From: Bacteroidaceae bacterium
GTDB lineage: Bacteria; Bacteroidota; Bacteroidia; Bacteroidales; Bacteroidaceae
Direction: 5' to 3'
Assembly: GCA_045654445.1 (NCBI GenBank)
Contig: JAZONI010000128.1
Span: 1-63,755, forward strand
DNA length: 63,755 nt
In this document: piece by piece, positions 1-63,755 of the stretch
How the letters are laid out: each line of letters opens with the position of its first letter
Position numbering within the stretch: the stretch's first letter is position 1
Notes under the pieces: model-generated
What the model saw: only the letters and a program-made list of their open reading frames with translations
Told to the model about the DNA's origin: nothing
Database searches by the model: none
Position numbers and translations under genes: made by a program

Positions 1-411
1 GAGAACTTCTCATACAACACCTCTATCAGCGCCTTCATGATCTGCGTGAACGAGCTCTCGTCGCTCAAGTGCACCAAGCGCGAGGTGCTGATGCCTCTCG
101 TAGTAGCCTTGGCACCCTTCGCACCTCATGTGTGCGAAGAGCTGTTCGAGCTGCTCGGTGGCACAGGCTCTGTGTGCGATGCCCAGTGGCCCGTATTCAA
201 TGAGGAGTACCTCAAGGAGGACAGCGTAGTGTACTCAATCTCGTTCAACGGAAAGACCCGCTTCACTATGGAGCTGGCTGCCGACCTGGACAATGCTGCG
301 ATTCAAGAGACTGTGCTCGCCAATGAGAATACACAGAAGTACATCGATGGTAAGACAATCCGCAAGGTCATCGTCGTGCCGAAGAAGATAGTGAATATTG
401 TGATTAGTTAA
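1..411 (+). CDS. leuS: Leucyl-tRNA synthetase, C-terminal fragment (5' end outside window)
   Basis: Frame +1 is open from nt 1 to TAA at 409-411. The tail (FAPHVCEELFELLGG...WPVFNEEYLKED...NGKTRF...IRKVIVVPKKIVNIV) reads like the C-terminal domain of bacterial LeuS. Confidence 0.85.
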   Translation, partial: ENFSYNTSISAFMICVNELSSLKCTKREVLMPLVVALAPFAPHVCEELFELLGGTGSVCDAQWPVFNEEYLKEDSVVYSISFNGKTRFTMELAADLDNAAIQETVLANENTQKYIDGKTIRKVIVVPKKIVNIVIS

Positions 412-486
412 GAATTAATAGTGAAAAGTAGAGAGAACTGTAGATGGCTCCTCTACTTATCACTTTCACATTTTACTCTTATAACC

Positions 487-1392
487 ATGCAAACTTTTTT
501 GTTAGACAACAAGCACAAACTACTACGTGAGGTAAAGGATTATTTTGCCATAGCTTTCGGGTTGTTTATCTATTCTTTGGGTTGGAGTTGCTTTATGCTC
601 CCGTATCAAATTACTATGGGTGGTGTTACGGGTATAGCAGCTATCGTCTTTTATGCTACTGGTATAGACATGCAGCTGGTGTACCTTAGTATTAATGCCG
701 TGTTGCTACTTTTTGCTCTTCGCCTTCTTGGATGGAGGTTCTGCCTTAAGACAATTTATGCAGTAGGCATGCTTACCGTAATGCTTGATGTTACCCAAAC
801 ATGGTTTATGGATGAGAATGGGCAATTTATGCAGCTTCTTGGTCCAGGTCAAGACTTTATGGCTTGTGTGCTTGGTGCAGTGGCAGCTGGAATCGGAGTT
901 GGTCTTGCCTTTACCCATAATGGAAGTACGGGTGGTATGGATATTGTCAATGCCATCATTAATAAGTTCCGCAATATCAGCTTTGGACGTGCTACGATGA
1001 TTTCAGATATTATAATCATCAGTAGTTGTTATTTTGTGTTCAATGACTGGCGTCGTGTGATGTTTGGCTTTGTTGCACTCGTCATCATGAGTGTTACCCT
1101 CGACTACTACATCAATAGTACCCGTGGCTCAGTGCAGTTCCTTATTTTCTCTAATAAGTATGAGGAAATAGCTGACTACATCAACTCTAAATTACGCCGT
1201 GGTGTTACCGTGCTCGATGGAACGGGATGGTATAGTAAAACTCCACGTAAGGTCTTGGTTGTATTGGCTAAGCGGCAAGATGCTGTAAATATCTTCCGTG
1301 TTATCCATGATATCGACCCCAATGCCTTCGTATCGCAAAGCAACGTGACGGGAGTGTATGGAGAAGGATTCGATAAGATTAAGGTAAAGTAA
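487..1392 (+). CDS. YitT-family membrane protein with C-terminal DUF2179-like domain
   Basis: Several predicted TM helices followed by a soluble tail (VTVLDGTGWYS...VLVVLAKRQDAVNIFRVIHDIDPNAFVSQSNVTGVYGEGF). I start at ATG 487 rather than the track's GTG 421. Confidence 0.8.
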   Translation: MQTFLLDNKHKLLREVKDYFAIAFGLFIYSLGWSCFMLPYQITMGGVTGIAAIVFYATGIDMQLVYLSINAVLLLFALRLLGWRFCLKTIYAVGMLTVMLDVTQTWFMDENGQFMQLLGPGQDFMACVLGAVAAGIGVGLAFTHNGSTGGMDIVNAIINKFRNISFGRATMISDIIIISSCYFVFNDWRRVMFGFVALVIMSVTLDYYINSTRGSVQFLIFSNKYEEIADYINSKLRRGVTVLDGTGWYSKTPRKVLVVLAKRQDAVNIFRVIHDIDPNAFVSQSNVTGVYGEGFDKIKVK

Positions 1393-1465
1393 TAACCTAA
1401 AAGAGTGAGTTCATCGTAGATCTTCAGTGAATTCACTCTTTTGCTATTATAAACATACATTAAGA

Positions 1466-2044
1466 ATGAAACAAAAAATAGTATTCGCTACTAATAATGC
1501 ACATAAGCTAGAAGAGGTGGCTGCCATGTTGGGAGAAGCATATGAAGTGTTGAGCCTGCGTGAGATAGGCTGCGATGCCGATATCCCCGAAACAGCAGAG
1601 ACCTTTGCAGGCAATGCGATGCAAAAAGCAAGGTATGTTAAAGAGCACTATGGGTACGATTGCTTTGCCGATGATAGCGGTTTAGAAGTAGATGCACTTG
1701 ACGGAGCACCTGGCATATATAGCGCTCGCTACAGCGGAGGAGGCTCAGAGGCCAATATGGACAAGCTTTTGCATAATTTAACAGGGAAAAGTGACCGCGG
1801 CGCACAATTTCGTACAGTTATCGCGTTATTAATAGGTGAAGAGACCCAATTGTTTGAAGGCATTGTGCGTGGTTCTATCATCGAAGAACGCCGTGGAGAG
1901 GCAGGATTCGGTTACGACCCAATCTTCGTGCCTGATGGCTATGAGCAAACTTTTGCTCAGTTAGGTAACGAGGTGAAAAACCGTATTAGCCATCGCGCCA
2001 AAGCAGTGGAACAGTTGGTGCGATATCTAAACAACATGAAATAA
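1466..2044 (+). CDS. rdgB: Non-canonical purine NTP pyrophosphatase (RdgB/HAM1 family)
   Basis: [14 protein letters not shown]...[23 protein letters not shown]...GFGYDPIF...ISHRAKA are the family motifs. Start moved to ATG 1466 ([11 protein letters not shown]). Confidence 0.9.
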
Positions 2045-2047
2045 AGA

Positions 2048-4351
2048 ATGAGACGAACAACCCTACTGACATTAACATCCCTACTATGCTGCCTAATAAT
2101 GCATGCGCAAGGAAGCATCGGCTCGTGGCGCTCGCATGTGGCCTACCATAATGCGACACAATGTGTGGCGACAAATGGGAAGGTGTATGTGCTGAGCGAT
2201 GGATCTTTGTATTCGTATAGTCCTGCAGATGAATTTGTAGAGACCTACGACAAGGCCAATAGTCTCAGCGACCAAGGAATAAGGCACATTGCTGCCGATG
2301 AGCAGTCGGGAACACTCGTCATCATCTATAACAATGCCAACATTGATCTACTGCGCCATGATGGGACAGTGGAAAACATCACCGACTATGCCAATAAAAC
2401 AACTTTAGACCCCATGGTCAACGATGTACGTATAGCAAATGGTAATGCCTATCTATCGACTAACTTCGGACTCACAGTGCTAAATATTGCACGTGGAGAA
2501 TTCATCAATACCTATACCTTGGGAAGAGTTACACATAGTAGCATTGAAACGAATGGTTACATCTATGCCGCCACGGCCAATGGGCTTTATCGTGGAAATA
2601 CGAAAGATAACTTGCTCGATACTTGCAATTGGATTCAAATAAATACCTCCGTATATACCCAATTGGCCTATTTCAAAGGACAGTTGATGGCACTTAAAAC
2701 GAAGAAATCTATAGATTGTATTGATCCTACGAATGGGGATGCCGAGATATTTCTGAATAAGGCATTCAACTTCATGCATTATACTGAAAACGATCTCTTT
2801 ATAGGAAATAATAAAGAGACATATGTTTACCGTTCGTTGATAGATTACCAGAAACTACCCCTTGAAGGAGTAACCTATCTCACTTTTGATGGTACTACGT
2901 ATTGGTCTACTCATGGAGTAAAGGGACTGAATGGATACATCTATGACAAGACTAATAAGAGTATAGCACATGAGGTAGGCCCAATCATTCCTAATAGCCC
3001 CATACGTAATCATTGTCAATATATGAACTTCGTAAGTGATGAGCGATTGCTCATCGCAGGAGGATGCCTCAACTATTTTGGAACGACTTTCTTTGACGGC
3101 ACATTGATGATGTATGAAGAAGGCGAATGGAAAACATTTCAAGAAGAGGGTATTGCAACAGCAACTGGCGTGCACTACAAGAATATGACCAGCATCGTGC
3201 AAGATCCGAAGGATGAAACTCACCATTATGCCTCATCATTCGGACAGGGGATCTATGAATTTAAGGATATGAAATTGGTCAATCACATCACCGATAAGAA
3301 TAGCCTCCTTGAATCGGCCGTTCCTGGGAGTAACCTATATACCCGTATTAGTCGTTTGATATACGACAAATGGGGCAACCTATGGATTACCAATGGACGT
3401 GCGGAAGCACCACTTAAAATAATGAAGCCCGATGGTACGATGGTAAACCTGTACTATAAGGAGTTAGAAGGATTACCTACTGTAACTGAAGTCTTGTTTG
3501 ATAAGCAAGGACGCGTATGGGTGGTAAGCATGCGTGGTGAAGATAGTGTACGCCTATTCTGCATCGACATGAATGGTACGCTTGAAAATACGGCTGATGA
3601 TCGAATTAAGGTATTCGATGAAAAATTCATTGACCAAGATAACCTATCTGTAGAAATATACTATATCAACGACATTGTCGAAGATCTCAATGGGGATATT
3701 TGGGTCATGACCGATAAGGGTCCCTACGTCATGTATGATACAGACAAGGTGTTCGATAATAACTATCATTTTACAAAAATAAAAGTTCCTCGTAATGATG
3801 GCACTAACTATGCTGATTACCTACTTGATGGCGTTTATACTACCTGCGTAGAAATTGATGCCGCCAATCGCAAGTGGATTGGTACACTGAGTAACGGATT
3901 ATACCTTGTTGAGTCTGATGGGCTGGAAACCTTACACCATTTCACTGCAGAAAATTCACCATTGCTCTCTAACACAATAGAAAGTCTTGCTATACACCAT
4001 GCTTCAGGTGAACTCTACATTGGTACTGACAAAGGTATTGTTTCGTATATGGGAGATGCTATCCGTGCTGAGGAGGAGTATCATGAGGAGAATGTATATG
4101 CCTATCCCAATCCCATATCTCCCGATTATACTGGCCTCATCACTATCGTAGGATTAAAGATAAACAGCAATGTCAAAATCATAAATGCTGCAGGGCGACT
4201 TATCGCTGAAGGTCGGTCGCTTGGAGGCTCCTTCACATGGGATGGTAAAAACCCACAAGGCCAACGCGTGGCCACAGGCATATACTACGTGCTCGGAGCT
4301 GACGAGAAAGGCGACGAGGGGATAGTGACAAAAATACTCTTTATCCAATAG
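2048..4351 (+). CDS. Secreted double beta-propeller protein with T9SS C-terminal sorting domain (PorZ-like, tentative)
   Basis: 767-aa ORF starting 4 nt after rdgB. It has a signal peptide (LLCCLIMHAQG) and repeated propeller-like segments. The last ~80 aa (YAYPNPISPDYTGLITIVGL...GIYYVLGADEKG...KILFIQ) look like a type IX secretion CTD. Confidence 0.6.
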   Translation: MRRTTLLTLTSLLCCLIMHAQGSIGSWRSHVAYHNATQCVATNGKVYVLSDGSLYSYSPADEFVETYDKANSLSDQGIRHIAADEQSGTLVIIYNNANIDLLRHDGTVENITDYANKTTLDPMVNDVRIANGNAYLSTNFGLTVLNIARGEFINTYTLGRVTHSSIETNGYIYAATANGLYRGNTKDNLLDTCNWIQINTSVYTQLAYFKGQLMALKTKKSIDCIDPTNGDAEIFLNKAFNFMHYTENDLFIGNNKETYVYRSLIDYQKLPLEGVTYLTFDGTTYWSTHGVKGLNGYIYDKTNKSIAHEVGPIIPNSPIRNHCQYMNFVSDERLLIAGGCLNYFGTTFFDGTLMMYEEGEWKTFQEEGIATATGVHYKNMTSIVQDPKDETHHYASSFGQGIYEFKDMKLVNHITDKNSLLESAVPGSNLYTRISRLIYDKWGNLWITNGRAEAPLKIMKPDGTMVNLYYKELEGLPTVTEVLFDKQGRVWVVSMRGEDSVRLFCIDMNGTLENTADDRIKVFDEKFIDQDNLSVEIYYINDIVEDLNGDIWVMTDKGPYVMYDTDKVFDNNYHFTKIKVPRNDGTNYADYLLDGVYTTCVEIDAANRKWIGTLSNGLYLVESDGLETLHHFTAENSPLLSNTIESLAIHHASGELYIGTDKGIVSYMGDAIRAEEEYHEENVYAYPNPISPDYTGLITIVGLKINSNVKIINAAGRLIAEGRSLGGSFTWDGKNPQGQRVATGIYYVLGADEKGDEGIVTKILFIQ

Positions 4352-5192
4352 GCTTAACCTCAATGACGCATTGCTCCACTCCATGCTTTTCGAGCAAGGT
4401 GTGCAACGAATTCTTTAATTGCTCAACCATTGGCAAGCTATTTAACCTAGTGCACAATACCACTTCAGCCATGTGGTATTCGTTATCCATGCTCCAGATG
4501 CGTAGTTGCTGCACCTCAATCACATCCTCTAAGGCTGTAATCTCTGCCTTTACCACGTTGTAGTCTACTGAGGCCGGTACCCCCTCAAGTACAATGCGAA
4601 AGGCGGTGATCACGTTGCGCACCACATTGTAGAGTATGTAGAGCGATATGCATACCGAGAGTAGAGGGTCGAGCAGAGGCATCTCTACCACCATCATCAC
4701 CAAACTGGCCACGAGCACGGCTACCCAACCCAGGCAATCACCTAACAGGTGTAGCGATACCATGCGCTGGTTCACACTGGTGCCGCGCCAGGTACGCCAT
4801 GCGGCAAACCCCTTGAAGGCGATGGCCAATAGGGCAAACCACATCATACCATTGGCATCGACTTTTACGGGTGAGGCCATGCGCTCGAAACTCTCATGCA
4901 GCACTACCGAGGCGCCACTAATCAAGATACAAGCATTGACAAATGCCCCCAATAGGGCAAAGCGGCGGTAGCCAAAATTAAACCTATGGGTAGGCCTATG
5001 CTTAGCTATACGCTCAAAGCCCCATGCTAAACCGATAGAGAGTGTACACCCTAGGTCGTGGATAGAGTCAGAAATGATGGCCATGCTATTGGTGAGCCAT
5101 CCTCCGGTGAGTGCTATCACCGTAAATGCAAGATTGATGAAGAAGGCTGAGAGTATGTTGTGCCCTGCACCTTCGTTATGGTGGTGAATCAT
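4341..5192 (-). CDS. Cation diffusion facilitator (CDF) family metal efflux transporter
   Basis: Six TM segments with HxxxD-type metal sites (SDSIHD, HLLGD) and a C-terminal cytoplasmic domain. Its 3' end overlaps the convergent upstream gene by 11 nt. Confidence 0.85.
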   Translation of the reverse strand: MIHHHNEGAGHNILSAFFINLAFTVIALTGGWLTNSMAIISDSIHDLGCTLSIGLAWGFERIAKHRPTHRFNFGYRRFALLGAFVNACILISGASVVLHESFERMASPVKVDANGMMWFALLAIAFKGFAAWRTWRGTSVNQRMVSLHLLGDCLGWVAVLVASLVMMVVEMPLLDPLLSVCISLYILYNVVRNVITAFRIVLEGVPASVDYNVVKAEITALEDVIEVQQLRIWSMDNEYHMAEVVLCTRLNSLPMVEQLKNSLHTLLEKHGVEQCVIEVKPIG

Positions 5193-5261
5193 ATGAATTA
5201 TTAGTTAAAGTTATAATATTGAATGTTTAATAAACAACCATTAGAATAGTTCATTCTCCAT

Positions 5262-6311
5262 TTATTGTTTACCATTTGCTAGAATAACATATCCCTTGGC
5301 CTCACGCCGTAGCGGGTAGTTGCCTCTCAACCACTCAAATGCCTCAGGCTTGTCCTTTAGCCGACGGCTGTCGTCGTGGGGGTTGTATATCTGTATCAGT
5401 GCCTGCTCGCGTGTGGCAGCCTTCACCTCGGGGTTGTGAGGAGCTGGCGGCGTTATCTCGGGCACAGGGGGCAATGCGAAGTGGGCCTGCAGTGCTTGTA
5501 GTGCCATCTGTGTGGCACAGGCCTTACCGTCGGCCGAGTAGCCTGCGATATGAGGCGTGCCTATGTAGCAGCGCTCCAGCAGGGCAAGGTCGATGTGAGG
5601 CTCGTGCTCCCACACGTCGATGATGCATTGTGCCACCTGTCCCTTGTTGAGGGCATGGTGCAGCGCCTCGGTGTCTACGGTCTCGCCTCGCGAGGTGTTG
5701 ATAAGCCAAGGCTTGCGCTCCAGCGCATCGAAGAAAGCCGCATCGGCCATATGGTAGGTAGGGAACCGGCCCTCGCGTGTGAGCGGTGTATGCAGCGTGA
5801 TGATGTCCGCCTCGCGGGCTATCACTTCCAGGGACACGAATCCCTCGTCGCCCCGCTCGGCCCTTGGGGGGTCGCAGCACAGCACGCGCATGCCCCATGA
5901 GCGGGCCATCGCAGCTACCAGCGAACCCACATGACCCACGCCCACGATGCCTAGGGTGCTCTTGCTAAGGCACACACCCTGCTCGGTCTGCAGCAGCAGT
6001 AGGGTGCTCTCTATATATTGACACACTGAGGCTGCATTGCACCCCGGGGCATTGGTCCAGCAAATGTCGTGCGTGGCACAGTAGTCAGTATCAATGTGGT
6101 CATACCCGATGGTTGCCGTAGCTATAAACCTCACTCGGCTGCCCTCGAGCAGTGTGGCATCGCAGCGAGTGCGGGTGCGCACGATGAGCGCATCGGCATC
6201 GCTCACCGCATCGGCATCAATCAGGCTACCGGGCATATACACGCCCTCCACCCCCATCGTCTCCAGCGCCTCGCGCAGGTAGGGTATCTTATCGTCGGCT
6301 ACTACTCTCAT
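5262..6311 (-). CDS. pdxB: 4-phosphoerythronate dehydrogenase (D-2-hydroxyacid dehydrogenase family)
   Basis: MRVVADDKIPYL...ATIGYDHID...GIVGVGHVGS (NAD Rossmann motif)...TPHIAGYS. Start moved to ATG 6311, which overlaps the upstream WbqC gene by 23 nt. Confidence 0.8.
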   Translation of the reverse strand: MRVVADDKIPYLREALETMGVEGVYMPGSLIDADAVSDADALIVRTRTRCDATLLEGSRVRFIATATIGYDHIDTDYCATHDICWTNAPGCNAASVCQYIESTLLLLQTEQGVCLSKSTLGIVGVGHVGSLVAAMARSWGMRVLCCDPPRAERGDEGFVSLEVIAREADIITLHTPLTREGRFPTYHMADAAFFDALERKPWLINTSRGETVDTEALHHALNKGQVAQCIIDVWEHEPHIDLALLERCYIGTPHIAGYSADGKACATQMALQALQAHFALPPVPEITPPAPHNPEVKAATREQALIQIYNPHDDSRRLKDKPEAFEWLRGNYPLRREAKGYVILANGKQ

Positions 6312-6927
6312 ACAGCACCAATATACTTTCGGGACCCATATTGAAGAGCAGGTCCACAATACTCAGGTTAGCGATAAATCCGTGTCGTTCCTTAAACACC
6401 TGATAGTAGGGCTTGGGGCAAAACTCCTTATCGTCGCTCCACGCCTGTTTAGGACTGATCATAGTGCGAAAATCGGCCATTTCATCGGGTTTATGCACAT
6501 ATTGCGTAGTAGGCACCAGCGAGGTGTCGATGCCTATGAGCGAGCACATCAGTTCGGTCAGTTGCAGGTTATAGTCGTATAGAAACTCCACCTTCTTCTC
6601 GTAGAAGGGGTGCAGGTCATCCTCATAGTAGAGGAAGAAGGGTGTGTGGCGGTAGGCCGCCTCCAGCGCGTTCCAGTGCTGGTGTCTCCAGTTGCCATGG
6701 TCGCTGATGCGTATGTCGCGCATCGGGCAGTTGCCTGCTGTAGGCTTCTCCGTAGGTATGGTGAGTGCCAGCGGTCCGTTGGCATCGGCTATGAGGCATC
6801 GGTTGCGGTAGGTCTGCTTCATATAGGTGTCGCAGGCCTCGATATGTGCCGTGCCACCGCTACAGGCAAGCAGCTTGGCATAGTACTGTACCGGGGCAAG
6901 ATAGGCCGATGATAGTATTGCATCCAT
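6289..6927 (-). CDS. WbqC-family protein (function unknown)
   Basis: The N-terminus SSAYLAPVQYYAKLL...YMKQTYRNRCLIADANGPLALTIP is typical of WbqC-like proteins. It sits in an operon with pdxB. Confidence 0.7.
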   Translation of the reverse strand: MDAILSSAYLAPVQYYAKLLACSGGTAHIEACDTYMKQTYRNRCLIADANGPLALTIPTEKPTAGNCPMRDIRISDHGNWRHQHWNALEAAYRHTPFFLYYEDDLHPFYEKKVEFLYDYNLQLTELMCSLIGIDTSLVPTTQYVHKPDEMADFRTMISPKQAWSDDKEFCPKPYYQVFKERHGFIANLSIVDLLFNMGPESILVLYESSSRR

Positions 6928-7000
6928 GGATCTAGTCTCTATGATTATATCCTTCGTATCTAAAAATTGCTGCTAAGATAACACTTTTTCACGAATAGCA

Positions 7001-7008
7001 CAAAGTTA
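7001..7008 (-). promoter_or_regulatory. Putative -7 box TAACTTTG (Bacteroidota TAnnTTTG) for the wbqC-pdxB operon
   Basis: Exact consensus match on the minus strand, 74 nt upstream of ATG 6927, intergenic. Confidence 0.4.
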
Positions 7009-7110
7009 TAAAAAGGATATCTTAAGAACAATATCATTTTGAGTTCCTCATTTTCTATATATTATGCTTATATTTTACAAATAATTGAATTGTCATATTG
7101 TTTTATTCAT

Positions 7111-7118
7111 TAACTTTG
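7111..7118 (+). promoter_or_regulatory. Putative -7 box TAACTTTG for the CoA-transferase gene
   Basis: Exact TAnnTTTG match 50 nt upstream of ATG 7168. Confidence 0.4.
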
Positions 7119-7167
7119 GGCCGATTATTTGTTTTAGAAAGTAAAAATAACAAAAAGATATACGACT

Positions 7168-8661
7168 ATGGGTTTTAAGATTATCAGTGCAGCAGAGGCT
7201 GCAAGCCATGTGAAGCATGGATACAATGTCGGTTTGGGTGGCTTCACTCCTGCCGGCACCCCCAAGACAGTGACCGCCGAAATTGCACGCCTCGCCGAAG
7301 CCGAGCATGCAGCCGGACGTCCTTTCCAGATAGGATTGTTTACCGGTGCTTCTACAGGTGACTCCTGCGATGGTGCGCTCACTCGCGCCAAAGCACTCCG
7401 TTATCGTGCCCCCTATACCACTAACGGTGACTTCCGCAAGGCAGTCAACGCAGGCGAGATTGCCTACAACGACATACACCTTTCGCAGATGGCGCAGGAG
7501 TTGCGCTATGGTTTCATGGGTAAGGTCGATGTGGCTATCCTCGAGGCTTGTGACGTTACTCCTTGTGGTAAGATATACCTTACCGCAGGTGTAGGCATTG
7601 CTCCCACCGTGGCACGTCTGGCCGACAAGATTATCATCGAACTTAACAGCGCCTACGGCACCGCTCCCAAGGGATTGCACGACATTTACGAACCCCTTGA
7701 CCAGCCCCTGCGACGCGAGATTCCCGTATATAGACCCAGCGACCGTATAGGCGCACCTTACATCCAAGTAGATCCTGCCAAGATTGTAGGTGTCGTAGAG
7801 GTTAACCTCCCCGACGAGGCACGTCCCTTCTCCGAGGCCGACCCCATCACACAGCAGATAGGCCATAATGTGGCGCAGTTCCTCATCAATGATCTCAAGC
7901 GTGGCATTATCCCCTCTACCTTCCTTCCTTTGCAGAGTGGTGTAGGCAATGTGGCCAATGCTGTACTTGGTGCACTTGGTGCCGACCCCACCGTGCCCGC
8001 CTTTGAGATGTATACCGAAGTGATACAGGACTCGGTCATTGACCTCATTCGTTCAGGCCGTTGTAAGTTTGGCAGCACCTGCTCGCTAAGCGTGAGCAAC
8101 GAGGGACTCAAAAGTATCTATGATGACATTAATTTCTTTAAGGACAAACTCATCTTGCGTCCCTCGGAGATTTCAAACCACCCTGCAGTAGCACGCCGCA
8201 TCGGTCTGATCTCTATGAATACAGCCCTTGAAGCCGATATCTATGGCAATGTAAACTCCACCCACGTGTGTGGTACCAAGATGATGAACGGTATCGGTGG
8301 CTCAGGCGACTTTACCCGCAATGCCTACATCAGTATCTTCTCGTGTCCCTCAACAGCCAAGAATGGTATGATTAGTGCCATCGTACCCATGGTGTCGCAT
8401 GTGGATCACAATGAACACAGCGTCAACATCATGATTACCGAGCAAGGTATTGCCGACCTTCGTGGCAAGAGTCCCATGGAGCGTGCCAAGACCATCATCG
8501 AGAACTGTGCACACCCTGACTACCGCCAAATGCTGTGGGATTATCTGCACTTCTCGACCAAAGGACACACTTGCCATAACCTGCGCGCAGCATTCGGCAT
8601 GCACGATGCACTGATGCGCAAGGGAGACATGCGCTTGACCGACTGGAGCGAATTTGCATAA
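7168..8661 (+). CDS. Succinate CoA-transferase / acetyl-CoA hydrolase-transferase family (ScpC/YgfH-like)
   Basis: 497 aa. GFTPAGTPK...LFTGASTGDS...RAPYTTN...IHLSQMAQELRYGFMGKVDVAILEA...NGIGGSGDF runs colinear with E. coli ScpC as I remember it. Confidence 0.85.
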   Translation: MGFKIISAAEAASHVKHGYNVGLGGFTPAGTPKTVTAEIARLAEAEHAAGRPFQIGLFTGASTGDSCDGALTRAKALRYRAPYTTNGDFRKAVNAGEIAYNDIHLSQMAQELRYGFMGKVDVAILEACDVTPCGKIYLTAGVGIAPTVARLADKIIIELNSAYGTAPKGLHDIYEPLDQPLRREIPVYRPSDRIGAPYIQVDPAKIVGVVEVNLPDEARPFSEADPITQQIGHNVAQFLINDLKRGIIPSTFLPLQSGVGNVANAVLGALGADPTVPAFEMYTEVIQDSVIDLIRSGRCKFGSTCSLSVSNEGLKSIYDDINFFKDKLILRPSEISNHPAVARRIGLISMNTALEADIYGNVNSTHVCGTKMMNGIGGSGDFTRNAYISIFSCPSTAKNGMISAIVPMVSHVDHNEHSVNIMITEQGIADLRGKSPMERAKTIIENCAHPDYRQMLWDYLHFSTKGHTCHNLRAAFGMHDALMRKGDMRLTDWSEFA

Positions 8662-8717
8662 TAGAAAGTCAATGATAATCGGGGAAGGTAACCCCTTAAT
8701 CATTTTAAGTATATAAG

Positions 8718-8769
8718 GTCTGTAAAATAGCCTACGTCTATTCTTTACAGACTTTATTGATTCTTTTTT
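8718..8769 (+). terminator. Rho-independent terminator after the CoA-transferase gene
   Basis: Hairpin gtctgtaaaatag...ctattctttacagac (8718-8752, one bulge) followed by tttattgattctttttt. Confidence 0.7.
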
Positions 8770-8777
8770 GAGTGGCG

Positions 8778-8810
8778 TAAAAAGAAACGGCAGGTCGTGT
8801 GGCCTGCCGT
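8778..8810 (-). terminator. Rho-independent terminator of the minus-strand YidD-fusion operon
   Basis: 8-bp GC-rich stem acggcagg/cctgccgt (8787-8794 / 8803-8810) followed on the minus strand by tttctttttac. Confidence 0.7.
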
Positions 8811-8863
8811 AACTGGAATAGAGCGATTGACTAAGAATCACTTTACAGTTGATTGTAATGCGA

Positions 8864-9175
8864 CTATCTTATCTCACGTGTCTTTACCTTGCTTCCTGTT
8901 GGAGAATCCTCACGCAGAGATACAGTAGCAGTACCCAAGCCCATCAAAGAAGTATTTGAGCAGAAGAGGTCGAATGCATCTACAGCTTCACTTTCTTCGC
9001 ATTCACCGAGGCTCATATAATCTTGACCTCCAAACGCAGTATCAAAAATATACTCCACTGTATTGTTGCTAGCTTCGTCCAACACGATAAAATACTCACT
9101 TACTTTGCTGCATGATGTCATTGCTAACATTGCACATACGGCAATCATTGTTAAGAACAAATTTTTGGTTTTCAT
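8864..9175 (-). CDS. Small lipoprotein, unknown function
   Basis: 103 aa with a lipoprotein signal (LAMTSC). It is the last gene of the minus-strand operon 10950->8864, and a terminator hairpin follows at 8778-8810. Confidence 0.6.
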   Translation of the reverse strand: MKTKNLFLTMIAVCAMLAMTSCSKVSEYFIVLDEASNNTVEYIFDTAFGGQDYMSLGECEESEAVDAFDLFCSNTSLMGLGTATVSLREDSPTGSKVKTREIR

Positions 9176-9242
9176 CTTTGTTTGTATTTTAGTGATAAAA
9201 AATAATGTTGTGTTTATTCAACTCAAGATGTATCATCTTTTT

Positions 9243-9764
9243 TTAGATAGCGATATCTGTATTCGAAGCAACTGTAGCATCAAAGGTTGTACCAGGGGTA
9301 ATTATACCATCACCTCCATGTAGCAAGAAACCAAATCCACAAAGAAAGGTCAATACCAATGCAGTAACCAATTTATTGTCTCCCTCAGCAGTCAAAGAAG
9401 AACTACTTAGAGCTACTCTTGTCCCATCAATGGCATTTACACTTTTTACTTGTACGGTTACTTCACCTTGGATACCCAACATCTTCTTTTTAGAGGCACT
9501 GAGCACTTGCCCTTTGGCGATTGAGCCTGCTGGGATAACAACTACACCATCGGCTTTAACATCACTCATAACACGAAAATCAACAGTCTGACCTGGTTTC
9601 ATCTTAGAATTTACCTCATTAATCAGTTCCAAACTAACCATTGTTCCAGCTTTCAAGACTGCTACATTTCCTACAGGTGCAGTAAATGAACTTAAAAGCA
9701 CTACACAAGCGAGCAACAATGCAGTAAACTTACCCCGCTTTGAATTGACGATTTTTGTAAACAT
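9243..9764 (-). CDS. Exported protein with Gly-zipper membrane segment, unknown function
   Basis: 173 aa. It has a signal peptide, a beta-rich core (GTMVSLEL...GQTVDFRV...VVIPAGSIAKGQV...DGTRVAL) and a hydrophobic Gly-rich segment (LVLTFLCGFGFLLHGGDG). It starts 13 nt downstream of the YidD-fusion gene. Confidence 0.6.
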   Translation of the reverse strand: MFTKIVNSKRGKFTALLLACVVLLSSFTAPVGNVAVLKAGTMVSLELINEVNSKMKPGQTVDFRVMSDVKADGVVVIPAGSIAKGQVLSASKKKMLGIQGEVTVQVKSVNAIDGTRVALSSSSLTAEGDNKLVTALVLTFLCGFGFLLHGGDGIITPGTTFDATVASNTDIAI

Positions 9765-9777
9765 AATAATAACTTTT

Positions 9778-10950
9778 TTAATTGATTAAATGAATATGAT
9801 TGATACTCTCGAGTTGCTTGATTACGTTTCTTTTCTTTACTTCATTGTAGCGTGTTGCACTTCGGCTGGCACCATTGATATTACCGATATAGAAAGATAC
9901 CGTGAACAGACCGCACAACCCTGCTAGGCCATAGTTCTGAGATCTTATGCTAGTATATGTGGCGTATCCAAGCGCACCATTTACCAATAATGCTGTAAGG
10001 GCACTACCCTTGTGCCCGCTATACAGGTATCCAAGTCCAGGAATGATAGAAAGATATTTCGCTACAGTAGGATTCTTTTTCTTCTGTTTACTGAGTTGAT
10101 CAAGCAGTGCTCTGTTTCTTTCGTAAGTAGACGGATTATATTGCGCTGCTTGCTCAAAAGAACGAGCAGCATTGTCATACTCCTCCATATAGACTTGAGT
10201 GATACCTCGCAAGATGTATTGATGGTAATATGAGATCGAATCGCCATAGGCATCTAATACATTGAGCTTGTTTATGGTCTCCTCGTAGTTTCTTGTTTCG
10301 TAGTAGGTCAGCGCAGCTTGTATACAAATATGATTGTTTGACTTAGCAACACTATCTCTCAATGTCTCATAATCAAATATAGCCTCCTCGTGCATACCGA
10401 GAGCACGCATACATAACAACTTTTTGGCATAAAGTTGGGGAATGAACACATTATCCATAAACTCTATACGACGGATCTCCAATAATGCACTACTATAGTC
10501 ACTCTCATTGATGAGATAGTTCACAAACTGCAATCGTGCGTCGGGCCATCTCTTCGTTTCAGTATATAAGCGTCCAACATTTGACACTGGTACAGGCATA
10601 AAGTCAGGATTATCGACACAACTACGTAGCCCATAGATATGGGTTTTATCATATAGATGCTGGTCGTGACTGCAACGGATAAGTCTATCCGATGTCATTG
10701 TCATCGCTTTAAAAAAGGAATACTCTCCGAAAACCTGTAACCCGTAGTTTGAACACGAAGGATACATAGCACAGCGTCCACTCTTGAGTCCGCTGACATA
10801 CTTTTGATACAGGTCGATGTAGTCGTGCACAGCATTGCTTTGGATTGTCTGCTCATCACTTATTAGATAGCCGTCAACCCTTTCTTGCGCTCTCATAGCG
10901 CTTATTGCAGTAAATATAGCACATATTACTGCCAATATTGTTCTGCGCAT
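9778..10950 (-). CDS. YidD(DUF37)-domain / TPR-like / two-TM fusion protein
   Basis: 390 aa. It has a signal peptide, the YidD motif (CAMYPSCSNYG...RLIRCSHD), ~200 aa of helical TPR-like repeats and a C-terminal Gly-rich TM pair (IIPGLGYLYSGHKGSALTALLVNG). Confidence 0.7.
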   Translation of the reverse strand: MRRTILAVICAIFTAISAMRAQERVDGYLISDEQTIQSNAVHDYIDLYQKYVSGLKSGRCAMYPSCSNYGLQVFGEYSFFKAMTMTSDRLIRCSHDQHLYDKTHIYGLRSCVDNPDFMPVPVSNVGRLYTETKRWPDARLQFVNYLINESDYSSALLEIRRIEFMDNVFIPQLYAKKLLCMRALGMHEEAIFDYETLRDSVAKSNNHICIQAALTYYETRNYEETINKLNVLDAYGDSISYYHQYILRGITQVYMEEYDNAARSFEQAAQYNPSTYERNRALLDQLSKQKKKNPTVAKYLSIIPGLGYLYSGHKGSALTALLVNGALGYATYTSIRSQNYGLAGLCGLFTVSFYIGNINGASRSATRYNEVKKRNVIKQLESINHIHLIN

Positions 10951-11386
10951 TTCACCACATCGCCGCCCTGTCCCCTGCGTTTGGCCTTTAAATATAAAAA
11001 TAGGTGCAGGAACTTATTGTTTTATCCTCAGTTCAGGCCTTCGCATTGCCTTGGAATGAATAAAACAATAGCCCACACCAATTTGATAATATCTCAAAGT
11101 CTTGCAATGTTTACTGCAAGAAGATAAAACCAAACGATGCGGTGCTACTGCAATCATCTTCATTCCATTTGTCAAAGTTGCGAAGTTTGAACTGAGAAGA
11201 TAATTTCAATAACACCTTTTCTAACCAAAAAGTACTTTCCCTTGCAGACTGCTCTCAGTCCTACAGAAAAGTACGGCAAAGGTAGTAAAACTTTTCAATA
11301 CACAGTACACAATTATCAAATTATTTGCCTTTTCGCCAAATTCTTTGTATATTCGCATATCACAAACTGCATGTATGCAATAAAAT

Positions 11387-11827
11387 ATGAAAGAGTTGAC
11401 AACAACATTTCTGGAGAAAATGCCACAGACATTCTTCATGTGCATTCACGATGCTTGCCCCTTGGCAGGGCAATGCCTTCGCCACATGGCATGGGAGGCG
11501 TTACCCGCCAGTGAGGAGCGCATCAGCATCATCAATCCTAAGTGTGTGGAGCCTGGTGCGGCATGCCGCCACTACCGTCCAACTACTCCTGTAACCTATG
11601 CTCGGGGGTTCCGCAACATGCAAGCACAGATGCTTCCGGCGCAGTATGCAAAGTTTAGCGAAGCGCTGATGAGGCGTTTCTCGCGTTCGTCTTATTATGA
11701 GCACCGCCGGGGTACTATGCTGTGCACACCCAATGACATAACTTATATTCGTGGCGTATTGAACGAACTGGGACTTTCGAACTTGGAGTTTGATGTCTAC
11801 GAAGAGCGCTACAACTGGATTGACTAA
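11387..11827 (+). CDS. Hypothetical protein with Cys-rich N-terminus
   Basis: 146-aa ORF with CIHDACPLAGQCLRH and a further Cys (GAACRHY). Its codon usage resembles neighbouring genes, and it is isolated by long non-coding flanks. I could not assign a family. Confidence 0.5.
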   Translation: MKELTTTFLEKMPQTFFMCIHDACPLAGQCLRHMAWEALPASEERISIINPKCVEPGAACRHYRPTTPVTYARGFRNMQAQMLPAQYAKFSEALMRRFSRSSYYEHRRGTMLCTPNDITYIRGVLNELGLSNLEFDVYEERYNWID

Positions 11828-11969
11828 AGAGAAATGTCAGTCCAGAGCCTTCAGGACTGCAGTCTGATACCATTGGGACTCGAGTCCAAAAGGCTTTGGA
11901 CTAGCAAAACGATAGTAGCAATAAATAAAGTAAAAGCACCAAAAATTTCTTCATTTACGAGGTTTTTTG

Positions 11970-11977
11970 TACTTTTG
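11970..11977 (+). promoter_or_regulatory. Putative -7 box TACTTTTG for metG
   Basis: Exact TAnnTTTG match 28 nt upstream of ATG 12005. Confidence 0.45.
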
Positions 11978-12004
11978 CCGATTAGAAAATAACTGAACAA
12001 GAAT

Positions 12005-14065
12005 ATGGAAAAGAAATTCAAGAGAACGACCGTCACTTCGGCACTCCCCTATGCCAACGGTCCTGTACATATTGGCCACTTGGCGGGTGTGTATGTACCT
12101 GCCGACATCTATGTGCGCTACCTTCGTCTCAAGGGCGAGGAGGTGCTCTTTGTGGGTGGATCTGACGAGCATGGTGTACCCGTAACCCAGCGCGCTCGCA
12201 AGGAGGGTATCACTCCGCAGGATGTGGTGGACCGCTACCATAATATCATCAAGAATAGTTTCAAGGAGTTCGGTATCTCGTTTGATGTATATAGCCGCAC
12301 CACGTCGGATGTGCATCATAAGTTTGCCTCTGACTTCTTCCGCAAGCTCTACGATGAGGGCAAGTTGGTGGAGCAGTCTACCAAGCAGTTCTACGACGAG
12401 AAGACCGAGAAGTTCCTCACCGATCGCGATGTAGTGGGCGAGTGCCCCTACTGCCACAAGCAGGCCTACGGTAACCAGTGTGAGGAGGGTTGCGGACGCG
12501 CGCTTGAGCCTACCGAACTCATCAATCCCCGTTCGAAAGAGACAGGCGAAACTCCCGTACTCAAGGAGACCAAGAACTGGTATCTCCCTCTTAACGAATA
12601 TCAGCAGTGGCTGAAGGAGTGGATCCTCGAGGGTCACAAGGAGTGGCGTCCCAATGTATATGGCCAGTGCAAGTCTTGGCTCGATATGGACCTTCAGCCC
12701 CGTGCTATGACCCGCGACCTTGACTGGGGTATCCCTGTACCTGTAGAGGGTGCTGACGGCAAGGTGCTCTATGTATGGTTCGATGCGCCTATCGGCTATA
12801 TCTCAAACACTAAGGAACTCTGCGACAACGAACCCGAAAAGTGGGGTTCTTGGGAGAAATGGTGGCAAGATGAGGATACACGCTTGCTCCACTTCATCGG
12901 TAAGGACAATATCGTGTTCCACTGCATCATCTTCCCCGTGATGATGAAGGCACACGGCAAATATGTCATGCCCGACAACGTGCCCAGCAATGAGTTCCTC
13001 AACCTCGAGGACGACAAGATCTCTACCTCACGCAACTGGGCAGTGTGGTTGCACGAGTATCTCGTGGACTTCCCCGGCAAGCAGGATGTGTTGCGCTATG
13101 TGCTCACCGCCAATGCTCCCGAGACAAAGGACAATAACTTCACTTGGAAGGACTTCCAGGCACGCAATAACAATGAACTCGTAGCCGTATACGGTAACTT
13201 CGTGAACCGTGCCCTCGTGCTCACTCACAAGTACTTCGACGGCAAGGTACCCGCATGTGGCGAACTCACTGACTATGACAAGGCCACTATCGCCGAGTTT
13301 ATGGATGTGAAGGCCGAGGTAGAGAAATTGCTCGATGGCTTTAAGTTCCGTGAGGCACAGAAGGAGGCCATGAACCTCGCCCGTATCGGCAACAAGTATC
13401 TTGCAGATACCGAGCCATGGAAACTTGCCAAGACAGATATGGAGCGTGTAGGTACCATCCTCAACCTCTCATTGCAGTTGGCTGCTAACCTTGCTATTGC
13501 CTTCGAGCCCTTCTTGCCCTTTAGCAGCGAGAAGTTGCGCGGCATGCTCGGTATGGAGAATTTCGAGTGGGAGCAGCTCGGTCGCACCGATCTTCTCGCC
13601 GCAGATCACCAACTCGGCAAGGCAGAACTCTTGTTCGAGAAGATTGAAGACAGCGCCATCGATGCACAGATGCAGCGCCTCGAAGATATCAAGAAGGCCA
13701 ACGAGGCTGCCAACTACAAGGCTGAGCCCGTGAAACCGCTCGTGTCGTTCGAAGACTGGGAGAAACTCGACATCCGCGTAGGTACCGTACTCGAGTGTGA
13801 GCGCGTGCCCAAGATGAAGAAGCTCCTCAAGTTCAAGATTGCCGACGGCCTTGGCGACCGCACCATCGTGAGCGGTATCGCCGAGCACTATGCCCCCGAG
13901 GAACTCGTAGGCAAGCAGGTACTCTTCATTGCCAACTTTGCTCCCCGTCAGTTCAAGAACGGGCTCGTGAGCGAAGGCATGATCCTGAGCGCTGTAGACT
14001 ACGATGGCTCACTTGCTGTAACCTCACTCCTTCGCGAGGTGAAGCCCGGTAGCCAGGTAGGATAA
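12005..14065 (+). CDS. metG: Methionyl-tRNA synthetase with C-terminal tRNA-binding (EMAP/Trbp111-like) domain
   Basis: HIGH motif (PVHIGHLAG), Zn knuckle ([18 protein letters not shown]), KMSKS-like KISTSRN, and a C-terminal DIRVGTV...KFKIADG domain. Confidence 0.95.
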
Positions 14066-14089
14066 GCATACATTATAAAAGAAACAACG

Positions 14090-14124
14090 ACACCACTTCC
14101 CCAAGGGAGGTGGTGTTTTCTGTT
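14090..14124 (+). terminator. Rho-independent terminator after metG
   Basis: 11-bp stem acaccacttcc / ggaggtggtgt (one G-U), loop ccaag, then ttttctgtt. Confidence 0.75.
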
Positions 14125-14243
14125 CTATATATATCGCCTTTAGAACTCCATTTTATATATTCATAACTAAGCACGTCACGCTTTAGGGCAAAGTACCGGC
14201 AAAAGACATCTCTTGCGGTATTTCCAGACATAGTATGACTATA

Positions 14244-15314
14244 TTATGAATGAGCAGGATGGTGTTTGTGGCTGTTCCTGAAAAGACGATTAATGATCAG
14301 TTCAATAACCAAGGGGACCGCAGCGCCAACTACCGAATAGAGGATCCACCACCCATGTCGTGCGCTATGAGGAACAGGGAAGGCTAACAAATCTTGATGA
14401 GACATCACTCCTATAGTCACTAATAATAAAGTTAATAACTTAAAGGAGAGAAAGTGCCATATCATAATATGTAAAGTACGTTTGCCTATGTAGTCCAAGG
14501 CATTTGAAATAGTTGAATGCTGCAGGAAGGTCGATATCTGCATCACCATGATGCAACCAGACAAGGCAATTACCCAATATAGGAATATTTGCCATGTATC
14601 TACCGTATGCATTTTAACAGGCATATATATGCTACCCGCAATTGTTAAAACTGCACCTATCAACCAAAGGCATTTGTTTAGCTTGAGTTGTTTCATTTCT
14701 GGACTATATAGTTTGTATAGGTAGCCAGAGAGAAAGAATGTCAAACATAGAAAGGTCAATTTATATATAATGCCAGTAATATGTAGATTAATGCTATAAC
14801 TTAAAATTGTGAGGAACACAGTCAATAGAAGGGCTGACACTATGAATGGAGTGTTTTTATCAATATTCCTTCTCTTACATACAGTCTGGTGTAGTTTCAG
14901 TATTATCCATCCTATAATAGTCACACGTATCAGTTGCTGCAGAAACCAAAATGTACCCAACATATCTTCAGACTGCGCCATAAGTCCTGATAATAGTATC
15001 CTCTTCAGGATTTCCGACCATGTATATTCTGTTGCTTCAAACCCCGCGAGGAACAATAAATTGTGCAATAGGATGAAGATGATGTTCCATTTTAAGAAGG
15101 GCCACCAGAGTGATTTCACCTTTTTCTTCAGAAAAGAGATAAATGAGCATAGCCCTTTCTCATTAAAGAGGTAGCCCGAAACAAAGAAGAAGAAAGGCAT
15201 GTGAAACATGTATAACCAATCCTTTATGGCCTTAGGACAGGCACTATGCCCTATTACCATCAGCAGGATGCAAATCCCCTTTCCTATTGATATCGCTTTA
15301 TTATGACTATTCAT
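14244..15314 (-). CDS. Acyltransferase-3 family membrane O-acyltransferase
   Basis: 356 aa and about 10 TM helices. The N-terminus IGKGICILLMVIGHS...FHMPFFFFVSGY is typical of acyltransferase family 3. It is divergent from the glycan operon. Confidence 0.75.
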   Translation of the reverse strand: MNSHNKAISIGKGICILLMVIGHSACPKAIKDWLYMFHMPFFFFVSGYLFNEKGLCSFISFLKKKVKSLWWPFLKWNIIFILLHNLLFLAGFEATEYTWSEILKRILLSGLMAQSEDMLGTFWFLQQLIRVTIIGWIILKLHQTVCKRRNIDKNTPFIVSALLLTVFLTILSYSINLHITGIIYKLTFLCLTFFLSGYLYKLYSPEMKQLKLNKCLWLIGAVLTIAGSIYMPVKMHTVDTWQIFLYWVIALSGCIMVMQISTFLQHSTISNALDYIGKRTLHIMIWHFLSFKLLTLLLVTIGVMSHQDLLAFPVPHSARHGWWILYSVVGAAVPLVIELIINRLFRNSHKHHPAHS

Positions 15315-15530
15315 CTATCCTATATTTATCAATCCGCTGTCAGATTTGCTCTATTCTCTTATTATTTGGTAGGAGGCTAAATCGTTAAAACGACCTTATT
15401 ATTTGACAAGGCGAAAGTACATAGAATATCTGATATGACAAAGAATGCGGGAGAAATGTTAGCTCAGTATTTTATATACCCCATTTTTAATAAAAAAAGC
15501 AAATGCGGTGGCAAACTCACTTTTTCTTAT

Positions 15531-15538
15531 TAACTTTG
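15531..15538 (+). promoter_or_regulatory. Putative -7 box TAACTTTG for the first glycan-island operon
   Basis: Exact TAnnTTTG match 45 nt upstream of ATG 15583, in a 268-bp divergent spacer. Confidence 0.4.
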
Positions 15539-15582
15539 TCAAATTAATATAGTTGGACATAAAATATTATTAGATATAAGTA

Positions 15583-17400
15583 ATGCAAGCAATCATATTA
15601 GCAGCGGGTATGGGTAAGCGCCTTGGCGAACTCACCAAGAACAATACCAAATGTATGGTGTCTGTTAATGGCGAACGCTTAATAGATCGTATGCTAACTC
15701 AGCTCTCCTCACGAAGTTTGTCACGTGTGGTGATTGTGGTCGGTTATAAGAAGAATGAGCTGATTAGTCATATAGGCGACCGATATGATGACCGTATAAA
15801 GATAGAGTATGTACATAACGATATCTACGATAAGACAAACAATATATACTCCCTCGCATTAGCTAAGCAGTATATGCTTGAAGAGGATACGTTGTTGTTG
15901 GAATCGGATCTTATCTTTGATGACAATATGCTTGATCTTATTATCAACAATCCTTATCCCAATTTGGCGCTTGTTGCCAAATACGAGACCTGGATGGATG
16001 GTACGATGGTACGTATATCAGAGGATAATGACATCATGAGTTTCATTCCGAAGAAGGCTTTTAAATATTCAGAGATAGAGCACTATTATAAGACTTGCAA
16101 TATATATAAATTTAGTCGCGAGTTTTCGTCAACGCAGTATGTGCCCTTCTTGGAGGCCTACAGCAAAGCGATGGGTAATAATGAGTATTATGAACAGGTG
16201 CTTCGCGTGCTTACTGCCCTTGACCGTTCAGACTTGAAAGCACTACCCATAACTAATGAAAAGTGGTATGAAATAGATGATGTACAAGATCTTGATATTG
16301 CTGCAACAATGTTTTCGTCAGAGGATGAGTTGCTTGGCAAGTATTATCGTCGTTATGGTGGCTATTGGCGCTTCCCCCAGCTGAAAGATTATTGCTATCT
16401 GGTGAATCCCTACTACCCAAGTCCCAAGATGAAGGATGAGTTGCGGGCCAATTTCGACGTATTACTTACTGAATATCCTTCGGGGATGTATGTCAATTCC
16501 TTATTAGCAGGTAAGTATTTCGGAATCAGCCAAGATTATGTGGTGGTAGGTAATGGCGCTGCAGAGCTTATTAAGAGCTATATAGAGAATCATGTGGAGG
16601 GAAATATTGGTATCATATTCCCTACATTTGAGGAGTATCCCAATCGTGCATTGGCAGAGCGTATTATTAAGTATGTCCCCAATAATGCAGACTTCTCTTA
16701 TACAGCAAAAGATATCCAAACATTCTATGCAGATAAAGAACTCTCAACTATTCTCTTGATTAATCCAGATAATCCATCAGGAAACTTCATCCCTATGGCT
16801 GAGTTGTTGCCATTGATTGAATGGGCACATGAGCGCGGTATCACGATGGTTGTGGACGAGAGTTTTGTGGATTTTACAAATGATTTTGCTAATAATTCGC
16901 TGCTGCACAATAACGTGCTAGAGACACATAGTAATCTTGTTGTCGTAAAATCTATCAGCAAATCGTATGGTGTACCTGGATTGCGTTTGGGAATTCTTGC
17001 CTCGGGGAATAACGATTTAATCACACGTTTGAAGAAAGAGGTAGCGATATGGAATATCAATTCCTTTGCAGAGTTCTATATGCAGATTTTCGGTAAGTAT
17101 GAGAAAGATTATTTCGTTGCTTGTCAGAAGTTTATCGAGGAACGCGACATTTTCTTTGATGAGTTGAAAACTGTTTCATATTTGCGCGTTATACCTTCGC
17201 AAGCCAATTATTTCCTATGTGAAGTGACGGATAAGTATACGGCAACCGAACTAACCCAATTATTATTAAAACAATATAATATCCTTATCAAAGATTGTGG
17301 TACTAAATCAGCTTTTGCAGGTAAGCAATATATTCGTATTGCCATTCGCGACAGGGCTGATAATGCCTACTTTGTAAAAGCATTAAAAGAATTGTCATGA
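15583..17400 (+). CDS. Fusion protein: LicC/MobA-like nucleotidyl(cytidylyl)transferase + class I/II PLP-fold (HisC/CobD-like) domain
   Basis: The N-terminal ILAAGMGKRLG...NGERLIDR is a nucleotidyltransferase signature. The C-terminal half has LINPDNPSGN and SISKSYGVPGLRLG (PLP-Lys motif). Its stop overlaps the next start (ATGA at 17397-17400). Confidence 0.75.
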   Translation: MQAIILAAGMGKRLGELTKNNTKCMVSVNGERLIDRMLTQLSSRSLSRVVIVVGYKKNELISHIGDRYDDRIKIEYVHNDIYDKTNNIYSLALAKQYMLEEDTLLLESDLIFDDNMLDLIINNPYPNLALVAKYETWMDGTMVRISEDNDIMSFIPKKAFKYSEIEHYYKTCNIYKFSREFSSTQYVPFLEAYSKAMGNNEYYEQVLRVLTALDRSDLKALPITNEKWYEIDDVQDLDIAATMFSSEDELLGKYYRRYGGYWRFPQLKDYCYLVNPYYPSPKMKDELRANFDVLLTEYPSGMYVNSLLAGKYFGISQDYVVVGNGAAELIKSYIENHVEGNIGIIFPTFEEYPNRALAERIIKYVPNNADFSYTAKDIQTFYADKELSTILLINPDNPSGNFIPMAELLPLIEWAHERGITMVVDESFVDFTNDFANNSLLHNNVLETHSNLVVVKSISKSYGVPGLRLGILASGNNDLITRLKKEVAIWNINSFAEFYMQIFGKYEKDYFVACQKFIEERDIFFDELKTVSYLRVIPSQANYFLCEVTDKYTATELTQLLLKQYNILIKDCGTKSAFAGKQYIRIAIRDRADNAYFVKALKELS

Positions 17401-18410
17401 TGAGGACAGTATGTATTTGTGGAGGTGGTTCGTTGGGGCATGTTATAGCTGGCTATCTAGGCACAAAAGAAAATGTCTCTGTAAATATTTTAACACGAAA
17501 ACCCGAGTTGTGGAAGCGCGAATTGTGTATATCTACTCCTGAAGGTGATGTGCTGAAAGGTAAACTTAATATTATCAGTAATAAGCCCGAAGAGGCATTG
17601 CGTAATGCTACCATCGTGCTTTTGTGTTTACCAGGCTATGCAATCAAGAATGAGCTGCTTTATATAAGGCCCTATCTGACCGCACAGACATATGTGGGTT
17701 CTGTATTCTCTTCTACAGGTTTTTTCTTTGAGGCCTTGGACCTGCTCGAAGAGAATGTCCCTTTATGGGGATTTCAACGTGTGCCTTTTATTGCTCGTAC
17801 AGACAAGTATGGTGAGAGTGCCCACCTGTTGGGATATAAAAGCGCACATAACATCGCTGTTGAACGTAGCAATAATAAAGAAGTTTTTCGTCAACTTATC
17901 GAAGAATTGTTTGATGTACCAGTGCACTTACTAAATAACTATTACGAGGCTAGCTTTACCAATAGTAATCCGATTCTACATCCTTCGCGTTTATATACCT
18001 TGTTTAAAGATTGGAACGATAAGGTGTATTATGACCATCAGTATCTATTTTATGAGGAATGGACAGATGAGGCCTCGGAATTATTGATAGCATTGGATAG
18101 AGAATTATTTAAGATATTGGCATATTTGCCTGTTTCGACAGACTATCTAATGCCAATACTCCCTTATTATGAGAGTACTGATGCGCAAAGCCTTACCCGG
18201 AAGATACGCTCGATAAGTGGTTTCAAGGGTATTAAAGCTCCAATGACCTGTTCTGAGAAAGGCTGGCAGCCTGATTTGAATAGCCGCTACTTTCAAGAAG
18301 ACTTTATGTATGGTATACGATATATCCATCAAGAGGCACACAAATTAGGTGTTGATGTACCGTTGATTGATAAAGTATACGATTGGGGAAAGGGCTTGAT
18401 TAAAGGCTGA
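17397..18410 (+). CDS. NAD(P)-dependent octopine/nopaline-dehydrogenase-family reductase
   Basis: 337 aa with an N-terminal Rossmann motif (VCICGGGSLGHVIAGYL). Its length and layout fit the opine-DH / glycerol-phosphate-DH-like family. It is translationally coupled to the upstream fusion gene. Confidence 0.6.
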   Translation: MMRTVCICGGGSLGHVIAGYLGTKENVSVNILTRKPELWKRELCISTPEGDVLKGKLNIISNKPEEALRNATIVLLCLPGYAIKNELLYIRPYLTAQTYVGSVFSSTGFFFEALDLLEENVPLWGFQRVPFIARTDKYGESAHLLGYKSAHNIAVERSNNKEVFRQLIEELFDVPVHLLNNYYEASFTNSNPILHPSRLYTLFKDWNDKVYYDHQYLFYEEWTDEASELLIALDRELFKILAYLPVSTDYLMPILPYYESTDAQSLTRKIRSISGFKGIKAPMTCSEKGWQPDLNSRYFQEDFMYGIRYIHQEAHKLGVDVPLIDKVYDWGKGLIKG

Positions 18411-18456
18411 AATTCTCCTTAAATGTTATTAGTATATTTTTTTAAGCTGTTGAAGA

Positions 18457-19992
18457 ATGTCCTCAGTCAACCAGAAACGTATAGCTAAAAACACAGCCTT
18501 ACTCTATGTGAGGATGTTGTTTATTATGGTTGTCAGTCTGTATACCTCTCGTGTCATATTGCGCACTTTGGGTGAGATTGATTTTGGACTTTATACAGTA
18601 ATTGGTGGTATAGTTGTAGCTTTTTCGTTCCTTAATGGCGTGATGTCCTCGGCCTGTAGCCGTTATTTTGCTATTGAGATTGGAAGGGGGGACGATGACG
18701 CATTACGTAAGGTTTTTAACTTGAATGTTACTATATTTATTCTTCTAGGTGGGATTATCCTGTTATTAGCAGAGACTATTGGGCTTTGGTTTTTAAATCA
18801 TAAGATGGTGATACCTTCCGATAGAATGGAGGCTGCACAATGGGTGTATCAATGCTCTATTATCGCCTTTATCATAAATATGTTTGCAACTCCCTATCGT
18901 TCTGTGATAACTGCGCGAGAGAATATGAAGGTGTATGCTTATTGCAGTGTGGTAGAGGTGATATTGAAATTGGCGATTGTATATCTGTTGGTGGTATCTC
19001 CCTTTGATAAGTTGATACTTTATTCTGTATTGATGGTTAGCATCACTGTAGGGACTAGCTTGTTTTATGCTCTATATTGTCGGCGTTACTATGCCGAATG
19101 CCGCTATTCCTTCTATTGGGATAAGCCCCTCTTTAAGGAGATTGTAGGCTATACAGGATGGCAGGTTATTGGTGTAGCATCTGATATCGGGCGTAATCAG
19201 GGTGTGAATATCATTCTGAATATGTTCTTTGGTTCCATTGCCAATGCTGCGCGCGGTATAGCATACCAAGTATTTATGAATATTAACCAGTTTGTGCAGA
19301 ATTTTGTTATAGCATTTAGTCCACAGATTACCAAGTCCTACGCGGTAGGTGATAGAGAAGGGATGATGAAATTGGTGTTTCAGAGTTCGAAGTTTTCATA
19401 CTACCTATTGTATATGCTTATTCTTCCTGTTTGCATGGAGACTTCCAAGATATTGGAGATTTGGTTAGGTGATGTGCCTAAAGATACGGTTATCTTCTGT
19501 CAATTGACGTTAATTGCCGCGCTTATAGATTCGTTGCTATATCCATTGCTCACGGCTATTCGTGCTACGGGTAAGGTGAAATGGTATCAAATACTGGTAG
19601 GTGGTACTCTGCTGCTTACAGTGCCTATATGCTATGGTTTGTTCAAGTGGGGTAATCTTCCTGCTACTGCTGCTTTTTATGTAGTGATAGCAACATCTAT
19701 TGTCGCACAGATACTGCGTGTCGTAATTATGAGCCATTTGCATAAGATGAGTATAAAAGATTATGTTCAAGCCGTATTACAGCCTATATTGTTAGTAACT
19801 ATACTATCTGCAATTGTTCCTATGGTACTTAAATTAATTTTATCACCTAGCCTCTGGAGCACTTTGTGCTGTATAGTAATGAGTATAGCCTCTGTAGGAG
19901 TAACAATATGGTTGGTAGGCCTTACTGCTACAGAACGTTCTCAAATTTGTGATGTAATATCAAAGTATCTTGTTAAGTCTAAATCATCATGA
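18457..19992 (+). CDS. wzx: Polysaccharide flippase (Wzx / MOP superfamily)
   Basis: 511 aa with ~12-14 TM helices. The N-terminus KNTALLYVRMLFIMVVSLYTSRVILRTLG is typical of O-unit flippases. Confidence 0.75.
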   Translation: MSSVNQKRIAKNTALLYVRMLFIMVVSLYTSRVILRTLGEIDFGLYTVIGGIVVAFSFLNGVMSSACSRYFAIEIGRGDDDALRKVFNLNVTIFILLGGIILLLAETIGLWFLNHKMVIPSDRMEAAQWVYQCSIIAFIINMFATPYRSVITARENMKVYAYCSVVEVILKLAIVYLLVVSPFDKLILYSVLMVSITVGTSLFYALYCRRYYAECRYSFYWDKPLFKEIVGYTGWQVIGVASDIGRNQGVNIILNMFFGSIANAARGIAYQVFMNINQFVQNFVIAFSPQITKSYAVGDREGMMKLVFQSSKFSYYLLYMLILPVCMETSKILEIWLGDVPKDTVIFCQLTLIAALIDSLLYPLLTAIRATGKVKWYQILVGGTLLLTVPICYGLFKWGNLPATAAFYVVIATSIVAQILRVVIMSHLHKMSIKDYVQAVLQPILLVTILSAIVPMVLKLILSPSLWSTLCCIVMSIASVGVTIWLVGLTATERSQICDVISKYLVKSKSS

Positions 19993-20765
19993 TTGATGCA
20001 CATACACAGCAACTATTACGCGAACGATATAATCCAGAGGGCTCACCATGTCGAGAACTTCAATTGCAGTTGTTAGAGATTCTCAAGGAGTTTGATGCTA
20101 TCTGTACAAGACATCATATACCCTATTGGATTGATTCTGGGACACTGATTGGTGCTGTTCGTCATGGTGGGTTCATTCCGTGGGATGATGATATTGATGT
20201 TTGTATTCTTAAGCGAGATCAAGCTCGGTTGCGTGAGGTAATGCTACGTGAACTACGCTCTCCTATGCATTATGTCGACAATAAGGTGGATGCGTCCCAT
20301 GCACGCAAATGGCCACGTATAGTGAAGCCTGGTGTGGTAACAGACTCTCGTGGTAATCAGCAAGAGGTTTGGCTTGATGTCTTTATTATGGAGTATGGCA
20401 ATAGGCGTTTGTTCAATTTAGTCAATCAGACCTATGGACGTTGTTACAGAAGACTGAGTGGGCTAATTGTCGAGTCGCCCTTGCGTAGACTTTTGGTATC
20501 AATTGTCTATCCTTTGTGTTGGCTTATTATGCAAAGTGCTCGTTGTTGGGGTCGTTGTTTTTGCCGTAATACGTTGATCTTTGATTATGGTGGTATATTC
20601 TCCAGCATTCGTAAGATGGATGAGATATTTCCTCTTACGCAAATAGAGTTTGAGGGAATGAGCTTTAGTGCGCCAGCTCATAGTGATCGTTATTTGCAGC
20701 GTATCTATGGCGATTATATGGCATTGCCTGCTGAGTGTTTGCGTATAACGCATAATTTGATATAA
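19989..20765 (+). CDS. licD: LicD-family phosphotransferase
   Basis: YWIDSGTLIGAVRHGGFIPWDDDIDV is the LicD signature. There is an ATGA start/stop overlap with wzx. Confidence 0.8.
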   Translation: MIDAHTQQLLRERYNPEGSPCRELQLQLLEILKEFDAICTRHHIPYWIDSGTLIGAVRHGGFIPWDDDIDVCILKRDQARLREVMLRELRSPMHYVDNKVDASHARKWPRIVKPGVVTDSRGNQQEVWLDVFIMEYGNRRLFNLVNQTYGRCYRRLSGLIVESPLRRLLVSIVYPLCWLIMQSARCWGRCFCRNTLIFDYGGIFSSIRKMDEIFPLTQIEFEGMSFSAPAHSDRYLQRIYGDYMALPAECLRITHNLI

Positions 20766-20816
20766 TCCTCAGTTGTATAAATCAGGATAAAACTCAACTT
20801 ATTCATAAAAATAGTG

Positions 20817-20824
20817 TATATTTG
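20817..20824 (+). promoter_or_regulatory. Putative internal -7 box TATATTTG for the second half of the glycan island
   Basis: Exact match 38 nt upstream of ATG 20862, in the only sizeable gap (96 bp) inside the island. It coincides with a shift in base composition. Confidence 0.4.
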
Positions 20825-20861
20825 TAACTTGAAAAGTTTTACCTGAAAAGGAAGAGGCCGT

Positions 20862-22004
20862 ATGGAAAAAGCATTAATTGTAGGAGGCAGCAACGGAATA
20901 GGATTGGCTATCGCCCTGGAACTGTCACAAACATACAAGCATGTTATCATAGTAGACAAGGTTGCTCCTGACAACACTATTCCCAATAATTGCAGCTTTA
21001 CAAAAGCCAATCTGCTAGGTGGAGATTTTAGTTTCTTGAATAACTACAACGATATTGACACCCTAGTTATCACTGCAGGCTTTGGGCGTGTGGCAGCTTT
21101 TGAGAGTATCACACCCACAGAGATCAACAACTCATTCAAGGTGAATACTATTGCTGTATTCCAAATCTTACGCTACTACTTCGAGCGTATGCAGCAGTTT
21201 ACTCCCTTCCATTGTGCTGTGATGGGTAGCATAGCCGGACTAGTGTCATCACCCCTATTCGCACTATACGGAGCTACCAAGGCAGCCGTATGCAATGGTA
21301 TAGAGAGCCTCAATATTGAGTTGGAGCAGAGTGGCACAGACAACCGCATCCTGAATGTCTCACCAGGGTCGATCAAGGGGACACGCTTCAATGGCGGTGA
21401 TAACAAACTCGATGCCCTACAACCGCTAGCACAGCAAATCATCAATGAAATGCAGGCACAACACACCCGTTTCATCCCTGATTATGAACCCATATTCCGC
21501 GGTGTCATTGAGCGATACCAAGCCAATGCACATCAATATGGTTTGGATAGCTATAAGTACAAGATGGAGGGAGGACGCCTATCTACCCACCCCCAAGTAA
21601 GAGTTGGTTACCTGAGCGGAACCTTCGACCTCTTCCATATAGGTCATCTCAATCTGTTGAGGCGTGCCAAAGAACACTGCGATTATCTTGTTGTAGGAAT
21701 TCATAAAGATGCTTCACATAAAGGCAAAGATGCATTCATCCCCTTTGACGAACGTGTCGATATAGTCCGTAACATCAAATACGTCGATGAGGTCATACAG
21801 TCAGAGCCCGAAGACAGTGATGTATACACCAAGGGCATTGTTAAATATGATTATCTTTTCGTCGGCTCCGATTATAAGGGTACCGAGCGCTTCAACCGTT
21901 ATGAGGCCTACTTTGCCGACAAAGGTGTAGAAATCATCTATTTCCCCTATACCCAAGGTACAAGTAGCACCCAGCTACGAGACTATTTACAACATGTAAA
22001 ATAA
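20862..22004 (+). CDS. Fusion protein: short-chain dehydrogenase/reductase + TagD-like (HIGH-motif) cytidylyltransferase
   Basis: The N-terminal SDR part has GGSNGIGLAIA and YGATKAA (YxxxK). The C-terminal part GTFDLFHIGHLNLLRRAKEHCDYLVVGI...IKYVDEVI...GTSSTQLRDYL is colinear with glycerol-3-phosphate cytidylyltransferase. Confidence 0.75.
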   Translation: MEKALIVGGSNGIGLAIALELSQTYKHVIIVDKVAPDNTIPNNCSFTKANLLGGDFSFLNNYNDIDTLVITAGFGRVAAFESITPTEINNSFKVNTIAVFQILRYYFERMQQFTPFHCAVMGSIAGLVSSPLFALYGATKAAVCNGIESLNIELEQSGTDNRILNVSPGSIKGTRFNGGDNKLDALQPLAQQIINEMQAQHTRFIPDYEPIFRGVIERYQANAHQYGLDSYKYKMEGGRLSTHPQVRVGYLSGTFDLFHIGHLNLLRRAKEHCDYLVVGIHKDASHKGKDAFIPFDERVDIVRNIKYVDEVIQSEPEDSDVYTKGIVKYDYLFVGSDYKGTERFNRYEAYFADKGVEIIYFPYTQGTSSTQLRDYLQHVK

Positions 22005-22016
22005 CCCATTCCATCG

Positions 22017-23222
22017 ATGAAAAACGAAAATCTCCTCCAACTGATACTGCATTGCATCGGTGCTTTACTGTTCTTACCATTTTGGTATCTGCAACGGTTG
22101 CTTCCCCGCAGCAAACAAGTATGGTTGTTTGGTTCATGGTTTGGGCAGAAATATTCTGACAACTCACGCGGCATGTACGAATATGTACTTGCCCACGAGC
22201 CCCATATACATCCCATGTGGATTACCCATAGCAAAGAGGTGTATACCCGCCTGCAGGCTGAGGACAAGCCCGTAGCTATGGCCCACTCATGGAAGGGGCG
22301 TTGGTGGTGCTTACGTGCAGGAGTAGTATTTATCACAACGGCTGCAGCCGAGATGAATGCCAAGTACCTCAATGGAGCACGTATGGTATGGCTATGGCAT
22401 GGTATGGTCATCAAGCAGATTATGGCCGATGAGGTACGCTTCAAGAACCAGCAGTATAGCACCTTCAAACGTATAAAGGTAGCCATCAACAACTTCCTCT
22501 TCCCATGGGAAAATCATGTGCGAAAAGATGCTGTACTCAGTACAGCAGATTTCTTCAATCCCTTCTTGGCATCAGCCTTCGAGGTTGATAACGCATCACT
22601 TTGGACCGATGGCTATCCACGCAACGATGCCCTATTCTCTAGTACACAAGAGGGAATTATCACACGCTACCGACAGCAGTTCCCTACCGCGAAGTTCATC
22701 ATTTACATGCCCACCCATCGACTCAATGAACGCAAAGGAACACCCTTCAACGGATTTGAGGATTTCGGGTTCGACCAAGAGGAGTTTTTCAAAGTATTGG
22801 AGGAGCAGGACTACGTATTCTTCAATAAAGGGCACTTTTACGATAGTGGAGCACAGATTGGAATGAGCAATCCTCGATTCTTGAATGTCACAGATAAGGA
22901 TTTTGACAATCTCTACACCTTTGTCAAAGATATGGATATCCTAATGACCGACTTCTCGAGCATATATATCGACTACCTGTTGGTCAAGAAACCCATTATT
23001 CTCACTCCCTTCGACTATGAAGACTATATCACCGGAGAGCGCCCCTTATATTTCGACTATAACGACTTGGAAGGTACACGTGCCAACGACTGGGATGAAG
23101 TGCTTCACATCCTTCGTGAACATACCTATTGCGTTCCTAGCGATGCTCAAATCAGTCGATTCCATCGATATATTGATGGAAATAGTGCTCAGCGCATAGC
23201 CAAACATATACAAGAAAGCTAA
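22017..23222 (+). CDS. CDP-glycerol/ribitol polyol-phosphotransferase (TagB/TagF family)
   Basis: IIYMPTHR... and MTDFSSIYIDYLLVKKPIILTPFDYEDY match the TagF-family catalytic region. Confidence 0.75.
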   Translation: MKNENLLQLILHCIGALLFLPFWYLQRLLPRSKQVWLFGSWFGQKYSDNSRGMYEYVLAHEPHIHPMWITHSKEVYTRLQAEDKPVAMAHSWKGRWWCLRAGVVFITTAAAEMNAKYLNGARMVWLWHGMVIKQIMADEVRFKNQQYSTFKRIKVAINNFLFPWENHVRKDAVLSTADFFNPFLASAFEVDNASLWTDGYPRNDALFSSTQEGIITRYRQQFPTAKFIIYMPTHRLNERKGTPFNGFEDFGFDQEEFFKVLEEQDYVFFNKGHFYDSGAQIGMSNPRFLNVTDKDFDNLYTFVKDMDILMTDFSSIYIDYLLVKKPIILTPFDYEDYITGERPLYFDYNDLEGTRANDWDEVLHILREHTYCVPSDAQISRFHRYIDGNSAQRIAKHIQES

Positions 23223-23231
23223 ACTAAAAGG

Positions 23232-24254
23232 ATGAGACCCCGTGCACTGATTATTGGCCCCAAATATTACCACTATCTCAACGCTTGCGAGCATGCATTC
23301 AAAGAGTTGGGCTGGGATGCTGTGGTAGAGTCATACGACAACCCTATCCACCCCTACACACCCACTATGAAGTGGCGCTACAAATTGTCTTGTAACAAAG
23401 TAGCTATGCAACACAAAAGCCGGACGGCCTATGCAGCCTATATCGAGAGACGATTCCAAGAAGTACAGCCCCATGTGGTATTCATCATGAATGGTGACAT
23501 ACTAGAGGCCACTACGCTCGACAGATTCAGACAATCAGCCAAGGTGCTGCTGTGGCTGTTTGACAACCGCAACAAGATACCCACCTCCATAGCCCACGCA
23601 GATCATGTAGACAACCTCTTTTGCTTCGAGCAAGAAGATGTCGACTGGTATCTTTCACAAGGTAAGCAAGCGCACTTTCTGCCTCAAGCTTGCGATACAG
23701 CCACCTACTTTCCCATCGAAGGGCCCAAGGATATCGACATCCTATTTGTCGGAGTACTCTACTACTCGCCTCGTCGACAGCAGATCATCCGCAACCTCAT
23801 ACATCGCTTCCCCGAGCTGCGTATCGTCGTGTTTGGTACCTATAAGCCCTGGTACAAGAATCCCCTTAAGTGGCTTCTACGCGAGAAACGGCACATATAC
23901 CAAAATCGTAACATCAGCGCTCACGAGGTCAACCTATATTATAACCGCTCACGCATCGTGCTCAACATCCACCAAGAGCAACAGCAGAACGGGGCAAACC
24001 CCCGTACCTTCGAAATTAGTGGCACCGCAGCTTACCAACTATGCGATGCCAACCCCTATATCGAATCGCTCTTCACACACGGTGAAATCGGTATTTACCA
24101 CACTGAAGAGGAGCTACACCAACTCATCGAGGAGGCCATCGCTCACGACCGCACTGCTCAAGCAAGACAAGCCTATCACTTCGTACAGACACACCACACC
24201 TTCACCGTACGTATCAAGGAGGCCCTCACCACAGCACATGTCATCACACTATAG
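23232..24254 (+). CDS. Glycosyltransferase, CgeB/Glyco_trans_1_2-like
   Basis: 340 aa. The C-terminal YNRSRIVLNIH...NPRTFEISGTAAYQLCD...HTEEELHQLIEEAI is typical of CgeB-type GT-B enzymes. Confidence 0.6.
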   Translation: MRPRALIIGPKYYHYLNACEHAFKELGWDAVVESYDNPIHPYTPTMKWRYKLSCNKVAMQHKSRTAYAAYIERRFQEVQPHVVFIMNGDILEATTLDRFRQSAKVLLWLFDNRNKIPTSIAHADHVDNLFCFEQEDVDWYLSQGKQAHFLPQACDTATYFPIEGPKDIDILFVGVLYYSPRRQQIIRNLIHRFPELRIVVFGTYKPWYKNPLKWLLREKRHIYQNRNISAHEVNLYYNRSRIVLNIHQEQQQNGANPRTFEISGTAAYQLCDANPYIESLFTHGEIGIYHTEEELHQLIEEAIAHDRTAQARQAYHFVQTHHTFTVRIKEALTTAHVITL

Positions 24255-24257
24255 CCT

Positions 24258-25262
24258 ATGCCTCATATATCTATCATTATACCTATATATAACGCCAGTG
24301 CCTATATAGAAGAGTGCCTATCATCACTCGTGGCGCAGACGATGGACAATATCGAAGTGTTGCTCATCGACGATCATGGACGCGACGATAGCATGCAACG
24401 TGCCATGCGTTTCATCGAGACTCACCCCTGTGGAAAGACCTTTAGATTGCTGTCAACCCCACACAATATGGGCCCAGGTCCCGCACGCAATGTGGGTATC
24501 GATGCAGCCAAGGGGCAATATATAGGTTTCATTGATAGCGACGATGTGGTAGAACCCGACTTCTGCGAGCAGCTCTACCAAGCAGCCCAAGCGCACGATG
24601 CCGATCTCAGCTACTGCCAGGCAGTACTTGTGAAACCCACAGAAACACTCCCCATGCGTAACCCCATCATCGAGAATGGGGCATTCGATGGTGACAAGCG
24701 CCGCTATTTCCTGACCCATTATACCACTCTATTCGTGTCGTTCCTCTACCGTCGCTCACTGCTGAACGAATATAATATCCGTTTCCCTTCCACACGGAGT
24801 GCCGAAGACAGCTACTTTCTTACCTGTGCCCTGTTGGCTTCAAATCGCATAGCTTGCATAGACAAGCCCCTCTACCAGTACCTCGTACATGAGGACTCAC
24901 TCTCTGAGGTGCGTAACCCCAAGCGCTATCTCGACAAGATGCATTCATTTGACCTCCTACTAGCCTTTGCACACGAAAAGGGACTCTACGATACCAATAA
25001 ACAGGAAATTGACTATATCTATCTGAAAAAAGCCTACCTCCTAAGCATCTTTACCTATATACACAACGGCGACTACCCTCACAAAACAGTACTCTTCGAG
25101 CTACATCAACGGCTATTGGACCAGATACCCGATTATACACGTAACTCCCACTACCTTGCCGACTACAAGATGCGCTTACTCCACATGCTCATCTACCGCA
25201 TGCCACGCATAGCAATCCATCTCATCCCCTACTACATACGTTTAACCAAGATGAAACTATAA
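24258..25262 (+). CDS. Family 2 glycosyltransferase
   Basis: ISIIIPIYNASAYIEECLSSL...LLIDDHGRDDS...FIDSDD are GT2 DxD-type motifs. Confidence 0.85.
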   Translation: MPHISIIIPIYNASAYIEECLSSLVAQTMDNIEVLLIDDHGRDDSMQRAMRFIETHPCGKTFRLLSTPHNMGPGPARNVGIDAAKGQYIGFIDSDDVVEPDFCEQLYQAAQAHDADLSYCQAVLVKPTETLPMRNPIIENGAFDGDKRRYFLTHYTTLFVSFLYRRSLLNEYNIRFPSTRSAEDSYFLTCALLASNRIACIDKPLYQYLVHEDSLSEVRNPKRYLDKMHSFDLLLAFAHEKGLYDTNKQEIDYIYLKKAYLLSIFTYIHNGDYPHKTVLFELHQRLLDQIPDYTRNSHYLADYKMRLLHMLIYRMPRIAIHLIPYYIRLTKMKL

Positions 25263-25269
25263 TCCCCCG

Positions 25270-26292
25270 ATGAAGAAGCCTATTCGCATAAAATTTGTGG
25301 ACTTTTGGGACGATTTCGTTCCCGAGCAGAGTCTCTTCTACCAGCTCCTATCACAGAGATACGAAATAGAGTTGACTGACAACCCCGACTATCTCTTCTG
25401 CTCCGTCTTCGGCGACGAACACTTGAGCTACGACTGCGTGAAGATATTCTATACCGGTGAGAACCAATGCCCCGACTTCAACCTCTACGACTACGCCATC
25501 GGCTTTGAGCGTCTCACATTAGGCGACCGTTACTTCCGTCTACCCATATACTACCTCTATGCCAACGACTTTGCAGCCATGCAAGCCAAGCATGAGGCCG
25601 TTTCACTCGATGAAAAGGAGCATTTTTGCAGCTTTGTCTATTCTAACAACAATGCATCGCCCCATCGCGAGGTGTTCCTCAACAAGCTCAACGAGTACCA
25701 AACAGTTTCATCAGGCGGTCGCTATCGCAACAATGTGGGTGGTCCCGTGGCTGACAAGCTACAGTTCCAGCTCACTCATAAGTTCAGCATCGCCTTCGAG
25801 AATAGCAGCTACCCAGGCTACTGCACCGAGAAGTTGGTGCAGTCCTTTGCAGCTCGCACTATTCCCATCTATTGGGGAGACGAGTTTGTAGGTGAAACCT
25901 TCAACGAAGGTGCTTTCATTAATTGCCACCGCTTTGCCTCATGGGACGAGGTTGTTTCCGAAGTCAAGCGTATCGATAACGATGACGTCCTCTACCTACA
26001 GATGCTACAGACACCAGCGCTCAACCATCCACACGATGATAGTCGCGAAGCTACCTTGCAGAGACTCACTGATTTCTTTTCACACATCGTAGACCAACCC
26101 CTTGACAAGGCCACGCGTTACAACCGTCACTATTGGGGCAAACGCTACAACGACCGCATGCGCAACTATGCCAAAGCATATCACTACACACCCCGCGGCA
26201 TGGCCGACTATCTATACAAGAAATATCTCTGGAAACACCGCCGCAAAGGCATACTGTGGAAGATAGACCGTTTAATCAAGCGAATTTCATGA
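25270..26292 (+). CDS. Family 10 glycosyltransferase (alpha-1,3/4-fucosyltransferase-like)
   Basis: KFSIAFENSSYPGYCTEKLVQSFAARTIPIYWGD is the conserved GT10 motif (FutA-like). Confidence 0.75.
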   Translation: MKKPIRIKFVDFWDDFVPEQSLFYQLLSQRYEIELTDNPDYLFCSVFGDEHLSYDCVKIFYTGENQCPDFNLYDYAIGFERLTLGDRYFRLPIYYLYANDFAAMQAKHEAVSLDEKEHFCSFVYSNNNASPHREVFLNKLNEYQTVSSGGRYRNNVGGPVADKLQFQLTHKFSIAFENSSYPGYCTEKLVQSFAARTIPIYWGDEFVGETFNEGAFINCHRFASWDEVVSEVKRIDNDDVLYLQMLQTPALNHPHDDSREATLQRLTDFFSHIVDQPLDKATRYNRHYWGKRYNDRMRNYAKAYHYTPRGMADYLYKKYLWKHRRKGILWKIDRLIKRIS

Positions 26293-26295
26293 GAA

Positions 26296-28008
26296 TTATA
26301 GGAGGTTTCTCCATAATCCTATTTCATCGGGGTTTATGCGACTGATGTAGCCCGTATGTTTGTCTACTTCGCCCTCGATCCAACGTATGAATACGTGTGC
26401 TGATGTCGCGAAGAGCCCGGCATTGGCAGTCGCATCTTGTAGTAGCAGGTAACCCATGATGATGTAGCCTGCCATCTCTACCAGGCGGCGTGCCGTGAGG
26501 TCGGTGAGTTCTTGGTCTTTCAGTTCCACAATCCTGCTTACTGCCTCTTCGTAGCGTGGTACCATGGCATCGAGACGCGCCTTCAAGGGAGCCATCTCGG
26601 GCGATACTTCCCACTCGGCAAACTCTTTCATCACACCAGCATAGAAACCCGATGTGGCGTAGCGTATGGCTGCGATGACCTGCATCTGGGTAGTGCCCTC
26701 GTAGATGTTTGTCACACGAGCATCGCGGTAGAGGCGTTCACAAGCATAGTCCTTCATGTAACCCGAACCACCATGCACCTGCACGCAGTCGTATACATTC
26801 TGGTTACACAGCTCGCTGCCCAAGCCCTTAGAGAGAGGAGTGAACGAGTCGGCCAGTTTGGCATAGTACTTTTGCTCCTTGCGCTCCTCAGGAGTGAGCT
26901 TGCGCTCCTTACTGATATCCTCAAGAGCCTTATAGATATCTACGTAGCGTGAGGTCTGATAGAGTATCGCGCGTGTAGCATCTAGCTTGGCCTTGATATT
27001 GCTGATCATTTCAGCCACGGGTGCCATCTCGATGATGGGTTTGTCAAACTGACGACGACTGCGAGCATAGGCAAGTGCCTCCTCGTAGGCAGCTTGTGAG
27101 ATACCTACGGTCTGGGCAGCAATGCCAAGACGAGCACCATTCATCAGTGCCATCACATATTTGATGAGGCCAAGTCGGCGCTCACCACAAAGTTCTGCCT
27201 TGGCATTATTGTATACCAGTTCACAGGTGGGACTACCCTTGATACCCATCTTGCTCTCTATGCGGCGTACGGTGACACCACCATTGCGTTTATCGTAGAT
27301 AAACATGGATAGGCCGCGTCCATCTTTCGTCCCCTCTTCAGAACGTGCCAGTACGAGGTGTATGTCGCTATCGCCATTGGTGATAAAGCGCTTCACACCA
27401 TTGAGGTACCAGCAGCCATCCTCTTCGCTATAGGTGGCTTTGAGTTGTGCGCTCTGTAGGTCTGAGCCCGCGTCGGGTTCTGTGAGGTCCATACTCATGG
27501 TCTCGCCACTGCATACGCGGCCGATGAAGTGCTGTTTCTGCTCTTCGCTGCCAAATTCATAGATGGTCTCGGCGCAATCTTGCAGTGCCCACAGGTTTTC
27601 AAACCCCGCATCGGCACGACTCACCATGTCGGCAGCAATCATAAAGGTAACGCTCGGGAAGTTGAGGCCACCATAGCGGCGCGGCATCGACAAGCCCATA
27701 AGGCCTGCCTTGCGCAGTGCGTCAAGATTCTGCTCGGTGCCCGAGGCGTAATACACATGTCCGCCCTCACAGGTAGGGCCTTCGTGGTCTACACCTTCGG
27801 CATTGGGGGCGATGATATCGCCACAGATCTCACCTACGATTTCGAGCACTTTGTCATAGTTGTCCATCGCGTCCTCATGGTCCTGAGGGGCGTAGGCATA
27901 TTGGTCTTTCTCTTCGAAGTCGCGCTCGCGAAGTTCCACGATACGCTTCATCAACGGATGGTTCAAGTAATGCTTGAGCTCCGGGCTGTGGGTATAAAAG
28001 TTGGGCAT
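26296..28008 (-). CDS. Long-form acyl-CoA dehydrogenase
   Basis: 570 aa with ACAD motifs (LTEPDAGSDL, GIKGSPT, YEGTTQMQ) and an extended C-terminal helical domain. It lies immediately downstream of etfBA. Confidence 0.85.
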   Translation of the reverse strand: MPNFYTHSPELKHYLNHPLMKRIVELRERDFEEKDQYAYAPQDHEDAMDNYDKVLEIVGEICGDIIAPNAEGVDHEGPTCEGGHVYYASGTEQNLDALRKAGLMGLSMPRRYGGLNFPSVTFMIAADMVSRADAGFENLWALQDCAETIYEFGSEEQKQHFIGRVCSGETMSMDLTEPDAGSDLQSAQLKATYSEEDGCWYLNGVKRFITNGDSDIHLVLARSEEGTKDGRGLSMFIYDKRNGGVTVRRIESKMGIKGSPTCELVYNNAKAELCGERRLGLIKYVMALMNGARLGIAAQTVGISQAAYEEALAYARSRRQFDKPIIEMAPVAEMISNIKAKLDATRAILYQTSRYVDIYKALEDISKERKLTPEERKEQKYYAKLADSFTPLSKGLGSELCNQNVYDCVQVHGGSGYMKDYACERLYRDARVTNIYEGTTQMQVIAAIRYATSGFYAGVMKEFAEWEVSPEMAPLKARLDAMVPRYEEAVSRIVELKDQELTDLTARRLVEMAGYIIMGYLLLQDATANAGLFATSAHVFIRWIEGEVDKHTGYISRINPDEIGLWRNLL

Positions 28009-28015
28009 AATATGT

Positions 28016-28136
28016 GAGACCGACCCTAACCCTCCCTCTACGGAGGGAACTCGGGCATCGCGGTCTATTGTTATTCGTTATCAGTTGTTTTCATTGGATT
28101 GAATCCCCTCCCTAGAGGGAGGGTTAGGGTGGGTCT
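28016..28136. repeat. MITE-like palindromic repeat, copy A (fills the etfA-acd spacer)
   Basis: ~120 bp with ~30-bp terminal inverted repeats, GAGACCgACCCTAACCCTCCCTCTAcGGAGGG ... CCCTCCCTAGAGGGAGGGTTAGGGTGGGTCT. Each arm is itself a hairpin (CCCTCCC-n4-GGGAGGG). It aligns end to end with copy B. Confidence 0.85.
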
Positions 28137-29136
28137 TTTTTATCATCTTCGGCACCACCTCTTCCACGCGTCCTATGATGACATAGTCGGCAATGGCATT
28201 GATGGGAGCGTTAGGGTCAGTATTGATGGATACGATGATGCCACTCTCCTGCATGCCGATGGTGTGCTGTATCTGTCCGCTGATGCCGCAGGCGATATAG
28301 AGTTTGGGACGTACGGTGAGTCCTGTCTGCCCTATCATGCGGTCGTGCTCTACGAAGTCTGCATCTACGGCAGCGCGGCTTGCGCCTACCTCTCCGTGCA
28401 ACTCTTTGGCAAGGTCGAAGAGCAGGTTGAAGTTCTCTCGTGAACCTACACCATAGCCTCCGGCAACCACAACAGATGCACTTTTAAGGTTGTGCTTGGC
28501 ACGCTCGATATGGCGTTCAAGAACCTTCACTACAAAGTCGGCATCGGTGACATAACTCTTCACTTCGTGATGAATCACCTTGCCTTGATAGTTAGCATCG
28601 CGTACCTCCTTCTTCATCACACCCTCGCGCACGGTTGCCATCTGCGGGCGGTGCTCGGGGTTGACAATCGTAACCACGATATTACCACCAAAGGCGGGGA
28701 GCATCTGCAGCAAGATGTTCTCATAGTGCTTGCCCGTATGCTCATCGGTATGGTCACCTATGGCGAGGGCTGTGCAGTCTGCTGTGAGACCACCGTGCAG
28801 GGCTGCTGATACGCGCGGACCGAGGTCACGGCCTACAGCCGTAGCACCCAGTAGCGCTATCTGCGGTTTCTCCTCTTCGAAAAGTTTGGTCAATACCGCA
28901 GCGTGAGGTAATGTGGTGTAGGGGTACAAGCCCTCACCATCAAAGAGGTGCAGTGTATCTACGCCATAGGGCATCACCTGAGCGGATATGCCATCGAGGC
29001 CTTCACCTATGGCCACGGCCTCGAGTTGGCAGCCCAGTTCGTCGGCCAATGAGCGCCCCTTGGTCAGCAGTTCAAGACTGACCTCGGCCACACGGCTCTC
29101 CTCTTGTAATTCTAAGTATATGAATAGGTTGTTCAT
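28081..29136 (-). CDS. etfA: Electron transfer flavoprotein alpha subunit; last 18 codons and stop lie inside a MITE-like repeat
   Basis: FAD-binding C-terminal region (YIACGISGQIQHTIGM...VSINTDPNAPI). Start set at ATG 29136, because the track's GTG 29151 lies inside repeat copy B. The C-terminal THPNPPSREGIQSNENN is repeat-encoded. Confidence 0.85.
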   Translation of the reverse strand: MNNLFIYLELQEESRVAEVSLELLTKGRSLADELGCQLEAVAIGEGLDGISAQVMPYGVDTLHLFDGEGLYPYTTLPHAAVLTKLFEEEKPQIALLGATAVGRDLGPRVSAALHGGLTADCTALAIGDHTDEHTGKHYENILLQMLPAFGGNIVVTIVNPEHRPQMATVREGVMKKEVRDANYQGKVIHHEVKSYVTDADFVVKVLERHIERAKHNLKSASVVVAGGYGVGSRENFNLLFDLAKELHGEVGASRAAVDADFVEHDRMIGQTGLTVRPKLYIACGISGQIQHTIGMQESGIIVSINTDPNAPINAIADYVIIGRVEEVVPKMIKKTHPNPPSREGIQSNENN

Positions 29137-29142
29137 AATTGG

Positions 29143-29264
29143 GAGACCCACCCTAACCCTCCCTCTAGGGAGGGGACCCGGGCATCACGGGTCTATTTTA
29201 TTTGTTATCAGTTATTTTCATCGGACTCTGAAGTCCCCCTCTGTCGGGAGGGGTTAGGGGATGC
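29143..29264. repeat. MITE-like palindromic repeat, copy B (fills the etfB-etfA spacer)
   Basis: Same orientation and length as copy A, by eye roughly four-fifths identical. The left arm is intact and the right arm is diverged (gtccccctctgtcgggaggggttagggg). Confidence 0.85.
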
Positions 29265-30039
29265 TTTTCATCAGCTCCTCTATCTCCTCATCGCTGCTAC
29301 CCATCACACGGCTCTCTTTGGCCTTGAGCACGATGCTCTCTACGGCTTTCACTCGTGTGGGCGAGCCTGAGAATCCGCACTGTGTGATGTCGGCCTCAAT
29401 GTCAGCAGCGCTCCATGCCTCAATGTCTGCATTCTTATAACTCATCAGCAACTTGGCATGGCGTGGTCGGCATGGCGCAGCAGTGCCATCTACGGTGATG
29501 ACAACAGGCAGAGGAGCCTCTACCACCTCTACGCCATTGTCGATACGGCGCTTTACGGTGATATGTCCATCGCTCACGTCTTGTATCTCTTCAGCATAAG
29601 TGATCTGGGGGATACCTAGTCGCTCAGCCACCTGCGAGCCTACCTGTGCAGTCTCTCCATCAATGGCTTGGCGGCCACAGAGCACGATGTCATGCCCACC
29701 CATTTTGCCTATGGCAGTGGCTAGGGCATACGATGTGGCCAAGGTGTCGGCACCAGCAAAGGCACAGTCAGAGAGCAGATATCCCCCGTCAGCACCACGA
29801 AAGAGGCTTTCGCGTACCACCTCTTCCGCACGTGAGGGCCCCATCGTGAGTACCTGTATGGTAGAGCCGGGATGCTGCTCCTTCAGTCGCAATGCCTGCT
29901 CCAACGCCTTCATATCATCGGGGTTGATGATGACAGGCAGTGCCGCACGGTTGATAGTGCCGTCAGCATTCATAGTGCCTTGCCCCACGCAACGTGTGTC
30001 AGGCACTTGCTTGGCAAGTACGATAATGTTTAGGTTCAT
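29254..30039 (-). CDS. etfB: Electron transfer flavoprotein beta subunit; stop codon supplied by the MITE-like repeat
   Basis: MNLNIIVLAKQVPDT...INPDDMKALEQALRLKE...VLCGRQAIDGETAQVG are EtfB motifs. The TAA stop is the TTA of the repeat arm ggggTTAgggg at 29254-29256. Confidence 0.9.
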   Translation of the reverse strand: MNLNIIVLAKQVPDTRCVGQGTMNADGTINRAALPVIINPDDMKALEQALRLKEQHPGSTIQVLTMGPSRAEEVVRESLFRGADGGYLLSDCAFAGADTLATSYALATAIGKMGGHDIVLCGRQAIDGETAQVGSQVAERLGIPQITYAEEIQDVSDGHITVKRRIDNGVEVVEAPLPVVITVDGTAAPCRPRHAKLLMSYKNADIEAWSAADIEADITQCGFSGSPTRVKAVESIVLKAKESRVMGSSDEEIEELMKSIP

Positions 30040-30046
30040 ATGGATA

Positions 30047-30147
30047 ATTTACTATTTTACAATTTACAAATTACTATTTATTTGCGATTTAGTTATATTA
30101 CAATTTGCTCAACAAATCGTAAATAGTAAATCGTCAAATTGTAAATT
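30047..30147. repeat. AT-rich imperfect inverted repeat element between fabG and etfB
   Basis: The left arm ttttacaatttacaaattactatttatttgcgattt pairs with the reverse complement of aaatcgtaaatagtaaatcgtcaaattgtaaatt. Arms are ~34 bp with a ~23-bp spacer. Confidence 0.7.
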
Positions 30148-30151
30148 GAGG

Positions 30152-30928
30152 CTACATGGCCATGCCCCCATCTACCTGGAGCACCTGTCCAGTGACGTAG
30201 GCTGCGAGGTCTGAAGCAAGGAAGAGAGCAGCGCCTGCAATATCTTCACCCTCACCGGCACGGCGCAGAGGTATCTGCTTGGCCCATTCGGCACGCAGTT
30301 CCTCACTCAGTTTGCCCGTCATATCGGTATTGATGAAGCCTGGAGCGATGACGTTGGCGCGTACGCCACGTGAACCCAGTTCGGCAGCTATGCTCTTGGT
30401 AAGCCCGATGATGCCCGCCTTCGATGCTGCATAGTTGCACTGGCCAGCATTGCCATGTACACCCACTACTGACGACATGTTGATGATGCTGCCAGCGCGT
30501 TGACGCATCATGATAGGTGTACATACGCGGCAGAAGTTGAATGCCGACTTCAAGTTGGCCGAGATCACCTCATCCCACTGCTGCTCGCTCATACGCATCA
30601 GCAATCCGTCACGTGTGATGCCCGCATTGTTCACCAAGATATCGATACGGCCAAACTCCTTCACCACCTCGGCTACAAGTGCCTCTGTAGCGGCATAATC
30701 GGCTGCATCGGCCACATAGCGCTTCACCTTTACACCCAATGCGGCAATCTCCTGCTCGGTCTGCTCGGCAGCAGCGCTCACCGTTACGTGAGTGAATGCT
30801 ATGTCAGCACCCTCGGCAGCAAAGCGCAATGCCACTGCCTTACCTATACCACGCGATGCACCCGTGATGAGTGCCACCTTTCCTTCTAACATCTTTCCCA
30901 TACTATATCTGTTTATAGGGTTTAACAT
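30152..30928 (-). CDS. fabG: 3-oxoacyl-[ACP] reductase (SDR)
   Basis: GKVALITGASRGIG...NNAGIT...NYAASKAGIIGLTKS...QVLQVDGGMAM. The true start may be an internal ATG (MGKMLEGK at 30901 or MLEGK). Confidence 0.8.
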   Translation of the reverse strand: MLNPINRYSMGKMLEGKVALITGASRGIGKAVALRFAAEGADIAFTHVTVSAAAEQTEQEIAALGVKVKRYVADAADYAATEALVAEVVKEFGRIDILVNNAGITRDGLLMRMSEQQWDEVISANLKSAFNFCRVCTPIMMRQRAGSIINMSSVVGVHGNAGQCNYAASKAGIIGLTKSIAAELGSRGVRANVIAPGFINTDMTGKLSEELRAEWAKQIPLRRAGEGEDIAGAALFLASDLAAYVTGQVLQVDGGMAM

Positions 30929-31022
30929 CTTAACTTTCGTGTTTTATCACAGGCTTGATAAAAATTTATCATAGGTATGATAATTCTTTGTCATCGGTGT
31001 GAAAACACATCGTTTATCTGTG

Positions 31023-31030
31023 CAAAGATA
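31023..31030 (-). promoter_or_regulatory. Putative -7 box TATCTTTG for fabG(-etfBA-acd)
   Basis: Exact match on the minus strand (caaagata on plus), ~95 nt upstream of ATG 30928. Confidence 0.35.
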
Positions 31031-31380
31031 GAAATACTTTCCATACCGCCCAAAAAACTCCAACTTTTCACAGATACAACAGCCCCACTATCCTTCATTT
31101 TGTCACAAAACCTTTTTTCAGTTGTCACAAAATATATTTTAGAATATCCGATTTCACCGTTATCTATCTACATTCATCGCTTCTCCAGAATAACTGTTTT
31201 TGCCAGTGAATATATTCTAACAATTTCAAGACAGACACATGTAACCACCTCAATTTGTACTCATTATGAGATATGAGATGATTCTTGCCTTTTTGTAAAT
31301 AAATCTTAAAAAAGTTTGTGAATATAAAAAACAATGTTTACCTTCGCCCCAACTTATGTTAAACTTTATAAATAATCATT

Positions 31381-31947
31381 ATGAAAAAGTTATTAGCAAT
31401 GGCGGTAGCCATGGTATTTGCATTTGGTGCAAACGCACAGATTAACAAGGGTGAGATTATTGGAACTGCAGGCATTGGTTTGGGCAACTCTCTTTATGGT
31501 GCTTATAGCAGCTCTCTCCTTCCTATTAATCTTGAGGCAGAGTATGGTGTTGTAGAGTCCGGTCTCTTTGGCGTAGACGGTCTTAGCCTTGGTGTTGGTC
31601 CTGCAATTTCTTACACTCAAGGAAAAGAATCTTACAATTACGGTTGGGGTGACTATGGTTACAAGTGTTCTTCAATCCTTGTAGGTGCTAAGGGTTACTT
31701 CCATTATGACCTCTTCAATGTCGATAAGTTGGATACTTATGCGTCTATCACTTTGGGCTATAATATTGCATCTGCTAAATATTTTGGTGATTGGGGTGTT
31801 AATGCAGGCAATGCAGTATCTGTAGGTGGCCTTTTCTACGGTTTCTCTGTAGGTGCTCGCTACTGGTTTACCGATGCTATTGGTGCTAACCTCGAGGCAG
31901 GTGTTGGCCTTTCATTCTTGAAGGCAGGTGTAACCTTCAAGCTCTAA
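31381..31947 (+). CDS. Small outer-membrane beta-barrel protein
   Basis: 188 aa with a signal peptide (AFGANAQ), alternating Gly/aromatic beta-strand pattern and a C-terminal GVTFKL. A strong terminator follows at 31984-32013. Confidence 0.7.
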   Translation: MKKLLAMAVAMVFAFGANAQINKGEIIGTAGIGLGNSLYGAYSSSLLPINLEAEYGVVESGLFGVDGLSLGVGPAISYTQGKESYNYGWGDYGYKCSSILVGAKGYFHYDLFNVDKLDTYASITLGYNIASAKYFGDWGVNAGNAVSVGGLFYGFSVGARYWFTDAIGANLEAGVGLSFLKAGVTFKL

Positions 31948-31983
31948 TTTAAAAGAAATAGGTTAATATAACCTTGACTCTCT

Positions 31984-32013
31984 GAGGGCGCATCATGATG
32001 CGCCCTCTTTTTT
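31984..32013 (+). terminator. Rho-independent terminator after the OM beta-barrel gene
   Basis: Perfect palindrome gagggcgcatcatgatgcgccctc followed by tttttt. Confidence 0.9.
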
Positions 32014-32120
32014 GTAGTAGTAGTCTTTTATATGGAGACTGTTACGATACTTATTTTGTATAGTAGTAATCTTTAAGTATTATTCTTATTATAGAGATTG
32101 ATTATCTCATCCTTTTTATG

Positions 32121-32128
32121 TAAATTTG
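32121..32128 (+). promoter_or_regulatory. Putative -7 box TAAATTTG for gpmI
   Basis: Exact match 55 nt upstream of ATG 32183. Confidence 0.4.
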
Positions 32129-32182
32129 TGCGTTGATACCAAAGTGAAACTAACAATATAAACCATTTAATACACTATTCGT

Positions 32183-33682
32183 ATGTCAAAGAAAGCATTA
32201 TTGATGATTTTGGACGGTTGGGGTTTCGGCAACCAAGGTAAGGGCGACGTTATCTTCAACACTCCTACTCCCTACTGGGACTATCTGATGAGTACTTATC
32301 CTCACTCACAGCTGCAGGCCAGCGGTGAGAACGTAGGTCTCCCCGACGGACAGATGGGTAACTCTGAGGTAGGTCACCTCAACATCGGTGCTGGCCGTGT
32401 AGTATACCAGGACCTCGTGAAGATTAACCGTGCTTGTGCTGACAATAGCATCATGCAGAACAAGGAAATCGTAGCTGCTTATAGCTACGCCAAGGAGAAT
32501 GGCAAGAACCTCCACCTCATGGGCCTCACCTCTGACGGTGGCGTACACAGTTCACTCGACCACCTCTTCAAACTCATCGATATTGCTGGTGAGTATGGCA
32601 TCGACAACACCTATGTGCACTGCTTCATGGACGGTCGTGACACCGACCCCAAGAGCGGCGCAGGCTTCATCGGTCAGCTCGTTGAGCACAATGCTAAGAT
32701 TGCCTCTATCATCGGTCGCTACTATGCTATGGACCGCGACAAGCGTTGGGAGCGCGTGAAGGTGGCTTATGACCTTCTCGTAAATGGCGAGGGCAAGAAG
32801 GCTACCGACATGGTACAGGCTGTAGAGGAGTCATACGCTGAGGGCGTGACTGACGAGTTCATCCTCCCCATCGTAAACAGCAACTACGACGGCACCATCA
32901 AGGAGGGCGACGTAGTGATCTTCTTCAACTACCGCAACGACCGTGCCAAGGAGCTTACCGTAGTGCTCACACAGCAGGATATGCCCGAGGCTGGCATGCA
33001 CACTATCCCCGGCTTGCAGTACTACTGCATGACTCCGTACGACGCATCATTCCAGGGTGTACATATCCTCTTCGACAAGGAGAACGTAGAGAACACCCTC
33101 GGTGAGTACGTAGCTTCTAAGGGTCTCAAGCAGCTCCACATCGCCGAGACAGAGAAGTATGCTCACGTAACCTTCTTCCTCAACGGTGGTCGCGAGACTC
33201 CCTACGATGGTGAAGACCGTATCCTCGTTCCCTCACCCAAGGTAGCTACCTATGACCTCCAGCCCGAGATGAGCGCTTACGAGGTACGCACCAAGCTCGT
33301 TGAGGCTATCCGCGAGGACAAGTACGACCTCATCGTGGTGAACTTCGCTAATGGCGACATGGTAGGTCACACTGGCGTATACAGCGCTATCGAGACTGCT
33401 GTGAAGGCTGTTGACGAGTGCGTGAAGGATGTTATCGAGGCTGCTAAGGAGACAGGCTATGAGGCTATCATCATCGCTGACCACGGTAATGCTGACAATG
33501 CAGTGAACGCTGACGGTTCGCCCAACACCGCTCACTCGCTCAACCCCGTACCCTTCGTATACGTTACTGAGAACAAGGACGTACAGCCCGCCGATGGTAT
33601 CCTCGCTGACGTTGCTCCTTCAGTGCTGAAGATTATGGGCTTGCCCGTACCTGCTGAAATGACCGGTAAGCAGCTTATTTAA
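32183..33682 (+). CDS. gpmI: 2,3-bisphosphoglycerate-independent phosphoglycerate mutase
   Basis: LMILDGWG...[14 protein letters not shown]...[10 protein letters not shown]...ADHGNAD are iPGM motifs. Confidence 0.95.
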
Positions 33683-33683
33683 G

Positions 33684-33796
33684 TTAATTAGGAGTTATGA
33701 ATTAGGAGTTATGAATTATCTGACGAATAAAAGTCTATTACAGGAATTTCTAACTCCTAACTATAAACTCCTAATTCCTAATTTCTAACTCCTAAT
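33684..33796. repeat. Palindromic element built from tandem 'taggagtt' units
   Basis: The left arm ttaattaggagttatgaattaggagttatgaatt faces the right arm aatttctaactcctaactataaactcctaattcctaatttctaactcctaat. It begins 2 nt after the gpmI stop. Confidence 0.75.
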
Positions 33797-33804
33797 AAAA
33801 GTAC

Positions 33805-34386
33805 ATGGTAGAAGTCAACGGTGTAGTCGTATCATTCGACGTATTCAAAGAGAATTTCTTGTGCGACCTTGAGGGTTGCAATGGTGCTTGCTGTATCGAA
33901 GGCGATGCGGGTGCGCCCATCACACCCGATGAGGTAAAAGAAGTAGAGGCATTGCTGCCCGAGATTTGGGACGAGTTGTTGCCCGAAGCACGGGAGGTCA
34001 TCAATCGTCAAGGTATCTCATACTACGACCCTACAGGCGAACTGGTCACCTCTATCGTCAATGGCAAAGACTGCGTATTTACCTGCTACGATGAGCGTGG
34101 CTGCTGCTACTGCGCCATCGAACGCGCCTACCGCCAGGGACGTGTACCCTTCTATAAGCCCATCTCGTGTCACCTCTATCCCATCCGTGTGGGCAACTAT
34201 GGTCCGTACAAAGCGCTCAACTACGACCGCTGGGACGTATGCAAGGTGGCCGTACTCAAAGGTCAGAAGGAGAACCTCCCCATCTATAAGTTCTTGAAGG
34301 AGCCCCTCATCCGCCGCTTCGGCGAAGATTGGTATGCCGAGTTGGAGCTCGTAGCCGAGGAACTCGCCAACCAAGGAATCATCTAG
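33805..34386 (+). CDS. DUF3109-family Cys-rich protein
   Basis: FLCDLEGCNGACCIEGDAGAPITPDEV...CYCAIE...CHLYPIR is the pattern I recognise from Bacteroidota DUF3109 proteins. Confidence 0.7.
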   Translation: MVEVNGVVVSFDVFKENFLCDLEGCNGACCIEGDAGAPITPDEVKEVEALLPEIWDELLPEAREVINRQGISYYDPTGELVTSIVNGKDCVFTCYDERGCCYCAIERAYRQGRVPFYKPISCHLYPIRVGNYGPYKALNYDRWDVCKVAVLKGQKENLPIYKFLKEPLIRRFGEDWYAELELVAEELANQGII

Positions 34387-34405
34387 ACATTGGCTAAGGG
34401 CATGT

Positions 34406-35323
34406 ATGAAAAGGGCAATTGAAGCGGCCATACAGGCCGAGGCCCTACGCTTGGGATTCTCGGCCTGCGGCTTTGCCAAGGCCGATCCGGTGAGTGATGA
34501 AATGGTCCAGAAGCTGGACCGATGGGTCGACATGCGCTATCATGCCGACATGGGCTACATGGAACGCAACCGCCACCTGCGCCTTAATCCTACACAACTT
34601 GTACCTGGCTGCCGGACACTCATTGTGGTGGCACTCAACTACTATCCGCAGCGGACACTCCCTAGCGATAGCTACCAAATTGCCTACTACGCCTATGGGG
34701 ACGACTATCACCGTGTGGTGAAGGACAAACTGCACCTATTGCTTGCTTACATCAAGACACTGGTATCTAAGGTACAGGGACGTGCCTTCTGCGATACGGC
34801 TCCACTGCTCGAGCGCTATTGGGCCGTGAAGGCTGGCTTGGGCTTCATCGGGCGCAACCGCACGCTCATCATCCCCGACAAGGGCAGTTACTTCTTTTTG
34901 GGAGTATTGGCAGTAGACACAGAGTTGCAAGTATCTACCTACGACGGACCTCGCTCCTGTGGCAACTGCAAACGCTGCTTCATGGCTTGCCCCACGGGTG
35001 CCTTGACAGAAGATGGCATCGACTGTCGCCGTTGCCTCTCTTACCTTACTATTGAACATCGAGGAGAAATCCCCGATGAATACAGCAAAAAAATGGGAAA
35101 TCGCATCTCCGGCTGCGACACATGCCAGCGGGCATGTCCCCACAACCGCTATGCCGAGCCTACGACCGAGATGGCCTTTGCCTTGCCTCCAGAAGTGGCT
35201 TCACTCACCCGCGAGGCATGGCAGCAACTGACACCGGAACAATACCGCACACTCTTCAAGCACAGCGCCATTGAGCGTGCTGGATATGAGGGGCTGATGC
35301 GCAATATACGGAATCGAGATTAG
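34406..35323 (+). CDS. queG: tRNA epoxyqueuosine(34) reductase
   Basis: Two 4Fe-4S motifs (CGNCKRCFMACPTGAL, CDTCQRACPHN) in QueG context (YAYGDDYH...GFIGRN). Confidence 0.85.
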   Translation: MKRAIEAAIQAEALRLGFSACGFAKADPVSDEMVQKLDRWVDMRYHADMGYMERNRHLRLNPTQLVPGCRTLIVVALNYYPQRTLPSDSYQIAYYAYGDDYHRVVKDKLHLLLAYIKTLVSKVQGRAFCDTAPLLERYWAVKAGLGFIGRNRTLIIPDKGSYFFLGVLAVDTELQVSTYDGPRSCGNCKRCFMACPTGALTEDGIDCRRCLSYLTIEHRGEIPDEYSKKMGNRISGCDTCQRACPHNRYAEPTTEMAFALPPEVASLTREAWQQLTPEQYRTLFKHSAIERAGYEGLMRNIRNRD

Positions 35324-35335
35324 TGCGCTCGGACT

Positions 35336-36988
35336 TCACTCTTTTCGGAGTATCTTATTATATGCCTGCGTGTCATTAAGCACCTTACATGCCTGCACGA
35401 TGGTGCTGTCGCTCTTGAGAGCCTGGGCGATGGCGCCTTGCTGGTAGTAGTAGCGGGTGACAATCTCGTCGGCCAAGAGTTCGCATATATCGGTCTTGAA
35501 GTTCTCGAAGTCACGGTCGAGGTCGTGGCTGAGTTTCTTCTCCAGAGCGGCTAATTCGGCGGCAGAGTCTTTCAGGTATCCCTCAAACTCAGCTATCTCC
35601 TTAAAGGCGGCCAAGGCCTTCTCGCTCTGACGGTCGTAGGTGAAGTTTGACGCCTTGACATACTCCTTGAAGTCTTGGTACAGACTGTCACTGATGCAGA
35701 ACTCCTCTACTGGGGGTATCTGCTGATGGGTACGAGTATAGGCGGTGGCAAAGTCGAGCAGCGCCTCATCATTGGCCAAGTAGTAGAGGAGGTTGGGCAG
35801 ACGTTCGGCCTTGATATCAATGTCGGGGGTGATGCCTCCTGCGGCCTCGACGGGGCGTCCGTTGTGGGTATAGAACTTCTGCGTGGAGGTGATGCGTTTG
35901 GTGCTATCGCCCTTGTGCGAATAGTCAATCTTCTGTACGCAGCGTCCCGATGGGGTGTAGTATTTTGAGGTGGTAACCTTGAGCGATGCGTTGTAGGGGA
36001 GTTCGCGCACGGTTTGTACAAGTCCCTTACCATAGGTGCGCTGACCGATGATGACGCCACGGTCAAGATCCTGTATGGCACCGGCGACGATTTCCGAGGA
36101 TGAGGCGCTCTGTCCATCGACAAGGACGACGAGGGGGATATCGGTGTCGAGCGGTTCGCGTCGTGTCTTGAAAGTCTGTGCTGCTTGGGGTACCTTTCCT
36201 TTGGTAGAAACGATGGTAGTTCCCTTTGGCACGAACAGGCTGGTGATGTCTACGGCTTCGGAGAGTGAGCCTCCCCCGTTACCGCGGAGGTCGAGGATGA
36301 GTCTGCGGGCGCCTCGGTTCTTGAGGTCAACGAGTGCCAGGCGTATGTCGCGCGAACAGTTGTCAGTGAAACTGTTAAGGATAACGTATCCTGTGCTGTC
36401 GGCCAATAGGGTGTAGTAGGGCACTGGTGGCAGGGCGATGTTGGAACGGGTAACCTTGACCTCTCTGATGCTGTCGGCTACTCCCTCGCGTTTGGTACGC
36501 ACGATAAGTGCGGTTCCCGGCTCGCCGCGCAAGCGTTCGCTCACCTTATCGACAGTCCACCCCTTGAGGTCGGTGCCATCAATGGAGAGGAGGATGTCGC
36601 CCGCACGCAGTCCTGCCTCCATGGCAGGCATGCCCTCGTAGGGTTCAGCAATGACCACGCGGTCATGCTTCTTGTGGTAGCGGATGATTGCCCCCACACC
36701 GGCATACTTTCCAGTAATCATCATTTGGAGGTCATCGTCCTCCTCTTCGGGGTAATATATCGTGTAGGGGTCAAGTTTGGATGTGATGGCATGGATGGCC
36801 TCATCGACAACTTCGGGTATATCGAGCGTGTCGACATAGAGCATGTCGAGTTCGCGGAACACGGCGTGAAACAGGTCGAGATGTTTGGAGATAAGGAAGT
36901 TTCTGTTGTCGCCCCTAAACGAAGCGAGAAACAGACATATCGCCGGAAGACCCAGCAATAGGAGCAGGCGTGTATGGATACGTTTCAT
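35336..36988 (-). CDS. S41 family C-terminal processing (tail-specific) peptidase
   Basis: 550 aa with a PDZ-like segment (GLRAGDILLSIDG), the S41 core (LDLRGNGGGSLSEAV...SASSSEIVAGAIQD...GQRTYGKG) and a signal peptide. Confidence 0.85.
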   Translation of the reverse strand: MKRIHTRLLLLLGLPAICLFLASFRGDNRNFLISKHLDLFHAVFRELDMLYVDTLDIPEVVDEAIHAITSKLDPYTIYYPEEEDDDLQMMITGKYAGVGAIIRYHKKHDRVVIAEPYEGMPAMEAGLRAGDILLSIDGTDLKGWTVDKVSERLRGEPGTALIVRTKREGVADSIREVKVTRSNIALPPVPYYTLLADSTGYVILNSFTDNCSRDIRLALVDLKNRGARRLILDLRGNGGGSLSEAVDITSLFVPKGTTIVSTKGKVPQAAQTFKTRREPLDTDIPLVVLVDGQSASSSEIVAGAIQDLDRGVIIGQRTYGKGLVQTVRELPYNASLKVTTSKYYTPSGRCVQKIDYSHKGDSTKRITSTQKFYTHNGRPVEAAGGITPDIDIKAERLPNLLYYLANDEALLDFATAYTRTHQQIPPVEEFCISDSLYQDFKEYVKASNFTYDRQSEKALAAFKEIAEFEGYLKDSAAELAALEKKLSHDLDRDFENFKTDICELLADEIVTRYYYQQGAIAQALKSDSTIVQACKVLNDTQAYNKILRKE

Positions 36989-37006
36989 TGTATGAATGGT
37001 CTATGT

Positions 37007-37993
37007 TTATTGATTGATGATGTGTGCGATGCTATTCTTTATCTCTTGCCATGTGGCATCGGTCAACTTGGTGCCTATGGTCTGTATCACATGGCCGGCC
37101 AAGAGTGAGCCCATCTCGGCACACTGCTGCAATGGATAGTCGTGTAGCAAACCATACATCACGCCAGCAGCATAGAAGTCACCGGCGGCTGTAGTGTCGA
37201 CTACCTTGTCGACATCCATGGCGGGAGCAAAGACCTTCTCATCATTGCGCATGATATAGGCACCTGCGGCGCCCACCTTCACCACGGCTACTTCACACAA
37301 CGTGTGAAGATGCTCAAGAGCCTCCTCGGCATCGGCTGATGCAAAGGCACGCGCCTCCTCTTCGTTGGCAAACACGACATCGACATATTCGGTGACGAGG
37401 TGCGTGAAAAATTCCAAGTCGGCAGCCACGATGTTATAACTGGCCAAGTCGAGGCATATCTTGAGGCCCTCCTCCTTGGCCAACTGTACGGCGCGGAGGA
37501 TGAGGGCGTGGTTCTGCACTAGATAACCCTCGACATAGAGATAGTCGTATCCCTCGAACATGGCGGCATCGAGGTTCTCGGGGCTCATTGCAGCAGCAGC
37601 CCCCAAATAGGTGGCAAAAGTGCGCTCACCACCCGGCGAGATGAAGGTGTAGGCAATACCCGACTGCTGAGGCAGTGTGGTCAAGTAGGGGACAATGCCC
37701 TTCTGCTCGCAGTTGGCGGCAAAGAAAGCGCCCGTGGTGTCACTGCCCACTGTGCCGATAAATCCCGGCTGCATATCCAGATTGGCCAAGGCAAGCATGG
37801 TATTGCCAGCCGAGCCACCCGTGGCCTGCTGCACATCGAGTTGGGCAAAGCGTTCTTGAATACGTTGTTGCTCATCGTCACCAATGAGTGTCATGCTTCC
37901 TTTGGGAAGTCCGAACGCCTCTAACAATTCATCGCTCCGCAACACCGCCAATGCATCAACCAATGCGTTTCCTATACCAATAATTCGTTTCAT
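37007..37993 (-). CDS. PfkB-family kinase (adenosine kinase-like)
   Basis: GIGNALVD...GGSAGNT...DTTAAGDFYAAG are PfkB motifs. Confidence 0.8.
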   Translation of the reverse strand: MKRIIGIGNALVDALAVLRSDELLEAFGLPKGSMTLIGDDEQQRIQERFAQLDVQQATGGSAGNTMLALANLDMQPGFIGTVGSDTTGAFFAANCEQKGIVPYLTTLPQQSGIAYTFISPGGERTFATYLGAAAAMSPENLDAAMFEGYDYLYVEGYLVQNHALILRAVQLAKEEGLKICLDLASYNIVAADLEFFTHLVTEYVDVVFANEEEARAFASADAEEALEHLHTLCEVAVVKVGAAGAYIMRNDEKVFAPAMDVDKVVDTTAAGDFYAAGVMYGLLHDYPLQQCAEMGSLLAGHVIQTIGTKLTDATWQEIKNSIAHIINQ

Positions 37994-38029
37994 TTGTTAT
38001 AATCCTTTCCTTTTTTGTAATTTTTTCGG

Positions 38030-38037
38030 CAAAGTTA
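38030..38037 (-). promoter_or_regulatory. Putative -7 box TAACTTTG for the adenosine-kinase/S41-peptidase operon
   Basis: Exact match on the minus strand, 37 nt upstream of ATG 37993. Confidence 0.45.
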
Positions 38038-38060
38038 TTGCATATTTCAAAATATCCTAG

Positions 38061-38068
38061 TAATTTTG
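38061..38068 (+). promoter_or_regulatory. Putative -7 box TAATTTTG for the tRNA-Asn pair
   Basis: Exact match followed by cagcgcaat, the same extension seen at 49263. It lies 61 nt upstream of the tRNA 5' end. Confidence 0.45.
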
Positions 38069-38128
38069 CAGCGCAATTGAGAGAAAAACTAAAAATAGTT
38101 ACTGAAAAAACCTCTCGAAAGTAGAAAT

Positions 38129-38202
38129 TCTTCGTTAGCTCAGTCGGTTAGAGCATCTGACTGTTAATCAGAGGGTCCTTGGTTCAAGTCCAAGACGAAG
38201 AG
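38129..38202 (+). tRNA. tRNA-Asn (anticodon GTT), copy 1
   Basis: Hand-folded cloverleaf. Acceptor tcttcgt/acgaaga, D arm gctc-agtcggtta-gagc, anticodon stem tctga/tcaga with loop ctGTTaa (GTT at 38163-38165), T arm cttgg-ttcaagt-ccaag, discriminator g. No encoded CCA. Confidence 0.95.
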
Positions 38203-38225
38203 CAAAGTTTAAGGGTTAGTAATAT

Positions 38226-38299
38226 TCTTCGTTAGCTCAGTCGGTTAGAGCATCTGACTGTTAATCAGAGGGTCCTTGGTTCAAGTCCAAGACGAAGAG
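38226..38299 (+). tRNA. tRNA-Asn (anticodon GTT), copy 2
   Basis: Sequence identical to copy 1, 23-nt spacer. A terminator hairpin follows at 38303-38334. Confidence 0.95.
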
Positions 38300-38302
38300 C
38301 AG

Positions 38303-38334
38303 AGAGGTTCGCATAGCGAGCCTCTTCTGTTTTT
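38303..38334 (+). terminator. Rho-independent terminator after the tRNA-Asn pair
   Basis: Stem agaggttcgc / gcgagcctct (one G-U), loop ata, then tctgttttt. Confidence 0.75.
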
Positions 38335-38350
38335 AAATACCCTAACGGCG

Positions 38351-38761
38351 TTAGCGCATTGCCAAGGCACAGTTCTCGGCAGCCTCCATGATCTCACGCT
38401 CACCTGGACCCTTATCATTGATGCCGCACAGGTGCAAAATACCGTGTATGATAGTGCGGTGTAACTCCTCGTCGTATGCAGTGGCAAACTGTTCGCTATT
38501 GGTGCGCACCGTGTCGAGACTGATGAAGAGGTCTCCACTGATGGTATCACCCTCGGTATAATCAAAGGTAATGATGTCGGTGTAATAGTCGTGCTGCAGA
38601 TACTCGCGGTTCACCTCAAGTATGCGCTCGTCGTTACAGAAGATATAATTCACATCGCCCACCTTCTTGCCATAGGTGGCAGCCACAGAGCGTATCCATG
38701 CTGTAGTGGGGCGTTTCTTGATGTCGGGCATGCGTGTGCCGTCGGTTTGATAAGTAATCAT
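38351..38761 (-). CDS. ybeY: rRNA maturation endoribonuclease YbeY
   Basis: The HGILHLCGINDKG zinc-binding H-x-x-x-H-x5-H motif. 136 aa. Confidence 0.9.
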   Translation of the reverse strand: MITYQTDGTRMPDIKKRPTTAWIRSVAATYGKKVGDVNYIFCNDERILEVNREYLQHDYYTDIITFDYTEGDTISGDLFISLDTVRTNSEQFATAYDEELHRTIIHGILHLCGINDKGPGEREIMEAAENCALAMR

Positions 38762-38806
38762 ATTTACAGTTTATATCAATATTACAAAGACAATAAAAAA
38801 ACAATG

Positions 38807-39382
38807 TTATTTACAACCTTTAATCTTTGCCACTATTTCCTCTATCTCTTCCAAAGAGTTTGCAACCAATAGGAGGTCCGTTAGGTCATGACGCAACAGT
38901 TTCTGATCACGCAAATTACCAAGCAACGCAAGCAATGCATCCCAACAGCCTGCGATATTATAGAGTATTAGCGGCTTGGTATGATAGCCTATACTACCCT
39001 CGCCCAAGACGTGAAATATCTCATCAAGCGTTCCTAGTCCACCAGGCAGAGCGATGAAGACATCACTCTCACGCAACATCACCTCTTTACGTTGCCCAAG
39101 ACTATGCACGTGGATTGTCTTATCGAGTAGCGTACTTACAATACCTTTCTCTACTAACCGATCGGGCACTATGCCCACTACAGTAGCCCCCACTTCTTTA
39201 GCTGCGCAAGCCACACAATCCATCAGTCCCAGGCTAGCGCCACCATAGACAAGACAATGTCCCTGTTGACCTATCCAATGGCCCAAAAGGGCTGTCTGTC
39301 TGAAGAACTCAGGTTCAATAGCTGTTGCTGCAGAACAGAATACAGCTATGGAGAGCGAACGTTGCTGCTTCATGAGAGACAT
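38807..39382 (-). CDS. LOG-family (TIGR00730-type) Rossmann-fold nucleotide-binding protein
   Basis: YGGASLGLMD and ALPGGLGTLDEIFHV are the LOG/lysine-decarboxylase-like motifs. Confidence 0.8.
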   Translation of the reverse strand: MSLMKQQRSLSIAVFCSAATAIEPEFFRQTALLGHWIGQQGHCLVYGGASLGLMDCVACAAKEVGATVVGIVPDRLVEKGIVSTLLDKTIHVHSLGQRKEVMLRESDVFIALPGGLGTLDEIFHVLGEGSIGYHTKPLILYNIAGCWDALLALLGNLRDQKLLRHDLTDLLLVANSLEEIEEIVAKIKGCK

Positions 39383-39399
39383 ATCTAAAACTTGTTGAC

Positions 39400-41049
39400 T
39401 TAATATTCAAAACTACTGCCGCCGAGAAATTCACGCAACAAGGAAGTGGGAGGTAAGTCATTATCGGGGACTGACTCGAAATATTGCAAGAACTTACGCA
39501 GACGGTAGGCTTCACTATACTCAGGACTATTCTCTTTCACTTGTTCAAGAATGGGCATGATATGGTTTTTCAATACCGCCAATTCAAAGAGTAAAGCCGA
39601 GTTGAACATAGCATCGGCATATTCTTGAAATGGGAATATCCACTTATCCTCCCCCTGGCGCACACTAGACCAACGCCTGATAGTAGCCTCAGCCGAATAG
39701 TTGCGATACTTGTAGTCACGCAAGATACGACGTAACAGACGATTGTCTGTAGTGGGTATATAGTTGTGGTCGTCAAGCATAATGCTGGTAAGGGCCGACA
39801 CGTAAATCTTATATTTGGCATCATCTGCAATGTGGGCCGTGAGCTCAGGATTGAGGGCATGGATACCCTCCAAGATAAGAATGGTGTTATCATCAATGCG
39901 CAAACGTTTGCTCGTAAGCACACGCTTACCCGTCGTAAAATCGAACCTTGGCAACTCTACCTCCTCGCCCCGTAGTAACGCATTGAGCTCAGCATTGAAA
40001 TAGGGAAGATCAACAGCATAAAGCGACTCAAAGTCATATTGGCCATGTTCATCAAGTGGAGTGAGTTCACGATCAACAAAATAATCGTCCAATGAAAGAG
40101 CTACGGGGTGTAACCCACAAGTCATGAGTTGTATGGAGAGTCGTTTGCTGAAAGTAGTCTTTCCCGATGATGATGGACCAGCAATAAGCACGATACGAGC
40201 ACCACGACGATGTATATCGTCGGCGATATGAGCGATGCGCTTTTCTTGCAATGCTTCAGCCACATTTATGAGTTCAGTAGAACGGCCATTGGCACAGGCT
40301 CTATTGAAATCTCCTACAGTACTTACGCCCAAAATCTTCTGCCAATGATGATGTTCGCTGAAGACACTAAGCATCTTATCTTGACGTACGAGCTCAGCCA
40401 AGCTGTCGGGATTCTCACGGCTAGGCACACGCAAGAGTAGTCCGTCATGATACTGTTGCAGTGCAAAAAGGTGTATCTTACTGGTGGAAATAAGCAGACT
40501 TCCATAATAGTAGTCCACCTTATCACCTAGCTGATAGTACACACTATAAATCCTCCCAGTGGTTTCAAGTAAAGTACAGACATCAGTACGCCCCTCACGA
40601 CGGAACGCCTCTATAGCCTCGCTAGTCGGGCAGCTGATTCGCCGTATAGGCATATCAGTATCTATAATCTCTTGCATGCGCTGTTTGATTGCATCAACAT
40701 CGCTCTGCTTCACAGCACGTCCTATATGCAGGTTACAAAAGTATCCCTTTGAAATGGGATGCTCGATAATAATTTCCCCATCAGGATAAATTTCGCTCAC
40801 TGCCTTGGAGAGCACGAAAAAGAGAGTGCGCACATAAGTACGCATACCCGAGTCAGAGGTAATGTCTAGAAACTCCACATCCTTGTGGTTATAGACCTTA
40901 AAATCGAGACTCTCGACTTTGTTGTTGACTCGTGCACTCACTGCGCCATATGGCATATTAAGATCAAACGCAACATACACTTCTTGCAAAGTGGTTCCTG
41001 GAAGAAACTCCCGTGTGACCCCATTATTGCGACAACGTATCTGTATCAT
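39400..41049 (-). CDS. Nucleoside (uridine-type) kinase with N-terminal TGS-like and ThrRS-second-additional-like domains
   Basis: 549 aa. P-loop IAGPSSSGKTTFSKRL in the C-terminal half, N-terminal MIQIRCRNNGVTREFLPGTTL (TGS-like). Confidence 0.7.
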   Translation of the reverse strand: MIQIRCRNNGVTREFLPGTTLQEVYVAFDLNMPYGAVSARVNNKVESLDFKVYNHKDVEFLDITSDSGMRTYVRTLFFVLSKAVSEIYPDGEIIIEHPISKGYFCNLHIGRAVKQSDVDAIKQRMQEIIDTDMPIRRISCPTSEAIEAFRREGRTDVCTLLETTGRIYSVYYQLGDKVDYYYGSLLISTSKIHLFALQQYHDGLLLRVPSRENPDSLAELVRQDKMLSVFSEHHHWQKILGVSTVGDFNRACANGRSTELINVAEALQEKRIAHIADDIHRRGARIVLIAGPSSSGKTTFSKRLSIQLMTCGLHPVALSLDDYFVDRELTPLDEHGQYDFESLYAVDLPYFNAELNALLRGEEVELPRFDFTTGKRVLTSKRLRIDDNTILILEGIHALNPELTAHIADDAKYKIYVSALTSIMLDDHNYIPTTDNRLLRRILRDYKYRNYSAEATIRRWSSVRQGEDKWIFPFQEYADAMFNSALLFELAVLKNHIMPILEQVKENSPEYSEAYRLRKFLQYFESVPDNDLPPTSLLREFLGGSSFEY

Positions 41050-41156
41050 AGTTGACTATTTTAATACCATAATATGATGGCGTAAAGATAATCAATAATC
41101 TTTATATGATGTAATCTTTTACAATCTTTAATATTGATGTATATCAGGACCTCTCC

Positions 41157-42989
41157 TTACAGGCTCTGCATATCGTTGAGTTTCTTGTAGTAGCCTCCAC
41201 TGCCGAGCAGGCTCTCGTGGGTACCTCGCTCTACAATCTCGCCCTCGAGCATCACGCATATCTCATCGGCATGCTTGATTGTGCTCAGGCGGTGGGCAAT
41301 GGCGATGGTAGTGCGCGACTTCATCAAGCGTTCCAGAGCTTCTTGTACCAAGCGCTCGCTCTCGGTATCGAGGGCCGATGTGGCCTCGTCCAGAATGAGT
41401 ATGGGCGGGTTTTTCAAGATGGCACGGGCGATGCTCAAGCGTTGGCGCTGACCTCCCGAGAGGCGACAGCCACGATCACCGATGATGGTATCGTACCCCT
41501 GCTCGCTCTCCATGATGAACTCGTGGGCATTGGCAATCTTGGCAGCTTCGATGACCTGTTCCATGGTGGCGCCCTCGACACCGAAACTGATGTTGTTGAA
41601 GATGGTGTCGTTGAAGAGGATGGCCTCTTGGTTTACATTGCCGATGAGTGAACGCAAATCGCGTATCGAGATGTCGCGTATGTCGCGCCCGTCGATGGTG
41701 ATACTGCCACCTGTAACATCGTGGAAACGGGGTACAAGGTCTACAAGGGTCGACTTGCCTGAGCCCGACTGGCCCACGAGGGCAATGGTCTTACCCTTTG
41801 CGACGGTGAGGTCGATGCCACGTAGTACGAGGTTGCCTGGTGTGTAGTGGAAGTTCACACCCTTGAACTCGATGCTCTGCTCGAAGGTGGGCAGTGCAGC
41901 AGGCTTCGTGGCTTCCTTAATGGGGTTCTCGGCGCTGAGTATTTTGTCTACACGATCCCAACAACCCATGCCGATGGGAATGTTGTAGAAGGCCTTGGAG
42001 AGGTCTTTGATGGGATTGAGTATGTTGTAGAGCATCACCAAGTAATAGATAAAGGTGGCTCCCTCCATGCCCGATGTGCCGTTGAGGATGATGTAGCCGC
42101 CTGCCCACATCACGATGACGATGATACAGGTACCCATGAACTCACTGGCGGGGTGTGCCGCCGATTGGCGTATGGTCATGCGCATCACGGCATTGCGGTA
42201 GGTATTGTTGATATCGGCGAAGCGCTGCTTCATCTTGCCCTCGGCGAGGAAGGCTTTGATGATGCGTAAGCCGCCCAATGTCTCATCGAGTTGGGCCAGC
42301 AGTGTGCCCCAATAGTTTTGTGCCTCCTTTGATTTACGCTTCAGTTTGCGGCTGATGGCACCCATGGCCCAAGCTAGCGCTGGCATAGCCACAAGCACGA
42401 AGAGCGTGAGCTCCCAACTGAGGAAGAAGAGGGTGCATAGGGTCACGATGATAGCAATGGGATTTTTGATAAGCATCTCCAAGGAGTTTGACAATGAGGT
42501 CTCGAGACCGCTCACGTCACTACTCATGCGTGAGATGATATCGCCCTTGCGCTCTTCAGAGAAGAAACTCAAGGGGAGTCCCATTACCTTATTATATACT
42601 TGGATGCGTATGTCGCGCACCACACCTGTGCGTAGAGGAATGAGTGTTGCAGAAGAACCAAAGTAGCAAGCCGTTTTGAGCAGCGTCATCACAATGAGCA
42701 CCACGCCCGATGTGATGAGCACCCATAGGGCGCCACGCGTCTCGATGAAGTAGTTCATGTAGTAGTAGAAGTTGTTCTTGACTACATCGGCAACGTTTCC
42801 ATCGGCCCATGTCATGTGCTCGTAGGTGGTGTCGCTCACCTGAAAGAGAATCTCTAGAATGGGGATGAGCAACGCAAATGAGAATACGTTGAGTACCTGT
42901 GCTAGAAAGTTGAGCACCAAATTGCTGAAGAGATACTTCCTATAGGGAGGTATGAATCGGCGTATGAGTGAGATGAATTGTTTGATCAT
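41157..42989 (-). CDS. ABC transporter, fused permease/ATPase (MsbA-like lipid exporter)
   Basis: Six TM segments plus an NBD with Walker A GQSGSGKST, signature LSGGQRQR and Walker B ILILDEATS. It lies directly downstream of the lipid A acyltransferase-like gene. Confidence 0.85.
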   Translation of the reverse strand: MIKQFISLIRRFIPPYRKYLFSNLVLNFLAQVLNVFSFALLIPILEILFQVSDTTYEHMTWADGNVADVVKNNFYYYMNYFIETRGALWVLITSGVVLIVMTLLKTACYFGSSATLIPLRTGVVRDIRIQVYNKVMGLPLSFFSEERKGDIISRMSSDVSGLETSLSNSLEMLIKNPIAIIVTLCTLFFLSWELTLFVLVAMPALAWAMGAISRKLKRKSKEAQNYWGTLLAQLDETLGGLRIIKAFLAEGKMKQRFADINNTYRNAVMRMTIRQSAAHPASEFMGTCIIVIVMWAGGYIILNGTSGMEGATFIYYLVMLYNILNPIKDLSKAFYNIPIGMGCWDRVDKILSAENPIKEATKPAALPTFEQSIEFKGVNFHYTPGNLVLRGIDLTVAKGKTIALVGQSGSGKSTLVDLVPRFHDVTGGSITIDGRDIRDISIRDLRSLIGNVNQEAILFNDTIFNNISFGVEGATMEQVIEAAKIANAHEFIMESEQGYDTIIGDRGCRLSGGQRQRLSIARAILKNPPILILDEATSALDTESERLVQEALERLMKSRTTIAIAHRLSTIKHADEICVMLEGEIVERGTHESLLGSGGYYKKLNDMQSL

Positions 42990-43028
42990 AGATTCTTTTT
43001 TTATAGGTCAACGGTCAACAGACAACAG

Positions 43029-43991
43029 TCAACAGTTGCCTCCGGAAGTTTGATTCTTTATAATTGGAGTTTCCGCGATGTCTGCAGCTCCCTCCCTAGA
43101 GGGAGGGGTGGGGTGGGTCTCCCTTTTCCACTTCCATCGCTTGTGAGTCCAGAGATAGAGATGAGGCTGCTCTTTGATGTCTTGTTCGAGCATGCGCATG
43201 TACTGCTTGCTGTATCCACACTCTTCGCCCTCTATGGCGTGTATGGGTTGGAAGGTGAGTTCGTAGTATCCGCGGCGCACACATTTCATGCTACCATATA
43301 CGAAGTGGGCATTGAGTTTCTTACCCATGGCCTCACCACCCGTGATGATGGGTGTGTCTTGGTTGAGGAAGGTCATCCATTCGGGTTCGGGGCGGCGTGG
43401 AGGACGTTGGTCAGCAATGAATCCCAATAAGGGTTGCTTGCCATCGCGCACCATGGTGATGATGGCGCGTAGAGCCTGCTTCTGGGGGATGCCTACGGTG
43501 TTGAATCGGCTACGCAAACGGTATATCAGCTTGTCCATCGCCTTATTGCTGAGCGGATGGTAAATCTGACCTGCCGTGAAATCGGGTGATGTCCACATGG
43601 TGATAGAGATGATATACTCCCAGTTGGCTTGGTGACCGAGGTAGAGGAATATGGGACGGCCATCGCTGCGTAGTTGCTCCATATGTTCAGGGTTGGTAAA
43701 TCGCATACGACGGCGCATCTCATCGTCAGAGATATGCAGTAGCTTTACCGTCTCCATCACATAGTCGCAGAAATGGCGGTAAAACAACTTTTCGATCTTT
43801 GTAATCTCCTCGGTCGACTTCTCGGGGAAAGAGTTCTCTAGATTCTTGCGCACTACCTCACGCCTATACCTTGCCACGTAGTATACGAGGGGGTATATCA
43901 AGTCGCTCAGCACATAGAGCACGCGCAAAGGCCATATGGCTATGGCTTTGAACAATAATGTGAGCAGCGCAAGTGTAATCTTCTCTTTCAT
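43029..43991 (-). CDS. Lipid A late acyltransferase family (LpxL/HtrB-like); C-terminus extended ~31 codons through a repeat arm
   Basis: The N-terminal TM, HQANWEY (HX4D/E-like) motif and LYLWTHKRWKWKR end are typical of the family. The tail ETHPTPPSREGAADIAETPIIKNQTSGGNC is encoded by repeat arm 43088-43123 and adjacent low-complexity sequence. Confidence 0.75.
   Translation of the reverse strand: MKEKITLALLTLLFKAIAIWPLRVLYVLSDLIYPLVYYVARYRREVVRKNLENSFPEKSTEEITKIEKLFYRHFCDYVMETVKLLHISDDEMRRRMRFTNPEHMEQLRSDGRPIFLYLGHQANWEYIISITMWTSPDFTAGQIYHPLSNKAMDKLIYRLRSRFNTVGIPQKQALRAIITMVRDGKQPLLGFIADQRPPRRPEPEWMTFLNQDTPIITGGEAMGKKLNAHFVYGSMKCVRRGYYELTFQPIHAIEGEECGYSKQYMRMLEQDIKEQPHLYLWTHKRWKWKRETHPTPPSREGAADIAETPIIKNQTSGGNC
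43088..43123. repeat. Solo arm of the same repeat family (copy C)
   Basis: ctccctccctagagggaggggtggggtgggtctccc matches the right arm of copy A. It lies inside the 3' end of the LpxL-like ORF. Confidence 0.7.
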
Positions 43992-44022
43992 CGAACAAAT
44001 TTACTAATTACTATTGCTCGAA

Positions 44023-44571
44023 TCACCCCTCCTTGGGAGGAGCAGGGGGGAGGTTTTCCTCCTTATACCACGACGCATACATCAGATATTGGCGTGCAAT
44101 ACGTTGGTTCAGCTCTCGACTTTGCTCGGGGTCCACCTTCTTGATGAATTTGGCGGGTATGCCTCCCCACAGGGTGCCTGGCTCAATGATGGTACCCGAG
44201 GTGACCAAGGCGTTGGCAGCTACGATGGCTCCTTCGCCCACCACTACGTGGTCAAGCAGTGTAGCACCCATGCCGATGAGGGCATTGTCCTTTACCGTGG
44301 CGCCGTGTATAGTCACATTGTGACCCACCGACACGTTGTCGCCTATCTCGATGGTTGATTTCTGATACAGTGTGTGTAGTACGCTGCCATCTTGTATGTT
44401 GACGCCATTTCCGATGCGTATGCTGTTGACGTCGCCGCGCAATACAGCGTTGAACCATATGCTGCAATCACGGCCCATTACCACATCACCGATGATGGTG
44501 GCATTGTCGGCCAAGTAGCAGTTCTCGCCTATCTCGGGAGTGAAACCCCGAACCGATTTGATGAGTGCCAT
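44023..44571 (-). CDS. Gamma-carbonic-anhydrase-like hexapeptide-repeat protein
   Basis: Left-handed beta-helix repeats (IGENCYLADNATIIGDVVMG...SVGHNVTIHGATV). Start moved to ATG 44571, because the track start is GTG 44598 and coincides with a -7 box. The last 12 codons (EENLPPAPPKEG) are repeat-derived. Confidence 0.8.
   Translation of the reverse strand: MALIKSVRGFTPEIGENCYLADNATIIGDVVMGRDCSIWFNAVLRGDVNSIRIGNGVNIQDGSVLHTLYQKSTIEIGDNVSVGHNVTIHGATVKDNALIGMGATLLDHVVVGEGAIVAANALVTSGTIIEPGTLWGGIPAKFIKKVDPEQSRELNQRIARQYLMYASWYKEENLPPAPPKEG
44024..44062. repeat. Degenerate arm related to the same family (copy D)
   Basis: cacccctccttgggaggagcaggggggaggttttcctcc contains the CCCCTCC-n4-GGAGG hairpin and a G6 run. 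It encodes the last 12 codons and stop of the gamma-CA-like gene. Confidence 0.5.
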
Positions 44572-44597
44572 AGCATTATCTTCCGTATATACAATCA

Positions 44598-44605
44598 CAA
44601 AAGTA
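44598..44605 (-). promoter_or_regulatory. Putative -7 box TACTTTTG for the gamma-CA-like gene
   Basis: Exact match on the minus strand, 27 nt upstream of ATG 44571. It argues against the longer GTG-initiated ORF. Confidence 0.4.
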
Positions 44606-44767
44606 CTACTTTTTATGCAAACATCAAATTTGTTCTACAGTTTTTCCCACATAGCCTCGCTTTCGTTCATTGATTCTTTTCAGCATTATACTTCAAGAGA
44701 ACGAACGATAAATACCCCTTCTTTGTTAAATGCCAACCACAATAGTTTCACTCACCTAAACATCCAA

Positions 44768-44995
44768 ATGATGAAAACGAACGAAAACAGCGCATGGGTA
44801 AAGGTTTTCTCCGGCGCAGCATTTGAGACCGAAGTTATAAAGGGACTACTCGAGGCCAATGGCATCCGATGCATCCTAGAGGACCATACCTCGATGCTAA
44901 TCTCACACTACAGCAATGCAGGCGGTTACATGTGTATATTGGTGGATCCAGCCGATGAAGAATTGGCGCTAAAACTGATTCAGCATAAAGCATAA
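44768..44995 (+). CDS. DUF2007-like small protein (putative signal-transducing fold)
   Basis: 75 aa. WVKVFSGAAFETEVIKGLLEANGIRCILED...VDPADEELALKLI matches the DUF2007 pattern. Start moved to ATG 44768. Confidence 0.6.
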   Translation: MMKTNENSAWVKVFSGAAFETEVIKGLLEANGIRCILEDHTSMLISHYSNAGGYMCILVDPADEELALKLIQHKA

Positions 44996-45132
44996 CTACT
45001 AAAATCCCCAAATACTAAAGTATAGAGTTTCGTCTTATGCTTGGCTACGTCATGTTTGGGGGCAAATCAAATTAAATACGGCTATTTGGCAGATTATTGG
45101 GCTGAGGCAATGGTTATATCCGATAAATGAGT

Positions 45133-45140
45133 TATATTTG
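45133..45140 (+). promoter_or_regulatory. Putative -7 box TATATTTG upstream of purD
   Basis: Exact match, ~120 nt upstream of ATG 45263. Confidence 0.3.
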
Positions 45141-45262
45141 TCGGAAATTTACAGAATCAGTAATCAGAAACAATCATGGAGATAAACATCAAAAACATCG
45201 TTCCAGAGTATCCCGCTCAAGAAAGAATGGTTTATTTCCCTGATATAGAAATGACAAAAGCG

Positions 45263-46534
45263 ATGAAACTATTACTTTTAGGCAGCGGTGGACGCGAGCA
45301 TGCCCTGGCATGGAAAATTAGCCAGAGTCCCAAAGTGGAGAAACTCTATATTGCCCCTGGTAATGCGGGCACACGTGAGGTAGGTGAAAATGTTGCCCTC
45401 TCGGCTACCGATTTTGAAGGCATCAAGGCCTTCGTGCTTGCCAATGCCATCGACATGGTGGTGGTGGGTCCCGAAGACCCATTGGTGAAGGGTGTGTATG
45501 ACTACTTCCGTGATGATGAGGAATTGAAGCACATTCCCGTCATCGGTCCCTCAAAGGAGGGTGCTACACTTGAGGGTAGCAAGGACTTTGCCAAAGCCTT
45601 CATGATGCGCCACAATATCCCAACAGCACGTTACCAGACATTCACACAGGATACGCTGAACGAGGGTATTGCCTTCCTTCGCACACTTGAGGCCCCTTAT
45701 GTATTGAAGGCCGACGGCCTCTGTGCTGGTAAGGGTGTACTCATCCTCCCCACCATCGAAGAGGCAGAGAAGGAACTGCGCGAGATGCTGGGCGGTATGT
45801 TTGGTTCTGCTTCAGCAAGCGTAGTTATCGAAGAGTTTCTTTCTGGCGTTGAGTGCTCGGTATTCGTGCTCACTGATGGTAAGAGTTATAAACTTCTCCC
45901 CGAAGCCAAGGACTACAAGCGTATTGGCGAGGGTGACACAGGCCTCAACACCGGTGGTATGGGTTCTATCTCTCCCGTACCCTTTGCCGATGCTGCATGG
46001 ATGCAGAAGGTCGAGGAACGTATCGTACGCCCCACCGTTGAGGGCTTGGCTGCCGAGGGTATCGACTACAAGGGTTTCATCTTCTTCGGACTCATCAATG
46101 TGAAGGGCGAACCTATGGTCATCGAGTACAACGTGCGCATGGGCGACCCCGAAACTGAGAGCGTGATGCTGCGCCTGAAGAGCGACATCGTAGACCTCTT
46201 CGAAGGTGTAGCACAAGGCAACCTCAACGAGCGCACCATCGAGTTTGACCCTCGCAGTGCGGTCTGCGTGATGCTCGTGTCTGGCGGTTACCCCGGCGAT
46301 TATGCCAAAGGCTATCCCATCACTGGCTTCGACAAGGTAGAGGGTAGTTTCCTCTTCCATGCCGGCACTACCGTAAAGGACGGACAGGTAGTCACCAACG
46401 GAGGTCGTGTCATCGCCGTAAGTTCTTATGGCGACACCCAACTGGAGGCTTTGGCCACCTCGTTCAAGAATGCCCAGGCACTGCAGTTCACCGACATGTA
46501 TTGCCGTAGCGACATAGGTAAGGATATTCTTTAA
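45263..46534 (+). CDS. purD: Phosphoribosylamine-glycine ligase
   Basis: [18 protein letters not shown]...ATP-grasp core...GGRV. Start moved to ATG 45263 to give a canonical ~423-aa PurD. Confidence 0.9.
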
Positions 46535-46556
46535 TTGTTGAGATAAATTCAGCTAT

Positions 46557-46655
46557 GTCATTCTGACTCATTAGATTGACCCCAAGTCCATAGGATTACA
46601 ATCAACGAAGTGAAGAATCTTGCCACGCGAGATTCTTCACTTTGCTCAAAATGAC
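46557..46655. repeat. Nested palindromic REP-like element downstream of purD
   Basis: The outer IR is gtcattctga / tcaaaatgac. The inner hairpin is 13 bp, aagtgaagaatct-tgccacgcg-agattcttcactt (46608-46642). The track ORF 46558-46794(-) is a read-through of this element. Confidence 0.7.
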
Positions 46656-46672
46656 ACGAAAGGGAAAAGCCT

Positions 46673-47641
46673 ATGAAAAAACTCGTCCAGTTCATCATAC
46701 ATAGTAAGACGACAACATATATTGCCGCCCTGCTATGCGCATGTAGTTGGTGGCTCTCTCTCGACTTCCGGTCATCATGGCTACTCCCTAGCATAATATC
46801 CCTTGCGTATCTGGCATTGGGACTCTATCTGATGCATACAGATACATGCTCCTACTTCACGATATCCGGCAAAAGCACTCTTGCCGGCACCTTGTTCCTT
46901 ATGGGTTGCTCACTAGCACCACAAATGGGTACAAACCTCACAGCCATGGAGCATCTGGCACTACTTGCATTGGCCGGTTTGCTATTATTGCAAACCTACC
47001 GAAGACACGATGCTATGGGGACGTACTTTATGGCATTTTCACTGATTGGCACAGCAAGCCTCATCACTCCCACTATACTATTTGGAGCGCCCATATTGCT
47101 GATATGCTGTAGCTTATTGAAGTCATTACATCTACGTACAGGACTAGCATCCCTATTTGGGATACTATTGCCCTATTGGGTTACTACCTGTGTACTATTC
47201 CTTACTGACACCCCCCTCCCCATAGATGAATTTATCCACTCCTTTCTCACCCCTCCAGCAGCATCAACATCGCCACAAGGAGATGCCCTTTTTATCAATG
47301 GTAACGCACTCTCTCACGAGATTCTGCAAACCTTGTGGTTACTGTTACTTACAATACCCAGTATAATCACAACCTTCTTTTCGCGCAACATACTCAAGGC
47401 ACGCACTCAGTTGAATCTTTATTTCCTCACCATAGTGCAGCTACTGCTTGCCATCATTATCATCATCTTCCCTACCCTCTTTATGACCATGCTTCCACTC
47501 CTACTCCTCATCTGCTCAATTTTAGGGGGAACATTCTTCATTAGGAACTATCGGGGAGCAAGGATATATCTCATTGTCTTAATGATCGTGTGGCTATTCA
47601 TCATAGCACTTTCTGCATGGAACAATTGCACGATATACTAA
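46673..47641 (+). CDS. Polytopic membrane protein, unknown function
   Basis: 322 aa and about 9 hydrophobic helices. I recognised no catalytic motif. Confidence 0.55.
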   Translation: MKKLVQFIIHSKTTTYIAALLCACSWWLSLDFRSSWLLPSIISLAYLALGLYLMHTDTCSYFTISGKSTLAGTLFLMGCSLAPQMGTNLTAMEHLALLALAGLLLLQTYRRHDAMGTYFMAFSLIGTASLITPTILFGAPILLICCSLLKSLHLRTGLASLFGILLPYWVTTCVLFLTDTPLPIDEFIHSFLTPPAASTSPQGDALFINGNALSHEILQTLWLLLLTIPSIITTFFSRNILKARTQLNLYFLTIVQLLLAIIIIIFPTLFMTMLPLLLLICSILGGTFFIRNYRGARIYLIVLMIVWLFIIALSAWNNCTIY

Positions 47642-48081
47642 TCAACTACGGCGGATGGGGCATGTTCGTTGCCGCTTTTCTAGCCGGCAGCATACTCCCC
47701 TTCAGCAGCGAAGCCATCATGCTGGCTCTCCTTGCCGTAGGCAATCCTCCTTGGCAACTGCTACTCTGCGCCTCCCTAGGCAATTCGTTGGGAGGTATAA
47801 CCTGCTATTATATAGGTTACCTTACCACACCAGAGCGCGTACAGCGACTCTTCCACATCCATCCCCGGCATATGCAACGAGCCCATCGTCTGGTACAGCG
47901 CTGGGGTGCCTTCATGGGGTTTTTCTGTTGGGTTCCCTTTCTTGGCGATGCCATCCTTGTCGCTTTGGGCATCATGCGCAGCAATCCCCTCGTCACCAAT
48001 GTCACCATGCTCCTTGGCCGCACGCTTCGCTACGCCATCATACTCATCTCGGCTCTCGGCATAGCAAAAATCTTCTCGTGA
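47617..48081 (+). CDS. YqaA/DedA-like small membrane protein
   Basis: GGWGMFVAAFLAGSILPFSSEAIMLALLA...GNSLGGITCYYIGY. Start moved to ATG 47617, which overlaps the upstream gene by 25 nt. Confidence 0.65.
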   Translation: MEQLHDILINYGGWGMFVAAFLAGSILPFSSEAIMLALLAVGNPPWQLLLCASLGNSLGGITCYYIGYLTTPERVQRLFHIHPRHMQRAHRLVQRWGAFMGFFCWVPFLGDAILVALGIMRSNPLVTNVTMLLGRTLRYAIILISALGIAKIFS

Positions 48082-48213
48082 CAAATAGGGACATGTTATC
48101 TCTGGACATCCCTTGTCCTCGTGGATAATGTATGGAAGTTACGCCTTTTTCTTGCTTGGTAGGCATCTTTTACGTAACTTTACACCCTATATAGTAGTAA
48201 CGAAGACAAAGCG

Positions 48214-49194
48214 ATGAAGATTGACCATATCGAATTGGGGAAATATCCCGTGCTGTTGGCACCGATGGAGGATGTCACCGACCCTGCGTTCCGCCTGATG
48301 TGCAAGCAGTTTGGTGCCGACCTCGTATACACGGAGTTTGTGTCGAGCGATGCGCTCATACGCCAAGTAAACAAGTCGATGCAGAAGTTGGCCATCAGTG
48401 ACGAGGAGCGCCCCGTGGCAATACAGATCTATGGACGTGATGTAGACTCGATGACCGAGGCGGCACGCATCGTGGAGACAGTGAAGCCCGACATCATAGA
48501 CCTCAATTTCGGTTGCCCAGTGAAGCGTGTGGCTGGCAAGGGAGCCGGTGCCGGCATGTTACAGAACGTACCTCTGATGCTTGACATCGTGCGCTCGGTA
48601 GTCAATGCCGTGAAGACCCCCGTGACCGTGAAGACACGCCTCGGATGGGACGAAAGTTCTAAAATCATTGTCGACCTCGCCGAGCAGTTGCAGGACTGTG
48701 GTATCAAGGCACTCACCATACATGGCCGTACCCGCGCACAGATGTATACGGGTGAGGCCGACTGGACCCTCATTGGCGAGGTGAAGAACAACCCCCGCAT
48801 GCACATCCCCATCATCGGTAATGGCGACATCACCACTCCCGAACGTGCCAAGGAGTGTTTCGACCGCTACGGCGTGGATGCCGTGATGATAGGCCGCGCC
48901 AGCTTCGGACGTCCCTGGATATTCCGCGAGGTGAAGCATTACCTCGAGACAGGCGAGCATCTTCCGGCGCTTACCTTTGACGAGCGCATGGATATCCTGC
49001 GCGACGAAGTTAACCAGAGTGTGGCCCGACTGGACGAACGCCGGGGCATATTGCACATACGCCGCCACCTGGCTGCTACGCCGCTCTTCAAGGGATTGCC
49101 CGACTTCAAGCAGCTGCGCATCGCCATGTTGCGTGCCGAGACCGTAGAGGAGCTGTTCGAGATATTTGAGCAGATAAAGAAACAGTATGGATAG
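48214..49194 (+). CDS. dusB: tRNA-dihydrouridine synthase
   Basis: LAPMEDVTDPAFR...DLNFGCPVKRV...HGRTR...GNGDI are Dus-family motifs. Confidence 0.9.
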   Translation: MKIDHIELGKYPVLLAPMEDVTDPAFRLMCKQFGADLVYTEFVSSDALIRQVNKSMQKLAISDEERPVAIQIYGRDVDSMTEAARIVETVKPDIIDLNFGCPVKRVAGKGAGAGMLQNVPLMLDIVRSVVNAVKTPVTVKTRLGWDESSKIIVDLAEQLQDCGIKALTIHGRTRAQMYTGEADWTLIGEVKNNPRMHIPIIGNGDITTPERAKECFDRYGVDAVMIGRASFGRPWIFREVKHYLETGEHLPALTFDERMDILRDEVNQSVARLDERRGILHIRRHLAATPLFKGLPDFKQLRIAMLRAETVEELFEIFEQIKKQYG

Positions 49195-49262
49195 AAAGGT
49201 CCCCTTCTATCGTAATAGCATTCCTTTGAGAGCATAACCTTTGCATTATCAATAAAAAACAC

Positions 49263-49270
49263 TATTTTTG
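49263..49270 (+). promoter_or_regulatory. Putative -7 box TATTTTTG for the S9 peptidase gene
   Basis: Exact match followed by cagcgcaat, 50 nt upstream of ATG 49320. Confidence 0.45.
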
Positions 49271-49319
49271 CAGCGCAATAAAAACACGATGCTGTGATTA
49301 AACCAAACAAACACAATAT

Positions 49320-51851
49320 ATGAGAACAAGACATTTACTTGCCGCCACACTCGTGGCATGCAGTTTGGGTGTACAGGCCCAAGTGATTCAGAGTTATCAG
49401 GTACGTGATGCCGTGACCTTGCGCACACCCATCCTTACCGACAGCGTTAATACCGAAGGCCGTAAGTACGAGACCAGAGACTTGCTGGGGACAGCGATTG
49501 GTCTCAACCAGGACAACTATGCCACACAGGCCATGGAGGCTGACACAACAGGCTTCGTGACTCTGGCTGCTGCCGATGGCGAGCATCTCATCTATGTGGT
49601 GAGCACCAACATCCGTGCCGACCGCTTCATGAAAGGTAAACTCAAGGTGACCTCTCCCGTACGTTGGGAGGCCTTCATTGACGGTGCATCGAAGATGAAG
49701 AAGGAGAATGCCGAGGATAGCCTCAACGTAAAGGCTTCTCGTGACATCGCCCTCCGTATGGAGCCCGAACGCGACTATAAGGTTACACTCAAGTTGCTCG
49801 CCCATAAGGACGACAAGGCAGTACCCACATTCAAGTGCGAGGTAGTGGCCGACAAGGGTTATGAGAAGGTGAACGTGTTTAGCGGTCAGGACCTGAAGCG
49901 TCGATTCACCCTTGACAATACGGTATATGGCAATCGTGTCATCGATGTGGCCATGTCGCCCAGCGGCAAATATCTCTATACCCGCTACTGGAACAACTAC
50001 AGTAAGGGCCGCCAGCATGTATATGCCCAACTCACCGATGCGAAGACAGGCAAGGTGATTCTCGCCAATGCCAAGGACGGCATGCGCTGGATGCCCAAGA
50101 GCGACAAGATGTACTACACCGCTACAGCGGCTACAGGCAACAACGTCATCGTGCTCGACCCCGCTACACTGGCCGAGGATGTATTGCTCACAGAGATTCC
50201 TGCCGAGAGTTTCACTTGGGCACCCACCGAGGACTTCCTCATCTACTATCCCAGTGAGAAGGGACAGGTCGAGCAAGGTCCGCTGAAGCGCATCGTGACA
50301 CCGCGTGACCGTATCCCCGGATTCCGTGGACGTAGTTTCCTTGCCAAGTATGATATCAAGAAGGGTACTACCGAGCGCCTCACCTATGGTCACCACTCCA
50401 CACGTTTGAACGACATCCGCAAGGATGGTGCGAAGATTCTCTTCAGCACCTATGCCGAGGATGTGACCACCCGTCCCTTTGGCAATTCGGCCTACTATCA
50501 ACTCGACCTCAACACCTACGAGATCGATACCCTCGTGGCTGGCAGCGGCTTCGTTGACGGTGCTACCTACTCGCCCGACGGCACACAGGTGCTCTTCGTC
50601 GGAAGTGCTGAAGCCTTCGATGAAATCGGCAAGAATTGCGATGCGCCCATCGTGAACGGCTACGACAAGCAGGCCTTCATCATGGATCTCGCCACCCGTG
50701 AGGTGACCCCCATCACCAAGGACTTTGCCCCTTCGGTAAGCATGTTGCAGTGGAACGCAGCCGACAAGAACATCTACTTCACTACCGATGATAAGGATGA
50801 GGTGAACATCTACCGCTACAATACAGCGAAGAAGGCCTTCGAGCAACTGCCGTTGGAGATCTCCGTGACACAGCGTTTCTCATTGCCCTCACAGAATGCG
50901 ACCATAGCAGCCTACTATGGTCAGGACGACCACACAGCAGGTGTAGGCTACCTCTTCGACATGAAGAAGATGCGCTCACGCCTCATCGCCGACCCCATGC
51001 AGCCTATCCTTGCAGATATTGAGTTGGGAGAGACACACGAGTGGAACTTCACCGCGTCAGATGGCACCACCATCCACGGCAAGTACTGCCTGCCTCCCTC
51101 CTTCGACCCCGAGAAGAAATATCCCCTCATCGTATACTACTACGGTGGTACCACACCTACCGTGAAGGGTATCAGCAACCCCTACTGTGCACAGTTGTTC
51201 GCTTCGCGCGACTATGTAGTGTATGTCATCCAGCCCAGCGGTACCATTGGCTACGGTCAGGAGTTTGCTGCACGCCACGTCAACGCATGGGGTAAGCGCA
51301 CTGCCGACGACATCATCGAGGGTACCAAGCAGTTCTGCGAGGAGCATCCCTACGTAGATGCTGAGCGCATCGGCTGTCTGGGTGCATCGTATGGTGGATT
51401 CATGACTCAGTACCTGCAGACTCAAACCGATATCTTCGCTGCTGCCGTGTCACATGCCGGTATCAGCAACGTGACCAGTTACTGGGGCGAGGGCTACTGG
51501 GGCTACAGTTACAACGCTATCGCTGCTGCCGACAGTTATCCCTGGCAGAATCCCGACCTCTTCACCAAGCAGGGCTCGCTCTTCAATGCCGATAAGATCA
51601 ACACTCCGCTGTTGCTCCTTCATGGCACTGTAGACACCAATGTGCCTATGGGTGAGAGTATCCAGCTCTTCAATGCATTGAAGATCCTGGGCAAGCCTGT
51701 CGAGTTTATCCAAGTAGAGGGTGAGGACCATTTTGTGGCCGATTATGCCAAGCGTGTGCTCTGGCACAATACCATTATGGCCTGGTTTGCCCGTTACCTG
51801 CAGGATAGCCCCGAGTGGTGGAACGACCTCTATCCCGAGCGTCATTTATAA
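49320..51851 (+). CDS. S9 family serine peptidase with N-terminal beta-propeller region
   Basis: 843 aa with a signal peptide. The C-terminal alpha/beta hydrolase has GASYGGFMT (GxSxGG), LLLLHGTVDTNV and EGEDHF (Ser-Asp-His). Confidence 0.85.
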   Translation: MRTRHLLAATLVACSLGVQAQVIQSYQVRDAVTLRTPILTDSVNTEGRKYETRDLLGTAIGLNQDNYATQAMEADTTGFVTLAAADGEHLIYVVSTNIRADRFMKGKLKVTSPVRWEAFIDGASKMKKENAEDSLNVKASRDIALRMEPERDYKVTLKLLAHKDDKAVPTFKCEVVADKGYEKVNVFSGQDLKRRFTLDNTVYGNRVIDVAMSPSGKYLYTRYWNNYSKGRQHVYAQLTDAKTGKVILANAKDGMRWMPKSDKMYYTATAATGNNVIVLDPATLAEDVLLTEIPAESFTWAPTEDFLIYYPSEKGQVEQGPLKRIVTPRDRIPGFRGRSFLAKYDIKKGTTERLTYGHHSTRLNDIRKDGAKILFSTYAEDVTTRPFGNSAYYQLDLNTYEIDTLVAGSGFVDGATYSPDGTQVLFVGSAEAFDEIGKNCDAPIVNGYDKQAFIMDLATREVTPITKDFAPSVSMLQWNAADKNIYFTTDDKDEVNIYRYNTAKKAFEQLPLEISVTQRFSLPSQNATIAAYYGQDDHTAGVGYLFDMKKMRSRLIADPMQPILADIELGETHEWNFTASDGTTIHGKYCLPPSFDPEKKYPLIVYYYGGTTPTVKGISNPYCAQLFASRDYVVYVIQPSGTIGYGQEFAARHVNAWGKRTADDIIEGTKQFCEEHPYVDAERIGCLGASYGGFMTQYLQTQTDIFAAAVSHAGISNVTSYWGEGYWGYSYNAIAAADSYPWQNPDLFTKQGSLFNADKINTPLLLLHGTVDTNVPMGESIQLFNALKILGKPVEFIQVEGEDHFVADYAKRVLWHNTIMAWFARYLQDSPEWWNDLYPERHL

Positions 51852-51887
51852 TATGCAATCAATGGCTGTAGGCTTATAGGACGACGT

Positions 51888-53015
51888 ATGCAAAGGCAAA
51901 CATCAACCCAACTATTCAAATATGAAGTCACCGGAGGGGTGTCGGAGTATCATGCGATATTACGCATCACCAATCCACGCCTCACCTATGCCGAACAGGT
52001 AGAACACTTGCTGGCCGCCTACGACACCTTGGTAAACGACGAATTGCAGAGTGCCGTGGCGGTGTTCAAGCGATTCTTCGTGAGTGATGCCGCCAATCAG
52101 GCCAACCACCTGCTGGCGACACAGATCGAGCAGACCGATTGTGCCTTGTCTATCGTCGAGCAGGCCCCGCTCGATGGTACCAAGATTGCCCTATGGGTAT
52201 ATCTGCAAAGTGGGGTACACACCCGTGTGCTTTCGCATGGTGACTACGAGGTGAGCCATGGTGGCTACCGCCACATCTGGAGCGGCTACAACTACAACAA
52301 GGCGTCGAAGTCAGAGTATCAGACGCGCCTTCTGCTCAACGACTATGCCATGCGCCTGGCCGAGCAGGGGTGCACATTGGCCGACAACTGCCTGCGCACC
52401 TGGTTCTTCGTGCAGAATGTCGATGTCAACTATGCCGGTGTGGTAAAGGCCCGCAATGAGGTGTTCCTCACCCAAGGGCTCACGGCCGAGACCCATTTCA
52501 TTGCCAGCACGGGCATTGCGGGGCGTCATGCCGACCACGAGGTACTGGTACACATGGATGCCTATGCCGTTGCAGGTCTTCAGGAGGGTCAGGTGCATTA
52601 CCTGTATGCCCCCACACATCTCAACCCTACCTATGAGTATGGTGTGAGTTTCGAGCGCGGCACCTATGTAGACTATGGCGACCGCCGTCAGGTGTTCATC
52701 TCGGGCACGGCCAGCATCAACAACCGTGGCGAGGTGGTGTATCCGGGCGACATACGCAAGCAGGCCGAGCGCATGTGGGAGAATGTCGAAGTGCTGTTGG
52801 CCGAGGCTGAATGTACCTACGAGCATGTCGGCCATCTGTTGGTCTACCTGCGCGACATTGCCGACTTCACGGTGGTGCAGGAGATGTTCGAAGAGCGCTT
52901 CCCCACCATCCCGAAGGTGTACTTGCAGGCACCTGTGTGCCGTCCCGGCTGGCTCATAGAGATGGAGTGCATGGCCGTCAAGACCATACACAACGACAAG
53001 TACCCAGCCTATTGA
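51888..53015 (+). CDS. Two-domain RidA/YjgF-fold protein (FkbO/Hyg5 chorismatase-like, tentative)
   Basis: 375 aa. The C-terminal ISGTASINNRGEVVYPGDIRKQAERMWENVEVLL...LVYLRDIADF...IEMECMAV is RidA-like. The N-terminal half looks like a degenerate second copy. Confidence 0.45.
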   Translation: MQRQTSTQLFKYEVTGGVSEYHAILRITNPRLTYAEQVEHLLAAYDTLVNDELQSAVAVFKRFFVSDAANQANHLLATQIEQTDCALSIVEQAPLDGTKIALWVYLQSGVHTRVLSHGDYEVSHGGYRHIWSGYNYNKASKSEYQTRLLLNDYAMRLAEQGCTLADNCLRTWFFVQNVDVNYAGVVKARNEVFLTQGLTAETHFIASTGIAGRHADHEVLVHMDAYAVAGLQEGQVHYLYAPTHLNPTYEYGVSFERGTYVDYGDRRQVFISGTASINNRGEVVYPGDIRKQAERMWENVEVLLAEAECTYEHVGHLLVYLRDIADFTVVQEMFEERFPTIPKVYLQAPVCRPGWLIEMECMAVKTIHNDKYPAY

Positions 53016-53031
53016 TCTAGGGGCGACCAGC

Positions 53032-54363
53032 CTATACGGCGGGCAGACTGTTTCCGTTGATCTTGCGATAGAGGTCGAGGGCAAACACGTCGGTCATTCC
53101 GGACAGATAGTCAAACACAGCCTGAATCTTACCATAGAGCGTCGGTGCATGCATGTCGTACTGGCTGCTCACCCTGTCGATGAGCAGGCGCGAATAGGCC
53201 TTGTCGGGATGTGTGACCGCGTCGACCATCAGTTCGATGAGTGTGTTGATGATGCGGAAACCCGCCAACTCAATATCCAGCACGTCGCGTGAGCGGTATA
53301 TCTTCTGCACAGCTACCTCGGAGCAGTGCTTGTAGGCATCGCGCAGCCTTTCGCTGGCGTGCTTGATGAGCGGTGCGTTGAATGTGCCATTGAGGATCTC
53401 CTCCTCGTGCCGCATGAACACGTCGGCACATTCATCGATGAGTATACCTATCACCTTCGATCTCAGGTAGGCAATCTGCTCATTATGGTCGGTCACCACG
53501 CTGAACACCTCCTGCAGATGCTTCCTCTTGTCCTCCTGGATGAACGGGATGAGCAGGGCTATCGTCTCATCGCGGGTAAGAATCTTCAGTTTGAAGGCAT
53601 CCTCAATATCCATCATCTGGTAGCAGATGTCATCGGCGGCTTCCACGAGGAAGACGAGCGGGTGGCGGCAATACCTCAGCGGCTCTCCCTCCGCGCTGAG
53701 TCTGATGAGGCCCAACTCATCGGCGATGGTGCGGAAGGTGTCGGCCTCGGTGTGGAAGAAACCGAACTTAGGCTTTCCCCCGGCATAGTAGGAGGAGTAG
53801 GGATACTTGACGATGGATGCCAGCGTGGCATAGGTGAGTGCAAAGCCTCCCCGGCGGCGTCCGTTGAACTGGTGTGTGAGCAGGCGGAAGGCATTGGCAT
53901 TACCTTCAAAGTGGATGATGTCGTTCCACTCCTCCTCGCTCATCAGCGCCCGCAGGCTTCCTCCCTTCCCTTCGGAGAAATAGGCCGATATGGCCCGCTC
54001 ACCCGAGTGGCCAAAGGGCGGGTTGCCCAGGTCGTGTGCCAGGCAGGCTGCCGACACGATGTTGCCTATCTCGCCGATGGCCGAGTCACGCAACGCAGGA
54101 TACCGCTCCTGCAGGGCACGGCTCACCTTGTTGCCCAGTGAGCGCCCCACGCACGACACCTCGAGGCTATGGGTCAGCCTATTGTGTACAAACACGCTTC
54201 CCGGCAAGGGAAATACCTGGGTCTTGTTCTGCAAGCGGCGGAAGGGGGCCGAGAATACCAGGCGGTCGTAGTCGCGCAGAAAGGCCGAACGGTCGTCAAA
54301 TTCCTCCGTGTGGTACGACTCCATGCCCAATCGCTTGGATGAGATCAGTTTTCTCCAGTCCAT
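53032..54363 (-). CDS. dgt: dGTP triphosphohydrolase (HD domain)
   Basis: RLTHSLEVSCVGRSLG and ACLAHDLGNPPFGHSGE are HD motifs. Start moved to ATG 54363 (MDWRKLISSKR), with a -7 box at 54393-54400. Confidence 0.85.
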   Translation of the reverse strand: MDWRKLISSKRLGMESYHTEEFDDRSAFLRDYDRLVFSAPFRRLQNKTQVFPLPGSVFVHNRLTHSLEVSCVGRSLGNKVSRALQERYPALRDSAIGEIGNIVSAACLAHDLGNPPFGHSGERAISAYFSEGKGGSLRALMSEEEWNDIIHFEGNANAFRLLTHQFNGRRRGGFALTYATLASIVKYPYSSYYAGGKPKFGFFHTEADTFRTIADELGLIRLSAEGEPLRYCRHPLVFLVEAADDICYQMMDIEDAFKLKILTRDETIALLIPFIQEDKRKHLQEVFSVVTDHNEQIAYLRSKVIGILIDECADVFMRHEEEILNGTFNAPLIKHASERLRDAYKHCSEVAVQKIYRSRDVLDIELAGFRIINTLIELMVDAVTHPDKAYSRLLIDRVSSQYDMHAPTLYGKIQAVFDYLSGMTDVFALDLYRKINGNSLPAV

Positions 54364-54392
54364 CATATCAGCAAATACCTTAATTATATCTG

Positions 54393-54400
54393 CAAAAATA
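54393..54400 (-). promoter_or_regulatory. Putative -7 box TATTTTTG for dgt
   Basis: Exact match on the minus strand, 30 nt upstream of ATG 54363. Confidence 0.4.
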
Positions 54401-54434
54401 CATCTTTTTTCGCATCGGTCGGGTATATATGGGC

Positions 54435-54451
54435 TATTTTTGTTACTTTTG
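54435..54451 (+). promoter_or_regulatory. Two adjacent -7 box candidates (TATTTTTG, TACTTTTG) for the methyltransferase/adenosyltransferase genes
   Basis: Exact matches at 54435-54442 and 54444-54451, 22-31 nt upstream of ATG 54473. They are divergent from the dgt promoter. Confidence 0.4.
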
Positions 54452-54472
54452 CCCATTATAACAGATGCAGCG

Positions 54473-55126
54473 ATGAACAGGTGGATCAGGAGAAAATGCA
54501 ACTCCCATGGCTATGGAGTGCAAAGTCCGGGCGACTTCTATTTCGTGCAGCACGTGTTGCGCGAGACCTCTCCCTACTATGGCTATGCCCAGTTGGAGCA
54601 GGCCGGTAAGGTATTCAGCCGTGCGCTGCCCCACTATCCGTCCCGTGTCAACCGCCTCCTCTTCCGCTTGTCCAATCACGTGCATCCCCGCACCATCATC
54701 GAGGTGGGCACCGGCTCGGGCCTGTCGGCCTACACCCTGTCTCTGGGCTGTACCGGGGCACGATGCATCACCATCGGGCCGTGCGAGTGTCCCGCCCAGT
54801 TGGCCCATTCTCCCCACATAGACTACCGCAGCGGCGATGAAATGGCCACTTTTGACACCATACTCTCTACCTTGGGCAAGGTAGACCTGCTACACATCGG
54901 ACACACCGCACATTACCGTGAGGTATTGGAGAAAGCGCTCCCCTACGTGGGTGACCACACACTCATCATCATCGGAGGGATACGTGACGACAAGACCAAG
55001 CACACCTGGTGGCAAGCGTTGATGGCCCGCCATACAGGCATCGCCTACGATGTGAAAGATGTAGGCCTGCTCTTCTTCAATACCAGCCGCCACAAGAACA
55101 CCTATTGGGTCAAGTTGAAGGATTAA
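54473..55126 (+). CDS. Class I SAM-dependent methyltransferase
   Basis: Motif I IIEVGTGSGLSAY. Start moved to ATG 54473, because -7 boxes at 54435-54451 lie inside the longer track ORF. Confidence 0.65.
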   Translation: MNRWIRRKCNSHGYGVQSPGDFYFVQHVLRETSPYYGYAQLEQAGKVFSRALPHYPSRVNRLLFRLSNHVHPRTIIEVGTGSGLSAYTLSLGCTGARCITIGPCECPAQLAHSPHIDYRSGDEMATFDTILSTLGKVDLLHIGHTAHYREVLEKALPYVGDHTLIIIGGIRDDKTKHTWWQALMARHTGIAYDVKDVGLLFFNTSRHKNTYWVKLKD

Positions 55127-55150
55127 CGCTATATAAGGAAAGATACCGTG

Positions 55151-55696
55151 ATGAAAAAGAGTAAGATATATACCCGTGGAGGCGATGCCGGCACCACCTC
55201 ACTCATCGGAGGAAGCCGGGTGAAGAAATGTAGCCTGCGCCTCGAGGCCTATGGCACCATCGACGAACTCAGTGCCCACCTGGGGCTGCTCAATGCCCAT
55301 GTAGGCACCGATGACTTCATGCTTTGGATCCAATCCCGCCTGTTCGACCTGGGCACCCATCTGGCCATGCCATGCAGCGACAGCGGCCAACCCTCGCCCT
55401 GTGCCATCGGCGAGCAGGAGGTGGCAGTACTGGAGGGCCGCATCGATGAGTTGGATGCCACACTCCCCGCACTCCACACCTTCGTCCTTCCCGGAGGCTC
55501 TGCCAGTGCCGCCCAATGCCACGTGTGCCGCACCGTATGCCGTCGTGCCGAACGCCTCATCATAGCCCTTGCCGACGAGGCCCCCGTGCACCCCGCCGCC
55601 ATCGCATTCGTCAACCGCCTGTCCGATTTCCTATTCGTCTATGCACGCCATCTGAACAAAATAGAGGGTGCAGACGAAATTTTGTGGAAGAAATAG
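55151..55696 (+). CDS. PduO-type ATP:cob(I)alamin adenosyltransferase
   Basis: KIYTRGGDAGTTSL...RLEAYGTIDELSAHLG...FVLPGG...CRTVCRRAER are family motifs. Confidence 0.85.
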   Translation: MKKSKIYTRGGDAGTTSLIGGSRVKKCSLRLEAYGTIDELSAHLGLLNAHVGTDDFMLWIQSRLFDLGTHLAMPCSDSGQPSPCAIGEQEVAVLEGRIDELDATLPALHTFVLPGGSASAAQCHVCRTVCRRAERLIIALADEAPVHPAAIAFVNRLSDFLFVYARHLNKIEGADEILWKK

Positions 55697-55727
55697 AATA
55701 ATCTGTTTGTTTTTAAGAAAAAAATTA

Positions 55728-55735
55728 TACTTTTG
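55728..55735 (+). promoter_or_regulatory. Putative -7 box TACTTTTG for the DUF2795-like gene
   Basis: Exact match followed by cagc, 54 nt upstream of ATG 55789. Confidence 0.45.
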
Positions 55736-55788
55736 CAGCCTCATTCAAAGAGCAAATAATAATAAACAAAACAACAACAAAGACTAAT

Positions 55789-56010
55789 ATGTACTGGACA
55801 CTTGAATTGGCATCAAAATTGGAGGATGCACCATGGCCCGCAACCAAGGAAGAGTTGATCGACTATGCTATCCGTTCGGGCTCACCCTTGGAGGTAATCG
55901 AGAACCTGCAGGAAATCGAAGACGAAGGCGATATCTACGAGAGCATCGAGGACATCTGGCCCGACTATCCTAGCAAGGAAGATTTCTTTTTTGACGAGGA
56001 GGAGTATTGA
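55789..56010 (+). CDS. DUF2795-like small acidic protein
   Basis: 73 aa. WPATKEELIDYAIRSGSPLEVIENLQEI matches the DUF2795 pattern. It has its own -7 box and a 14-bp terminator hairpin. Confidence 0.65.
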   Translation: MYWTLELASKLEDAPWPATKEELIDYAIRSGSPLEVIENLQEIEDEGDIYESIEDIWPDYPSKEDFFFDEEEY

Positions 56011-56042
56011 TTCTCAACACTGCTTATCAATCGACTAGCATC

Positions 56043-56083
56043 ACAAATGGGTGACCCGTGGGTCACCCATTTGTCGTTTCTGT
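56043..56083 (+). terminator. Terminator-like hairpin after the DUF2795-like gene
   Basis: Perfect 14-bp stem acaaatgggtgacc / ggtcacccatttgt with loop cgtg, followed by a weak T tract cgtttctgt. Confidence 0.6.
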
Positions 56084-56173
56084 ACATTGGGTTGCTCAGA
56101 GGGAGCAAGAGGAAGCGGGCAATTTCTTGAATCTATATTTCCCTATCTCCGCGTTTATGCGTATCTTAGCAAC

Positions 56174-57817
56174 ATGAAACATCGAGTAGCGCTATACTTA
56201 CTCCTCGTAGCCACCCTCTGCATGGGATGTGGCGGAAGCCTCAGTATGCGCCAACTAGAGCAATTGGAGGCACGGATGAACGATGCGCCGGACTCGGTGC
56301 TCACCGTGCTTACCGCTACCGACATGCCGCGCTGGGGCGAGCGTCGTGCGCTGTATGCCCTGCTGCGCACACAAGCCGACTACAAGTGTTTCGTACCCAT
56401 CACCTCGGACAGCCTCATCCGCTATGCCACCGACTACTATGATGGCAATCGCAAGAGCTACCGTGCAGCCATGGCCCACTACTCCTTGGGATGTGTATAC
56501 TCCGAGCTGAAGGACGATGCTGCTGCCATCGAAGCTTACCTACGGGCTCAGAGCCTTTTTCCCGATACTACGGTACGCTACTATCGATTATGCTATCAGA
56601 ACTTGGGACACCATTACTTAAAGAAGAATATGGCTGATGAGGCATTAACAGCATACACGCTTTACCATAATTCTGCAGAAGGCAACGAACAATTATGTGC
56701 AAGTATTGGCTTGGCACAATCTTATATTCACAAAGGACATTCGAAAGAAGCTGGTAAAATTTTAAAGGATTTACTCCTTTATCCCGATAACATTGCTGCA
56801 AAAGAACTTAAAATTATTCTCTTCGAGTTGGGAAAGATTGAGTATGCATTTAATAGGGATTACACCAAAGCCGAAGAATATTTTGACCAGCTTATCGCAT
56901 TGTACAACGAAAGTGAAGTAGCTGCTGCCTATTGGTTCAAAGGTGATATCGCTGAAACACGCGGAGACACGGAATCAGCCATACAATATTATAAAAGAGC
57001 TATGGCAGATGAAAACAACACCTATCTCCTCTATAATTGTGCCCGTAGCTTACAATATCTATCCATGGACTCCATTAAGCAGCCCGAGCTATACAATTAT
57101 GTAAAGCTCTTCGAGCAGATGGGCGATTCCATCCACCGCATTGAGCGCCGTACCGAGATTGACGAGATACACACCGCCCACGCCATGGAGCTGCATCAGC
57201 GTGAACTATCGGAGAAGCACAAAAGATTCATGTACATCGTCACATTGCTGCTCGTATGCCTACTGGCAACTATAGCTATCGGCGTGCTCCTTGTCGAGCG
57301 TCGTCGCAAGCAGCACTACTTCCATCTGCAACAAGAACTGCAGCGCAACCAGGCCAAGGTGTACAAGATGTACGAGTCCATCGAGGAGAAGCGCGACAAT
57401 GGAGCACTCATGCGCGAGCAGGTGCTTACGCTCTATCGCGCCAACCTGAGCGGTAGTATCGATCTTTTCCATCGTGAGAGTTGGCACAGACGACTGCAGC
57501 AACTCAGCGAGCTGCGCAGCAAGGACGTTCCCTCATTCACCATCAAGGAGCGTGAGCAATTGGCCGAGGTGCTCGAGCGCTGCTTCATCACCGTCATCAC
57601 CAACCTGCGCGACGAGGCAGCAAAACAAGACGGACGACTCAGTGCCGAAGACATCCACCTCTGCCTGCTGCTCTCGCTCGGATATTCCATCGGTGTCATC
57701 CGCGAATGCCAAGCCGCAGCAAGCGATGATGTCATCCGCAAGCGCAGAGTTCGACTCTCAGGCAAGCTACCCGAAGACCTCTTACAAGCAATCCAAAAAC
57801 CAGCCACAAACACCTAA
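56174..57817 (+). CDS. Membrane-anchored TPR sensor with cytoplasmic coiled-coil and LuxR/GerE-like HTH (one-component regulator, tentative)
   Basis: Signal/lipobox (LCMGCGG), ~330 aa of TPR-like repeats and one TM (MYIVTLLLVCLLATIAIGVLLV). The C-terminus LSAEDIHLCLLLSLGYSIGVIRECQAAASDDVIRKRRVRLSGKL resembles a LuxR-type HTH. Start moved to ATG 56174, because the track's 56051 start lies inside the upstream terminator hairpin. Confidence 0.6.
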   Translation: MKHRVALYLLLVATLCMGCGGSLSMRQLEQLEARMNDAPDSVLTVLTATDMPRWGERRALYALLRTQADYKCFVPITSDSLIRYATDYYDGNRKSYRAAMAHYSLGCVYSELKDDAAAIEAYLRAQSLFPDTTVRYYRLCYQNLGHHYLKKNMADEALTAYTLYHNSAEGNEQLCASIGLAQSYIHKGHSKEAGKILKDLLLYPDNIAAKELKIILFELGKIEYAFNRDYTKAEEYFDQLIALYNESEVAAAYWFKGDIAETRGDTESAIQYYKRAMADENNTYLLYNCARSLQYLSMDSIKQPELYNYVKLFEQMGDSIHRIERRTEIDEIHTAHAMELHQRELSEKHKRFMYIVTLLLVCLLATIAIGVLLVERRRKQHYFHLQQELQRNQAKVYKMYESIEEKRDNGALMREQVLTLYRANLSGSIDLFHRESWHRRLQQLSELRSKDVPSFTIKEREQLAEVLERCFITVITNLRDEAAKQDGRLSAEDIHLCLLLSLGYSIGVIRECQAAASDDVIRKRRVRLSGKLPEDLLQAIQKPATNT

Positions 57818-57837
57818 TATTCAAATATTTACCACCA

Positions 57838-57845
57838 CCCCCCCC
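57838..57845. repeat. Poly(C)8 homopolymer tract in the regulator-DUF3244 spacer
   Basis: accaccaCCCCCCCCatttt, counted directly from the sequence. Confidence 0.9.
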
Positions 57846-57926
57846 ATTTTCAAGACAAAAAGTAAGGACAATAAAATGTCTTGTTTTTGTCTTGCTCTTT
57901 TTTCGTCTGATACGCTGCATTGGGTC

Positions 57927-57934
57927 TACCTTTG
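57927..57934 (+). promoter_or_regulatory. Putative -7 box TACCTTTG for the DUF3244-like/lipoprotein operon
   Basis: Exact match followed by cagcg, 36 nt upstream of ATG 57970. Confidence 0.45.
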
Positions 57935-57969
57935 CAGCGTTTTTTATAATCATTAAAATTAAATTCTGT

Positions 57970-58308
57970 ATGAAAAAAGTTATTATGTTTGCTGCGCTGC
58001 TCTGTTGCGCATTGTCGGGTTTTGCCGAGAAGAAACCTATTAGAATAGAGATAGATGAACGGCCTCTTGAACGTACCGAAATTCAATTACCCACCGTCTC
58101 TATTGAGGAGAACCTATTGACCATTGAGTTCCCCTCAAGCACCACCTTCAGCGTGTCTATTGTGAGCAATGCCGGTGAAATGGTATACTCCGGTACATAC
58201 AGTGCAGAAATGGCGATCCTCACCTTGAGCAATCTTTCTGCAGGCGAGTACACCTTGGTTATCAAGGATGGAAGCCATGCCTATAGTGGTGAGTTTGATG
58301 TAGAATGA
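57970..58308 (+). CDS. DUF3244-like small exported beta-sandwich protein
   Basis: 112 aa with a signal peptide. LLTIEFPSSTTFSVSIVSNAGEMVYSGTY...LSNLSAGEYTLVIKDGSHAYSGEF is the pattern I associate with DUF3244. A -7 box lies at 57927-57934. Confidence 0.6.
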   Translation: MKKVIMFAALLCCALSGFAEKKPIRIEIDERPLERTEIQLPTVSIEENLLTIEFPSSTTFSVSIVSNAGEMVYSGTYSAEMAILTLSNLSAGEYTLVIKDGSHAYSGEFDVE

Positions 58309-58327
58309 TAGACATAAAAAAGGATAT

Positions 58328-60130
58328 ATGATGAAAAAGAAATTTATTTTGGCTATCTTTGGCATTAGTTTGCTATTTACGGCATGCCAAGAAGAAACGT
58401 ATTTCAACGAGTATTGTGGGGATGACAGCAGTTCGTCTATACTGACCGAAACGATGAAACTGATAGGTGACAACTACGACCATGTGACCTTACCTGACTT
58501 AGGGAAAACCTTGGGTGGAAACACTGCTACCCGTGGACGTGGCAGCAAGAAGCACTCCATGTCTTTGGAGGATGAGGATTTCACCTTCGACTGGAACAAT
58601 GCAGAAATCATCAGTAGCAGTAAGGCTGAAGCCGCCATCGTGTCTGTGAAGCAAAACAAGGAGATAGCTTTACAGAGCGTAGTGGCGAAAGGGAATCTCC
58701 ATCGCGAAGAGACCACACCGTTACACTCCATCCTCTATGTACGCAAGTTTCTCAATGACGGGAAATCGTATGCCCATATCCTCTCCTTTGCGCCAGACAG
58801 AGACTATGCCAACGCTTGCGAAGAGCGGGGCGAAGAGATGCAGCTATACCCCAATCCACAAGGGAGCAACTATAGCGGTATACTCTTTGTTTCCAACATT
58901 TACGGCGAGATTTCCCACGGCATACGTTATGAGAATGGCCGCATGTGCCACTACATCCTGCCCCGTTCGGAGAAGAACAGGGATTTCATAGAGAAGTACA
59001 GAAGTGAGCACTCCGAGTGTCACGGCACCGAACATTGCGACTCAGCGCATACACACACGAAAATGAGCATGAGTTTCATTACCGTCAGCGGCGCCACTCG
59101 CAGTACCTATTCCACCCGTAGCGAGTACACTGGTGGTGGCAGCAGCGGTGGCAGTGGTTACACTTGCAGCTTCTGCGGAAAAGATGTTTATGATTGTACT
59201 TGCGTAGAGATTGTGGCCTGTGGCGTATGCAAGAAGGACCCCTGTGTATGTTATGAAAACATGGAACCGGAAGAGGAGGAAAGATGTGTTTATTGTGGAT
59301 TCCTGAAAGAATACTGTCAATGCTATAATGATTCTTGGCAAGATGATTATGGTAACTCGCATGGGCCTAATCCAGGAAATCCCTATCCCAATAATCCTGG
59401 CAATAACTCGGGAGGGAATTCGGGGAATGATGGAAACACTAATTCTAAGCCGAGTGAAGATGTACTATTGTTAGGCAAAATAAGTTCCACGATAACTGGT
59501 GCAAATATTGATAGACTGAATTCTGCATTAGCAAGTTTTAAAATAAATCCTTTTTGTGCAAAGATTTATGCACTGCTATCGGCTGAGGATATAAACCCTG
59601 ATGTCACGTTTTCTATTGAACAGCATTATGATAAAGATAACAACAAGATCGAAGCAGGCTTTATGCCAGAATACAATAAGATTGTATTCTTCAATGGCAC
59701 TTATATCGATTATGAGCACATATTGGAAGAGCTGATACACGCGACTCAATTCCATTGTTTTGACAGTGAGAAATTCACAAATTCAAAAGGCAATATCGAG
59801 TTAGAAGCTAAAATGACTAAAGATCTTATCCGTCATTTAACCTATGGGTGTTGTGATACCTACTTGACGAGTTTTTACGACATAAATAGCGAATTAATGA
59901 AGGAGTATACTGAATGGTTATATTATGGAGATAATACTGAAAATAAAGAAAACCCTGAAAAGCGTAAGCCTAAAGATTATAGCAATTATGATTCTTGGTA
60001 TCAGAAATTATTGCCAGACTTTAATTATCCAGGAGTAACTGTAAATATGAAAGATACTACCCATCCTTTTTTAGATGAGTTTTATAAAGAAATAAAAGAC
60101 ATAAAAATAGAAGACAATGAAGACAATTAG
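58328..60130 (+). CDS. Modular surface lipoprotein: N-domain, 3x Cys-knuckle, G/N/P linker, AT-rich C-terminal domain with EELIHxxQ motif (candidate effector)
   Basis: 600 aa. The lipobox LLFTAC is followed by QEE (acidic surface-export-like signal). C280-C332 carry three CxxC-x(4-6)-CxC units. aa 340-376 are Gly/Asn/Pro-rich. aa ~378-600 are encoded by markedly AT-richer DNA. Confidence 0.75.
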   Translation: MMKKKFILAIFGISLLFTACQEETYFNEYCGDDSSSSILTETMKLIGDNYDHVTLPDLGKTLGGNTATRGRGSKKHSMSLEDEDFTFDWNNAEIISSSKAEAAIVSVKQNKEIALQSVVAKGNLHREETTPLHSILYVRKFLNDGKSYAHILSFAPDRDYANACEERGEEMQLYPNPQGSNYSGILFVSNIYGEISHGIRYENGRMCHYILPRSEKNRDFIEKYRSEHSECHGTEHCDSAHTHTKMSMSFITVSGATRSTYSTRSEYTGGGSSGGSGYTCSFCGKDVYDCTCVEIVACGVCKKDPCVCYENMEPEEEERCVYCGFLKEYCQCYNDSWQDDYGNSHGPNPGNPYPNNPGNNSGGNSGNDGNTNSKPSEDVLLLGKISSTITGANIDRLNSALASFKINPFCAKIYALLSAEDINPDVTFSIEQHYDKDNNKIEAGFMPEYNKIVFFNGTYIDYEHILEELIHATQFHCFDSEKFTNSKGNIELEAKMTKDLIRHLTYGCCDTYLTSFYDINSELMKEYTEWLYYGDNTENKENPEKRKPKDYSNYDSWYQKLLPDFNYPGVTVNMKDTTHPFLDEFYKEIKDIKIEDNEDN

Positions 60131-60641
60131 TTTTGTATTAATGACTGTAGCATTGATTTTCTCATTTGAAATGAAAGCTCAATGCTCATATGAAAAATCC
60201 GGGAATCTTTTTGAGTTACGATATACTCCAACGTCAAAAGAATCTAAAGGTAACCTTATGAAATTCAAAACAGGTGACCCAAACTATGAATATCTACAAG
60301 CAGAAGTATACAATCAACTTGTGCTATGCAACTATCAAAAACAACTATCTGATGCTTTTGCGGATGTATTGCCTATTGAATTGCGAAAATCGATGAAGAA
60401 TTTGAAGATTTTCATGCGTTTCAAAATGGATGTTTCTGGCAATATTCATGACATAAGTTTTACATCTAAAGAGGATTTTCAGCACATAATTACCAAAGAA
60501 TGGTTGGAAATGATAGTAAACACCATACAATCAATAAATGTATCAATAACAGTAGATGAAACAAAAATAGAGTCGTATTATAAGGATAAGGAAGGTTTGT
60601 TTTGGGTTCATTTCACCTTTCCACCTTATTATTGGAAATAA
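60117..60641 (+). CDS. Small exported protein, 14-nt overlap with upstream lipoprotein gene (candidate cognate partner/immunity)
   Basis: 174 aa with a signal peptide (MTVALIFSFEMKAQ). It has the same low-GC composition as the 3' cassette of the upstream gene. Its ATG 60117 lies inside the upstream ORF, whose stop is at 60128-60130. Confidence 0.6.
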   Translation: MKTISFVLMTVALIFSFEMKAQCSYEKSGNLFELRYTPTSKESKGNLMKFKTGDPNYEYLQAEVYNQLVLCNYQKQLSDAFADVLPIELRKSMKNLKIFMRFKMDVSGNIHDISFTSKEDFQHIITKEWLEMIVNTIQSINVSITVDETKIESYYKDKEGLFWVHFTFPPYYWK

Positions 60642-60688
60642 CAGAAATAATACTCCAATAATATCTATAATTGTTTAATATCCGCAAT

Positions 60689-62134
60689 ATGCCCACCCTC
60701 TTCACAACCCAACAGTCATCAGCAAGTACAGCGATAATTCGTTCTCTTGTGAAGGGGGCTATTGCCTTTGCTTGCCTGCAAGCCACTATCGTCTATTTGC
60801 AGATGATAGGGCTTGCATCCTCCAACCACGACACGTTTGCCGTGACTGGAACGTTCGGCAATCCAGCTCCTGTTGGAGGATTCTTGGCTATCTGTGCATC
60901 CTTGGCATTGCATCAGAGCTTCTATTCCACCAAGCGTTGCCCGTGGGTCGCCATTACCTGCTACCTATTGGTAGCCTGTGCACTGACCGACTCGCGGGCA
61001 GCTCTGTTGGGATTCATCGTAGCTATGGTGGTAGTCTTGCTTGTGAGGTTTCGCATCCCGAGCAAGCGGCTCAAGTATTCAATCTTTATCGGGCTTCCCA
61101 TTGTGGGTGTCTTGTTGGTTGCGGGCATGTATCTCTATCGCCCACAATCGGCCGACGGGAGGTTGCTTATCTGGAAGATATGCGTTAAACATATCATTGC
61201 CGAGAAACCATTGTTTGGACATGGCATGGGCAACTTTCACCGCGAGTATATGCCGGCGCAGGCTACGTACTTTGCATCGGGTCGTGCTACAGAGGCTGAG
61301 ATGTTGCTTGCATCAGACAATACACATGCATTCAACGAGTTTATACGCATTGCGTGCGAATATGGTATAATGGGAGTATTGCTGAGTGTTCTTCTTTTGT
61401 TTGTCATCATCTATAGTGGTGTCAATGAGTTTACCTCGCTGCGCGGTGGGGCTGTCGTAGCATTGGTGTGCGGCATCGTCTTTGCCTGTTTCTCCTATCC
61501 CTCCGATGTGCCGTTGCTTTGCCTGTTGTATACTGTATTGATAATCTGTGCCCTGCCACCGCTACCATTCGATAGGCGTAAACGGCATATATTGTATATT
61601 GGTATCAGCATCGTTGCCATCGTCCTTATTACCAGCAGCGCATCGCATGGTATTCGCTATCATCGTATGGAGAAAGCCTTGTCGAAACTCTTGGTCAGCG
61701 ATGACAAGGACAACAAGGCATATATCAAGAATGAGATCATAAACATTGCCGACAATGAGCGCATCCTCTCCCAATATGCCTACACATTATGTAAGAAAGG
61801 CCAATACAGGGATGCCATCCCTATACTGGAACGGAGCATATCACTGTTTCCTACGGCTGCAAAGGTGCTGGACTTGGGCGATGCCTACAAGGAAACCGAG
61901 CAATACGACAAGGCTGCCGAATGTTACGGAACGGCTGCCAATATGCTCCCTGCATATATCACTCCACCCTACAAGTTCTTTTCGTTGTACGAAGAACTGG
62001 GCATGAGCGATAGGGCACTCGAATATGCCGAACATATAGACACAATGAAGGTAAAGGTAGCGAACAAGCGAACCGAGAATATAAAAAAAGAGATATCGAT
62101 GTTTGTACTAGCTAACCCACAATCTTATAGGTAA
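60689..62134 (+). CDS. O-antigen ligase/Wzy_C-family membrane protein fused to C-terminal TPR repeats
   Basis: Polytopic N-terminal part with LTDSRAALLGF and NTHAFNEFIRIACEYGIMG (Wzy_C-like loop). The C-terminal ~130 aa are TPR-like (GQYRDAIPILERSISLFP...EQYDKAAECYGTAANMLP). Start at ATG 60689. Confidence 0.7.
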   Translation: MPTLFTTQQSSASTAIIRSLVKGAIAFACLQATIVYLQMIGLASSNHDTFAVTGTFGNPAPVGGFLAICASLALHQSFYSTKRCPWVAITCYLLVACALTDSRAALLGFIVAMVVVLLVRFRIPSKRLKYSIFIGLPIVGVLLVAGMYLYRPQSADGRLLIWKICVKHIIAEKPLFGHGMGNFHREYMPAQATYFASGRATEAEMLLASDNTHAFNEFIRIACEYGIMGVLLSVLLLFVIIYSGVNEFTSLRGGAVVALVCGIVFACFSYPSDVPLLCLLYTVLIICALPPLPFDRRKRHILYIGISIVAIVLITSSASHGIRYHRMEKALSKLLVSDDKDNKAYIKNEIINIADNERILSQYAYTLCKKGQYRDAIPILERSISLFPTAAKVLDLGDAYKETEQYDKAAECYGTAANMLPAYITPPYKFFSLYEELGMSDRALEYAEHIDTMKVKVANKRTENIKKEISMFVLANPQSYR

Positions 62135-62143
62135 CAACAAAAA

Positions 62144-63755
62144 CATGAAGATTAAGTGCACAATCATTATCACCCTCATCGCAACGGCAGCCATAGTCAC
62201 ATTCCTCCTCGTATACCACGCCTCGCACAGCACCGATGAGATGGTGCGCCGCCGTGCGGTGATAGCTTACTACCACTTCATGCGCTGCAGTGCCGAGAGA
62301 CGCGAGGCGGCACGCTACCTCCTTGACAATATGCCCTATCACTATGGCTATGGCGTGACAGTACACGACAGCAAGGAGGTGAAGCGCTGGGCAAAGGAGA
62401 CTACAGAGACCTTGCGCAACCTGCTGGATGAGTATGGGCTATATCAGATTCCCAGCGACACCATCCGCTCCCTCTGTGACGAGCGTCGTGCCGACAGCCT
62501 CGCCATGCAACGCATCGACAAAGAAGTGAGGTCGGAATTCATCCCTGTCACGGACGGCAGCCAAGTGACGACCGCTTTCCTCATCCGCCACATCAACCAT
62601 GCTTTCAAGGTGTGGCGCACATTACCATTTGCCAAGGATCTCACCTTCGATGAGTTCAAGGAATATATACTACCCTACAAGGCATTCAATGGCTATGGTT
62701 TCTTAGAGTCGGCCGATACCTATGCACACCTGTTCGAAGGGTTGATTGATGTGGATTCTATCAATAGCCGGGAAGATTGCATCCGTGCCTATAATTATGT
62801 ATTGCGCACGTTGCGCGACCTCACCGGACATAAGGAGTGCGAGGGCCGCAAAGGACTCTACGACCTCTTCTTCAGCCGTGCTCATGCCTGTGATGATCTG
62901 GCTGCGTATGCCTGCTGTATATTACGTTCAATGGGGGTGCCTGTTACCGTGGAGCATACCGTAGGCTATCGCTCTTTCACGGGCATGCACTATTTCTGCT
63001 CGCTCTACGATGCCGACAGCAAGGACTGGGAGACCTATAACCCTGAAGCCTCAGACCCTACGTTATATTGGGACGAAGAAGAGAACCTTAACATCTATCG
63101 CAACACCTACGGAGCACAACGGGATACACCCTACTTCCTCCATGCCGAGGGTGAGCATGTGCCCGACGAACTTTCCAATCCCTGCATGATAGATGTGACA
63201 GAGCATGTGAAGCCTATTCATTCGGTGACGTTACCTATCCACGGCTATGGAGAGAGCAACCTTGCCTACCTCGCCACCTTCAACCGCGCCATGCCCGATG
63301 CACTGCTGCATACGACATGGGGTGTCATCGACAAGGAGTATAGTATGGTTACTTTCGAACATGCAATGCCTCATGTACTCTACTTCCCCGTGTACTATCG
63401 CGGCACAACGATGGAGTTTTTCGGCACCCCGTTCTACCTTGACGAGAGAGGCTGCATGAACTACCTACCCCATGTGGATAGCGACAGTGAAGGGACAATG
63501 GAGGTAAGCCTCACGCGCAAGTACCCCCGCAAGAAGAACATGATAAAGGCTGCCGAGGAATTGGTGGGCAGTGTGTTTATCGGCAGTAACGACCGCAACA
63601 TGAGACAGGTCGACACGCTCTACCGCATTACTACCGCTCCCGACCCTGCATTTATGGAGTATCGCTTCGCCCATCCCAAGGCATATCAGATATACCGCTT
63701 CGATGCCTCTCCAGCTTCGGGAAAGGCACACATCGCCATGCTCGAATGGGTGACC
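62144..63755 (+). CDS. Transglutaminase-like cysteine-protease-fold protein with discoidin-like C-terminal region (3' end outside window)
   Basis: Frame hand-checked as open from ATG 62144 to the window end. N-terminal TM, core FSRAHACDDLAAYACCILRSMGVPV...GMHYFCSLYDADSKDWETYNP (Cys-His-Asp layout). It starts 10 nt after the upstream stop. Confidence 0.7.

What the first reader, a model, noticed from the sequence alone, without database searches (positions are those of the whole stretch)
15583..18410. Fused cytidylyltransferase::PLP-fold enzyme coupled to an opine-dehydrogenase-family reductase: predicted synthesis of an unusual CDP-activated (amino)alcohol
One 605-aa polypeptide joins a LicC/MobA-like nucleotidyltransferase (ILAAGMGKRLG) to a HisC/CobD-like class I/II PLP domain (SISKSYGVPGLRLG). 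It is ATGA-coupled to an NAD(P) reductase of the octopine/nopaline-dehydrogenase family, and a LicD transferase lies two genes downstream. Established knowledge, from memory and to be verified, covers four points. CobD-type enzymes decarboxylate O-phospho-L-threonine. Campylobacter capsule enzymes of this fold make ethanolamine-phosphate and serinol-phosphate. Pneumococcal Gtp1-3 (reductase, cytidylyltransferase, phosphotransferase) make CDP-2-glycerol. LicC/LicD install phosphocholine. Inference: the fusion channels a PLP-generated phospho-amino-alcohol (ethanolamine-P, serinol-P or aminopropanol-P) or a related phospho-alcohol straight into CDP activation, for LicD-mediated transfer. The role of the reductase is open.
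Basis: partly seen in the sequence, partly recalled or inferred. Interest (0 to 1): 0.6.

Follow-up and report, generated by a model that had tools for sequence, protein, structure and literature searches.

The report
Kinase-free phosphoethanolamine-opine glycan decoration cassette
A gut Bacteroidales surface-sugar locus carries a widespread, unstudied gene set that most likely turns phosphoserine into activated phosphoethanolamine, probably adds an opine-like acid group to its nitrogen, and attaches the product to a cell-surface polysaccharide.

Summary
One 605-aa protein joins a LicC-type cytidylyltransferase to a CobD-like PLP domain. It overlaps an opine-dehydrogenase-family gene by ATGA, and LicD lies two genes downstream.

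The PLP domain groups with serine-phosphate decarboxylases: 134 bits to PDB 6oux and 145 bits to a Cj1436-like gene. It scores 51 bits against the neighbouring Cj1437-like aminotransferase and about 90 against HisC.

Natural fusions tie all four domains into one pathway:
- NT-PLP-opine dehydrogenase
- opine dehydrogenase-LicD
- NT-PLP-methyltransferase, whose methyltransferase resembles phosphoethanolamine N-methyltransferases

In 80 related loci the gene directly downstream is an opine dehydrogenase in 54 and an unrelated OCD/mu-crystallin enzyme in 14. Eleven have neither.

Best reading (about 0.5): phosphoserine plus CTP gives CDP-ethanolamine, as the phosphate counterpart of FrbH. The dehydrogenase then N-carboxyalkylates the amine, and LicD transfers the head group. 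N-(1-carboxyethyl)ethanolamine phosphate is known chemically from Proteus O antigens. I could not test whether those strains carry these genes.

It is not the pneumococcal Gtp1-3 pathway or the PntC-AEPT phosphonate fusion. No biochemistry exists, and I found no paper on the cassette. This scan has already noted the same cassette in many other genomes.

The parts
15531..15538 (+). TAACTTTG, a match to the Bacteroidetes -7 promoter consensus TAnnTTTG, 45 nt upstream of the start codon. This is a possible operon promoter.
   Evidence: Read directly from the sequence. The consensus is recalled from memory. Function is inferred, not tested.
15583..17400 (+). Fusion gene (605 aa): LicC-type cytidylyltransferase joined to a CobD-like PLP decarboxylase domain. 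Predicted CDP-ethanolamine synthase acting on O-phospho-L-serine.
15583..16317 (+). Nucleotidyltransferase domain (residues 1 to about 245), with G9-x-G11-K-R13, K23, NNIYSL and YEIDDVQD.
   Evidence: It aligns with pneumococcal LicC (1jyk, 1.5e-13) and the Tde1415 N-domain (6pd1). G9, G11, R13, K23, E230, D232 and D236 are nearly invariant in 40 diverse relatives.
16360..17397 (+). Class I/II PLP domain (residues about 260-605), with N397, D425, F428, K460 (Schiff-base lysine), R468 and R585.
   Evidence: Best solved relative is 6oux at 134 bits, against CobD 1lc5 and HisC 8bj1 at about 90 bits. It scores 145 bits against a Cj1436-like gene and 51 bits against a Cj1437-like gene. The listed residues are conserved.
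17397..18410 (+). Opine-dehydrogenase-family NAD(P) enzyme (337 aa), ATGA-coupled to the fusion gene. Predicted N-carboxyalkylating (opine-forming) tailoring enzyme.
   Evidence: PF02317 scores 108.8 bits. It matches octopine dehydrogenase 3c7a at 3e-25, with His195, Arg297 and Asp302 aligned to His212, Arg324 and Asp329. Relatives are fused to LicD and to the NT-PLP enzyme.
18457..19992 (+). Wzx-like flippase candidate (511 aa).
   Evidence: There is only a weak MatE match, below the cut-off. An 81-82% identical gene sits in the same position in L001, L002 and L004. The role is inferred from its place in the operon.
19989..20765 (+). LicD-family phosphotransferase (258 aa), the predicted transferase of the CDP-activated head group onto the glycan.
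   Evidence: PF04991 scores 109.7 bits and NF045866 76 bits. A LicD gene lies within the flanks of 61 of 80 related loci.

Best explanation
The cassette is a four-domain pathway that builds and transfers a tailored phosphoethanolamine head group without a kinase. (1) The fusion enzyme takes O-phospho-L-serine from central metabolism, plus CTP. Its LicC-type domain forms the CMP-phosphate bond and its PLP domain removes the carboxyl group, giving CDP-ethanolamine. The order of these two steps is unknown. FrbH, which acts on the phosphonate isostere of phosphoserine, cytidylylates first. (2) The ATGA-coupled opine-dehydrogenase-family enzyme condenses the free amine with a 2-oxo acid, most simply pyruvate, and reduces the imine with NAD(P)H. 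The product is a CDP-N-(1-carboxyalkyl)ethanolamine. (3) LicD transfers the phospho-head group to a sugar of the polysaccharide made by the neighbouring glycosyltransferases, and a Wzx-like protein exports the unit. Shown here: domain identities, conserved catalytic residues, gene order, natural domain fusions and the replacement pattern of the partner enzyme. Inferred: the substrates, the order of steps, the identity of the 2-oxo acid and the acceptor sugar.
For: PLP step:
- The nearest solved relative is 6oux ('threonine phosphate decarboxylase-like enzyme', 134 bits). CobD 1lc5 scores 90.5 bits and HisC 8bj1 89.5 bits.
- A Sulfurospirillum homologue is annotated as norcobamide serine-O-phosphate decarboxylase.
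- Among 401 Campylobacterales genomes, the best stand-alone relatives are 389-406-aa proteins. In two genomes that gene sits in the order ATP-grasp, aminotransferase, hit, HAD. This is the layout of Cj1438C/Cj1437/Cj1436/Cj1435. Cj1436 is the serine-phosphate decarboxylase (PMC12409886).
- The PLP domain scores 145 bits over its full length against the Cj1436-like protein and 51 bits against the Cj1437-like one.
- It shares DESF (Phe428, nearly invariant) with CobD and 6oux, where HisC has Tyr.

Ethanolamine product:
- Relatives at 50-51% identity carry a C-terminal SAM methyltransferase. Its best solved matches are plant and nematode phosphoethanolamine N-methyltransferases (5wp5 at 3.6e-11, 5wp4, 4krg).

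CDP activation:
- The N-domain aligns with LicC, including R13, K23 and the EIDxxQD motif.
- Neighbouring transferases are LicD, TagF-like or CDP-alcohol transferases.
- A LicD-family enzyme (Mf1) is reported to show substrate flexibility, in a paper that deals with CDP-ethanolamine. I saw only its title, abstract start and term counts (PMC11982090).

FrbH precedent:
- FrbH has an N-terminal cytidylyltransferase and a C-terminal decarboxylase, and cytidylylation comes first (PMC8976061).
- Full-length homologues at 33-34% identity lie in Bacillus plasmid clusters with dxr, an N-acetyltransferase and a 5'-nucleotidase.

Partner enzyme:
- It keeps the octopine-dehydrogenase residues His/Arg/Asp.
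- In 80 loci the gene directly downstream is an OpDH in 54 and an OCD/mu-crystallin enzyme in 14. Eleven have neither and one is truncated. In 6 of the 11, LicD follows directly.
- Natural fusions NT-PLP-OpDH (about 944 aa) and OpDH-LicD (about 597 aa) place it between the fusion enzyme and LicD.

Other support:
- N-[(R)-1-carboxyethyl]ethanolamine phosphate exists in Proteus mirabilis O-polysaccharides (PMC9630907).
- The genome has SerC, and no PEP mutase was found.
Against: - Nothing here is biochemical.
- The PLP domain scores far below the NCBIfam cut-offs for CobD (165 against 290) and HisC (150 against 277), so it is a family of its own.
- The opine reading rests on family membership, three conserved residues and context.
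- Members of both partner families also catalyse other redox reactions.
- A 32%-identical Streptococcus homologue sits with a HAD and a nucleotidyltransferase in a different kind of module, although it lacks the Asp.
- The 2-oxo acid is unknown.
- No glycan structure is known from any carrier of the cassette.
- I could not test whether Proteus strains with the carboxyethyl-ethanolamine phosphate group carry these genes.
Confidence: 0.5

Rival explanations
1. The fusion enzyme makes CDP-ethanolamine and LicD installs plain phosphoethanolamine. The OpDH or OCD partner does something other than N-alkylation. For example, it could supply the amino-acid phosphate by reductive amination of 3-phosphohydroxypyruvate, or reduce another intermediate.
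For: Six loci run from the fusion gene straight into LicD with no reductase, so the fusion enzyme alone gives a usable donor. The OCD family includes amino-acid dehydrogenases (from memory).
Against: The genome has SerC, so phosphoserine supply needs no extra enzyme. OpDH-LicD fusions place the enzyme next to the last step, not the first. In other relatives the same slot is taken by a fused N-methyltransferase, which is an amine-tailoring enzyme.
Confidence: 0.15
2. The PLP domain is a CobD-type threonine-phosphate decarboxylase, and the product is CDP-(R)-1-amino-2-propanol, possibly tailored further.
For: The best NCBIfam model is TIGR01140 CobD (165 bits). From memory, the enzyme of 6oux accepts both serine and threonine phosphate.
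Against: CobD proper (1lc5) scores only 90 bits, against 134-145 bits for the serine-phosphate decarboxylase types. From memory, threonine phosphate needs a dedicated kinase, and none lies in the operon. The methyltransferase fused in relatives resembles phosphoethanolamine methyltransferases.
Confidence: 0.08
3. The PLP domain is an aminotransferase of the HisC/Cj1437 type that makes serinol phosphate from DHAP, or a similar amine from a keto-phosphate. The product is CDP-serinol.
For: The HisC model scores nearly as high as the CobD model (150 against 165 bits). Rhizobial relatives are annotated as histidinol-phosphate transaminase.
Against: The domain scores 51 bits against the Cj1437-like protein and 145 against the Cj1436-like one. 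Phe rather than Tyr follows the PLP aspartate, as in the decarboxylases. The rhizobial 'HisC' sits with a phosphocholine cytidylyltransferase, a methyltransferase and a CDP-alcohol transferase, not with his genes.
Confidence: 0.07
4. The cassette is a rearranged version of the pneumococcal Gtp1-3/WchX pathway and makes CDP-2-glycerol.
For: It has a reductase, a LicC-like nucleotidyltransferase and a phosphotransferase of the kind attributed to WchX. This was my own first guess.
Against: Gtp3 is listed as a putative phosphotransferase (PMC3493582), and the window has a PLP domain in that place with no kinase or HAD. Only 1 of 401 Streptococcus genomes has a relative of the reductase. There it pairs with a HAD and lacks the catalytic Asp. 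The OCD replacement and the methyltransferase fusions make no sense for glycerol.
Confidence: 0.04
5. The fusion enzyme acts on a phosphonate, as FrbH or PntC do, and yields a CMP-aminoalkylphosphonate head group.
For: The architecture is homologous to FrbH-type enzymes. The N-domain resembles the PntC domain of Tde1415.
Against: No PEP mutase was found in the genome, which is 77% complete, or in the window. Tde1415 carries a class V aminotransferase, not class I/II.
Confidence: 0.04

Closest known systems
FrbH of FR-900098 biosynthesis (Streptomyces rubellomurinus)
   Same: [quoted passage not shown] Its substrate, 2-amino-4-phosphonobutyrate, is the phosphonate isostere of O-phosphoserine (my own chemical knowledge). 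Full-length homologues at 33-34% identity lie in FR-900098-like Bacillus clusters.
   Different: FrbH works on a phosphonate in an antibiotic pathway, and from memory its nucleotide is later removed. Here there is no C-P machinery, and the CDP product is consumed by LicD in a glycan locus. I could not fetch FrbH's own sequence, so direct homology is untested.
Stand-alone L-serine-phosphate decarboxylases: Cj1436 of the Campylobacter jejuni HS:2 capsule, and the norcobamide enzyme of Sulfurospirillum (PDB 6oux)
   Same: These are the nearest characterised relatives of the PLP domain (134-145 bits, about 28% identity over the full length). They share the motifs DxC[YF]LxNPY, DESF and WNxN. Cj1436 also works in a capsule pathway (PMC12409886).
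   Different: They are single-domain enzymes that release free ethanolamine phosphate. That product is used for an amide on glucuronate or for a cobamide linker, not for CDP activation. The link between 6oux and the Sulfurospirillum enzyme is from memory plus the PGAP name.
LicC/LicD phosphocholine decoration (Streptococcus pneumoniae, Haemophilus)
   Same: A LicC-type cytidylyltransferase (1jyk, 1.5e-13) and a LicD-family transferase move a CDP-activated amino-alcohol phosphate onto a glycan.
   Different: There is no LicA kinase or LicB transporter. The amino alcohol is made inside the pathway by decarboxylation, and a dehydrogenase is inserted before transfer.
Opine dehydrogenases (octopine dehydrogenase of Pecten maximus, 3c7a; CENDH 1bg6). 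From memory, tauropine dehydrogenases exist in both the OpDH and the OCD/mu-crystallin families.
   Same: Same Pfam family. The His, Arg and Asp of the active site are conserved. The OpDH/OCD alternation seen here mirrors the two unrelated kinds of tauropine dehydrogenase. Taurine is a 2-aminoethyl acid, like phosphoethanolamine.
   Different: Known enzymes act on free amino acids or taurine in energy metabolism, metallophore synthesis or tumour opine synthesis. None is known to act on a phospho- or CDP-linked amino alcohol, or to be fused to LicD.
Tde1415 PntC-AEPT fusion of Treponema denticola (PDB 6pd1; Rice et al. 2019, PMC6697681)
   Same: A LicC-like nucleotidyltransferase is fused N-terminally to a PLP enzyme, with LicD-like transferases nearby, for cell-surface head groups.
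   Different: Its PLP domain is a class V aminotransferase that makes aminoethylphosphonate, and it depends on PEP mutase. Only the N-domain matches here.
Pneumococcal Gtp1/Gtp2/Gtp3 with WchX (CDP-2-glycerol)
   Same: The logic is a reductase, a nucleotidyltransferase and a phosphotransferase in a capsule locus (PMC1391919, PMC3493582).
   Different: The third enzyme there is a putative phosphotransferase, not a PLP enzyme, and the product is glycerol-2-phosphate. I could not fetch the pneumococcal sequences, so homology of Gtp1 to the dehydrogenase here is untested.

Membership tests
FrbH-type bifunctional cytidylyltransferase/decarboxylase | N-terminal nucleotidyltransferase domain with the GxGxR loop and a catalytic Lys (K38 in FrbH) | tested here: met
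   G9, G11, R13 and K23 align with LicC and Tde1415 and are nearly invariant in 40 relatives. The role of the FrbH lysine is taken from PMC6697681.
FrbH-type bifunctional cytidylyltransferase/decarboxylase | C-terminal CobD-like PLP domain with a Schiff-base Lys on the same polypeptide | tested here: met
   K460, D425, N397 and R468 align with 6oux and 1lc5. The architecture is described in PMC8976061.
FrbH-type bifunctional cytidylyltransferase/decarboxylase | Direct sequence homology to FrbH itself | tested here: inconclusive
   FrbH could not be fetched. As a surrogate, full-length homologues at 33-34% identity lie in Bacillus clusters with dxr, an acetyltransferase and a 5'-nucleotidase.
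FrbH-type bifunctional cytidylyltransferase/decarboxylase | Cytidylylation of the amino-acid phosph(on)ate before decarboxylation | not testable with these tools
   This needs enzyme assays with CDP-serine as an intermediate.
CobD threonine-phosphate decarboxylase (TIGR01140) | Score above the curated equivalog cut-off | tested here: not met
   164.8 bits against a cut-off of 290.55.
Histidinol-phosphate aminotransferase HisC (TIGR01141) | Score above the curated equivalog cut-off | tested here: not met
   150.2 bits against 276.55. Phe428 stands where HisC has Tyr.
Serine-phosphate decarboxylases (Cj1436 / 6oux type) | Closer to these than to the aminotransferases of the same fold, over the full length | tested here: met
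   134 bits to 6oux and 145 bits to the Cj1436-like protein. By contrast, 51 bits to the Cj1437-like protein and about 90 to HisC. The Cj1436 identity is assigned by synteny only.
Opine dehydrogenase family (PF02317) | Pfam match above the gathering score, with the His/Arg/Asp active-site residues of octopine dehydrogenase | tested here: met
   108.8 bits against a cut-off of 30. His195, Arg297 and Asp302 align with His212, Arg324 and Asp329 of 3c7a. The catalytic role of those residues is recalled from memory.
Opine dehydrogenase family (PF02317) | Reductive condensation of an amine with a 2-oxo acid | not testable with these tools
   This needs an NAD(P)H-coupled assay and product mass spectrometry.
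Pneumococcal Gtp1-3 CDP-2-glycerol pathway | A phosphotransferase (Gtp3) that makes glycerol-2-phosphate | tested here: not met
   There is no kinase or HAD in the cassette, and a PLP domain takes that place. Gtp3 is annotated as a putative phosphotransferase in PMC3493582.
PntC-AEPT phosphonate fusion (Tde1415) | A class V aminotransferase domain, and PEP mutase in the genome | tested here: not met
   Only the N-domain of 6pd1 matches. The PLP domain here is class I/II. No PEP mutase was found in the 77%-complete genome.
LicD phosphotransferases (PF04991) | Pfam match above the gathering score, in the same operon | tested here: met
   109.7 bits against 22.6 at 19989-20765.

The most novel reading that the evidence does not exclude
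These would be the so far unassigned genes for opine-type phosphoethanolamine decorations, that is, N-(1-carboxyalkyl)ethanolamine phosphate as seen chemically in Proteus O antigens. The core of the pathway would be a kinase-free bacterial route from phosphoserine to CDP-ethanolamine. Interchangeable amine-tailoring modules would diversify the head group before LicD or TagF-like transfer: an opine dehydrogenase, an OCD-family enzyme, or an N-methyltransferase leading towards choline. That would make an opine dehydrogenase act on a nucleotide-activated substrate. It would also give gut Bacteroidales a family of zwitterionic or acidic surface epitopes that nobody has looked for.
Probability: 0.45. 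Interest if true: 0.65.

Novelty: new variant of a known kind. Interest (0 to 1): 0.6.

Why it matters
Phosphocholine and phosphoethanolamine groups on bacterial glycans shape recognition by antibodies, C-reactive protein and lectins.

If this reading is right, many gut and rumen Bacteroidales, and relatives in other phyla, make such head groups from central metabolism without taking up choline or ethanolamine. They would then vary them with plug-in tailoring enzymes.

It would also assign genes to a decoration known only chemically, and extend opine dehydrogenases to a new class of substrate. It suggests that the antibiotic enzyme FrbH arose from a common cell-surface enzyme.

All steps can be tested with purchasable substrates.

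Tried and rejected
1. Fusion as Gtp2+Gtp3 with Gtp1 downstream (CDP-2-glycerol). This was my first reading. I dropped it after the 23F locus table listed Gtp3 as a putative phosphotransferase. The only Streptococcus relative of the reductase pairs with a HAD and a separate nucleotidyltransferase.

2. Fetching the papers of Wang et al. 2010 and Johannes et al. 2010. Neither is held.

3. Linking the cassette to Proteus strains that carry N-(1-carboxyethyl)ethanolamine phosphate.
- The Proteus O-antigen gene-cluster paper and its supplements hold none of the search words.
- The link therefore stays untested.

4. Searching the literature for a characterised cassette. Four searches found nothing relevant. 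The library lacks most subscription journals, so this is weak evidence of novelty.

5. Expression.
- Contigs of two metatranscriptome libraries from one animal-gut study cover pieces of the operon at 97-100% identity: 15510-15953, 19211-19663, 20053-20551 and 20869-21850.
- DNA carry-over cannot be excluded, and contigs cannot show one transcript, so I do not count this as evidence.

6. L032. Its record has the same length as the window (63,755), but megablast finds no shared DNA. It is a different contig.

7. No structure prediction or complex prediction was run. The natural fusions answer the coupling question better.


Full report
**Observation.** The window is a 63,755-bp contig of a 2.1-Mb Bacteroidales MAG that is 77% complete.
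- ORF 15583-17400 encodes 605 aa and ORF 17397-18410 encodes 337 aa.
- In the first protein, Pfam finds NTP_transferase/NTP_transf_3 at the N-terminus and Aminotran_1_2 at residues 311-601. In the second it finds Octopine_DH (108.8 bits) plus ApbA.
- The two genes overlap by ATGA.
- A Wzx-like gene and then LicD (19989-20765) follow.
- The rest of the co-directional operon holds an SDR fused to a TagD-like cytidylyltransferase, a TagF-like transferase, two glycosyltransferases and a GT10 fucosyltransferase.
- The island (14244-26292) is AT-rich, at 38-40% G+C against about 50% in the flanks. It lies between metG and an acyl-CoA dehydrogenase/ETF cluster.

**How common the fusion is.** At least 576 stretches in species-representative genomes encode a relative. 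The best 80 are almost all gut or rumen Bacteroidales. HMMER against 1.84 billion cluster representatives gives 704 proteins at E <= 1e-30. More than 100 are full-length clusters reaching down to 30% identity. In an alignment of 40 of these, the catalytic residues of both halves are nearly invariant:
- G9, G11, R13, K23, E230, D232 and D236 in the transferase
- N397, D425, F428, K460, R468 and R585 in the PLP domain

Both domains are therefore active enzymes under selection.

**What the PLP domain does.**
- NCBIfam cannot decide. CobD scores 165 bits and HisC 150, both far below their cut-offs.
- Solved structures are more informative. 6oux ('threonine phosphate decarboxylase-like enzyme') scores 134 bits. 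CobD 1lc5 scores 90.5 and plant HisC 8bj1 89.5.
- A Sulfurospirillum homologue carries the PGAP name 'norcobamide biosynthesis serine-O-phosphate decarboxylase'.
- I then searched 401 Campylobacterales genomes. Apart from three full-length fusions, the best hits are 389-406-aa stand-alone proteins at 132-142 bits. The many 340-350-aa HisC/CobD-like genes reach only 74-90 bits.
- In two small genomes the hit lies in the order ATP-grasp, aminotransferase (423 or 480 aa), hit (389 aa), HAD. This is the layout of Cj1438C, Cj1437, Cj1436 and Cj1435 in the C. jejuni HS:2 capsule locus. There, Cj1437 makes serinol phosphate and Cj1436 decarboxylates serine phosphate (PMC12409886).
- The PLP domain scores 145 bits (28% identity, full length) against the Cj1436-like protein. 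It scores 51 bits (23%, partial) against the Cj1437-like neighbour.
- It shares DxC[YF]LxNPY, DESF and WNxN with the decarboxylases. HisC and the Cj1437-like protein have Tyr after the PLP aspartate.

The serinol and HisC-type readings are therefore disfavoured, and serine phosphate is the most likely substrate.

**Independent support for an ethanolamine product.** Three cluster representatives, at 37-51% identity to the query, carry a third, C-terminal domain. It is a SAM methyltransferase. For the one tested (P0124), its best solved matches are Arabidopsis phospho(methyl)ethanolamine N-methyltransferases (5wp5 at 3.6e-11, 5wp4) and a nematode one (4krg). Two of these genes, checked in their contigs, sit next to TagF-like transferases. 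A Mesorhizobium relative lies with a phosphocholine cytidylyltransferase, a methyltransferase and a CDP-alcohol transferase. The theme throughout is an amino-alcohol phosphate head group whose nitrogen gets modified.

**The transferase half and the FrbH precedent.** The N-domain aligns with pneumococcal LicC and with the PntC domain of Tde1415. FrbH of the FR-900098 pathway has the same two-domain build. It cytidylylates 2-amino-4-phosphonobutyrate and then decarboxylates it (PMC8976061, PMC9088020). That substrate is the phosphonate isostere of phosphoserine, which is my own chemical knowledge. Full-length homologues at 33-34% identity lie on Bacillus plasmids beside dxr, an N-acetyltransferase and a 5'-nucleotidase. 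From memory, this gene set looks like an FR-900098-type cluster. I could not fetch FrbH itself. The genome has SerC, and no PEP mutase was found.

**The reductase.**
- It matches octopine dehydrogenase 3c7a at 3e-25. Its His195, Arg297 and Asp302 fall on His212, Arg324 and Asp329. From memory, these are the catalytic residues of that enzyme.
- In the 80 loci the gene directly downstream of the fusion is an OpDH in 54 and an OCD/mu-crystallin-family protein in 14. Eleven have neither and one is truncated. In six of the eleven, LicD follows directly.
- So two unrelated families share one slot, and both are known for reducing C=N bonds. The slot can also be empty. This is the pattern of an optional tailoring step on an amine, not of a precursor-supplying step.
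- Natural fusions settle the coupling. Dozens of clusters are OpDH-LicD proteins of about 597 aa. Others are NT-PLP-OpDH proteins of about 944 aa.
- The one Streptococcus relative (32% identity, Streptococcus sp. zg-86) belongs to a different module with a HAD, a small nucleotidyltransferase and a racemase. It has Ser in place of the Asp.

**Mechanism proposed.** Phosphoserine plus CTP gives CDP-ethanolamine. The dehydrogenase condenses the amine with a 2-oxo acid and reduces the imine. LicD transfers the head group. N-[(R)-1-carboxyethyl]ethanolamine phosphate is a known substituent of Proteus mirabilis O-polysaccharides (PMC9630907), so such a group exists in nature. Whether those strains carry this cassette could not be tested. 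I put about 0.75 on the CDP-ethanolamine part and about 0.65 on the opine step given that, so about 0.5 overall.

**Comparison with known systems.**
- It works like FrbH plus LicD with an inserted opine dehydrogenase.
- It is not a member of the CobD or HisC equivalogs, because the cut-offs are not met.
- It is not the PntC-AEPT fusion, which has a class V aminotransferase and depends on phosphonate.
- It is not the Gtp1-3 pathway, where Gtp3 is a putative phosphotransferase (PMC3493582).

**Earlier notes and novelty.** Earlier notes of this scan describe the same cassette in many other genomes, with a similar reading. I took the FrbH, OCD and OpDH-LicD leads from them and checked the last two myself.
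- the Cj1436-versus-Cj1437 comparison
- the methyltransferase fusions
- the NT-PLP-OpDH fusions
- the residue conservation

I found no paper on the cassette, in a library that lacks most subscription journals.

**Verdict.** The feature is real, widespread and uncharacterised. It is a new variant of known kinds of enzymes with a testable and moderately surprising chemistry. Interest is 0.6.

Noticed in passing
window 20862-23222 (+): A second activated-alcohol module lies in the same operon. It is a 380-aa fusion of an SDR reductase (N-terminal) with a TagD-like cytidylyltransferase (PF01467, C-terminal), followed by a TagF-like glycerophosphotransferase. The pair recurs next to the cassette in L017, L021, L024 and L027 (61-62% identity). 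It may make a CDP-polyol (glycerol or ribitol type) with a domain order unlike Bcs1 or TarIJ.
   Followed up: partly
P0124, P0125, P0237 (loci L111, L112): These are triple fusions of nucleotidyltransferase, PLP decarboxylase and a phosphoethanolamine-N-methyltransferase-like domain. P0124 and P0125 lie next to TagF-like transferases. They suggest a choline-independent bacterial route from phosphoserine to CDP-(methyl)ethanolamine or CDP-choline.
   Followed up: partly
L107 1-19901 (Streptococcus sp. zg-86 cps locus): An OpDH-family protein (370 aa, Asp of the triad replaced by Ser) sits with a HAD hydrolase, a MobA/IspD-like nucleotidyltransferase and an Asp/Glu racemase. A relative (P0307, 597 aa) fuses the OpDH-like domain to the racemase. 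This is a different, also uncharacterised head-group module.
   Followed up: partly
L114 (Bacillus toyonensis plasmid pDC11_2, 70428-86206): A full-length homologue of the fusion (34% identity) lies with a second dxr, an AAC(3)-family acetyltransferase, an ACP, an aaRS-like protein, an ATP-grasp enzyme and a 5'-nucleotidase. This looks like an FR-900098/fosmidomycin-type phosphonate cluster on a conjugative Bacillus plasmid.
   Followed up: no
L110 (Erwinia rhapontici plasmid pERA53, 114554-132341): A homologue at 32% identity is followed by a CDP-alcohol phosphatidyltransferase, a HAD, an FkbH-like HAD-IIIC protein, an SDR, an ATP-grasp enzyme and an MFS transporter. The same set occurs in Rahnella. 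It looks like a small-molecule or lipid head-group pathway rather than a glycan one.
   Followed up: no
L109 (Fusobacterium vincentii SB055, record NZ_CP084075.1): A 610-aa fusion (49.5% identity) is flanked by a LicD, a formyltransferase-like gene and a DUF1015 protein instead of an OpDH. This may be another kind of amine tailoring. The 2.1-Mb record is filed as a plasmid but is chromosome-sized.
   Followed up: partly
window 25270-26292 (+): This is a GT10 alpha-1,3-fucosyltransferase (FucT_N plus Glyco_transf_10), the last gene of the operon. The glycan is probably fucosylated as well as phosphodiester-decorated.
   Followed up: no
L032 (CAZJKZ010000007.1): This record has exactly the window's length (63,755 bp) and carries a 66%-identical fusion with an OCD partner. 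It shares no megablast-level DNA with the window, so this is a coincidence of lengths and not the same contig.
   Followed up: yes

Follow-up and report, generated by a model that had tools for sequence, protein, structure and literature searches.

Six co-directional genes in the window (the whole stretch of DNA analysed, 63,755 nt) are, judged by sequence comparison, a real recurring cluster of gut and rumen Bacteroidales, far beyond chance. Two of them, g3 and g4, look like a swappable surface-lipoprotein toxin and its immunity gene. We consider it reasonably probable that rumen and gut Bacteroidales use the locus as an antagonism module under its own regulation. If the toxin-immunity reading is true, it would be a bacterial weapon locus, and neither it nor its accessory module, which comprises its own regulator and a conserved membrane-associated enzyme pair, would have been described before. 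No literature on the six-gene locus was found.

All six ORFs lie on the + strand (Table 1). ORFs, domain search and export signals confirmed the initial annotation of six co-directional genes whose products are all exported or membrane-bound; the signals of g1–g6 were read straight from the sequence. The annotated gaps of 19, −14 and 47 nt were correct. The last one had been given as 9 nt and is 10 nt, because the ATG of g6 is at 62145. The terminator 3′ of the DUF2795 gene forms the upstream boundary, and g1 therefore opens a new transcription unit.

Table 1. Features of the six-gene locus (window coordinates)
Feature	Position	Strand	Basis
Strong hairpin terminator, 14-bp stem	56043..56074	+	3′ of DUF2795 gene
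g1, TPR/TM regulator	56174-57817	+	TPR domain match; TM and lipobox from sequence
Poly-C tract, C8	57838..57845	+	g1–g2 intergenic
Tandem direct repeat TGTCTTG-N4-TGTCTTG, period 11, candidate g1 operator	57877..57894	+	Multi-locus comparison
-7 promoter box TACCTTTG	57927..57934	+	Fits Bacteroidetes TAnnTTTG
g2, small secreted DUF3244 beta-sandwich protein	57970-58308	+	PF11589
g3, 600-aa lipoprotein	58328-60130	+	ORF, lipobox
g3 constant part	58328..59432	+	DNA 85–92% identical to L005/L091 until 59432
g3 invariant motif ATRSTYS(TRS), aa 256–265	59093-59122	+	
Replaceable cassette, g3 C-domain (aa 372–600) and g4, 1254 bp	59433..60686	+	DNA comparison, GC
g3 C-terminal candidate toxin domain	59441..60130	+	Homologue alignment, AF2 model
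g4, 174 aa, candidate periplasmic immunity protein	60117-60641	+	Signal peptide
g5, Wzy_C (O-antigen-ligase family) polytopic membrane protein with C-terminal TPR tail	60689-62134	+	Pfam
g6, membrane-anchored transglutaminase-like Cys-His protein	62145..63755, runs off window	+	Homologues

The DNA identity to the related loci L005 and L091 stopped at the end of the g3 constant part and resumed at 60687/60760, with none inside the cassette. The GC content of the cassette was 0.318 (window mean: 0.481), the lowest of any 1254-bp stretch in the window. Six g3 homologues were common to g3 only over aa 1 to ~330–370 and then continued with an M23 domain (PF01551). In these relatives, a peptidoglycan peptidase takes the position of the C-domain, and it is paired with another partner family. 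Comparison of the loci reveals g3 to be a polymorphic lipoprotein; recombination replaces its C-terminal domain along with g4.

The start of g4 overlaps the end of g3 by 14 nt. Among 11 toxin/partner pairs, the partner similarity followed the C-domain similarity (rho 0.91, from pairwise comparisons that are not independent) and not that of the N-part (−0.16). One locus (L090) carried two tandem toxin/partner pairs with near-identical N-parts. The cassette structure and the co-variation strongly support the annotation of g3/g4 as a candidate effector/partner pair. Neither protein had a family match in Pfam, NCBIfam or PADLOC.

The C-domain family comprised 537 clusters, in which the domain was always C-terminal and the N-parts varied, often being lipoproteins. 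The invariant residues were E467, E468, H471, Q474, E491, E493, K495, D499 and W530, with the motif EExxHAxQ…ExE. The AF2 model had a pLDDT of 90; its resemblance to the zincin fold was weak and non-significant. There was no Pfam family and no significant structure or sequence match (best E-value: 0.53 in PDB, 0.03 in the viral library). As the domain has EExxH and not the canonical HExxH, enzymatic activity is a guess.

The constant part of g3 starts with a lipobox (LFTAC-QEE) and contains an N-domain of ~125 residues inside aa 80–235, which recurred in 49 of 148 wider-family proteins. After the invariant motif comes a Cys-rich part of three CxxC…CxC units (aa 280–332), after which a G/N/P linker begins. 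The T-R-S/A motif was observed 29 times compared with 5.8±2.5 in shuffles, and only 23 of 93 wider-family proteins carried it.

In an antagonism module, the g3 C-domain would act in the periplasm of the target as an antibacterial enzyme, probably as a hydrolase of the zincin-like kind with EExxH…E as its site, and the exported g4 would be its cognate immunity protein. g3 would be lipidated and shown on the cell surface or on outer-membrane vesicles, as the acidic residues after the lipobox Cys suggest.

This arrangement resembles the polymorphic toxin systems in the catalogue of Zhang et al. 2012 (PMC3482391), among them CdiA-CT/CdiI, Rhs and MafB. There too, the N-terminal trafficking part stays constant while the toxin domains at the C-terminus recombine, and the next gene downstream, for immunity (a candidate in our locus), varies in step with its toxin; toxin-immunity pairs in tandem and compositionally foreign cassettes are further common features. 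The present locus differs in its trafficking part (lipobox, novel ~125-aa domain and Cys-rich repeats), in a toxin domain and an immunity family absent from Pfam, in the export of the candidate immunity protein and in the added Wzy_C::TPR/transglutaminase-like pair and regulator; no T5SS, T6SS, T7SS or Rhs element was present at the locus. SitA/SitI of Myxococcus xanthus are lipoprotein polymorphic toxins delivered by outer-membrane exchange (PMC5562445), likewise with a lipobox-anchored toxin, a polymorphic C-terminus and an adjacent immunity gene. Outer-membrane or surface delivery is plausible here too, but the phylum is another one, no TraA/TraB context was seen at our locus, and the likeness considered is one of architecture. 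The export of g4 implies a periplasmic target, which the M23 alternative supports. SitA toxins are reportedly nucleases with cytoplasmic immunity proteins, unlike the exported g4.

The diffusible toxins of Bacteroidales (BSAPs, BcpT/BcpI, bacteroidetocins and CDCL) come from the same order and have the same ecological role (review PMC11901371). BcpT is proteolytically activated, and its immunity protein is a small lipoprotein (PMC11901371). However, a polymorphic lipoprotein with an M23 or EExxH domain is not among the toxins reviewed, and the review makes no mention of M23, of polymorphic toxins or of loci with a transglutaminase or an O-antigen ligase (PMC11901371).

The regulator g1 has a lipobox (LCMGC), a periplasmic TPR domain, one TM segment at ~aa 385–405 followed by RRRK, and a cytoplasmic, weakly supported helix-turn-helix-like tail (LSAEDIHLCLLLSLGYSIGVIRECQAAASDDVIRKRRVRL). 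The domain search bore out the TPR part of its annotation as a TM TPR/HTH regulator. For the HTH, no curated model in Pfam or NCBIfam matched, and the hhalign alignment to GerE was in register but weak (E 0.0099, probability 4%). Orthologues of g1 with 67–81% identity also stand first in copies of the cluster elsewhere.

The tail co-varies with the repeat upstream of g2. Of 15 independent loci, 12 had an exactly repeated word of 7 nt or more, offset by 9–12 nt (shuffles: mean 0.76, maximum 4). The repeated word changed between loci in step with the predicted recognition helix of the regulator, and the repeat is therefore the likely operator of g1. The -7 box lies 32 nt past the repeat and 35 nt ahead of the g2 ATG, and the gap between repeat and box was 29–34 nt in 10 loci. 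TAnnTTTG is the established -7 consensus of Bacteroidetes promoters. That the promoter is conserved and its tandem repeat changes with the C-terminal helix lends comparative support to the idea of a regulated system. The TPR domain of g1 would sense a periplasmic cue, and the tail would bind the TGTCTTG repeat and switch on the presumed g2–g6 operon, headed by g2, from the TAnnTTTG promoter.

The DUF3244-like label of g2 stands (PF11589: 41.6 bits, cut-off 25, E 1.2e-10). The protein has a signal peptide, a match to PDB 3sd2 and a T9SS CTD match below cut-off. Equally, the label Wzy_C::TPR holds for g5 (Wzy_C: 66.2 bits, cut-off 31.7; TPR also matched). The sequence of g5 indicates ~9 TM segments, and its TPR tail is predicted to be periplasmic, given the positive loop (DRRKRH) ahead of the last one. 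The window contains the first 537 of about 696 aa of g6, with an N-terminal signal anchor. g6 itself had no Pfam match and did not reach the Transglut_core threshold. The transglutaminase-like assignment comes from the distant homologues P0136 and P0138 (Transglut_core significant, ~1e-9), and C250 and H283 were invariant in 101 homologues. The discoidin-like end that had also been annotated falls beyond the window in g6 and was sub-threshold in homologues (F5_F8_type_C).

The g5/g6 pair was the most constant part of the locus. Of the 31 species-representative loci of Bacteroidota that had 5 kb of flank or more, 30 had a Wzy_C gene within 10 kb of the g6 homologue, directly adjacent in 12. The regulator accompanied 9 and DUF3244 6 of these 31. 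Pfam Wzy_C was found in 51 of 52 such neighbours of g6 homologues, 30 of them with TPR. By these counts, the locus is modular, with g5 and g6 as the core and the regulator and DUF3244 restricted to a subset. Most g6/Wzy_C loci had other neighbours, e.g. propeller lipoproteins and NVEALA-like peptides. As toxin/partner pairs occur without the core and the core with other neighbours, the accessory pair g5/g6 is not toxin-specific.

Annotated clusters of the type NVEALA / 6-bladed beta-propeller / redoxin / signal peptidase I / O-antigen ligase / transglutaminase, e.g. on the Phocaeicola vulgatus plasmid pPvulCL10_1 (NZ_CP096966), have this core in common and, in some metagenome assemblies, also the TPR-TM-HTH regulator and DUF3244 head. 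Small NVEALA-type proteins and propeller lipoproteins are present there in place of the g3/g4 cassette. No paper on these clusters was found.

TgpA is a membrane transglutaminase of P. aeruginosa, and LapG-type proteins are periplasmic transglutaminase-like cysteine proteases; cleavage by LapG frees a surface protein. Like these, g5/g6 combine a polytopic membrane module with a periplasmic transglutaminase-fold Cys-His domain. Unlike TgpA, there are two separate genes, and g5 had no TgpA_N match (3 of the 52 Wzy_C neighbours had one). We propose for g6 a role modelled on LapG-type release. Among polymorphic toxins, domains of the transglutaminase type have been catalogued as processing proteases (PMC3482391). 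As a Bacteroidota-wide core, g5/g6 may mature extracytoplasmic cargo, for example through a Cys protease that releases it at the enriched T-R-S/A motif or through addition of a glycan, and g2 may work with the regulator or the cargo. These are the most speculative steps; we only infer the roles of g2, g5 and g6 in cargo processing or modification.

The initial annotation had left the choice between surface modification and antagonism, and antagonism is the better supported of the two. A dedicated extracytoplasmic protein-modification or sorting system, not a weapon, appears unlikely. Here, g5 would be a PglL/TfpO-type O-oligosaccharyltransferase that holds its substrate with the TPR tail and adds glycans to the Ser/Thr-rich T-R-S/A region of the lipoproteins next to it. 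g6 would cross-link or trim these lipoproteins by its transglutaminase fold and discoidin-like glycan-binding end, in keeping with the sub-threshold matches in its homologues; g3 would work as an enzyme at the surface, with g4 as chaperone or inhibitor. The Wzy_C family does include O-OTases encoded beside their own substrates, the Wzy_C::TPR architecture is general in the g5 family, the core occurs with many lipoprotein types, and a conserved Ser/Thr-containing motif was also present in unrelated cargo lipoproteins. However, no glycosyltransferase or flippase genes were found within the cluster at the compared loci, and the T-R-S/A motif does not fit the known Bacteroidetes O-glycosylation sequon, D-(S/T)-(A/I/L/V/M/T). 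Cassette replacement, low GC, tandem pairs and partner co-variation are also left unexplained. The modification and antagonism explanations are partly compatible and not mutually exclusive.

That at least two independent units merely lie together, a toxin-immunity pair having been inserted beside an unrelated Wzy_C/TGase cluster and an unrelated regulator, is quite improbable. Toxin/partner pairs do occur alone (P0157 had no adjacent Wzy_C/TGase), the core occurs without g3, the gene order differs in L005, and L091 has neither regulator nor DUF3244. Against this, the full set was also found in L001-4, L013, L089, L090 and L092, where the flanking genes were unrelated. Divergent six-gene loci had protein identities of 60–70% and different flanks, and the set occurred in several Bacteroidaceae/Prevotellaceae metagenome assemblies at differing chromosomal sites. 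This recurrence in unrelated genomic backgrounds places the neighbourhood far above chance, and the co-conservation check agrees with the claim of one system and not a random collection. Moreover, the distant C-domain member P0146 again has Wzy_C and a g6 homologue as neighbours, and the ORF that comes after P0146 is weakly g4-like; the spacing of the genes is tight or overlapping, and no strong terminator was predicted within g2–g6.

A housekeeping envelope-remodelling locus acting on the cell's own wall (a LytM/M23-type or related hydrolase lipoprotein with its regulator protein, an LPS/capsule O-antigen ligase or polymerase and a TgpA-like transglutaminase) would fit the M23 domain in some g3 homologues, the Wzy_C nature of g5, the few TgpA_N matches, which suggest a split TgpA-like pair, and the extracytoplasmic location of all products, but it is very doubtful, as rarity (29 clusters of g3 homologues among 5.8 billion proteins), different chromosomal sites and a C-domain and partner swapped as a low-GC cassette with tandem duplicates are not expected for housekeeping.

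The length of the poly-C tract between g1 and g2 varied among near-identical relatives (C8 in L001, C9 in L089, C11 in L005 and C10 in L006), and poly-G replaced poly-C at loci with a divergent regulator.

All six genes lie on the + strand according to the ORF listing and translation, in agreement with the co-directional arrangement described in the initial annotation. The spacings of 19, -14 and 47 nt were also reproduced, but the last gap, described as 9 nt, measured 10 nt. All six products are exported or membrane-bound, as had been predicted, because their sequences show signal peptides, lipoboxes (LCMGC in g1, LFTAC in g3) and TM segments. Pfam confirmed the TPR in g1, the DUF3244 domain in g2, and Wzy_C together with TPR in g5. 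No Pfam family was assigned to g3, g4 or g6. Scans of the six genes with NCBIfam and PADLOC gave nothing beyond Pfam, with no defence-system match in PADLOC. Rfam and tRNA scans of the cluster region were negative, and an exact look-up of the window's g3 returned no record.

Features of the cluster and its upstream boundary in the window
Feature	Position	Strand	Length	Remarks
DUF2795 gene	55789-56010			small acidic protein
Terminator hairpin	56043-56074			strong; perfect 14-bp stem
g1, TPR/TM regulator	56174-57817	+	547 aa	ORF listing and translation; TPR by Pfam
Poly-C tract	57838-57845			first element of the g1-g2 intergenic DNA
Tandem repeat TGTCTTG-N4-TGTCTTG	57877-57894			candidate operator
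TACCTTTG	57927-57934			fits the -7 box TAnnTTTG; 35 nt before the g2 ATG
g2, DUF3244 protein	57970-58308	+	112 aa	DUF3244 by Pfam
g3, modular lipoprotein	58328-60130	+	600 aa	lipobox LFTAC
Cys-rich part of g3	59165-59323			aa 280-332; three CxxC-x(4-6)-CxC units
Cassette	59433-60686		1254 bp	g3 C-terminal domain (aa 372-600) and g4
g4, exported partner	60117-60641	+	174 aa	signal peptide
g5, Wzy_C::TPR	60689-62134	+	481 aa	Wzy_C and TPR by Pfam
g6, transglutaminase-like protein	62145 to window end	+	537 aa	incomplete

The terminator hairpin divides the cluster from the upstream DUF2795 gene, and no strong + strand terminator was found inside g2-g6. These five genes probably form a single operon. 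The DUF2795 gene is unrelated to the cluster and is missing from the flanks of relatives.

Homologues of g3 were rare. Only 29 clusters were found among 5.8 billion proteins, all of them from metagenomes or Bacteroidaceae metagenome-assembled genomes, and a JGI metagenome scan with the g3 profile gave only two loci. The contigs carrying g3 homologues had a gene set in common: TPR regulator, DUF3244, g3-like lipoprotein, small ORF, Wzy_C::TPR and a protein of 639-697 aa. The flanking genes were different at each locus: rhamnose/arginine genes (L001-4), glutamate dehydrogenase (L005), BNR/PglZ (L090), ParAB (L091), an ABC transporter (L092), and dGTPase with cobalamin adenosyltransferase in the window. 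The identity of the relatives' proteins to those of the window was 67-81% for g1, 59-83% for g2, 66-86% for g5 and 24-77% for g6. The same gene set recurs amid different flanks, which is the co-conservation that the idea of one system in the initial annotation required.

Homologues of g6 formed 115 clusters. A scan of one genome per species with the g6 profile gave 75 loci, which were annotated with locally built HMMs, and neighbours were counted over the 31 Bacteroidota loci flanked on each side by 5 kb or more. A Wzy_C homologue was located within 10 kb of the g6 homologue in 30 of the 31 loci and directly adjacent in 12; the regulator was present in nine and DUF3244 in six. Twelve shorter g6 homologues from Cloacimonadota, Zixibacteria and Ignavibacteria had none of these neighbours. 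Among 52 Wzy neighbours of g6 homologues, Pfam found Wzy_C in 51 and TPR in 30, and the core is therefore the pair of Wzy_C::TPR and g6. The regulator and DUF3244 are a head seen in a subset of Bacteroidaceae/Prevotellaceae, and the genes between head and core are variable cargo. By comparison of the loci, the conserved neighbourhood and its Wzy_C/transglutaminase-like core are firmly established.

Individual loci were rearranged or extended. In L005 (1562-13740), a first cargo set (333, 206, 95 and 174 aa) had its own Wzy_C (518 aa) and the g6 orthologue; the g3-like putative toxin came next, with its partner and another Wzy_C::TPR. L090 carried two of these putative toxin-partner pairs at 7175-17426. 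Downstream of the cluster, L001 (15887-20662) and L005 (14646-20516) encoded BT4734-like/VapE primase-like, DUF4248, HU-HIG, DUF6486 and Peptidase_M15_3 proteins, and L005 and L006 additionally HEPN/nucleotidyltransferase pairs. This recurring set may mark a mobile or hypervariable region; the window stops short of the equivalent position.

Four parts were distinguished in the alignment of g3 homologues. Three CxxC…CxC units in the highly conserved N-part hold 12 invariant Cys; the other parts are the ATRSTYS motif, likewise invariant, a linker of G/N/P/S and the C-terminal domain. Six homologues had aa 1 to ~330-370 in common with g3 (58-87% identity) and continued into an M23 peptidase. The remaining ones carried at least five highly divergent subtypes of the EExxH domain, sharing EE[LFI][ILV]HAxQ … ELEAK. 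Close homologues hence combine a constant N-region with unrelated alternative C-domains, as polymorphic toxins do.

The exchange was also visible in the DNA. Up to position 59432 the window was 91.6% identical to L005 and 85.4% to L091. Over the cassette there was no DNA similarity to either, and identity resumed at 60687 (L005) or 60760 (L091), where g5 begins or slightly beyond. The GC content of the cassette was 0.318, the lowest of all same-size windows across the 63.7 kb (mean 0.481, sd 0.057). A low-GC island spanning the entire cluster was ruled out: the GC content of the window is heterogeneous (0.39 at 16-20 kb, 0.56 at 52-56 kb), and the cassette is the sole outlier.

Over 11 toxin/partner pairs, the similarity of the partners followed that of the C-domains (Spearman 0.91) and not that of the N-parts (-0.16); no p-value is attached, because the pairs are not independent. 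The partner family of the M23-type proteins was unrelated to that of the EExxH type. In the tandem pairs of L090, the N-parts were near-identical and the heads different. The gene downstream of the putative toxin thus co-varies with the toxin domain in the manner of an immunity gene. Export signals were found in both partner families, which agrees with a target in the periplasm, the compartment expected for M23.

A swappable C-domain, a co-varying downstream partner and tandem pairs, all read from sequence, are defining features of a polymorphic toxin system. On these grounds, a polymorphic lipoprotein with a co-varying, predicted exported partner in a cassette of foreign composition is firmly supported. 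The candidate effector/partner pair of the initial annotation gains from the shared low-GC cassette and from the co-variation of g4 with the C-domain. Its reading of the genes as one regulated antagonism system is supported by the conserved neighbourhood, this polymorphic cassette and a co-varying candidate operator. We infer that g3 acts as a toxin and g4 as its immunity protein; g3 would be displayed on the surface or on vesicles, and its C-domain would have a periplasmic target. One relative, P0026 (703 aa), encoded toxin and partner as a single ORF including the signal peptide of the partner, either a real fusion or read-through or an artefact of sequencing or annotation. Among PDB sequences, the Cys-rich part of g3 matched only the eL43 zinc ribbon, and weakly (E 0.04). 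In the wider-family proteins P0187 and P0198, CxxC/CxC arrays were far longer.

With the profile of the g3 C-domain, 1.84 billion representatives yielded 537 clusters at E ≤ 1e-3. The domain was always C-terminal, in proteins of 170-650 aa with no Pfam family; many of these were lipoproteins with acidic residues behind the lipobox Cys, and the ~125-aa N-domain of g3 was common to 49 of 148 wider-family proteins. A profile search with this N-domain, narrowed by a word prefilter, gave two proteins. Nine residues were invariant (E467, E468, H471, Q474, E491, E493, K495, D499 and W530), located on two consecutive helices of the AlphaFold model (pLDDT 90, pTM 0.89). The zinc-binding motif HExxH was absent; the domain has an invariant E467-E468-x-x-H471-A-x-Q474, and the helix after it carries E491-x-E493. 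A Foldseek search of the domain model against the PDB gave no significant match. The best fold matches there were anthrax lethal factor (E 0.53), vibriolysin and deuterolysin, all within E 0.5-7 and at TM-score ≤0.33, and those in a viral library were IrrE-N/SprT-like minimal metallopeptidases (E 0.07 or worse). As the top matches are zincin-like, the domain is read as possibly zincin-like, but with EExxH replacing HExxH. The full-length g3 model (pLDDT 53.7 overall) was confident only in the C-domain, and the disordered N-part gave noise in the fold search. P0146, a distant member of the C-domain family, had a Wzy_C gene and an unambiguous homologue of g6 (E 3e-162, local profile) as neighbours, with a small exported ORF of weak g4 similarity after it. 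Another member, P0157, stood alone with two small exported ORFs that were weakly g4-like.

Lipobox-headed polymorphic effectors, APD1/2 in Amoebophilus, and transglutaminase-type domains among the processing proteases of polymorphic toxins were described by Zhang et al. 2012 (PMC3482391); the architecture of the g3 locus is absent from these descriptions. The nearest functional analogue known to us is the SitA/SitI lipoprotein toxin family of Myxococcus (PMC5562445). M23, polymorphic toxins, transglutaminase and O-antigen ligase loci all go unmentioned in a 2025 review of Bacteroidales warfare (PMC11901371). If our reading is true, surface or vesicle lipoproteins with swappable heads would be a new delivery class of antibacterial toxins in gut/rumen Bacteroidales, and the 537 clusters (at 50% identity) would constitute a new toxin domain with a matching exported immunity family.

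The intergenic DNA between g1 and g2 was conserved even where the proteins were only ~67% identical. Because a scan for sigma-70 promoters has no bearing on Bacteroidetes, its outcome was set aside and TAnnTTTG, the Bacteroidetes -7 promoter box, was searched for instead. Exact repeats of 7 nt or longer, offset by 9-12 nt, were present in 12 of 15 independent loci (mean 0.76 loci and a maximum of four in 500 shuffles), and the distance from the repeat end to the box was 29-34 nt in 10 loci. The repeated word varied between loci, with both copies changing together: TTGTCACTAT in L013, TTGGACAA-type in L010, L018, L029 and L020, TTTGGATG in L027 and TTGTTAG in L028. Loci with the same word had the same predicted recognition helix in the adjacent regulator, and different words went with different helices (YPRQTVWxRIK for the GGACAA-type word, SSDDV[IV]RKRRV for TGTCTTG, SADNVVNQRKR in L013). 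This comparison firmly establishes a locus-specific tandem-repeat element, predicted to belong to the promoter, that co-varies with the regulator.

The predicted HTH in the g1 tail (aa 410-547) had no sequence match in Pfam, NCBIfam or the PDB; in hhalign, the tail alignment was in register with the HTH of GerE, weakly (E 0.0099, probability 4%). DNA binding by g1 is supported indirectly, because the candidate operator co-varies with the predicted recognition helix, and g1 is accordingly a predicted regulator of the g2 promoter. It would activate the operon, whose transcription start is predicted near 57940. If true, such a compact regulator-operator pair with locus-specific recognition could offer orthogonal switches for Bacteroides engineering. 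The poly-C tract lies ~35 nt upstream of the candidate operator and reads as poly-G at loci whose regulator points the other way. Its length differed between otherwise near-identical loci (C8/C9 in L001 vs L089, C11/C10 in L005 vs L006), which could reflect slipped-strand phase variation or homopolymer assembly errors.

In the core, g5 is a bona fide member of the Wzy_C / O-antigen ligase family (PF04932, 66.2 bits vs a gathering score of 31.7). The cluster contains no glycan genes. The basic loop DRRKRH ahead of the last TM segment would, by the positive-inside rule, place the TPR tail in the periplasm. Three of 52 g5-family members matched TgpA_N (best E 3.7e-9), a hint that the Wzy_C neighbours are related to the TgpA membrane module. 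Pfam gave no TgpA_N match for g5 itself, which leaves the idea of g5 as the N-module in a split TgpA without support.

The transglutaminase-like assignment of g6 holds by homology but not by direct detection. Neither g6 nor, at E up to 1, its 91%-identical full-length relative P0030 matched PF01841. The distant homologues P0136 and P0138 matched Transglut_core in the equivalent region (7.6e-9 and 2.1e-9), and C250 and H283 of g6 were invariant in 101 sequences. The homologue in P. vulgatus is annotated by NCBI as 'transglutaminase domain-containing protein'. F5_F8_type_C remained below threshold in distant homologues, and lipoboxes occurred in many g6 homologues. A PDB sequence search with g6 gave only a Sel1 match, judged spurious. 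DUF3244 in g2 scored 41.6 bits vs a gathering score of 25 (PF11589), with PDB 3sd2 at E 0.0044. The idea that g2 is a T9SS C-terminal sorting domain was rejected because Por_Secre_tail scored under the curated cut-offs (22.5 vs 27 in Pfam, 19.9 vs 23 in NCBIfam).

Elsewhere in Bacteroidota, the cargo comprised 6-bladed beta-propeller lipoproteins, small NVEALA-type proteins and a redoxin-like lipoprotein, with occasional genes for signal peptidase I, MauE or an outer-membrane efflux pair. These loci came from Negadavirga, Spirosomataceae, Pedobacter, Odoribacter and the Phocaeicola vulgatus plasmid pPvulCL10_1. Redoxin-like and MauE proteins in related clusters suggest extracytoplasmic disulfide or metal chemistry. 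A motif x-[KMT]-T-R-[SA]-x recurred in unrelated cargo lipoproteins (ATRSTYSTRSEY in g3, RRVKTRSEYTG in L005, RRMTRSAG in L010, PIKTRSES in L039). TR[SA] was observed 29 times in the N-parts of 93 proteins of the wider family vs 5.8±2.5 (maximum 15) in composition shuffles, with only 23 of the 93 carrying it. As a lead only, the motif could mark a site of processing or modification.

Maturation of the cargo by g5/g6 and some role of DUF3244 are our most speculative proposals. Tentatively, and with the odds clearly against it, g5/g6 would be a Bacteroidota-wide machine that matures, sorts or releases extracytoplasmic cargo via a short T-R-S/A-type signal; its control would lie with TPR-TM-HTH regulators specific to each locus, whose tandem-repeat operators co-evolve, and possibly with a poly-C tract that varies in phase. 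The cargo would include lipoprotein toxins, NVEALA-type small proteins and propeller lipoproteins, in a role comparable to that of sortase/exosortase or LapG systems. Full-text literature searches gave nothing functional on DUF3244, no paper with 'NVEALA', and no study of such clusters under DUF5128/BF3164 or TgpA with O-antigen ligase; a 2023 RiPP-mining paper does not mention them. If our reading of the g3 locus is true, it would open a first way into the function of the 'O-antigen ligase + transglutaminase' clusters, which are widespread in Bacteroidota but unstudied and are also found on Phocaeicola plasmids.

On the 92.5-kb Phocaeicola vulgatus plasmid (L093, NZ_CP096966.1, 37662-59188), the cluster was NVEALA / 6-bladed propeller / redoxin / LepB / O-antigen ligase / transglutaminase. 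Isolates from the human gut thus have the core pair on a plasmid. Another cargo type occupied the same slot in L010 (7162-8349), L029 (6783-8283) and L027 (4605-6420). It is a ~200-aa lipoprotein (CSEDE…AERRMTRS…), on which Pfam found nothing; its FHTHT motif resembles the metal sites of JAB/MPN. Behind it followed exported ORFs of ~160-235 aa, one in L029 and two in L027.

Follow-up and report, generated by a model that had tools for sequence, protein, structure and literature searches.

Antagonism between gut Bacteroidales shapes the community, and the known arsenal comprises T6SS effectors, BSAPs, bacteroidetocins, BcpT, BfUbb and CDCL toxins. The T6SS amidase and M23-type effectors are peptidoglycan hydrolases with periplasmic immunity proteins, and SitA toxins act in the cytoplasm. 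SitA/SitI of Myxococcus are lipoprotein polymorphic toxins (PMC5562445, PMC8546572), BSAPs are bacteria-killing surface lipoproteins of Bacteroidales with an export signal (PMC12853789), and Bxa are prophage-encoded polymorphic toxins of Bacteroidaceae (PMC11699363).

Here we analyzed a locus within a 63,755-nt stretch of Bacteroidaceae DNA (hereafter the window), in which the gene for a 600-aa lipoprotein overlaps the gene for a 174-aa partner. The pair resembles SitA/SitI in its N-terminal lipobox, conserved N-terminal region (the ‘escort’ in SitA), swappable C-terminal domains, adjacent immunity gene (putative here) and multiple diversified copies, a likeness of architecture only, with no sequence similarity. 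Unlike SitA, which is delivered by TraAB outer-membrane exchange and is paired with a cytoplasmic SitI, the window lipoprotein has an N-terminus with a candidate Bacteroidota surface-export signal, and the partners here carry signal peptides. With BSAPs it shares the status of a Bacteroidales surface lipoprotein (predicted here), the export signal and a variable C-terminal domain, and since BSAPs kill related bacteria as surface lipoproteins, this export route can serve antagonism. BSAPs, however, are MACPF pore formers whose variable C-terminal domain binds a receptor and which have no co-varying immunity gene, whereas the window protein has no MACPF domain (no PF01823 match), an enzyme-like C-terminal domain (CTD) and a coupled partner.

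Colicins, pyocins and the ColM family (PMC5821083) are arranged in a similar order, with entry or receptor parts first, the killing domain last and the immunity gene directly downstream; in these modular bacteriocins the killing domain and immunity gene are exchanged together, and the immunity proteins of envelope-acting members are exported. They are soluble and are freed by lysis or dedicated export, whereas the window protein is predicted to be lipid-anchored, and Pfam and PDB sequence searches found no homology to colicin, pyocin or ColM domains. As in peptidoglycan-hydrolase effector pairs, the tail in sister alleles of the window gene is an intact M23 peptidase and the next gene encodes a protein with a signal peptide; unlike T6SS effector pairs, the locus has no T6SS, Rhs or PAAR attached or nearby, and the window tail is not M23. 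Like Bxa, this is a Bacteroidaceae family in which a conserved N-domain is fused to diverse tails alongside putative immunity genes, but Bxa is prophage-encoded with an ADP-ribosyltransferase tail and cytoplasmic immunity, whereas the window family is chromosomal and had no relatives in the phage and viral collections.

The lipoprotein scaffold and its genomic neighborhood

The features of the locus are as follows.

56171-57817, + strand: TPR protein, single transmembrane helix, helical tail at the C-terminus, opening the conserved neighborhood (TPR Pfam matches)
57967-58308, + strand: small exported DUF3244 protein, 19 nt upstream of the lipoprotein gene (PF11589, E=1.3e-10)
58328-60130, + strand: lipoprotein gene, 600-aa ORF (ORF call)
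58328-58399, + strand: signal peptide, lipobox (LLFTAC, Cys20) and acidic +2 to +4 QEE, candidate lipoprotein export signal (sequence)
58400-59164, + strand: conserved N-domain, about aa 25-279, mostly beta-strand (homologue alignment, AlphaFold)
59165-59323, + strand: Cys block, three CxxC...CxC units, aa 280-332 (11 invariant Cys)
59345-59455, + strand: Gly/Asn/Pro-rich linker, about aa 340-376 (sequence)
59433-60686, + strand: exchangeable AT-rich cassette, CTD plus partner gene (blastn gap, GC 0.32)
59459-60130, + strand: CTD, aa 378-600, unnamed family, putative effector enzyme (AlphaFold, family search)
59726-59824, + strand: polar constellation E467 E468 xx H471 xx Q474 ... E491 x E493 x K495 ... 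D499 (alignment, model)
60117-60641, + strand: putative periplasmic immunity protein or inhibitor, 174 aa, with signal peptide (ORF call, covariation with the CTD)
60689-62134, + strand: Wzy_C (O-antigen-ligase-like) membrane protein with C-terminal TPRs, at the right cassette edge (PF04932, E=3e-18)
62145-63755, + strand: 5′ part, 537 codons, of a conserved 639-697-aa gene (open frame to window end)

An initial annotation of this DNA had described the two ORFs with a 14-nt overlap, and both are present, the partner ATG lying at 60117 and the lipoprotein TAG at 60128-60130. The lipobox, Cys block and linker that it had pointed out were each found in the sequence as well. The lipoprotein begins with MMKKKFILAIFGISLLFTAC, followed after the cleavage mark by QEET. 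In the published rule for lipoprotein export in Bacteroidota (PMC5080379), Cys+1 is followed by one polar residue and then two acidic ones; stated more broadly, the first residue may be polar or basic and at least two are acidic. The pattern is matched here by C20-Q-E-E and in most homologues by CQE[ED] or CQQD. The signal peptide, lipobox and QEE region is kept in 27 of 28 complete homologues, and of 74 lipobox-like N-termini in the wider family, 66 carry D or E within +2 to +5. Because CQEE fits the published signal, we infer that the lipoprotein is flipped to the cell surface and displayed there.

Across our comparison set of 29 homologues and more than 20 related loci, the N-domain is 59-95% identical whatever the tail type. 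Its AlphaFold core reaches a pLDDT of about 70-86 in a model that scores 60 as a whole, and a Foldseek search of this model against PDB gave no match at E<=0.001, a weak negative since the model is only moderate. An HMM of the N-domain matches 23 of 50 long CTD-bearing representatives, and a close relative is detectable in only 2 of 185,579 representative species genomes. A relationship to DUF4848, suggested by the gene order of B. thetaiotaomicron BT3221-23 (PMC10434189), was rejected, there being no Pfam match even at E<=1.

The 11 Cys of the Cys block are invariant among 30 sequences, and the block is possibly zinc-knuckle or ribbon-like, with weak similarity to the eL43 zinc ribbon (E 0.04-0.08). 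It is followed by the linker, GNSHGPNPGNPYPNNPGNNSGGNSGNDGNTNS. As judged from these alignments, comparison shows the lipobox, N-domain, Cys block and Gly/Asn/Pro linker to be a conserved scaffold. A D-S-[A/T/V] motif is conserved in a disordered loop of the lipoprotein (alignment, AlphaFold), and fits the Bacteroidota O-glycosylation sequon; the candidate site in the window protein is D238-S239-A240.

The locus is chromosomal and lies among housekeeping genes, and the order of its neighboring genes is common to at least 8 loci. The TPR gene, which has an alternative GTG start upstream at 56051, precedes the locus in L002, L004, L014, L016 and L021, with partial TPR genes in the same place in L005-L006. 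The DUF3244 gene, whose product gives a weak T9SS sorting-domain profile match below cut-off, holds the same position in L002, L004, L014 and L016. The Wzy_C-TPR gene, which encodes a protein starting at ATG 60689 that is on record in exact form, follows the cassette in all longer loci, and homology to relatives restarts there. The last gene is 79% identical in nucleotides to L005 5939-7499; its fragment in the window has no Pfam match, and its 639-697-aa homologues have weak Transglut_core or F5/8-type-C matches only. L005 has another cargo set within the same gene frame.

Exchange of the tail and the downstream gene

Base composition changes sharply within the lipoprotein gene, with a GC content of 0.475 (GC3 0.557) at nt 58328-59362, 0.323 (GC3 0.308) in the CTD and 0.314 in the partner gene, against 0.481 for the window. 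The fall in GC running into the partner ORF that the initial annotation had reported (0.475 in the N-part versus 0.32 in CTD plus partner) is thus real, and its hand counts of 32/60 G+C at 59041 and 18/60 at 59521 were exact on recount. The segment 59459-60641 is the lowest-GC 1.18-kb stretch of the whole window, with 1 of 1252 sliding windows as low (z = -2.8), and all 12 of the cassettes examined have 30-36% GC inside loci of 39-54% GC.

The borders of this AT-rich segment are sharp. In blastn comparisons with L003, L005-L007 and L012-L013, homology stops at 59432 and restarts at 60687 or 60760, at the next gene; from 59432 to 60687 the cassette shares no nucleotide homology with the closest loci, while the flanks are 82-92% identical (about 85-92% where the homology to the closest loci stops and restarts). 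The left boundary, at about nt 59432, falls inside the linker just past ...NSGGNSGND, and the protein alignment diverges at the same point. Among loci that carry the same cassette type, the nucleotide alignment is continuous across the cassette.

At the protein level, aa 1-335 are kept while the tail varies, with identities across homologues of 59-95% for the N-domain versus 12-69% for the CTD. Homologues P0002, P0001 and P0004 are 95%, 93% and 93% identical to the window protein in the N-domain and 27%, 38% and 27% identical in the CTD, whereas P0005 shows 61% identity in the N-domain and 69% in the CTD. P0011, with an N-domain 88% identical to that of the window protein, ends in an M23 peptidase tail; of the 29 homologues, 6 have such a tail (PF01551) in place of the CTD, with both HxxxD and HxH preserved, and P0029 carries a third tail type. 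L004 holds two tandem modules whose N-domains are 100% identical to each other, whose CTDs are 32% identical and whose partners are 27% identical.

Over 12 unique pairs, partner identity follows CTD identity (Pearson r=0.85); it does not follow N-domain identity (rho=-0.09). The EExxH partners, named here for the motif of their CTDs (see below), are mutually homologous, and the M23 partners are missed by an HMM built on them, so that partner type is specific to CTD type. The suggestion that aa 1-340 are kept while the tail and downstream gene are swapped together therefore agrees with the identities, the blastn borders and the covariation across related loci. Taken together, the comparison of loci shows that the CTD and downstream gene have been exchanged as a cassette through recombination, on the left within the DNA encoding the linker and on the right where the Wzy_C gene begins. 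The alternative cassettes encode either a divergent subtype of the EExxH domain, whose partner is homologous, or an M23 peptidoglycan peptidase, whose partner is unrelated. Such a swap of a tail from an uncharacterized family together with a small exported gene would be the signature of a toxin and its antidote.

The C-terminal domain and its partner

The CTD was modeled with high confidence (pLDDT 89.7, pTM 0.89) and belongs to a Bacteroidota-wide family of 538 representative clusters (50% identity) at E<=1e-3. The domain is at the C-terminal position in all of the 150 listed of these 538, and 10 of 10 clusters looked up are unnamed or ‘hypothetical’. None of the 64 representatives scanned reached a Pfam cut-off or gave a trafficking-domain match. 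All 148 new representatives among the 150 listed are lipoprotein-type proteins or fragments, with no T6SS, Rhs or CDI scaffold carrying the EExxH domain among them. The domain thus appears only behind lipoprotein-type N-termini in these 148, and the usual sharing of toxin domains across systems is missing.

Within the CTD, the constellation EExxHxxQ...ExExK...D is invariant in 18 sequences, and its E, H, Q, E and D are invariant among the 64 distant representatives. It lies on two consecutive predicted helices (model residues 85-101 and 110-129). The window motif, EELIHATQ, is EExxH and not HExxH, the first position being E in at least 90% of the 64 representatives, and E491 and E493 stand 20 and 22 residues past H471 on the next predicted helix. 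In thermolysin the corresponding arrangement is HExxH...E166. The model appears similar to zincins and gluzincins, with a beta-sheet, then an xExxH helix and a next-helix Glu 20-22 residues after the His, but it differs in that the first His is an almost invariant Glu, and there is no match at a curated or significant threshold. The CTD would be a hydrolase, most likely of a metal-dependent, zincin-like type in which the first His of HExxH is replaced by Glu, and the third metal ligand could be the Glu 20-22 residues beyond the His. The catalytic assignment is weak because the canonical HExxH is absent and Foldseek of the CTD model gave no match in PDB or BFVD at E<=0.001. Below that threshold, several BFVD entries were IrrE-N-like, SprT-like or metalloprotease entries (E 0.09-0.9 for the IrrE-N-like and SprT-like ones), and weak matches below cut-off were seen to the putative metallopeptidase DUF6782 in 2 CTD-family members (E 0.0056) and to Tox-MPTase4 in 1 (E 0.054).

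Other assignments of the CTD were tried and rejected. The window tail is not an M23 peptidase, since it has no PF01551 match and M23 is confined to sister alleles; a PD-(D/E)xK nuclease read from E-x-K does not fit a motif that lies in a helix or a partner that is exported; the motif order is wrong for a LAS/M15 ‘ExxH’ peptidase; and no fold match supports a lysozyme or transglycosylase.

Named families were also absent from the wider searches, as the initial annotation had anticipated. The effector, its isolated CTD, the partner and the neighbors were scanned against Pfam, NCBIfam, PADLOC and PHROGs, and no significant family was assigned to effector or partner. Searching PDB sequences with the full-length protein and with profiles of the CTD and of the partner returned nothing except the eL43 likeness of the Cys block, at chance level. 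The housekeeping fold named in that annotation as the contrary outcome, SusE/F-like, did not emerge, nor did any other nutrient-binding domain: neither protein had such a Pfam or NCBIfam match, the N-domain model gave no Foldseek match in PDB, and the well-predicted CTD model had 0 PDB matches at E<=0.001.

Read from the sequence, the partner begins with MKT, the hydrophobic run ISFVLMTVALIFSF and EMKA, then Q, a signal-peptide-like N-terminus with no lipobox. All partners have such an N-terminus, and their genes overlap or abut the effector stop (-17 to +32 nt, 19 pairs). The partner family shares the motif FKxDxxGExYDIxF, and its HMM finds distant partners in L018 and L024 and nothing else among 413 ORFs. 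In L018, L020 and L023 the effector-partner pair occurs without the surrounding operon, and partner genes are duplicated beside the effector in L018 and L020.

The pair also occurs in the cultured Fibrella aestuarina (BUZ 2), where a 169-aa ORF overlaps FAES_4000, and in a MAG of Bacteroides graminisolvens. Scans of metagenome contigs and genome contigs added 4 further loci, 2 each (L001, L002, L021, L022), and no new cassette type. No homologues were found on plasmids or phages (tblastn) or on viral contigs (IMG/VR scan), so a Bxa-type plasmid or prophage origin is not supported, and literature searches found no description of the EExxH lipoprotein/partner family.

Candidate function and alternative explanations

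The 600-aa protein is probably a lipoprotein effector of modular, polymorphic type, with the 174-aa protein as its cognate protector. This reading, put forward in the initial annotation, is supported, as each computational prediction attached to it was tested and came out as predicted. Toxicity of the tail, neutralization by the partner and the route of delivery are inferred steps of the following scheme. The lipoprotein would be lipidated, flipped to the cell surface and probably carried on outer-membrane vesicles, and its target would be the envelope or periplasm of competing Bacteroidales. By analogy with modular bacteriocins, the N-domain and Cys block may be the parts that bind a receptor or mediate entry. 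The partner, with its own signal peptide and translational coupling, would bind and block the CTD in the producer periplasm during transit, and would shield sibling cells. The products of the flanking genes (TPR regulator, DUF3244, Wzy_C-TPR and the 639-697-aa protein) may have a part in regulation, modification or release of the effector. As counterpoints, the cross-system sharing usual for toxin domains is missing among the 148 representatives examined, a surface lipoprotein has no obvious route into a target periplasm, and the constant Wzy_C-TPR and large downstream proteins in Bacteroidaceae could mean a surface-assembly pathway rather than antagonism.

One alternative is a self-directed envelope hydrolase with a dedicated periplasmic inhibitor, which remodels the producer's own peptidoglycan or outer membrane, for example in vesicle formation or cell separation, with cassette diversity arising by drift or by selection for something other than antagonism. 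The sequence of the partner indicates a periplasmic protein, housekeeping enzymes of the cell wall also include M23 peptidases, and the locus is chromosomal among housekeeping genes rather than on mobile elements. Unrelated catalytic domains at one locus are, however, not normal for housekeeping enzymes, and the AT-rich cassettes with sharp recombination borders, the tandem copies that combine identical N-domains with divergent tails and the sporadic occurrence of the N-domain are likewise atypical of them. This explanation is improbable.

We give a similarly small chance to a surface or vesicle protease, or an adhesin, that is aimed at host or diet and undergoes diversification of antigen or substrate; its partner would be a transit chaperone or zymogen-type inhibitor rather than an immunity protein against incoming toxin. 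Here the lack of an evident entry route into bacteria would fit, as the substrate is extracellular; the possible metalloprotease-like motif also fits, and so does the export-signal-type N-terminus, from which display on the surface and on vesicles is predicted (PMC5080379, PMC6222051 and PMC10319031). The alternative M23 tail, however, points to a bacterial cell-wall substrate, duplicated partners beside one effector (L018, L020) are typical of immunity genes and not of chaperones, and Fibrella aestuarina, which has a family member, is not host-associated.

It is very unlikely that the pair serves as cargo or subunits in a pathway for surface glycans or protein modification, defined by the conserved neighbors (TPR regulator, DUF3244, Wzy_C-TPR and the 639-697-aa gene), in which the variable tail has a structural or recognition role: the conserved gene order, the fit to the O-glycosylation sequon in the disordered loop and the alternative cargo of L005 would suit it, but the pair occurs without the operon (L018, L020, L023), and the invariant acidic and His residues and M23 alleles point to catalysis rather than structure.

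Beyond the assignment of the pair as effector and protector, we raise, as a tentative and on present grounds doubtful extension, that the window pair is the founding example of a so far undescribed Bacteroidota-wide weapon class of surface-exported lipoprotein polymorphic toxins. Its commonest warhead would be a new EExxH...E...D hydrolase fold with its own periplasmic immunity family. In Bacteroidaceae the genes around the pair, for a TPR regulator, DUF3244, Wzy_C-TPR and a large lipoprotein-like protein, would form an accessory operon dedicated to the toxin. They would act in its modification or release, or in its delivery along a vesicle-borne or contact-dependent route distinct from T6SS, T9SS, BSAP and bacteroidetocin mechanisms.

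Since the CTD family reaches cultured organisms, among them Fibrella aestuarina BUZ 2, and a Bacteroides graminisolvens MAG, the effector and protector assignment is directly testable. If true, the enzyme would have a new fold, and its envelope target could be a useful antibacterial vulnerability, while the constant Wzy_C-TPR neighbor is a lead on the role of O-antigen-ligase-like proteins in Bacteroidota. Lipid-anchored effectors that swap cassettes and have an immunity family of their own would then be a further mechanism of antagonism, and would account for strain-level incompatibilities known only from metagenomes.

Layout and base composition of the gene pair

The two genes and the parts of the encoded lipoprotein are arranged in the window as follows:

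58328-60130, + strand, effector ORF, 600 aa
60117-60641, + strand, partner ORF, 174 aa
aa 280-332 of the effector, Cys block of three CxxC...CxC units
to about aa 376 of the effector, Gly/Asn/Pro linker

The initial annotation's observation on this pair is confirmed: both ORFs are as it described them, they overlap by 14 nt (ATGAAGACAATTAG), and its hand-counted G+C values for two 60-nt lines are exact. The effector N-terminus reads MMKKKFILAIFGISLLFTAC followed directly by QEET. The fall in GC content claimed within the gene is likewise present, from 0.475 in the N-part (GC3 0.557) to 0.323 in the DNA coding for aa 378-600 (GC3 0.308) and 0.314 in the partner gene, the window overall being at 0.481. 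No other 1.18-kb segment of the window has a GC content as low as that of 59459-60641 (1/1252 sliding windows, z = -2.8). In Pfam, NCBIfam and PDB sequences, neither protein had a match at a meaningful level, in keeping with the earlier statement that no named family fitted.

The remainder of the window is unremarkable chromosomal DNA that includes genes for MetRS and phosphoglycerate mutase as well as a glycan cluster. Encoded in a second low-GC tract (14244-19992, GC 0.35-0.38), probably a surface-glycan locus, are an Acyl_transf_3 protein, a fusion of nucleotidyltransferase and aminotransferase, an octopine-dehydrogenase-like protein and a protein of 511 aa that matches nothing in Pfam.

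Exchange of tail and partner on a conserved scaffold

Searching 5.8 billion proteins returned 29 homologues of the effector, nearly all from gut or rumen metagenomes. As had been predicted, the N-terminus is kept and the tail swapped: over residues 1-335, identity to the window protein is 59-95%, whereas the tails (aa 378-600, CTD) diverge, to 27% or 38% identity or to an M23 peptidase. In 6/29 homologues the tail is of the M23 type (PF01551) with its HxxxD and HxH motifs preserved, and a tail of a third type ends the distant homologue P0029.

Identity of selected homologues to the window protein
Homologue; N-domain; CTD
P0002; 95%; 27%
P0001; 93%; 38%
P0004; 93%; 27%
P0011; 88%; tail is an M23 peptidase
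P0005; 61%; 69% (tail closest to the window's)

The closest loci (L005-L007 and L012-L013) share 85-92% DNA identity with the window from 58316 or 58331 to 59432, a breakpoint directly 3′ of the linker codons for ...NSGGNSGND. Similarity is then absent; it returns at the Wzy_C gene start, from 60687 or 60760 and with 82-89% identity, as expected from the joint replacement of tail and downstream gene that the initial annotation had proposed. In the M23 locus L003 the breakpoints against the window fall at 59235 and 60688, and two loci with the window's cassette type (L008, L011) align without a break at 66-70%. AT-richness is common to all 12 distinct cassettes examined (30-36% GC, in host loci of 39-54% GC). 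One contig (L004) carries two tandem modules whose N-domains are 100%, tails 32% and partners 27% identical. At the level of sequence, these comparisons show a conserved lipoprotein scaffold on which tail and partner are exchanged, evidently by recombination.

Homology to related loci restarts at 60687, near the ATG at 60689 from which the recorded Wzy_C protein begins; the mechanical ORF begins at a TTG at 60671. In P0026 (703 aa, metagenome) effector and downstream partner are fused in frame, which could be read-through, sequencing error or genuine fusion. P0029 (L020:980-4009) joins a similar Cys block and Gly-rich linker to the third tail type, which is unassigned, and two tandem paralogous signal-peptide proteins of 223-225 aa lie 3′ of it.

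Each of the 19 effector genes recovered is directly followed by an ORF of 169-195 aa that overlaps the effector stop or abuts on it and whose product has a signal-peptide-like N-terminus. The predicted coupling of this gene to the tail held across 12 unique pairs, in which partner identity followed tail identity (Pearson r=0.85, Spearman 0.67) and N-domain identity was not predictive (rho=-0.09), so that tail and partner are shown to co-vary in sequence. Partners of the EExxH-type tails, the family of the window effector, are mutually homologous and share the motif FKxDxxGExYDIxF. An HMM made from nine of them and run on 413 ORFs from all loci matched partners only, namely those of all close relatives, the two in the distant locus L018 (E about 1e-3) and the one in L024 (E 0.012); in the same ORFs it did not match the partners of M23 tails. 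Because the partner is specific to the tail, a general lipoprotein-export chaperone is argued against, and the pattern fits an inhibitor or immunity protein.

Family and putative chemistry of the tail

A profile built on 18 tails and searched against 1.84 billion representative proteins matched 538 clusters at E<=1e-3, 224 of them at E<=1e-10. The domain is C-terminal in 150/150 matches listed, in host proteins of ~240-650 aa; reuse on other delivery scaffolds, a typical polymorphic-toxin feature, was not seen among the matches listed. All ten clusters looked up, including those of a Bacteroides graminisolvens MAG and Fibrella aestuarina BUZ 2 (FAES_4000), were unnamed or labelled 'hypothetical protein'. 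In 64 distant members, EExxHxxQ contributes invariant E, H and Q, and ExExK...D invariant E and D (E468, H471, Q474, E493 and D499 in the window protein), an enzyme-like pattern of conservation.

The AlphaFold2 tail model is confident (pLDDT 89.7, pTM 0.89) and consists, in order, of two helices, a small three-stranded sheet, the EExxH helix, the ExExK...D helix and a helical C-terminal part. The fold of the tail is clearly neither SusE/F-like nor of another nutrient-binding type; the initial annotation had set such a housekeeping fold against its own reading, and Foldseek gave zero matches for the model in PDB and BFVD at E<=0.001. Among the BFVD matches that did not reach this threshold were several minimal zincins, two of them IrrE-N-like, two SprT-like and others bearing the name metalloprotease or metallopeptidase. 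In Pfam, two tail-family members weakly matched the putative metallopeptidase family DUF6782 (E=0.0056) and one matched Tox-MPTase4 (E=0.054). The motif resembles the gluzincin signature of thermolysin, HExxH-(about 20)-E, Glu replacing the first His. Given this motif and the weak zincin hints, a metal-dependent, zincin-like hydrolase was rated the likeliest chemistry, at even or slightly better than even chances.

Predicted export, neighbourhood and relation to known systems

The Bacteroidota lipoprotein export signal has been defined experimentally as a polar or basic residue and then two acidic ones after the lipidated Cys (PMC5080379), to which the effector's C20-Q-E-E conforms; the same signal links display at the surface with loading into vesicles (PMC6222051, PMC10319031). 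Across the wider tail family, D or E occurs between positions +2 and +5 in 66/74 lipobox-like N-termini. The N-domain model is mostly beta-strand, with a core pLDDT of about 70-86, and had no PDB match at a whole-model pLDDT of 60. The N-domain HMM matches 23/50 long tail-bearing representatives; scaffold and tail have therefore been combined for a long time. Eleven Cys of the Cys block are invariant in homologues; across the wider family the block is variable, hugely expanded in P0081 and missing from many other members. A D-S-[A/T/V] triplet in a low-confidence loop (59039-59047, aa 238-240, CDSAH) is kept in nearly all homologues, and matches the general O-glycosylation sequon of Bacteroidota, D(S/T)(A/I/L/V/M/T). 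A neighbouring gene always encodes an O-antigen-ligase-like (Wzy_C) TPR protein.

Gene order is constant in Bacteroidaceae MAGs and matched by the window: TPR plus transmembrane protein, DUF3244, effector, partner, Wzy_C-TPR membrane protein and a 639-697-aa protein, whose gene is the last of the window:

62145-63755, gene of the 639-697-aa protein, running off the window end

The pair also occurs without this operon, with duplicated partners in L018 and L020 and alone with a single partner in Fibrella, and is thus the autonomous unit. No relatives on plasmids, phages or viral contigs were found in the collections searched. In the cultured Fibrella aestuarina BUZ 2 (HE796683.1; L023:4001-5985), the gene of the distant member FAES_4000 overlaps with the next ORF, which encodes a 169-aa signal-peptide protein; the Bacteroides graminisolvens MAG (L024:64-5993) has the order 727-aa protein, Wzy_C, lipoprotein, 156-aa partner. 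In L005:1310-5879 the TPR regulator/DUF3244/Wzy_C-TPR frame holds different cargo, namely three lipoproteins (333 aa with a Gly-rich C-terminus, 206 aa, and 197 aa, thioredoxin-like) and a multi-pass membrane protein of 95 aa; this suggests a platform that accommodates secreted factors of several kinds. BT3221-BT3223 of B. thetaiotaomicron (DUF3244, a DUF4848 protein and a hypothetical protein), one iron-responsive unit in a transcriptome table (PMC10434189), may represent a comparable 'DUF3244 plus cargo' arrangement in a model organism. Pfam gave no link from DUF4848 to the N-domain.

The polymorphic effector/immunity reading was supported in every computationally testable respect, and from sequence we consider a toxin-immunity function of the pair fairly probable. 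The effector would be exported by Sec, lipidated and flipped to the surface or onto vesicles, and its tail would hydrolyse an envelope component of rival Bacteroidales, peptidoglycan cross-links in the case of M23 alleles. The partner, probably coupled translationally and exported to the periplasm, would block the tail in transit and protect kin. Receptor binding or entry may be mediated by the N-domain and Cys block, by analogy with modular bacteriocins; this entry step is the weakest link of the proposed mechanism.

In architecture the effector resembles the myxobacterial SitA/SitI lipoprotein toxins (PMC5562445, PMC8546572) and colicin-type modular bacteriocins (PMC5821083), and it has its export logic in common with BSAPs (PMC12853789). 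The pair belongs to none of these: the effector lacks homology to SitA or colicin domains and has no MACPF domain, and the partner is predicted to be exported, not cytoplasmic. Nor does the locus hold a T6SS, Rhs or CDI element. The pair would apply polymorphic toxin-immunity logic to an undescribed Bacteroidota lipoprotein scaffold, and its putative warhead and immunity family are uncharacterised. The tail family is large, unnamed, found in cultured strains and directly testable, with the Fibrella aestuarina BUZ 2 and Bacteroides graminisolvens members as potential experimental handles.
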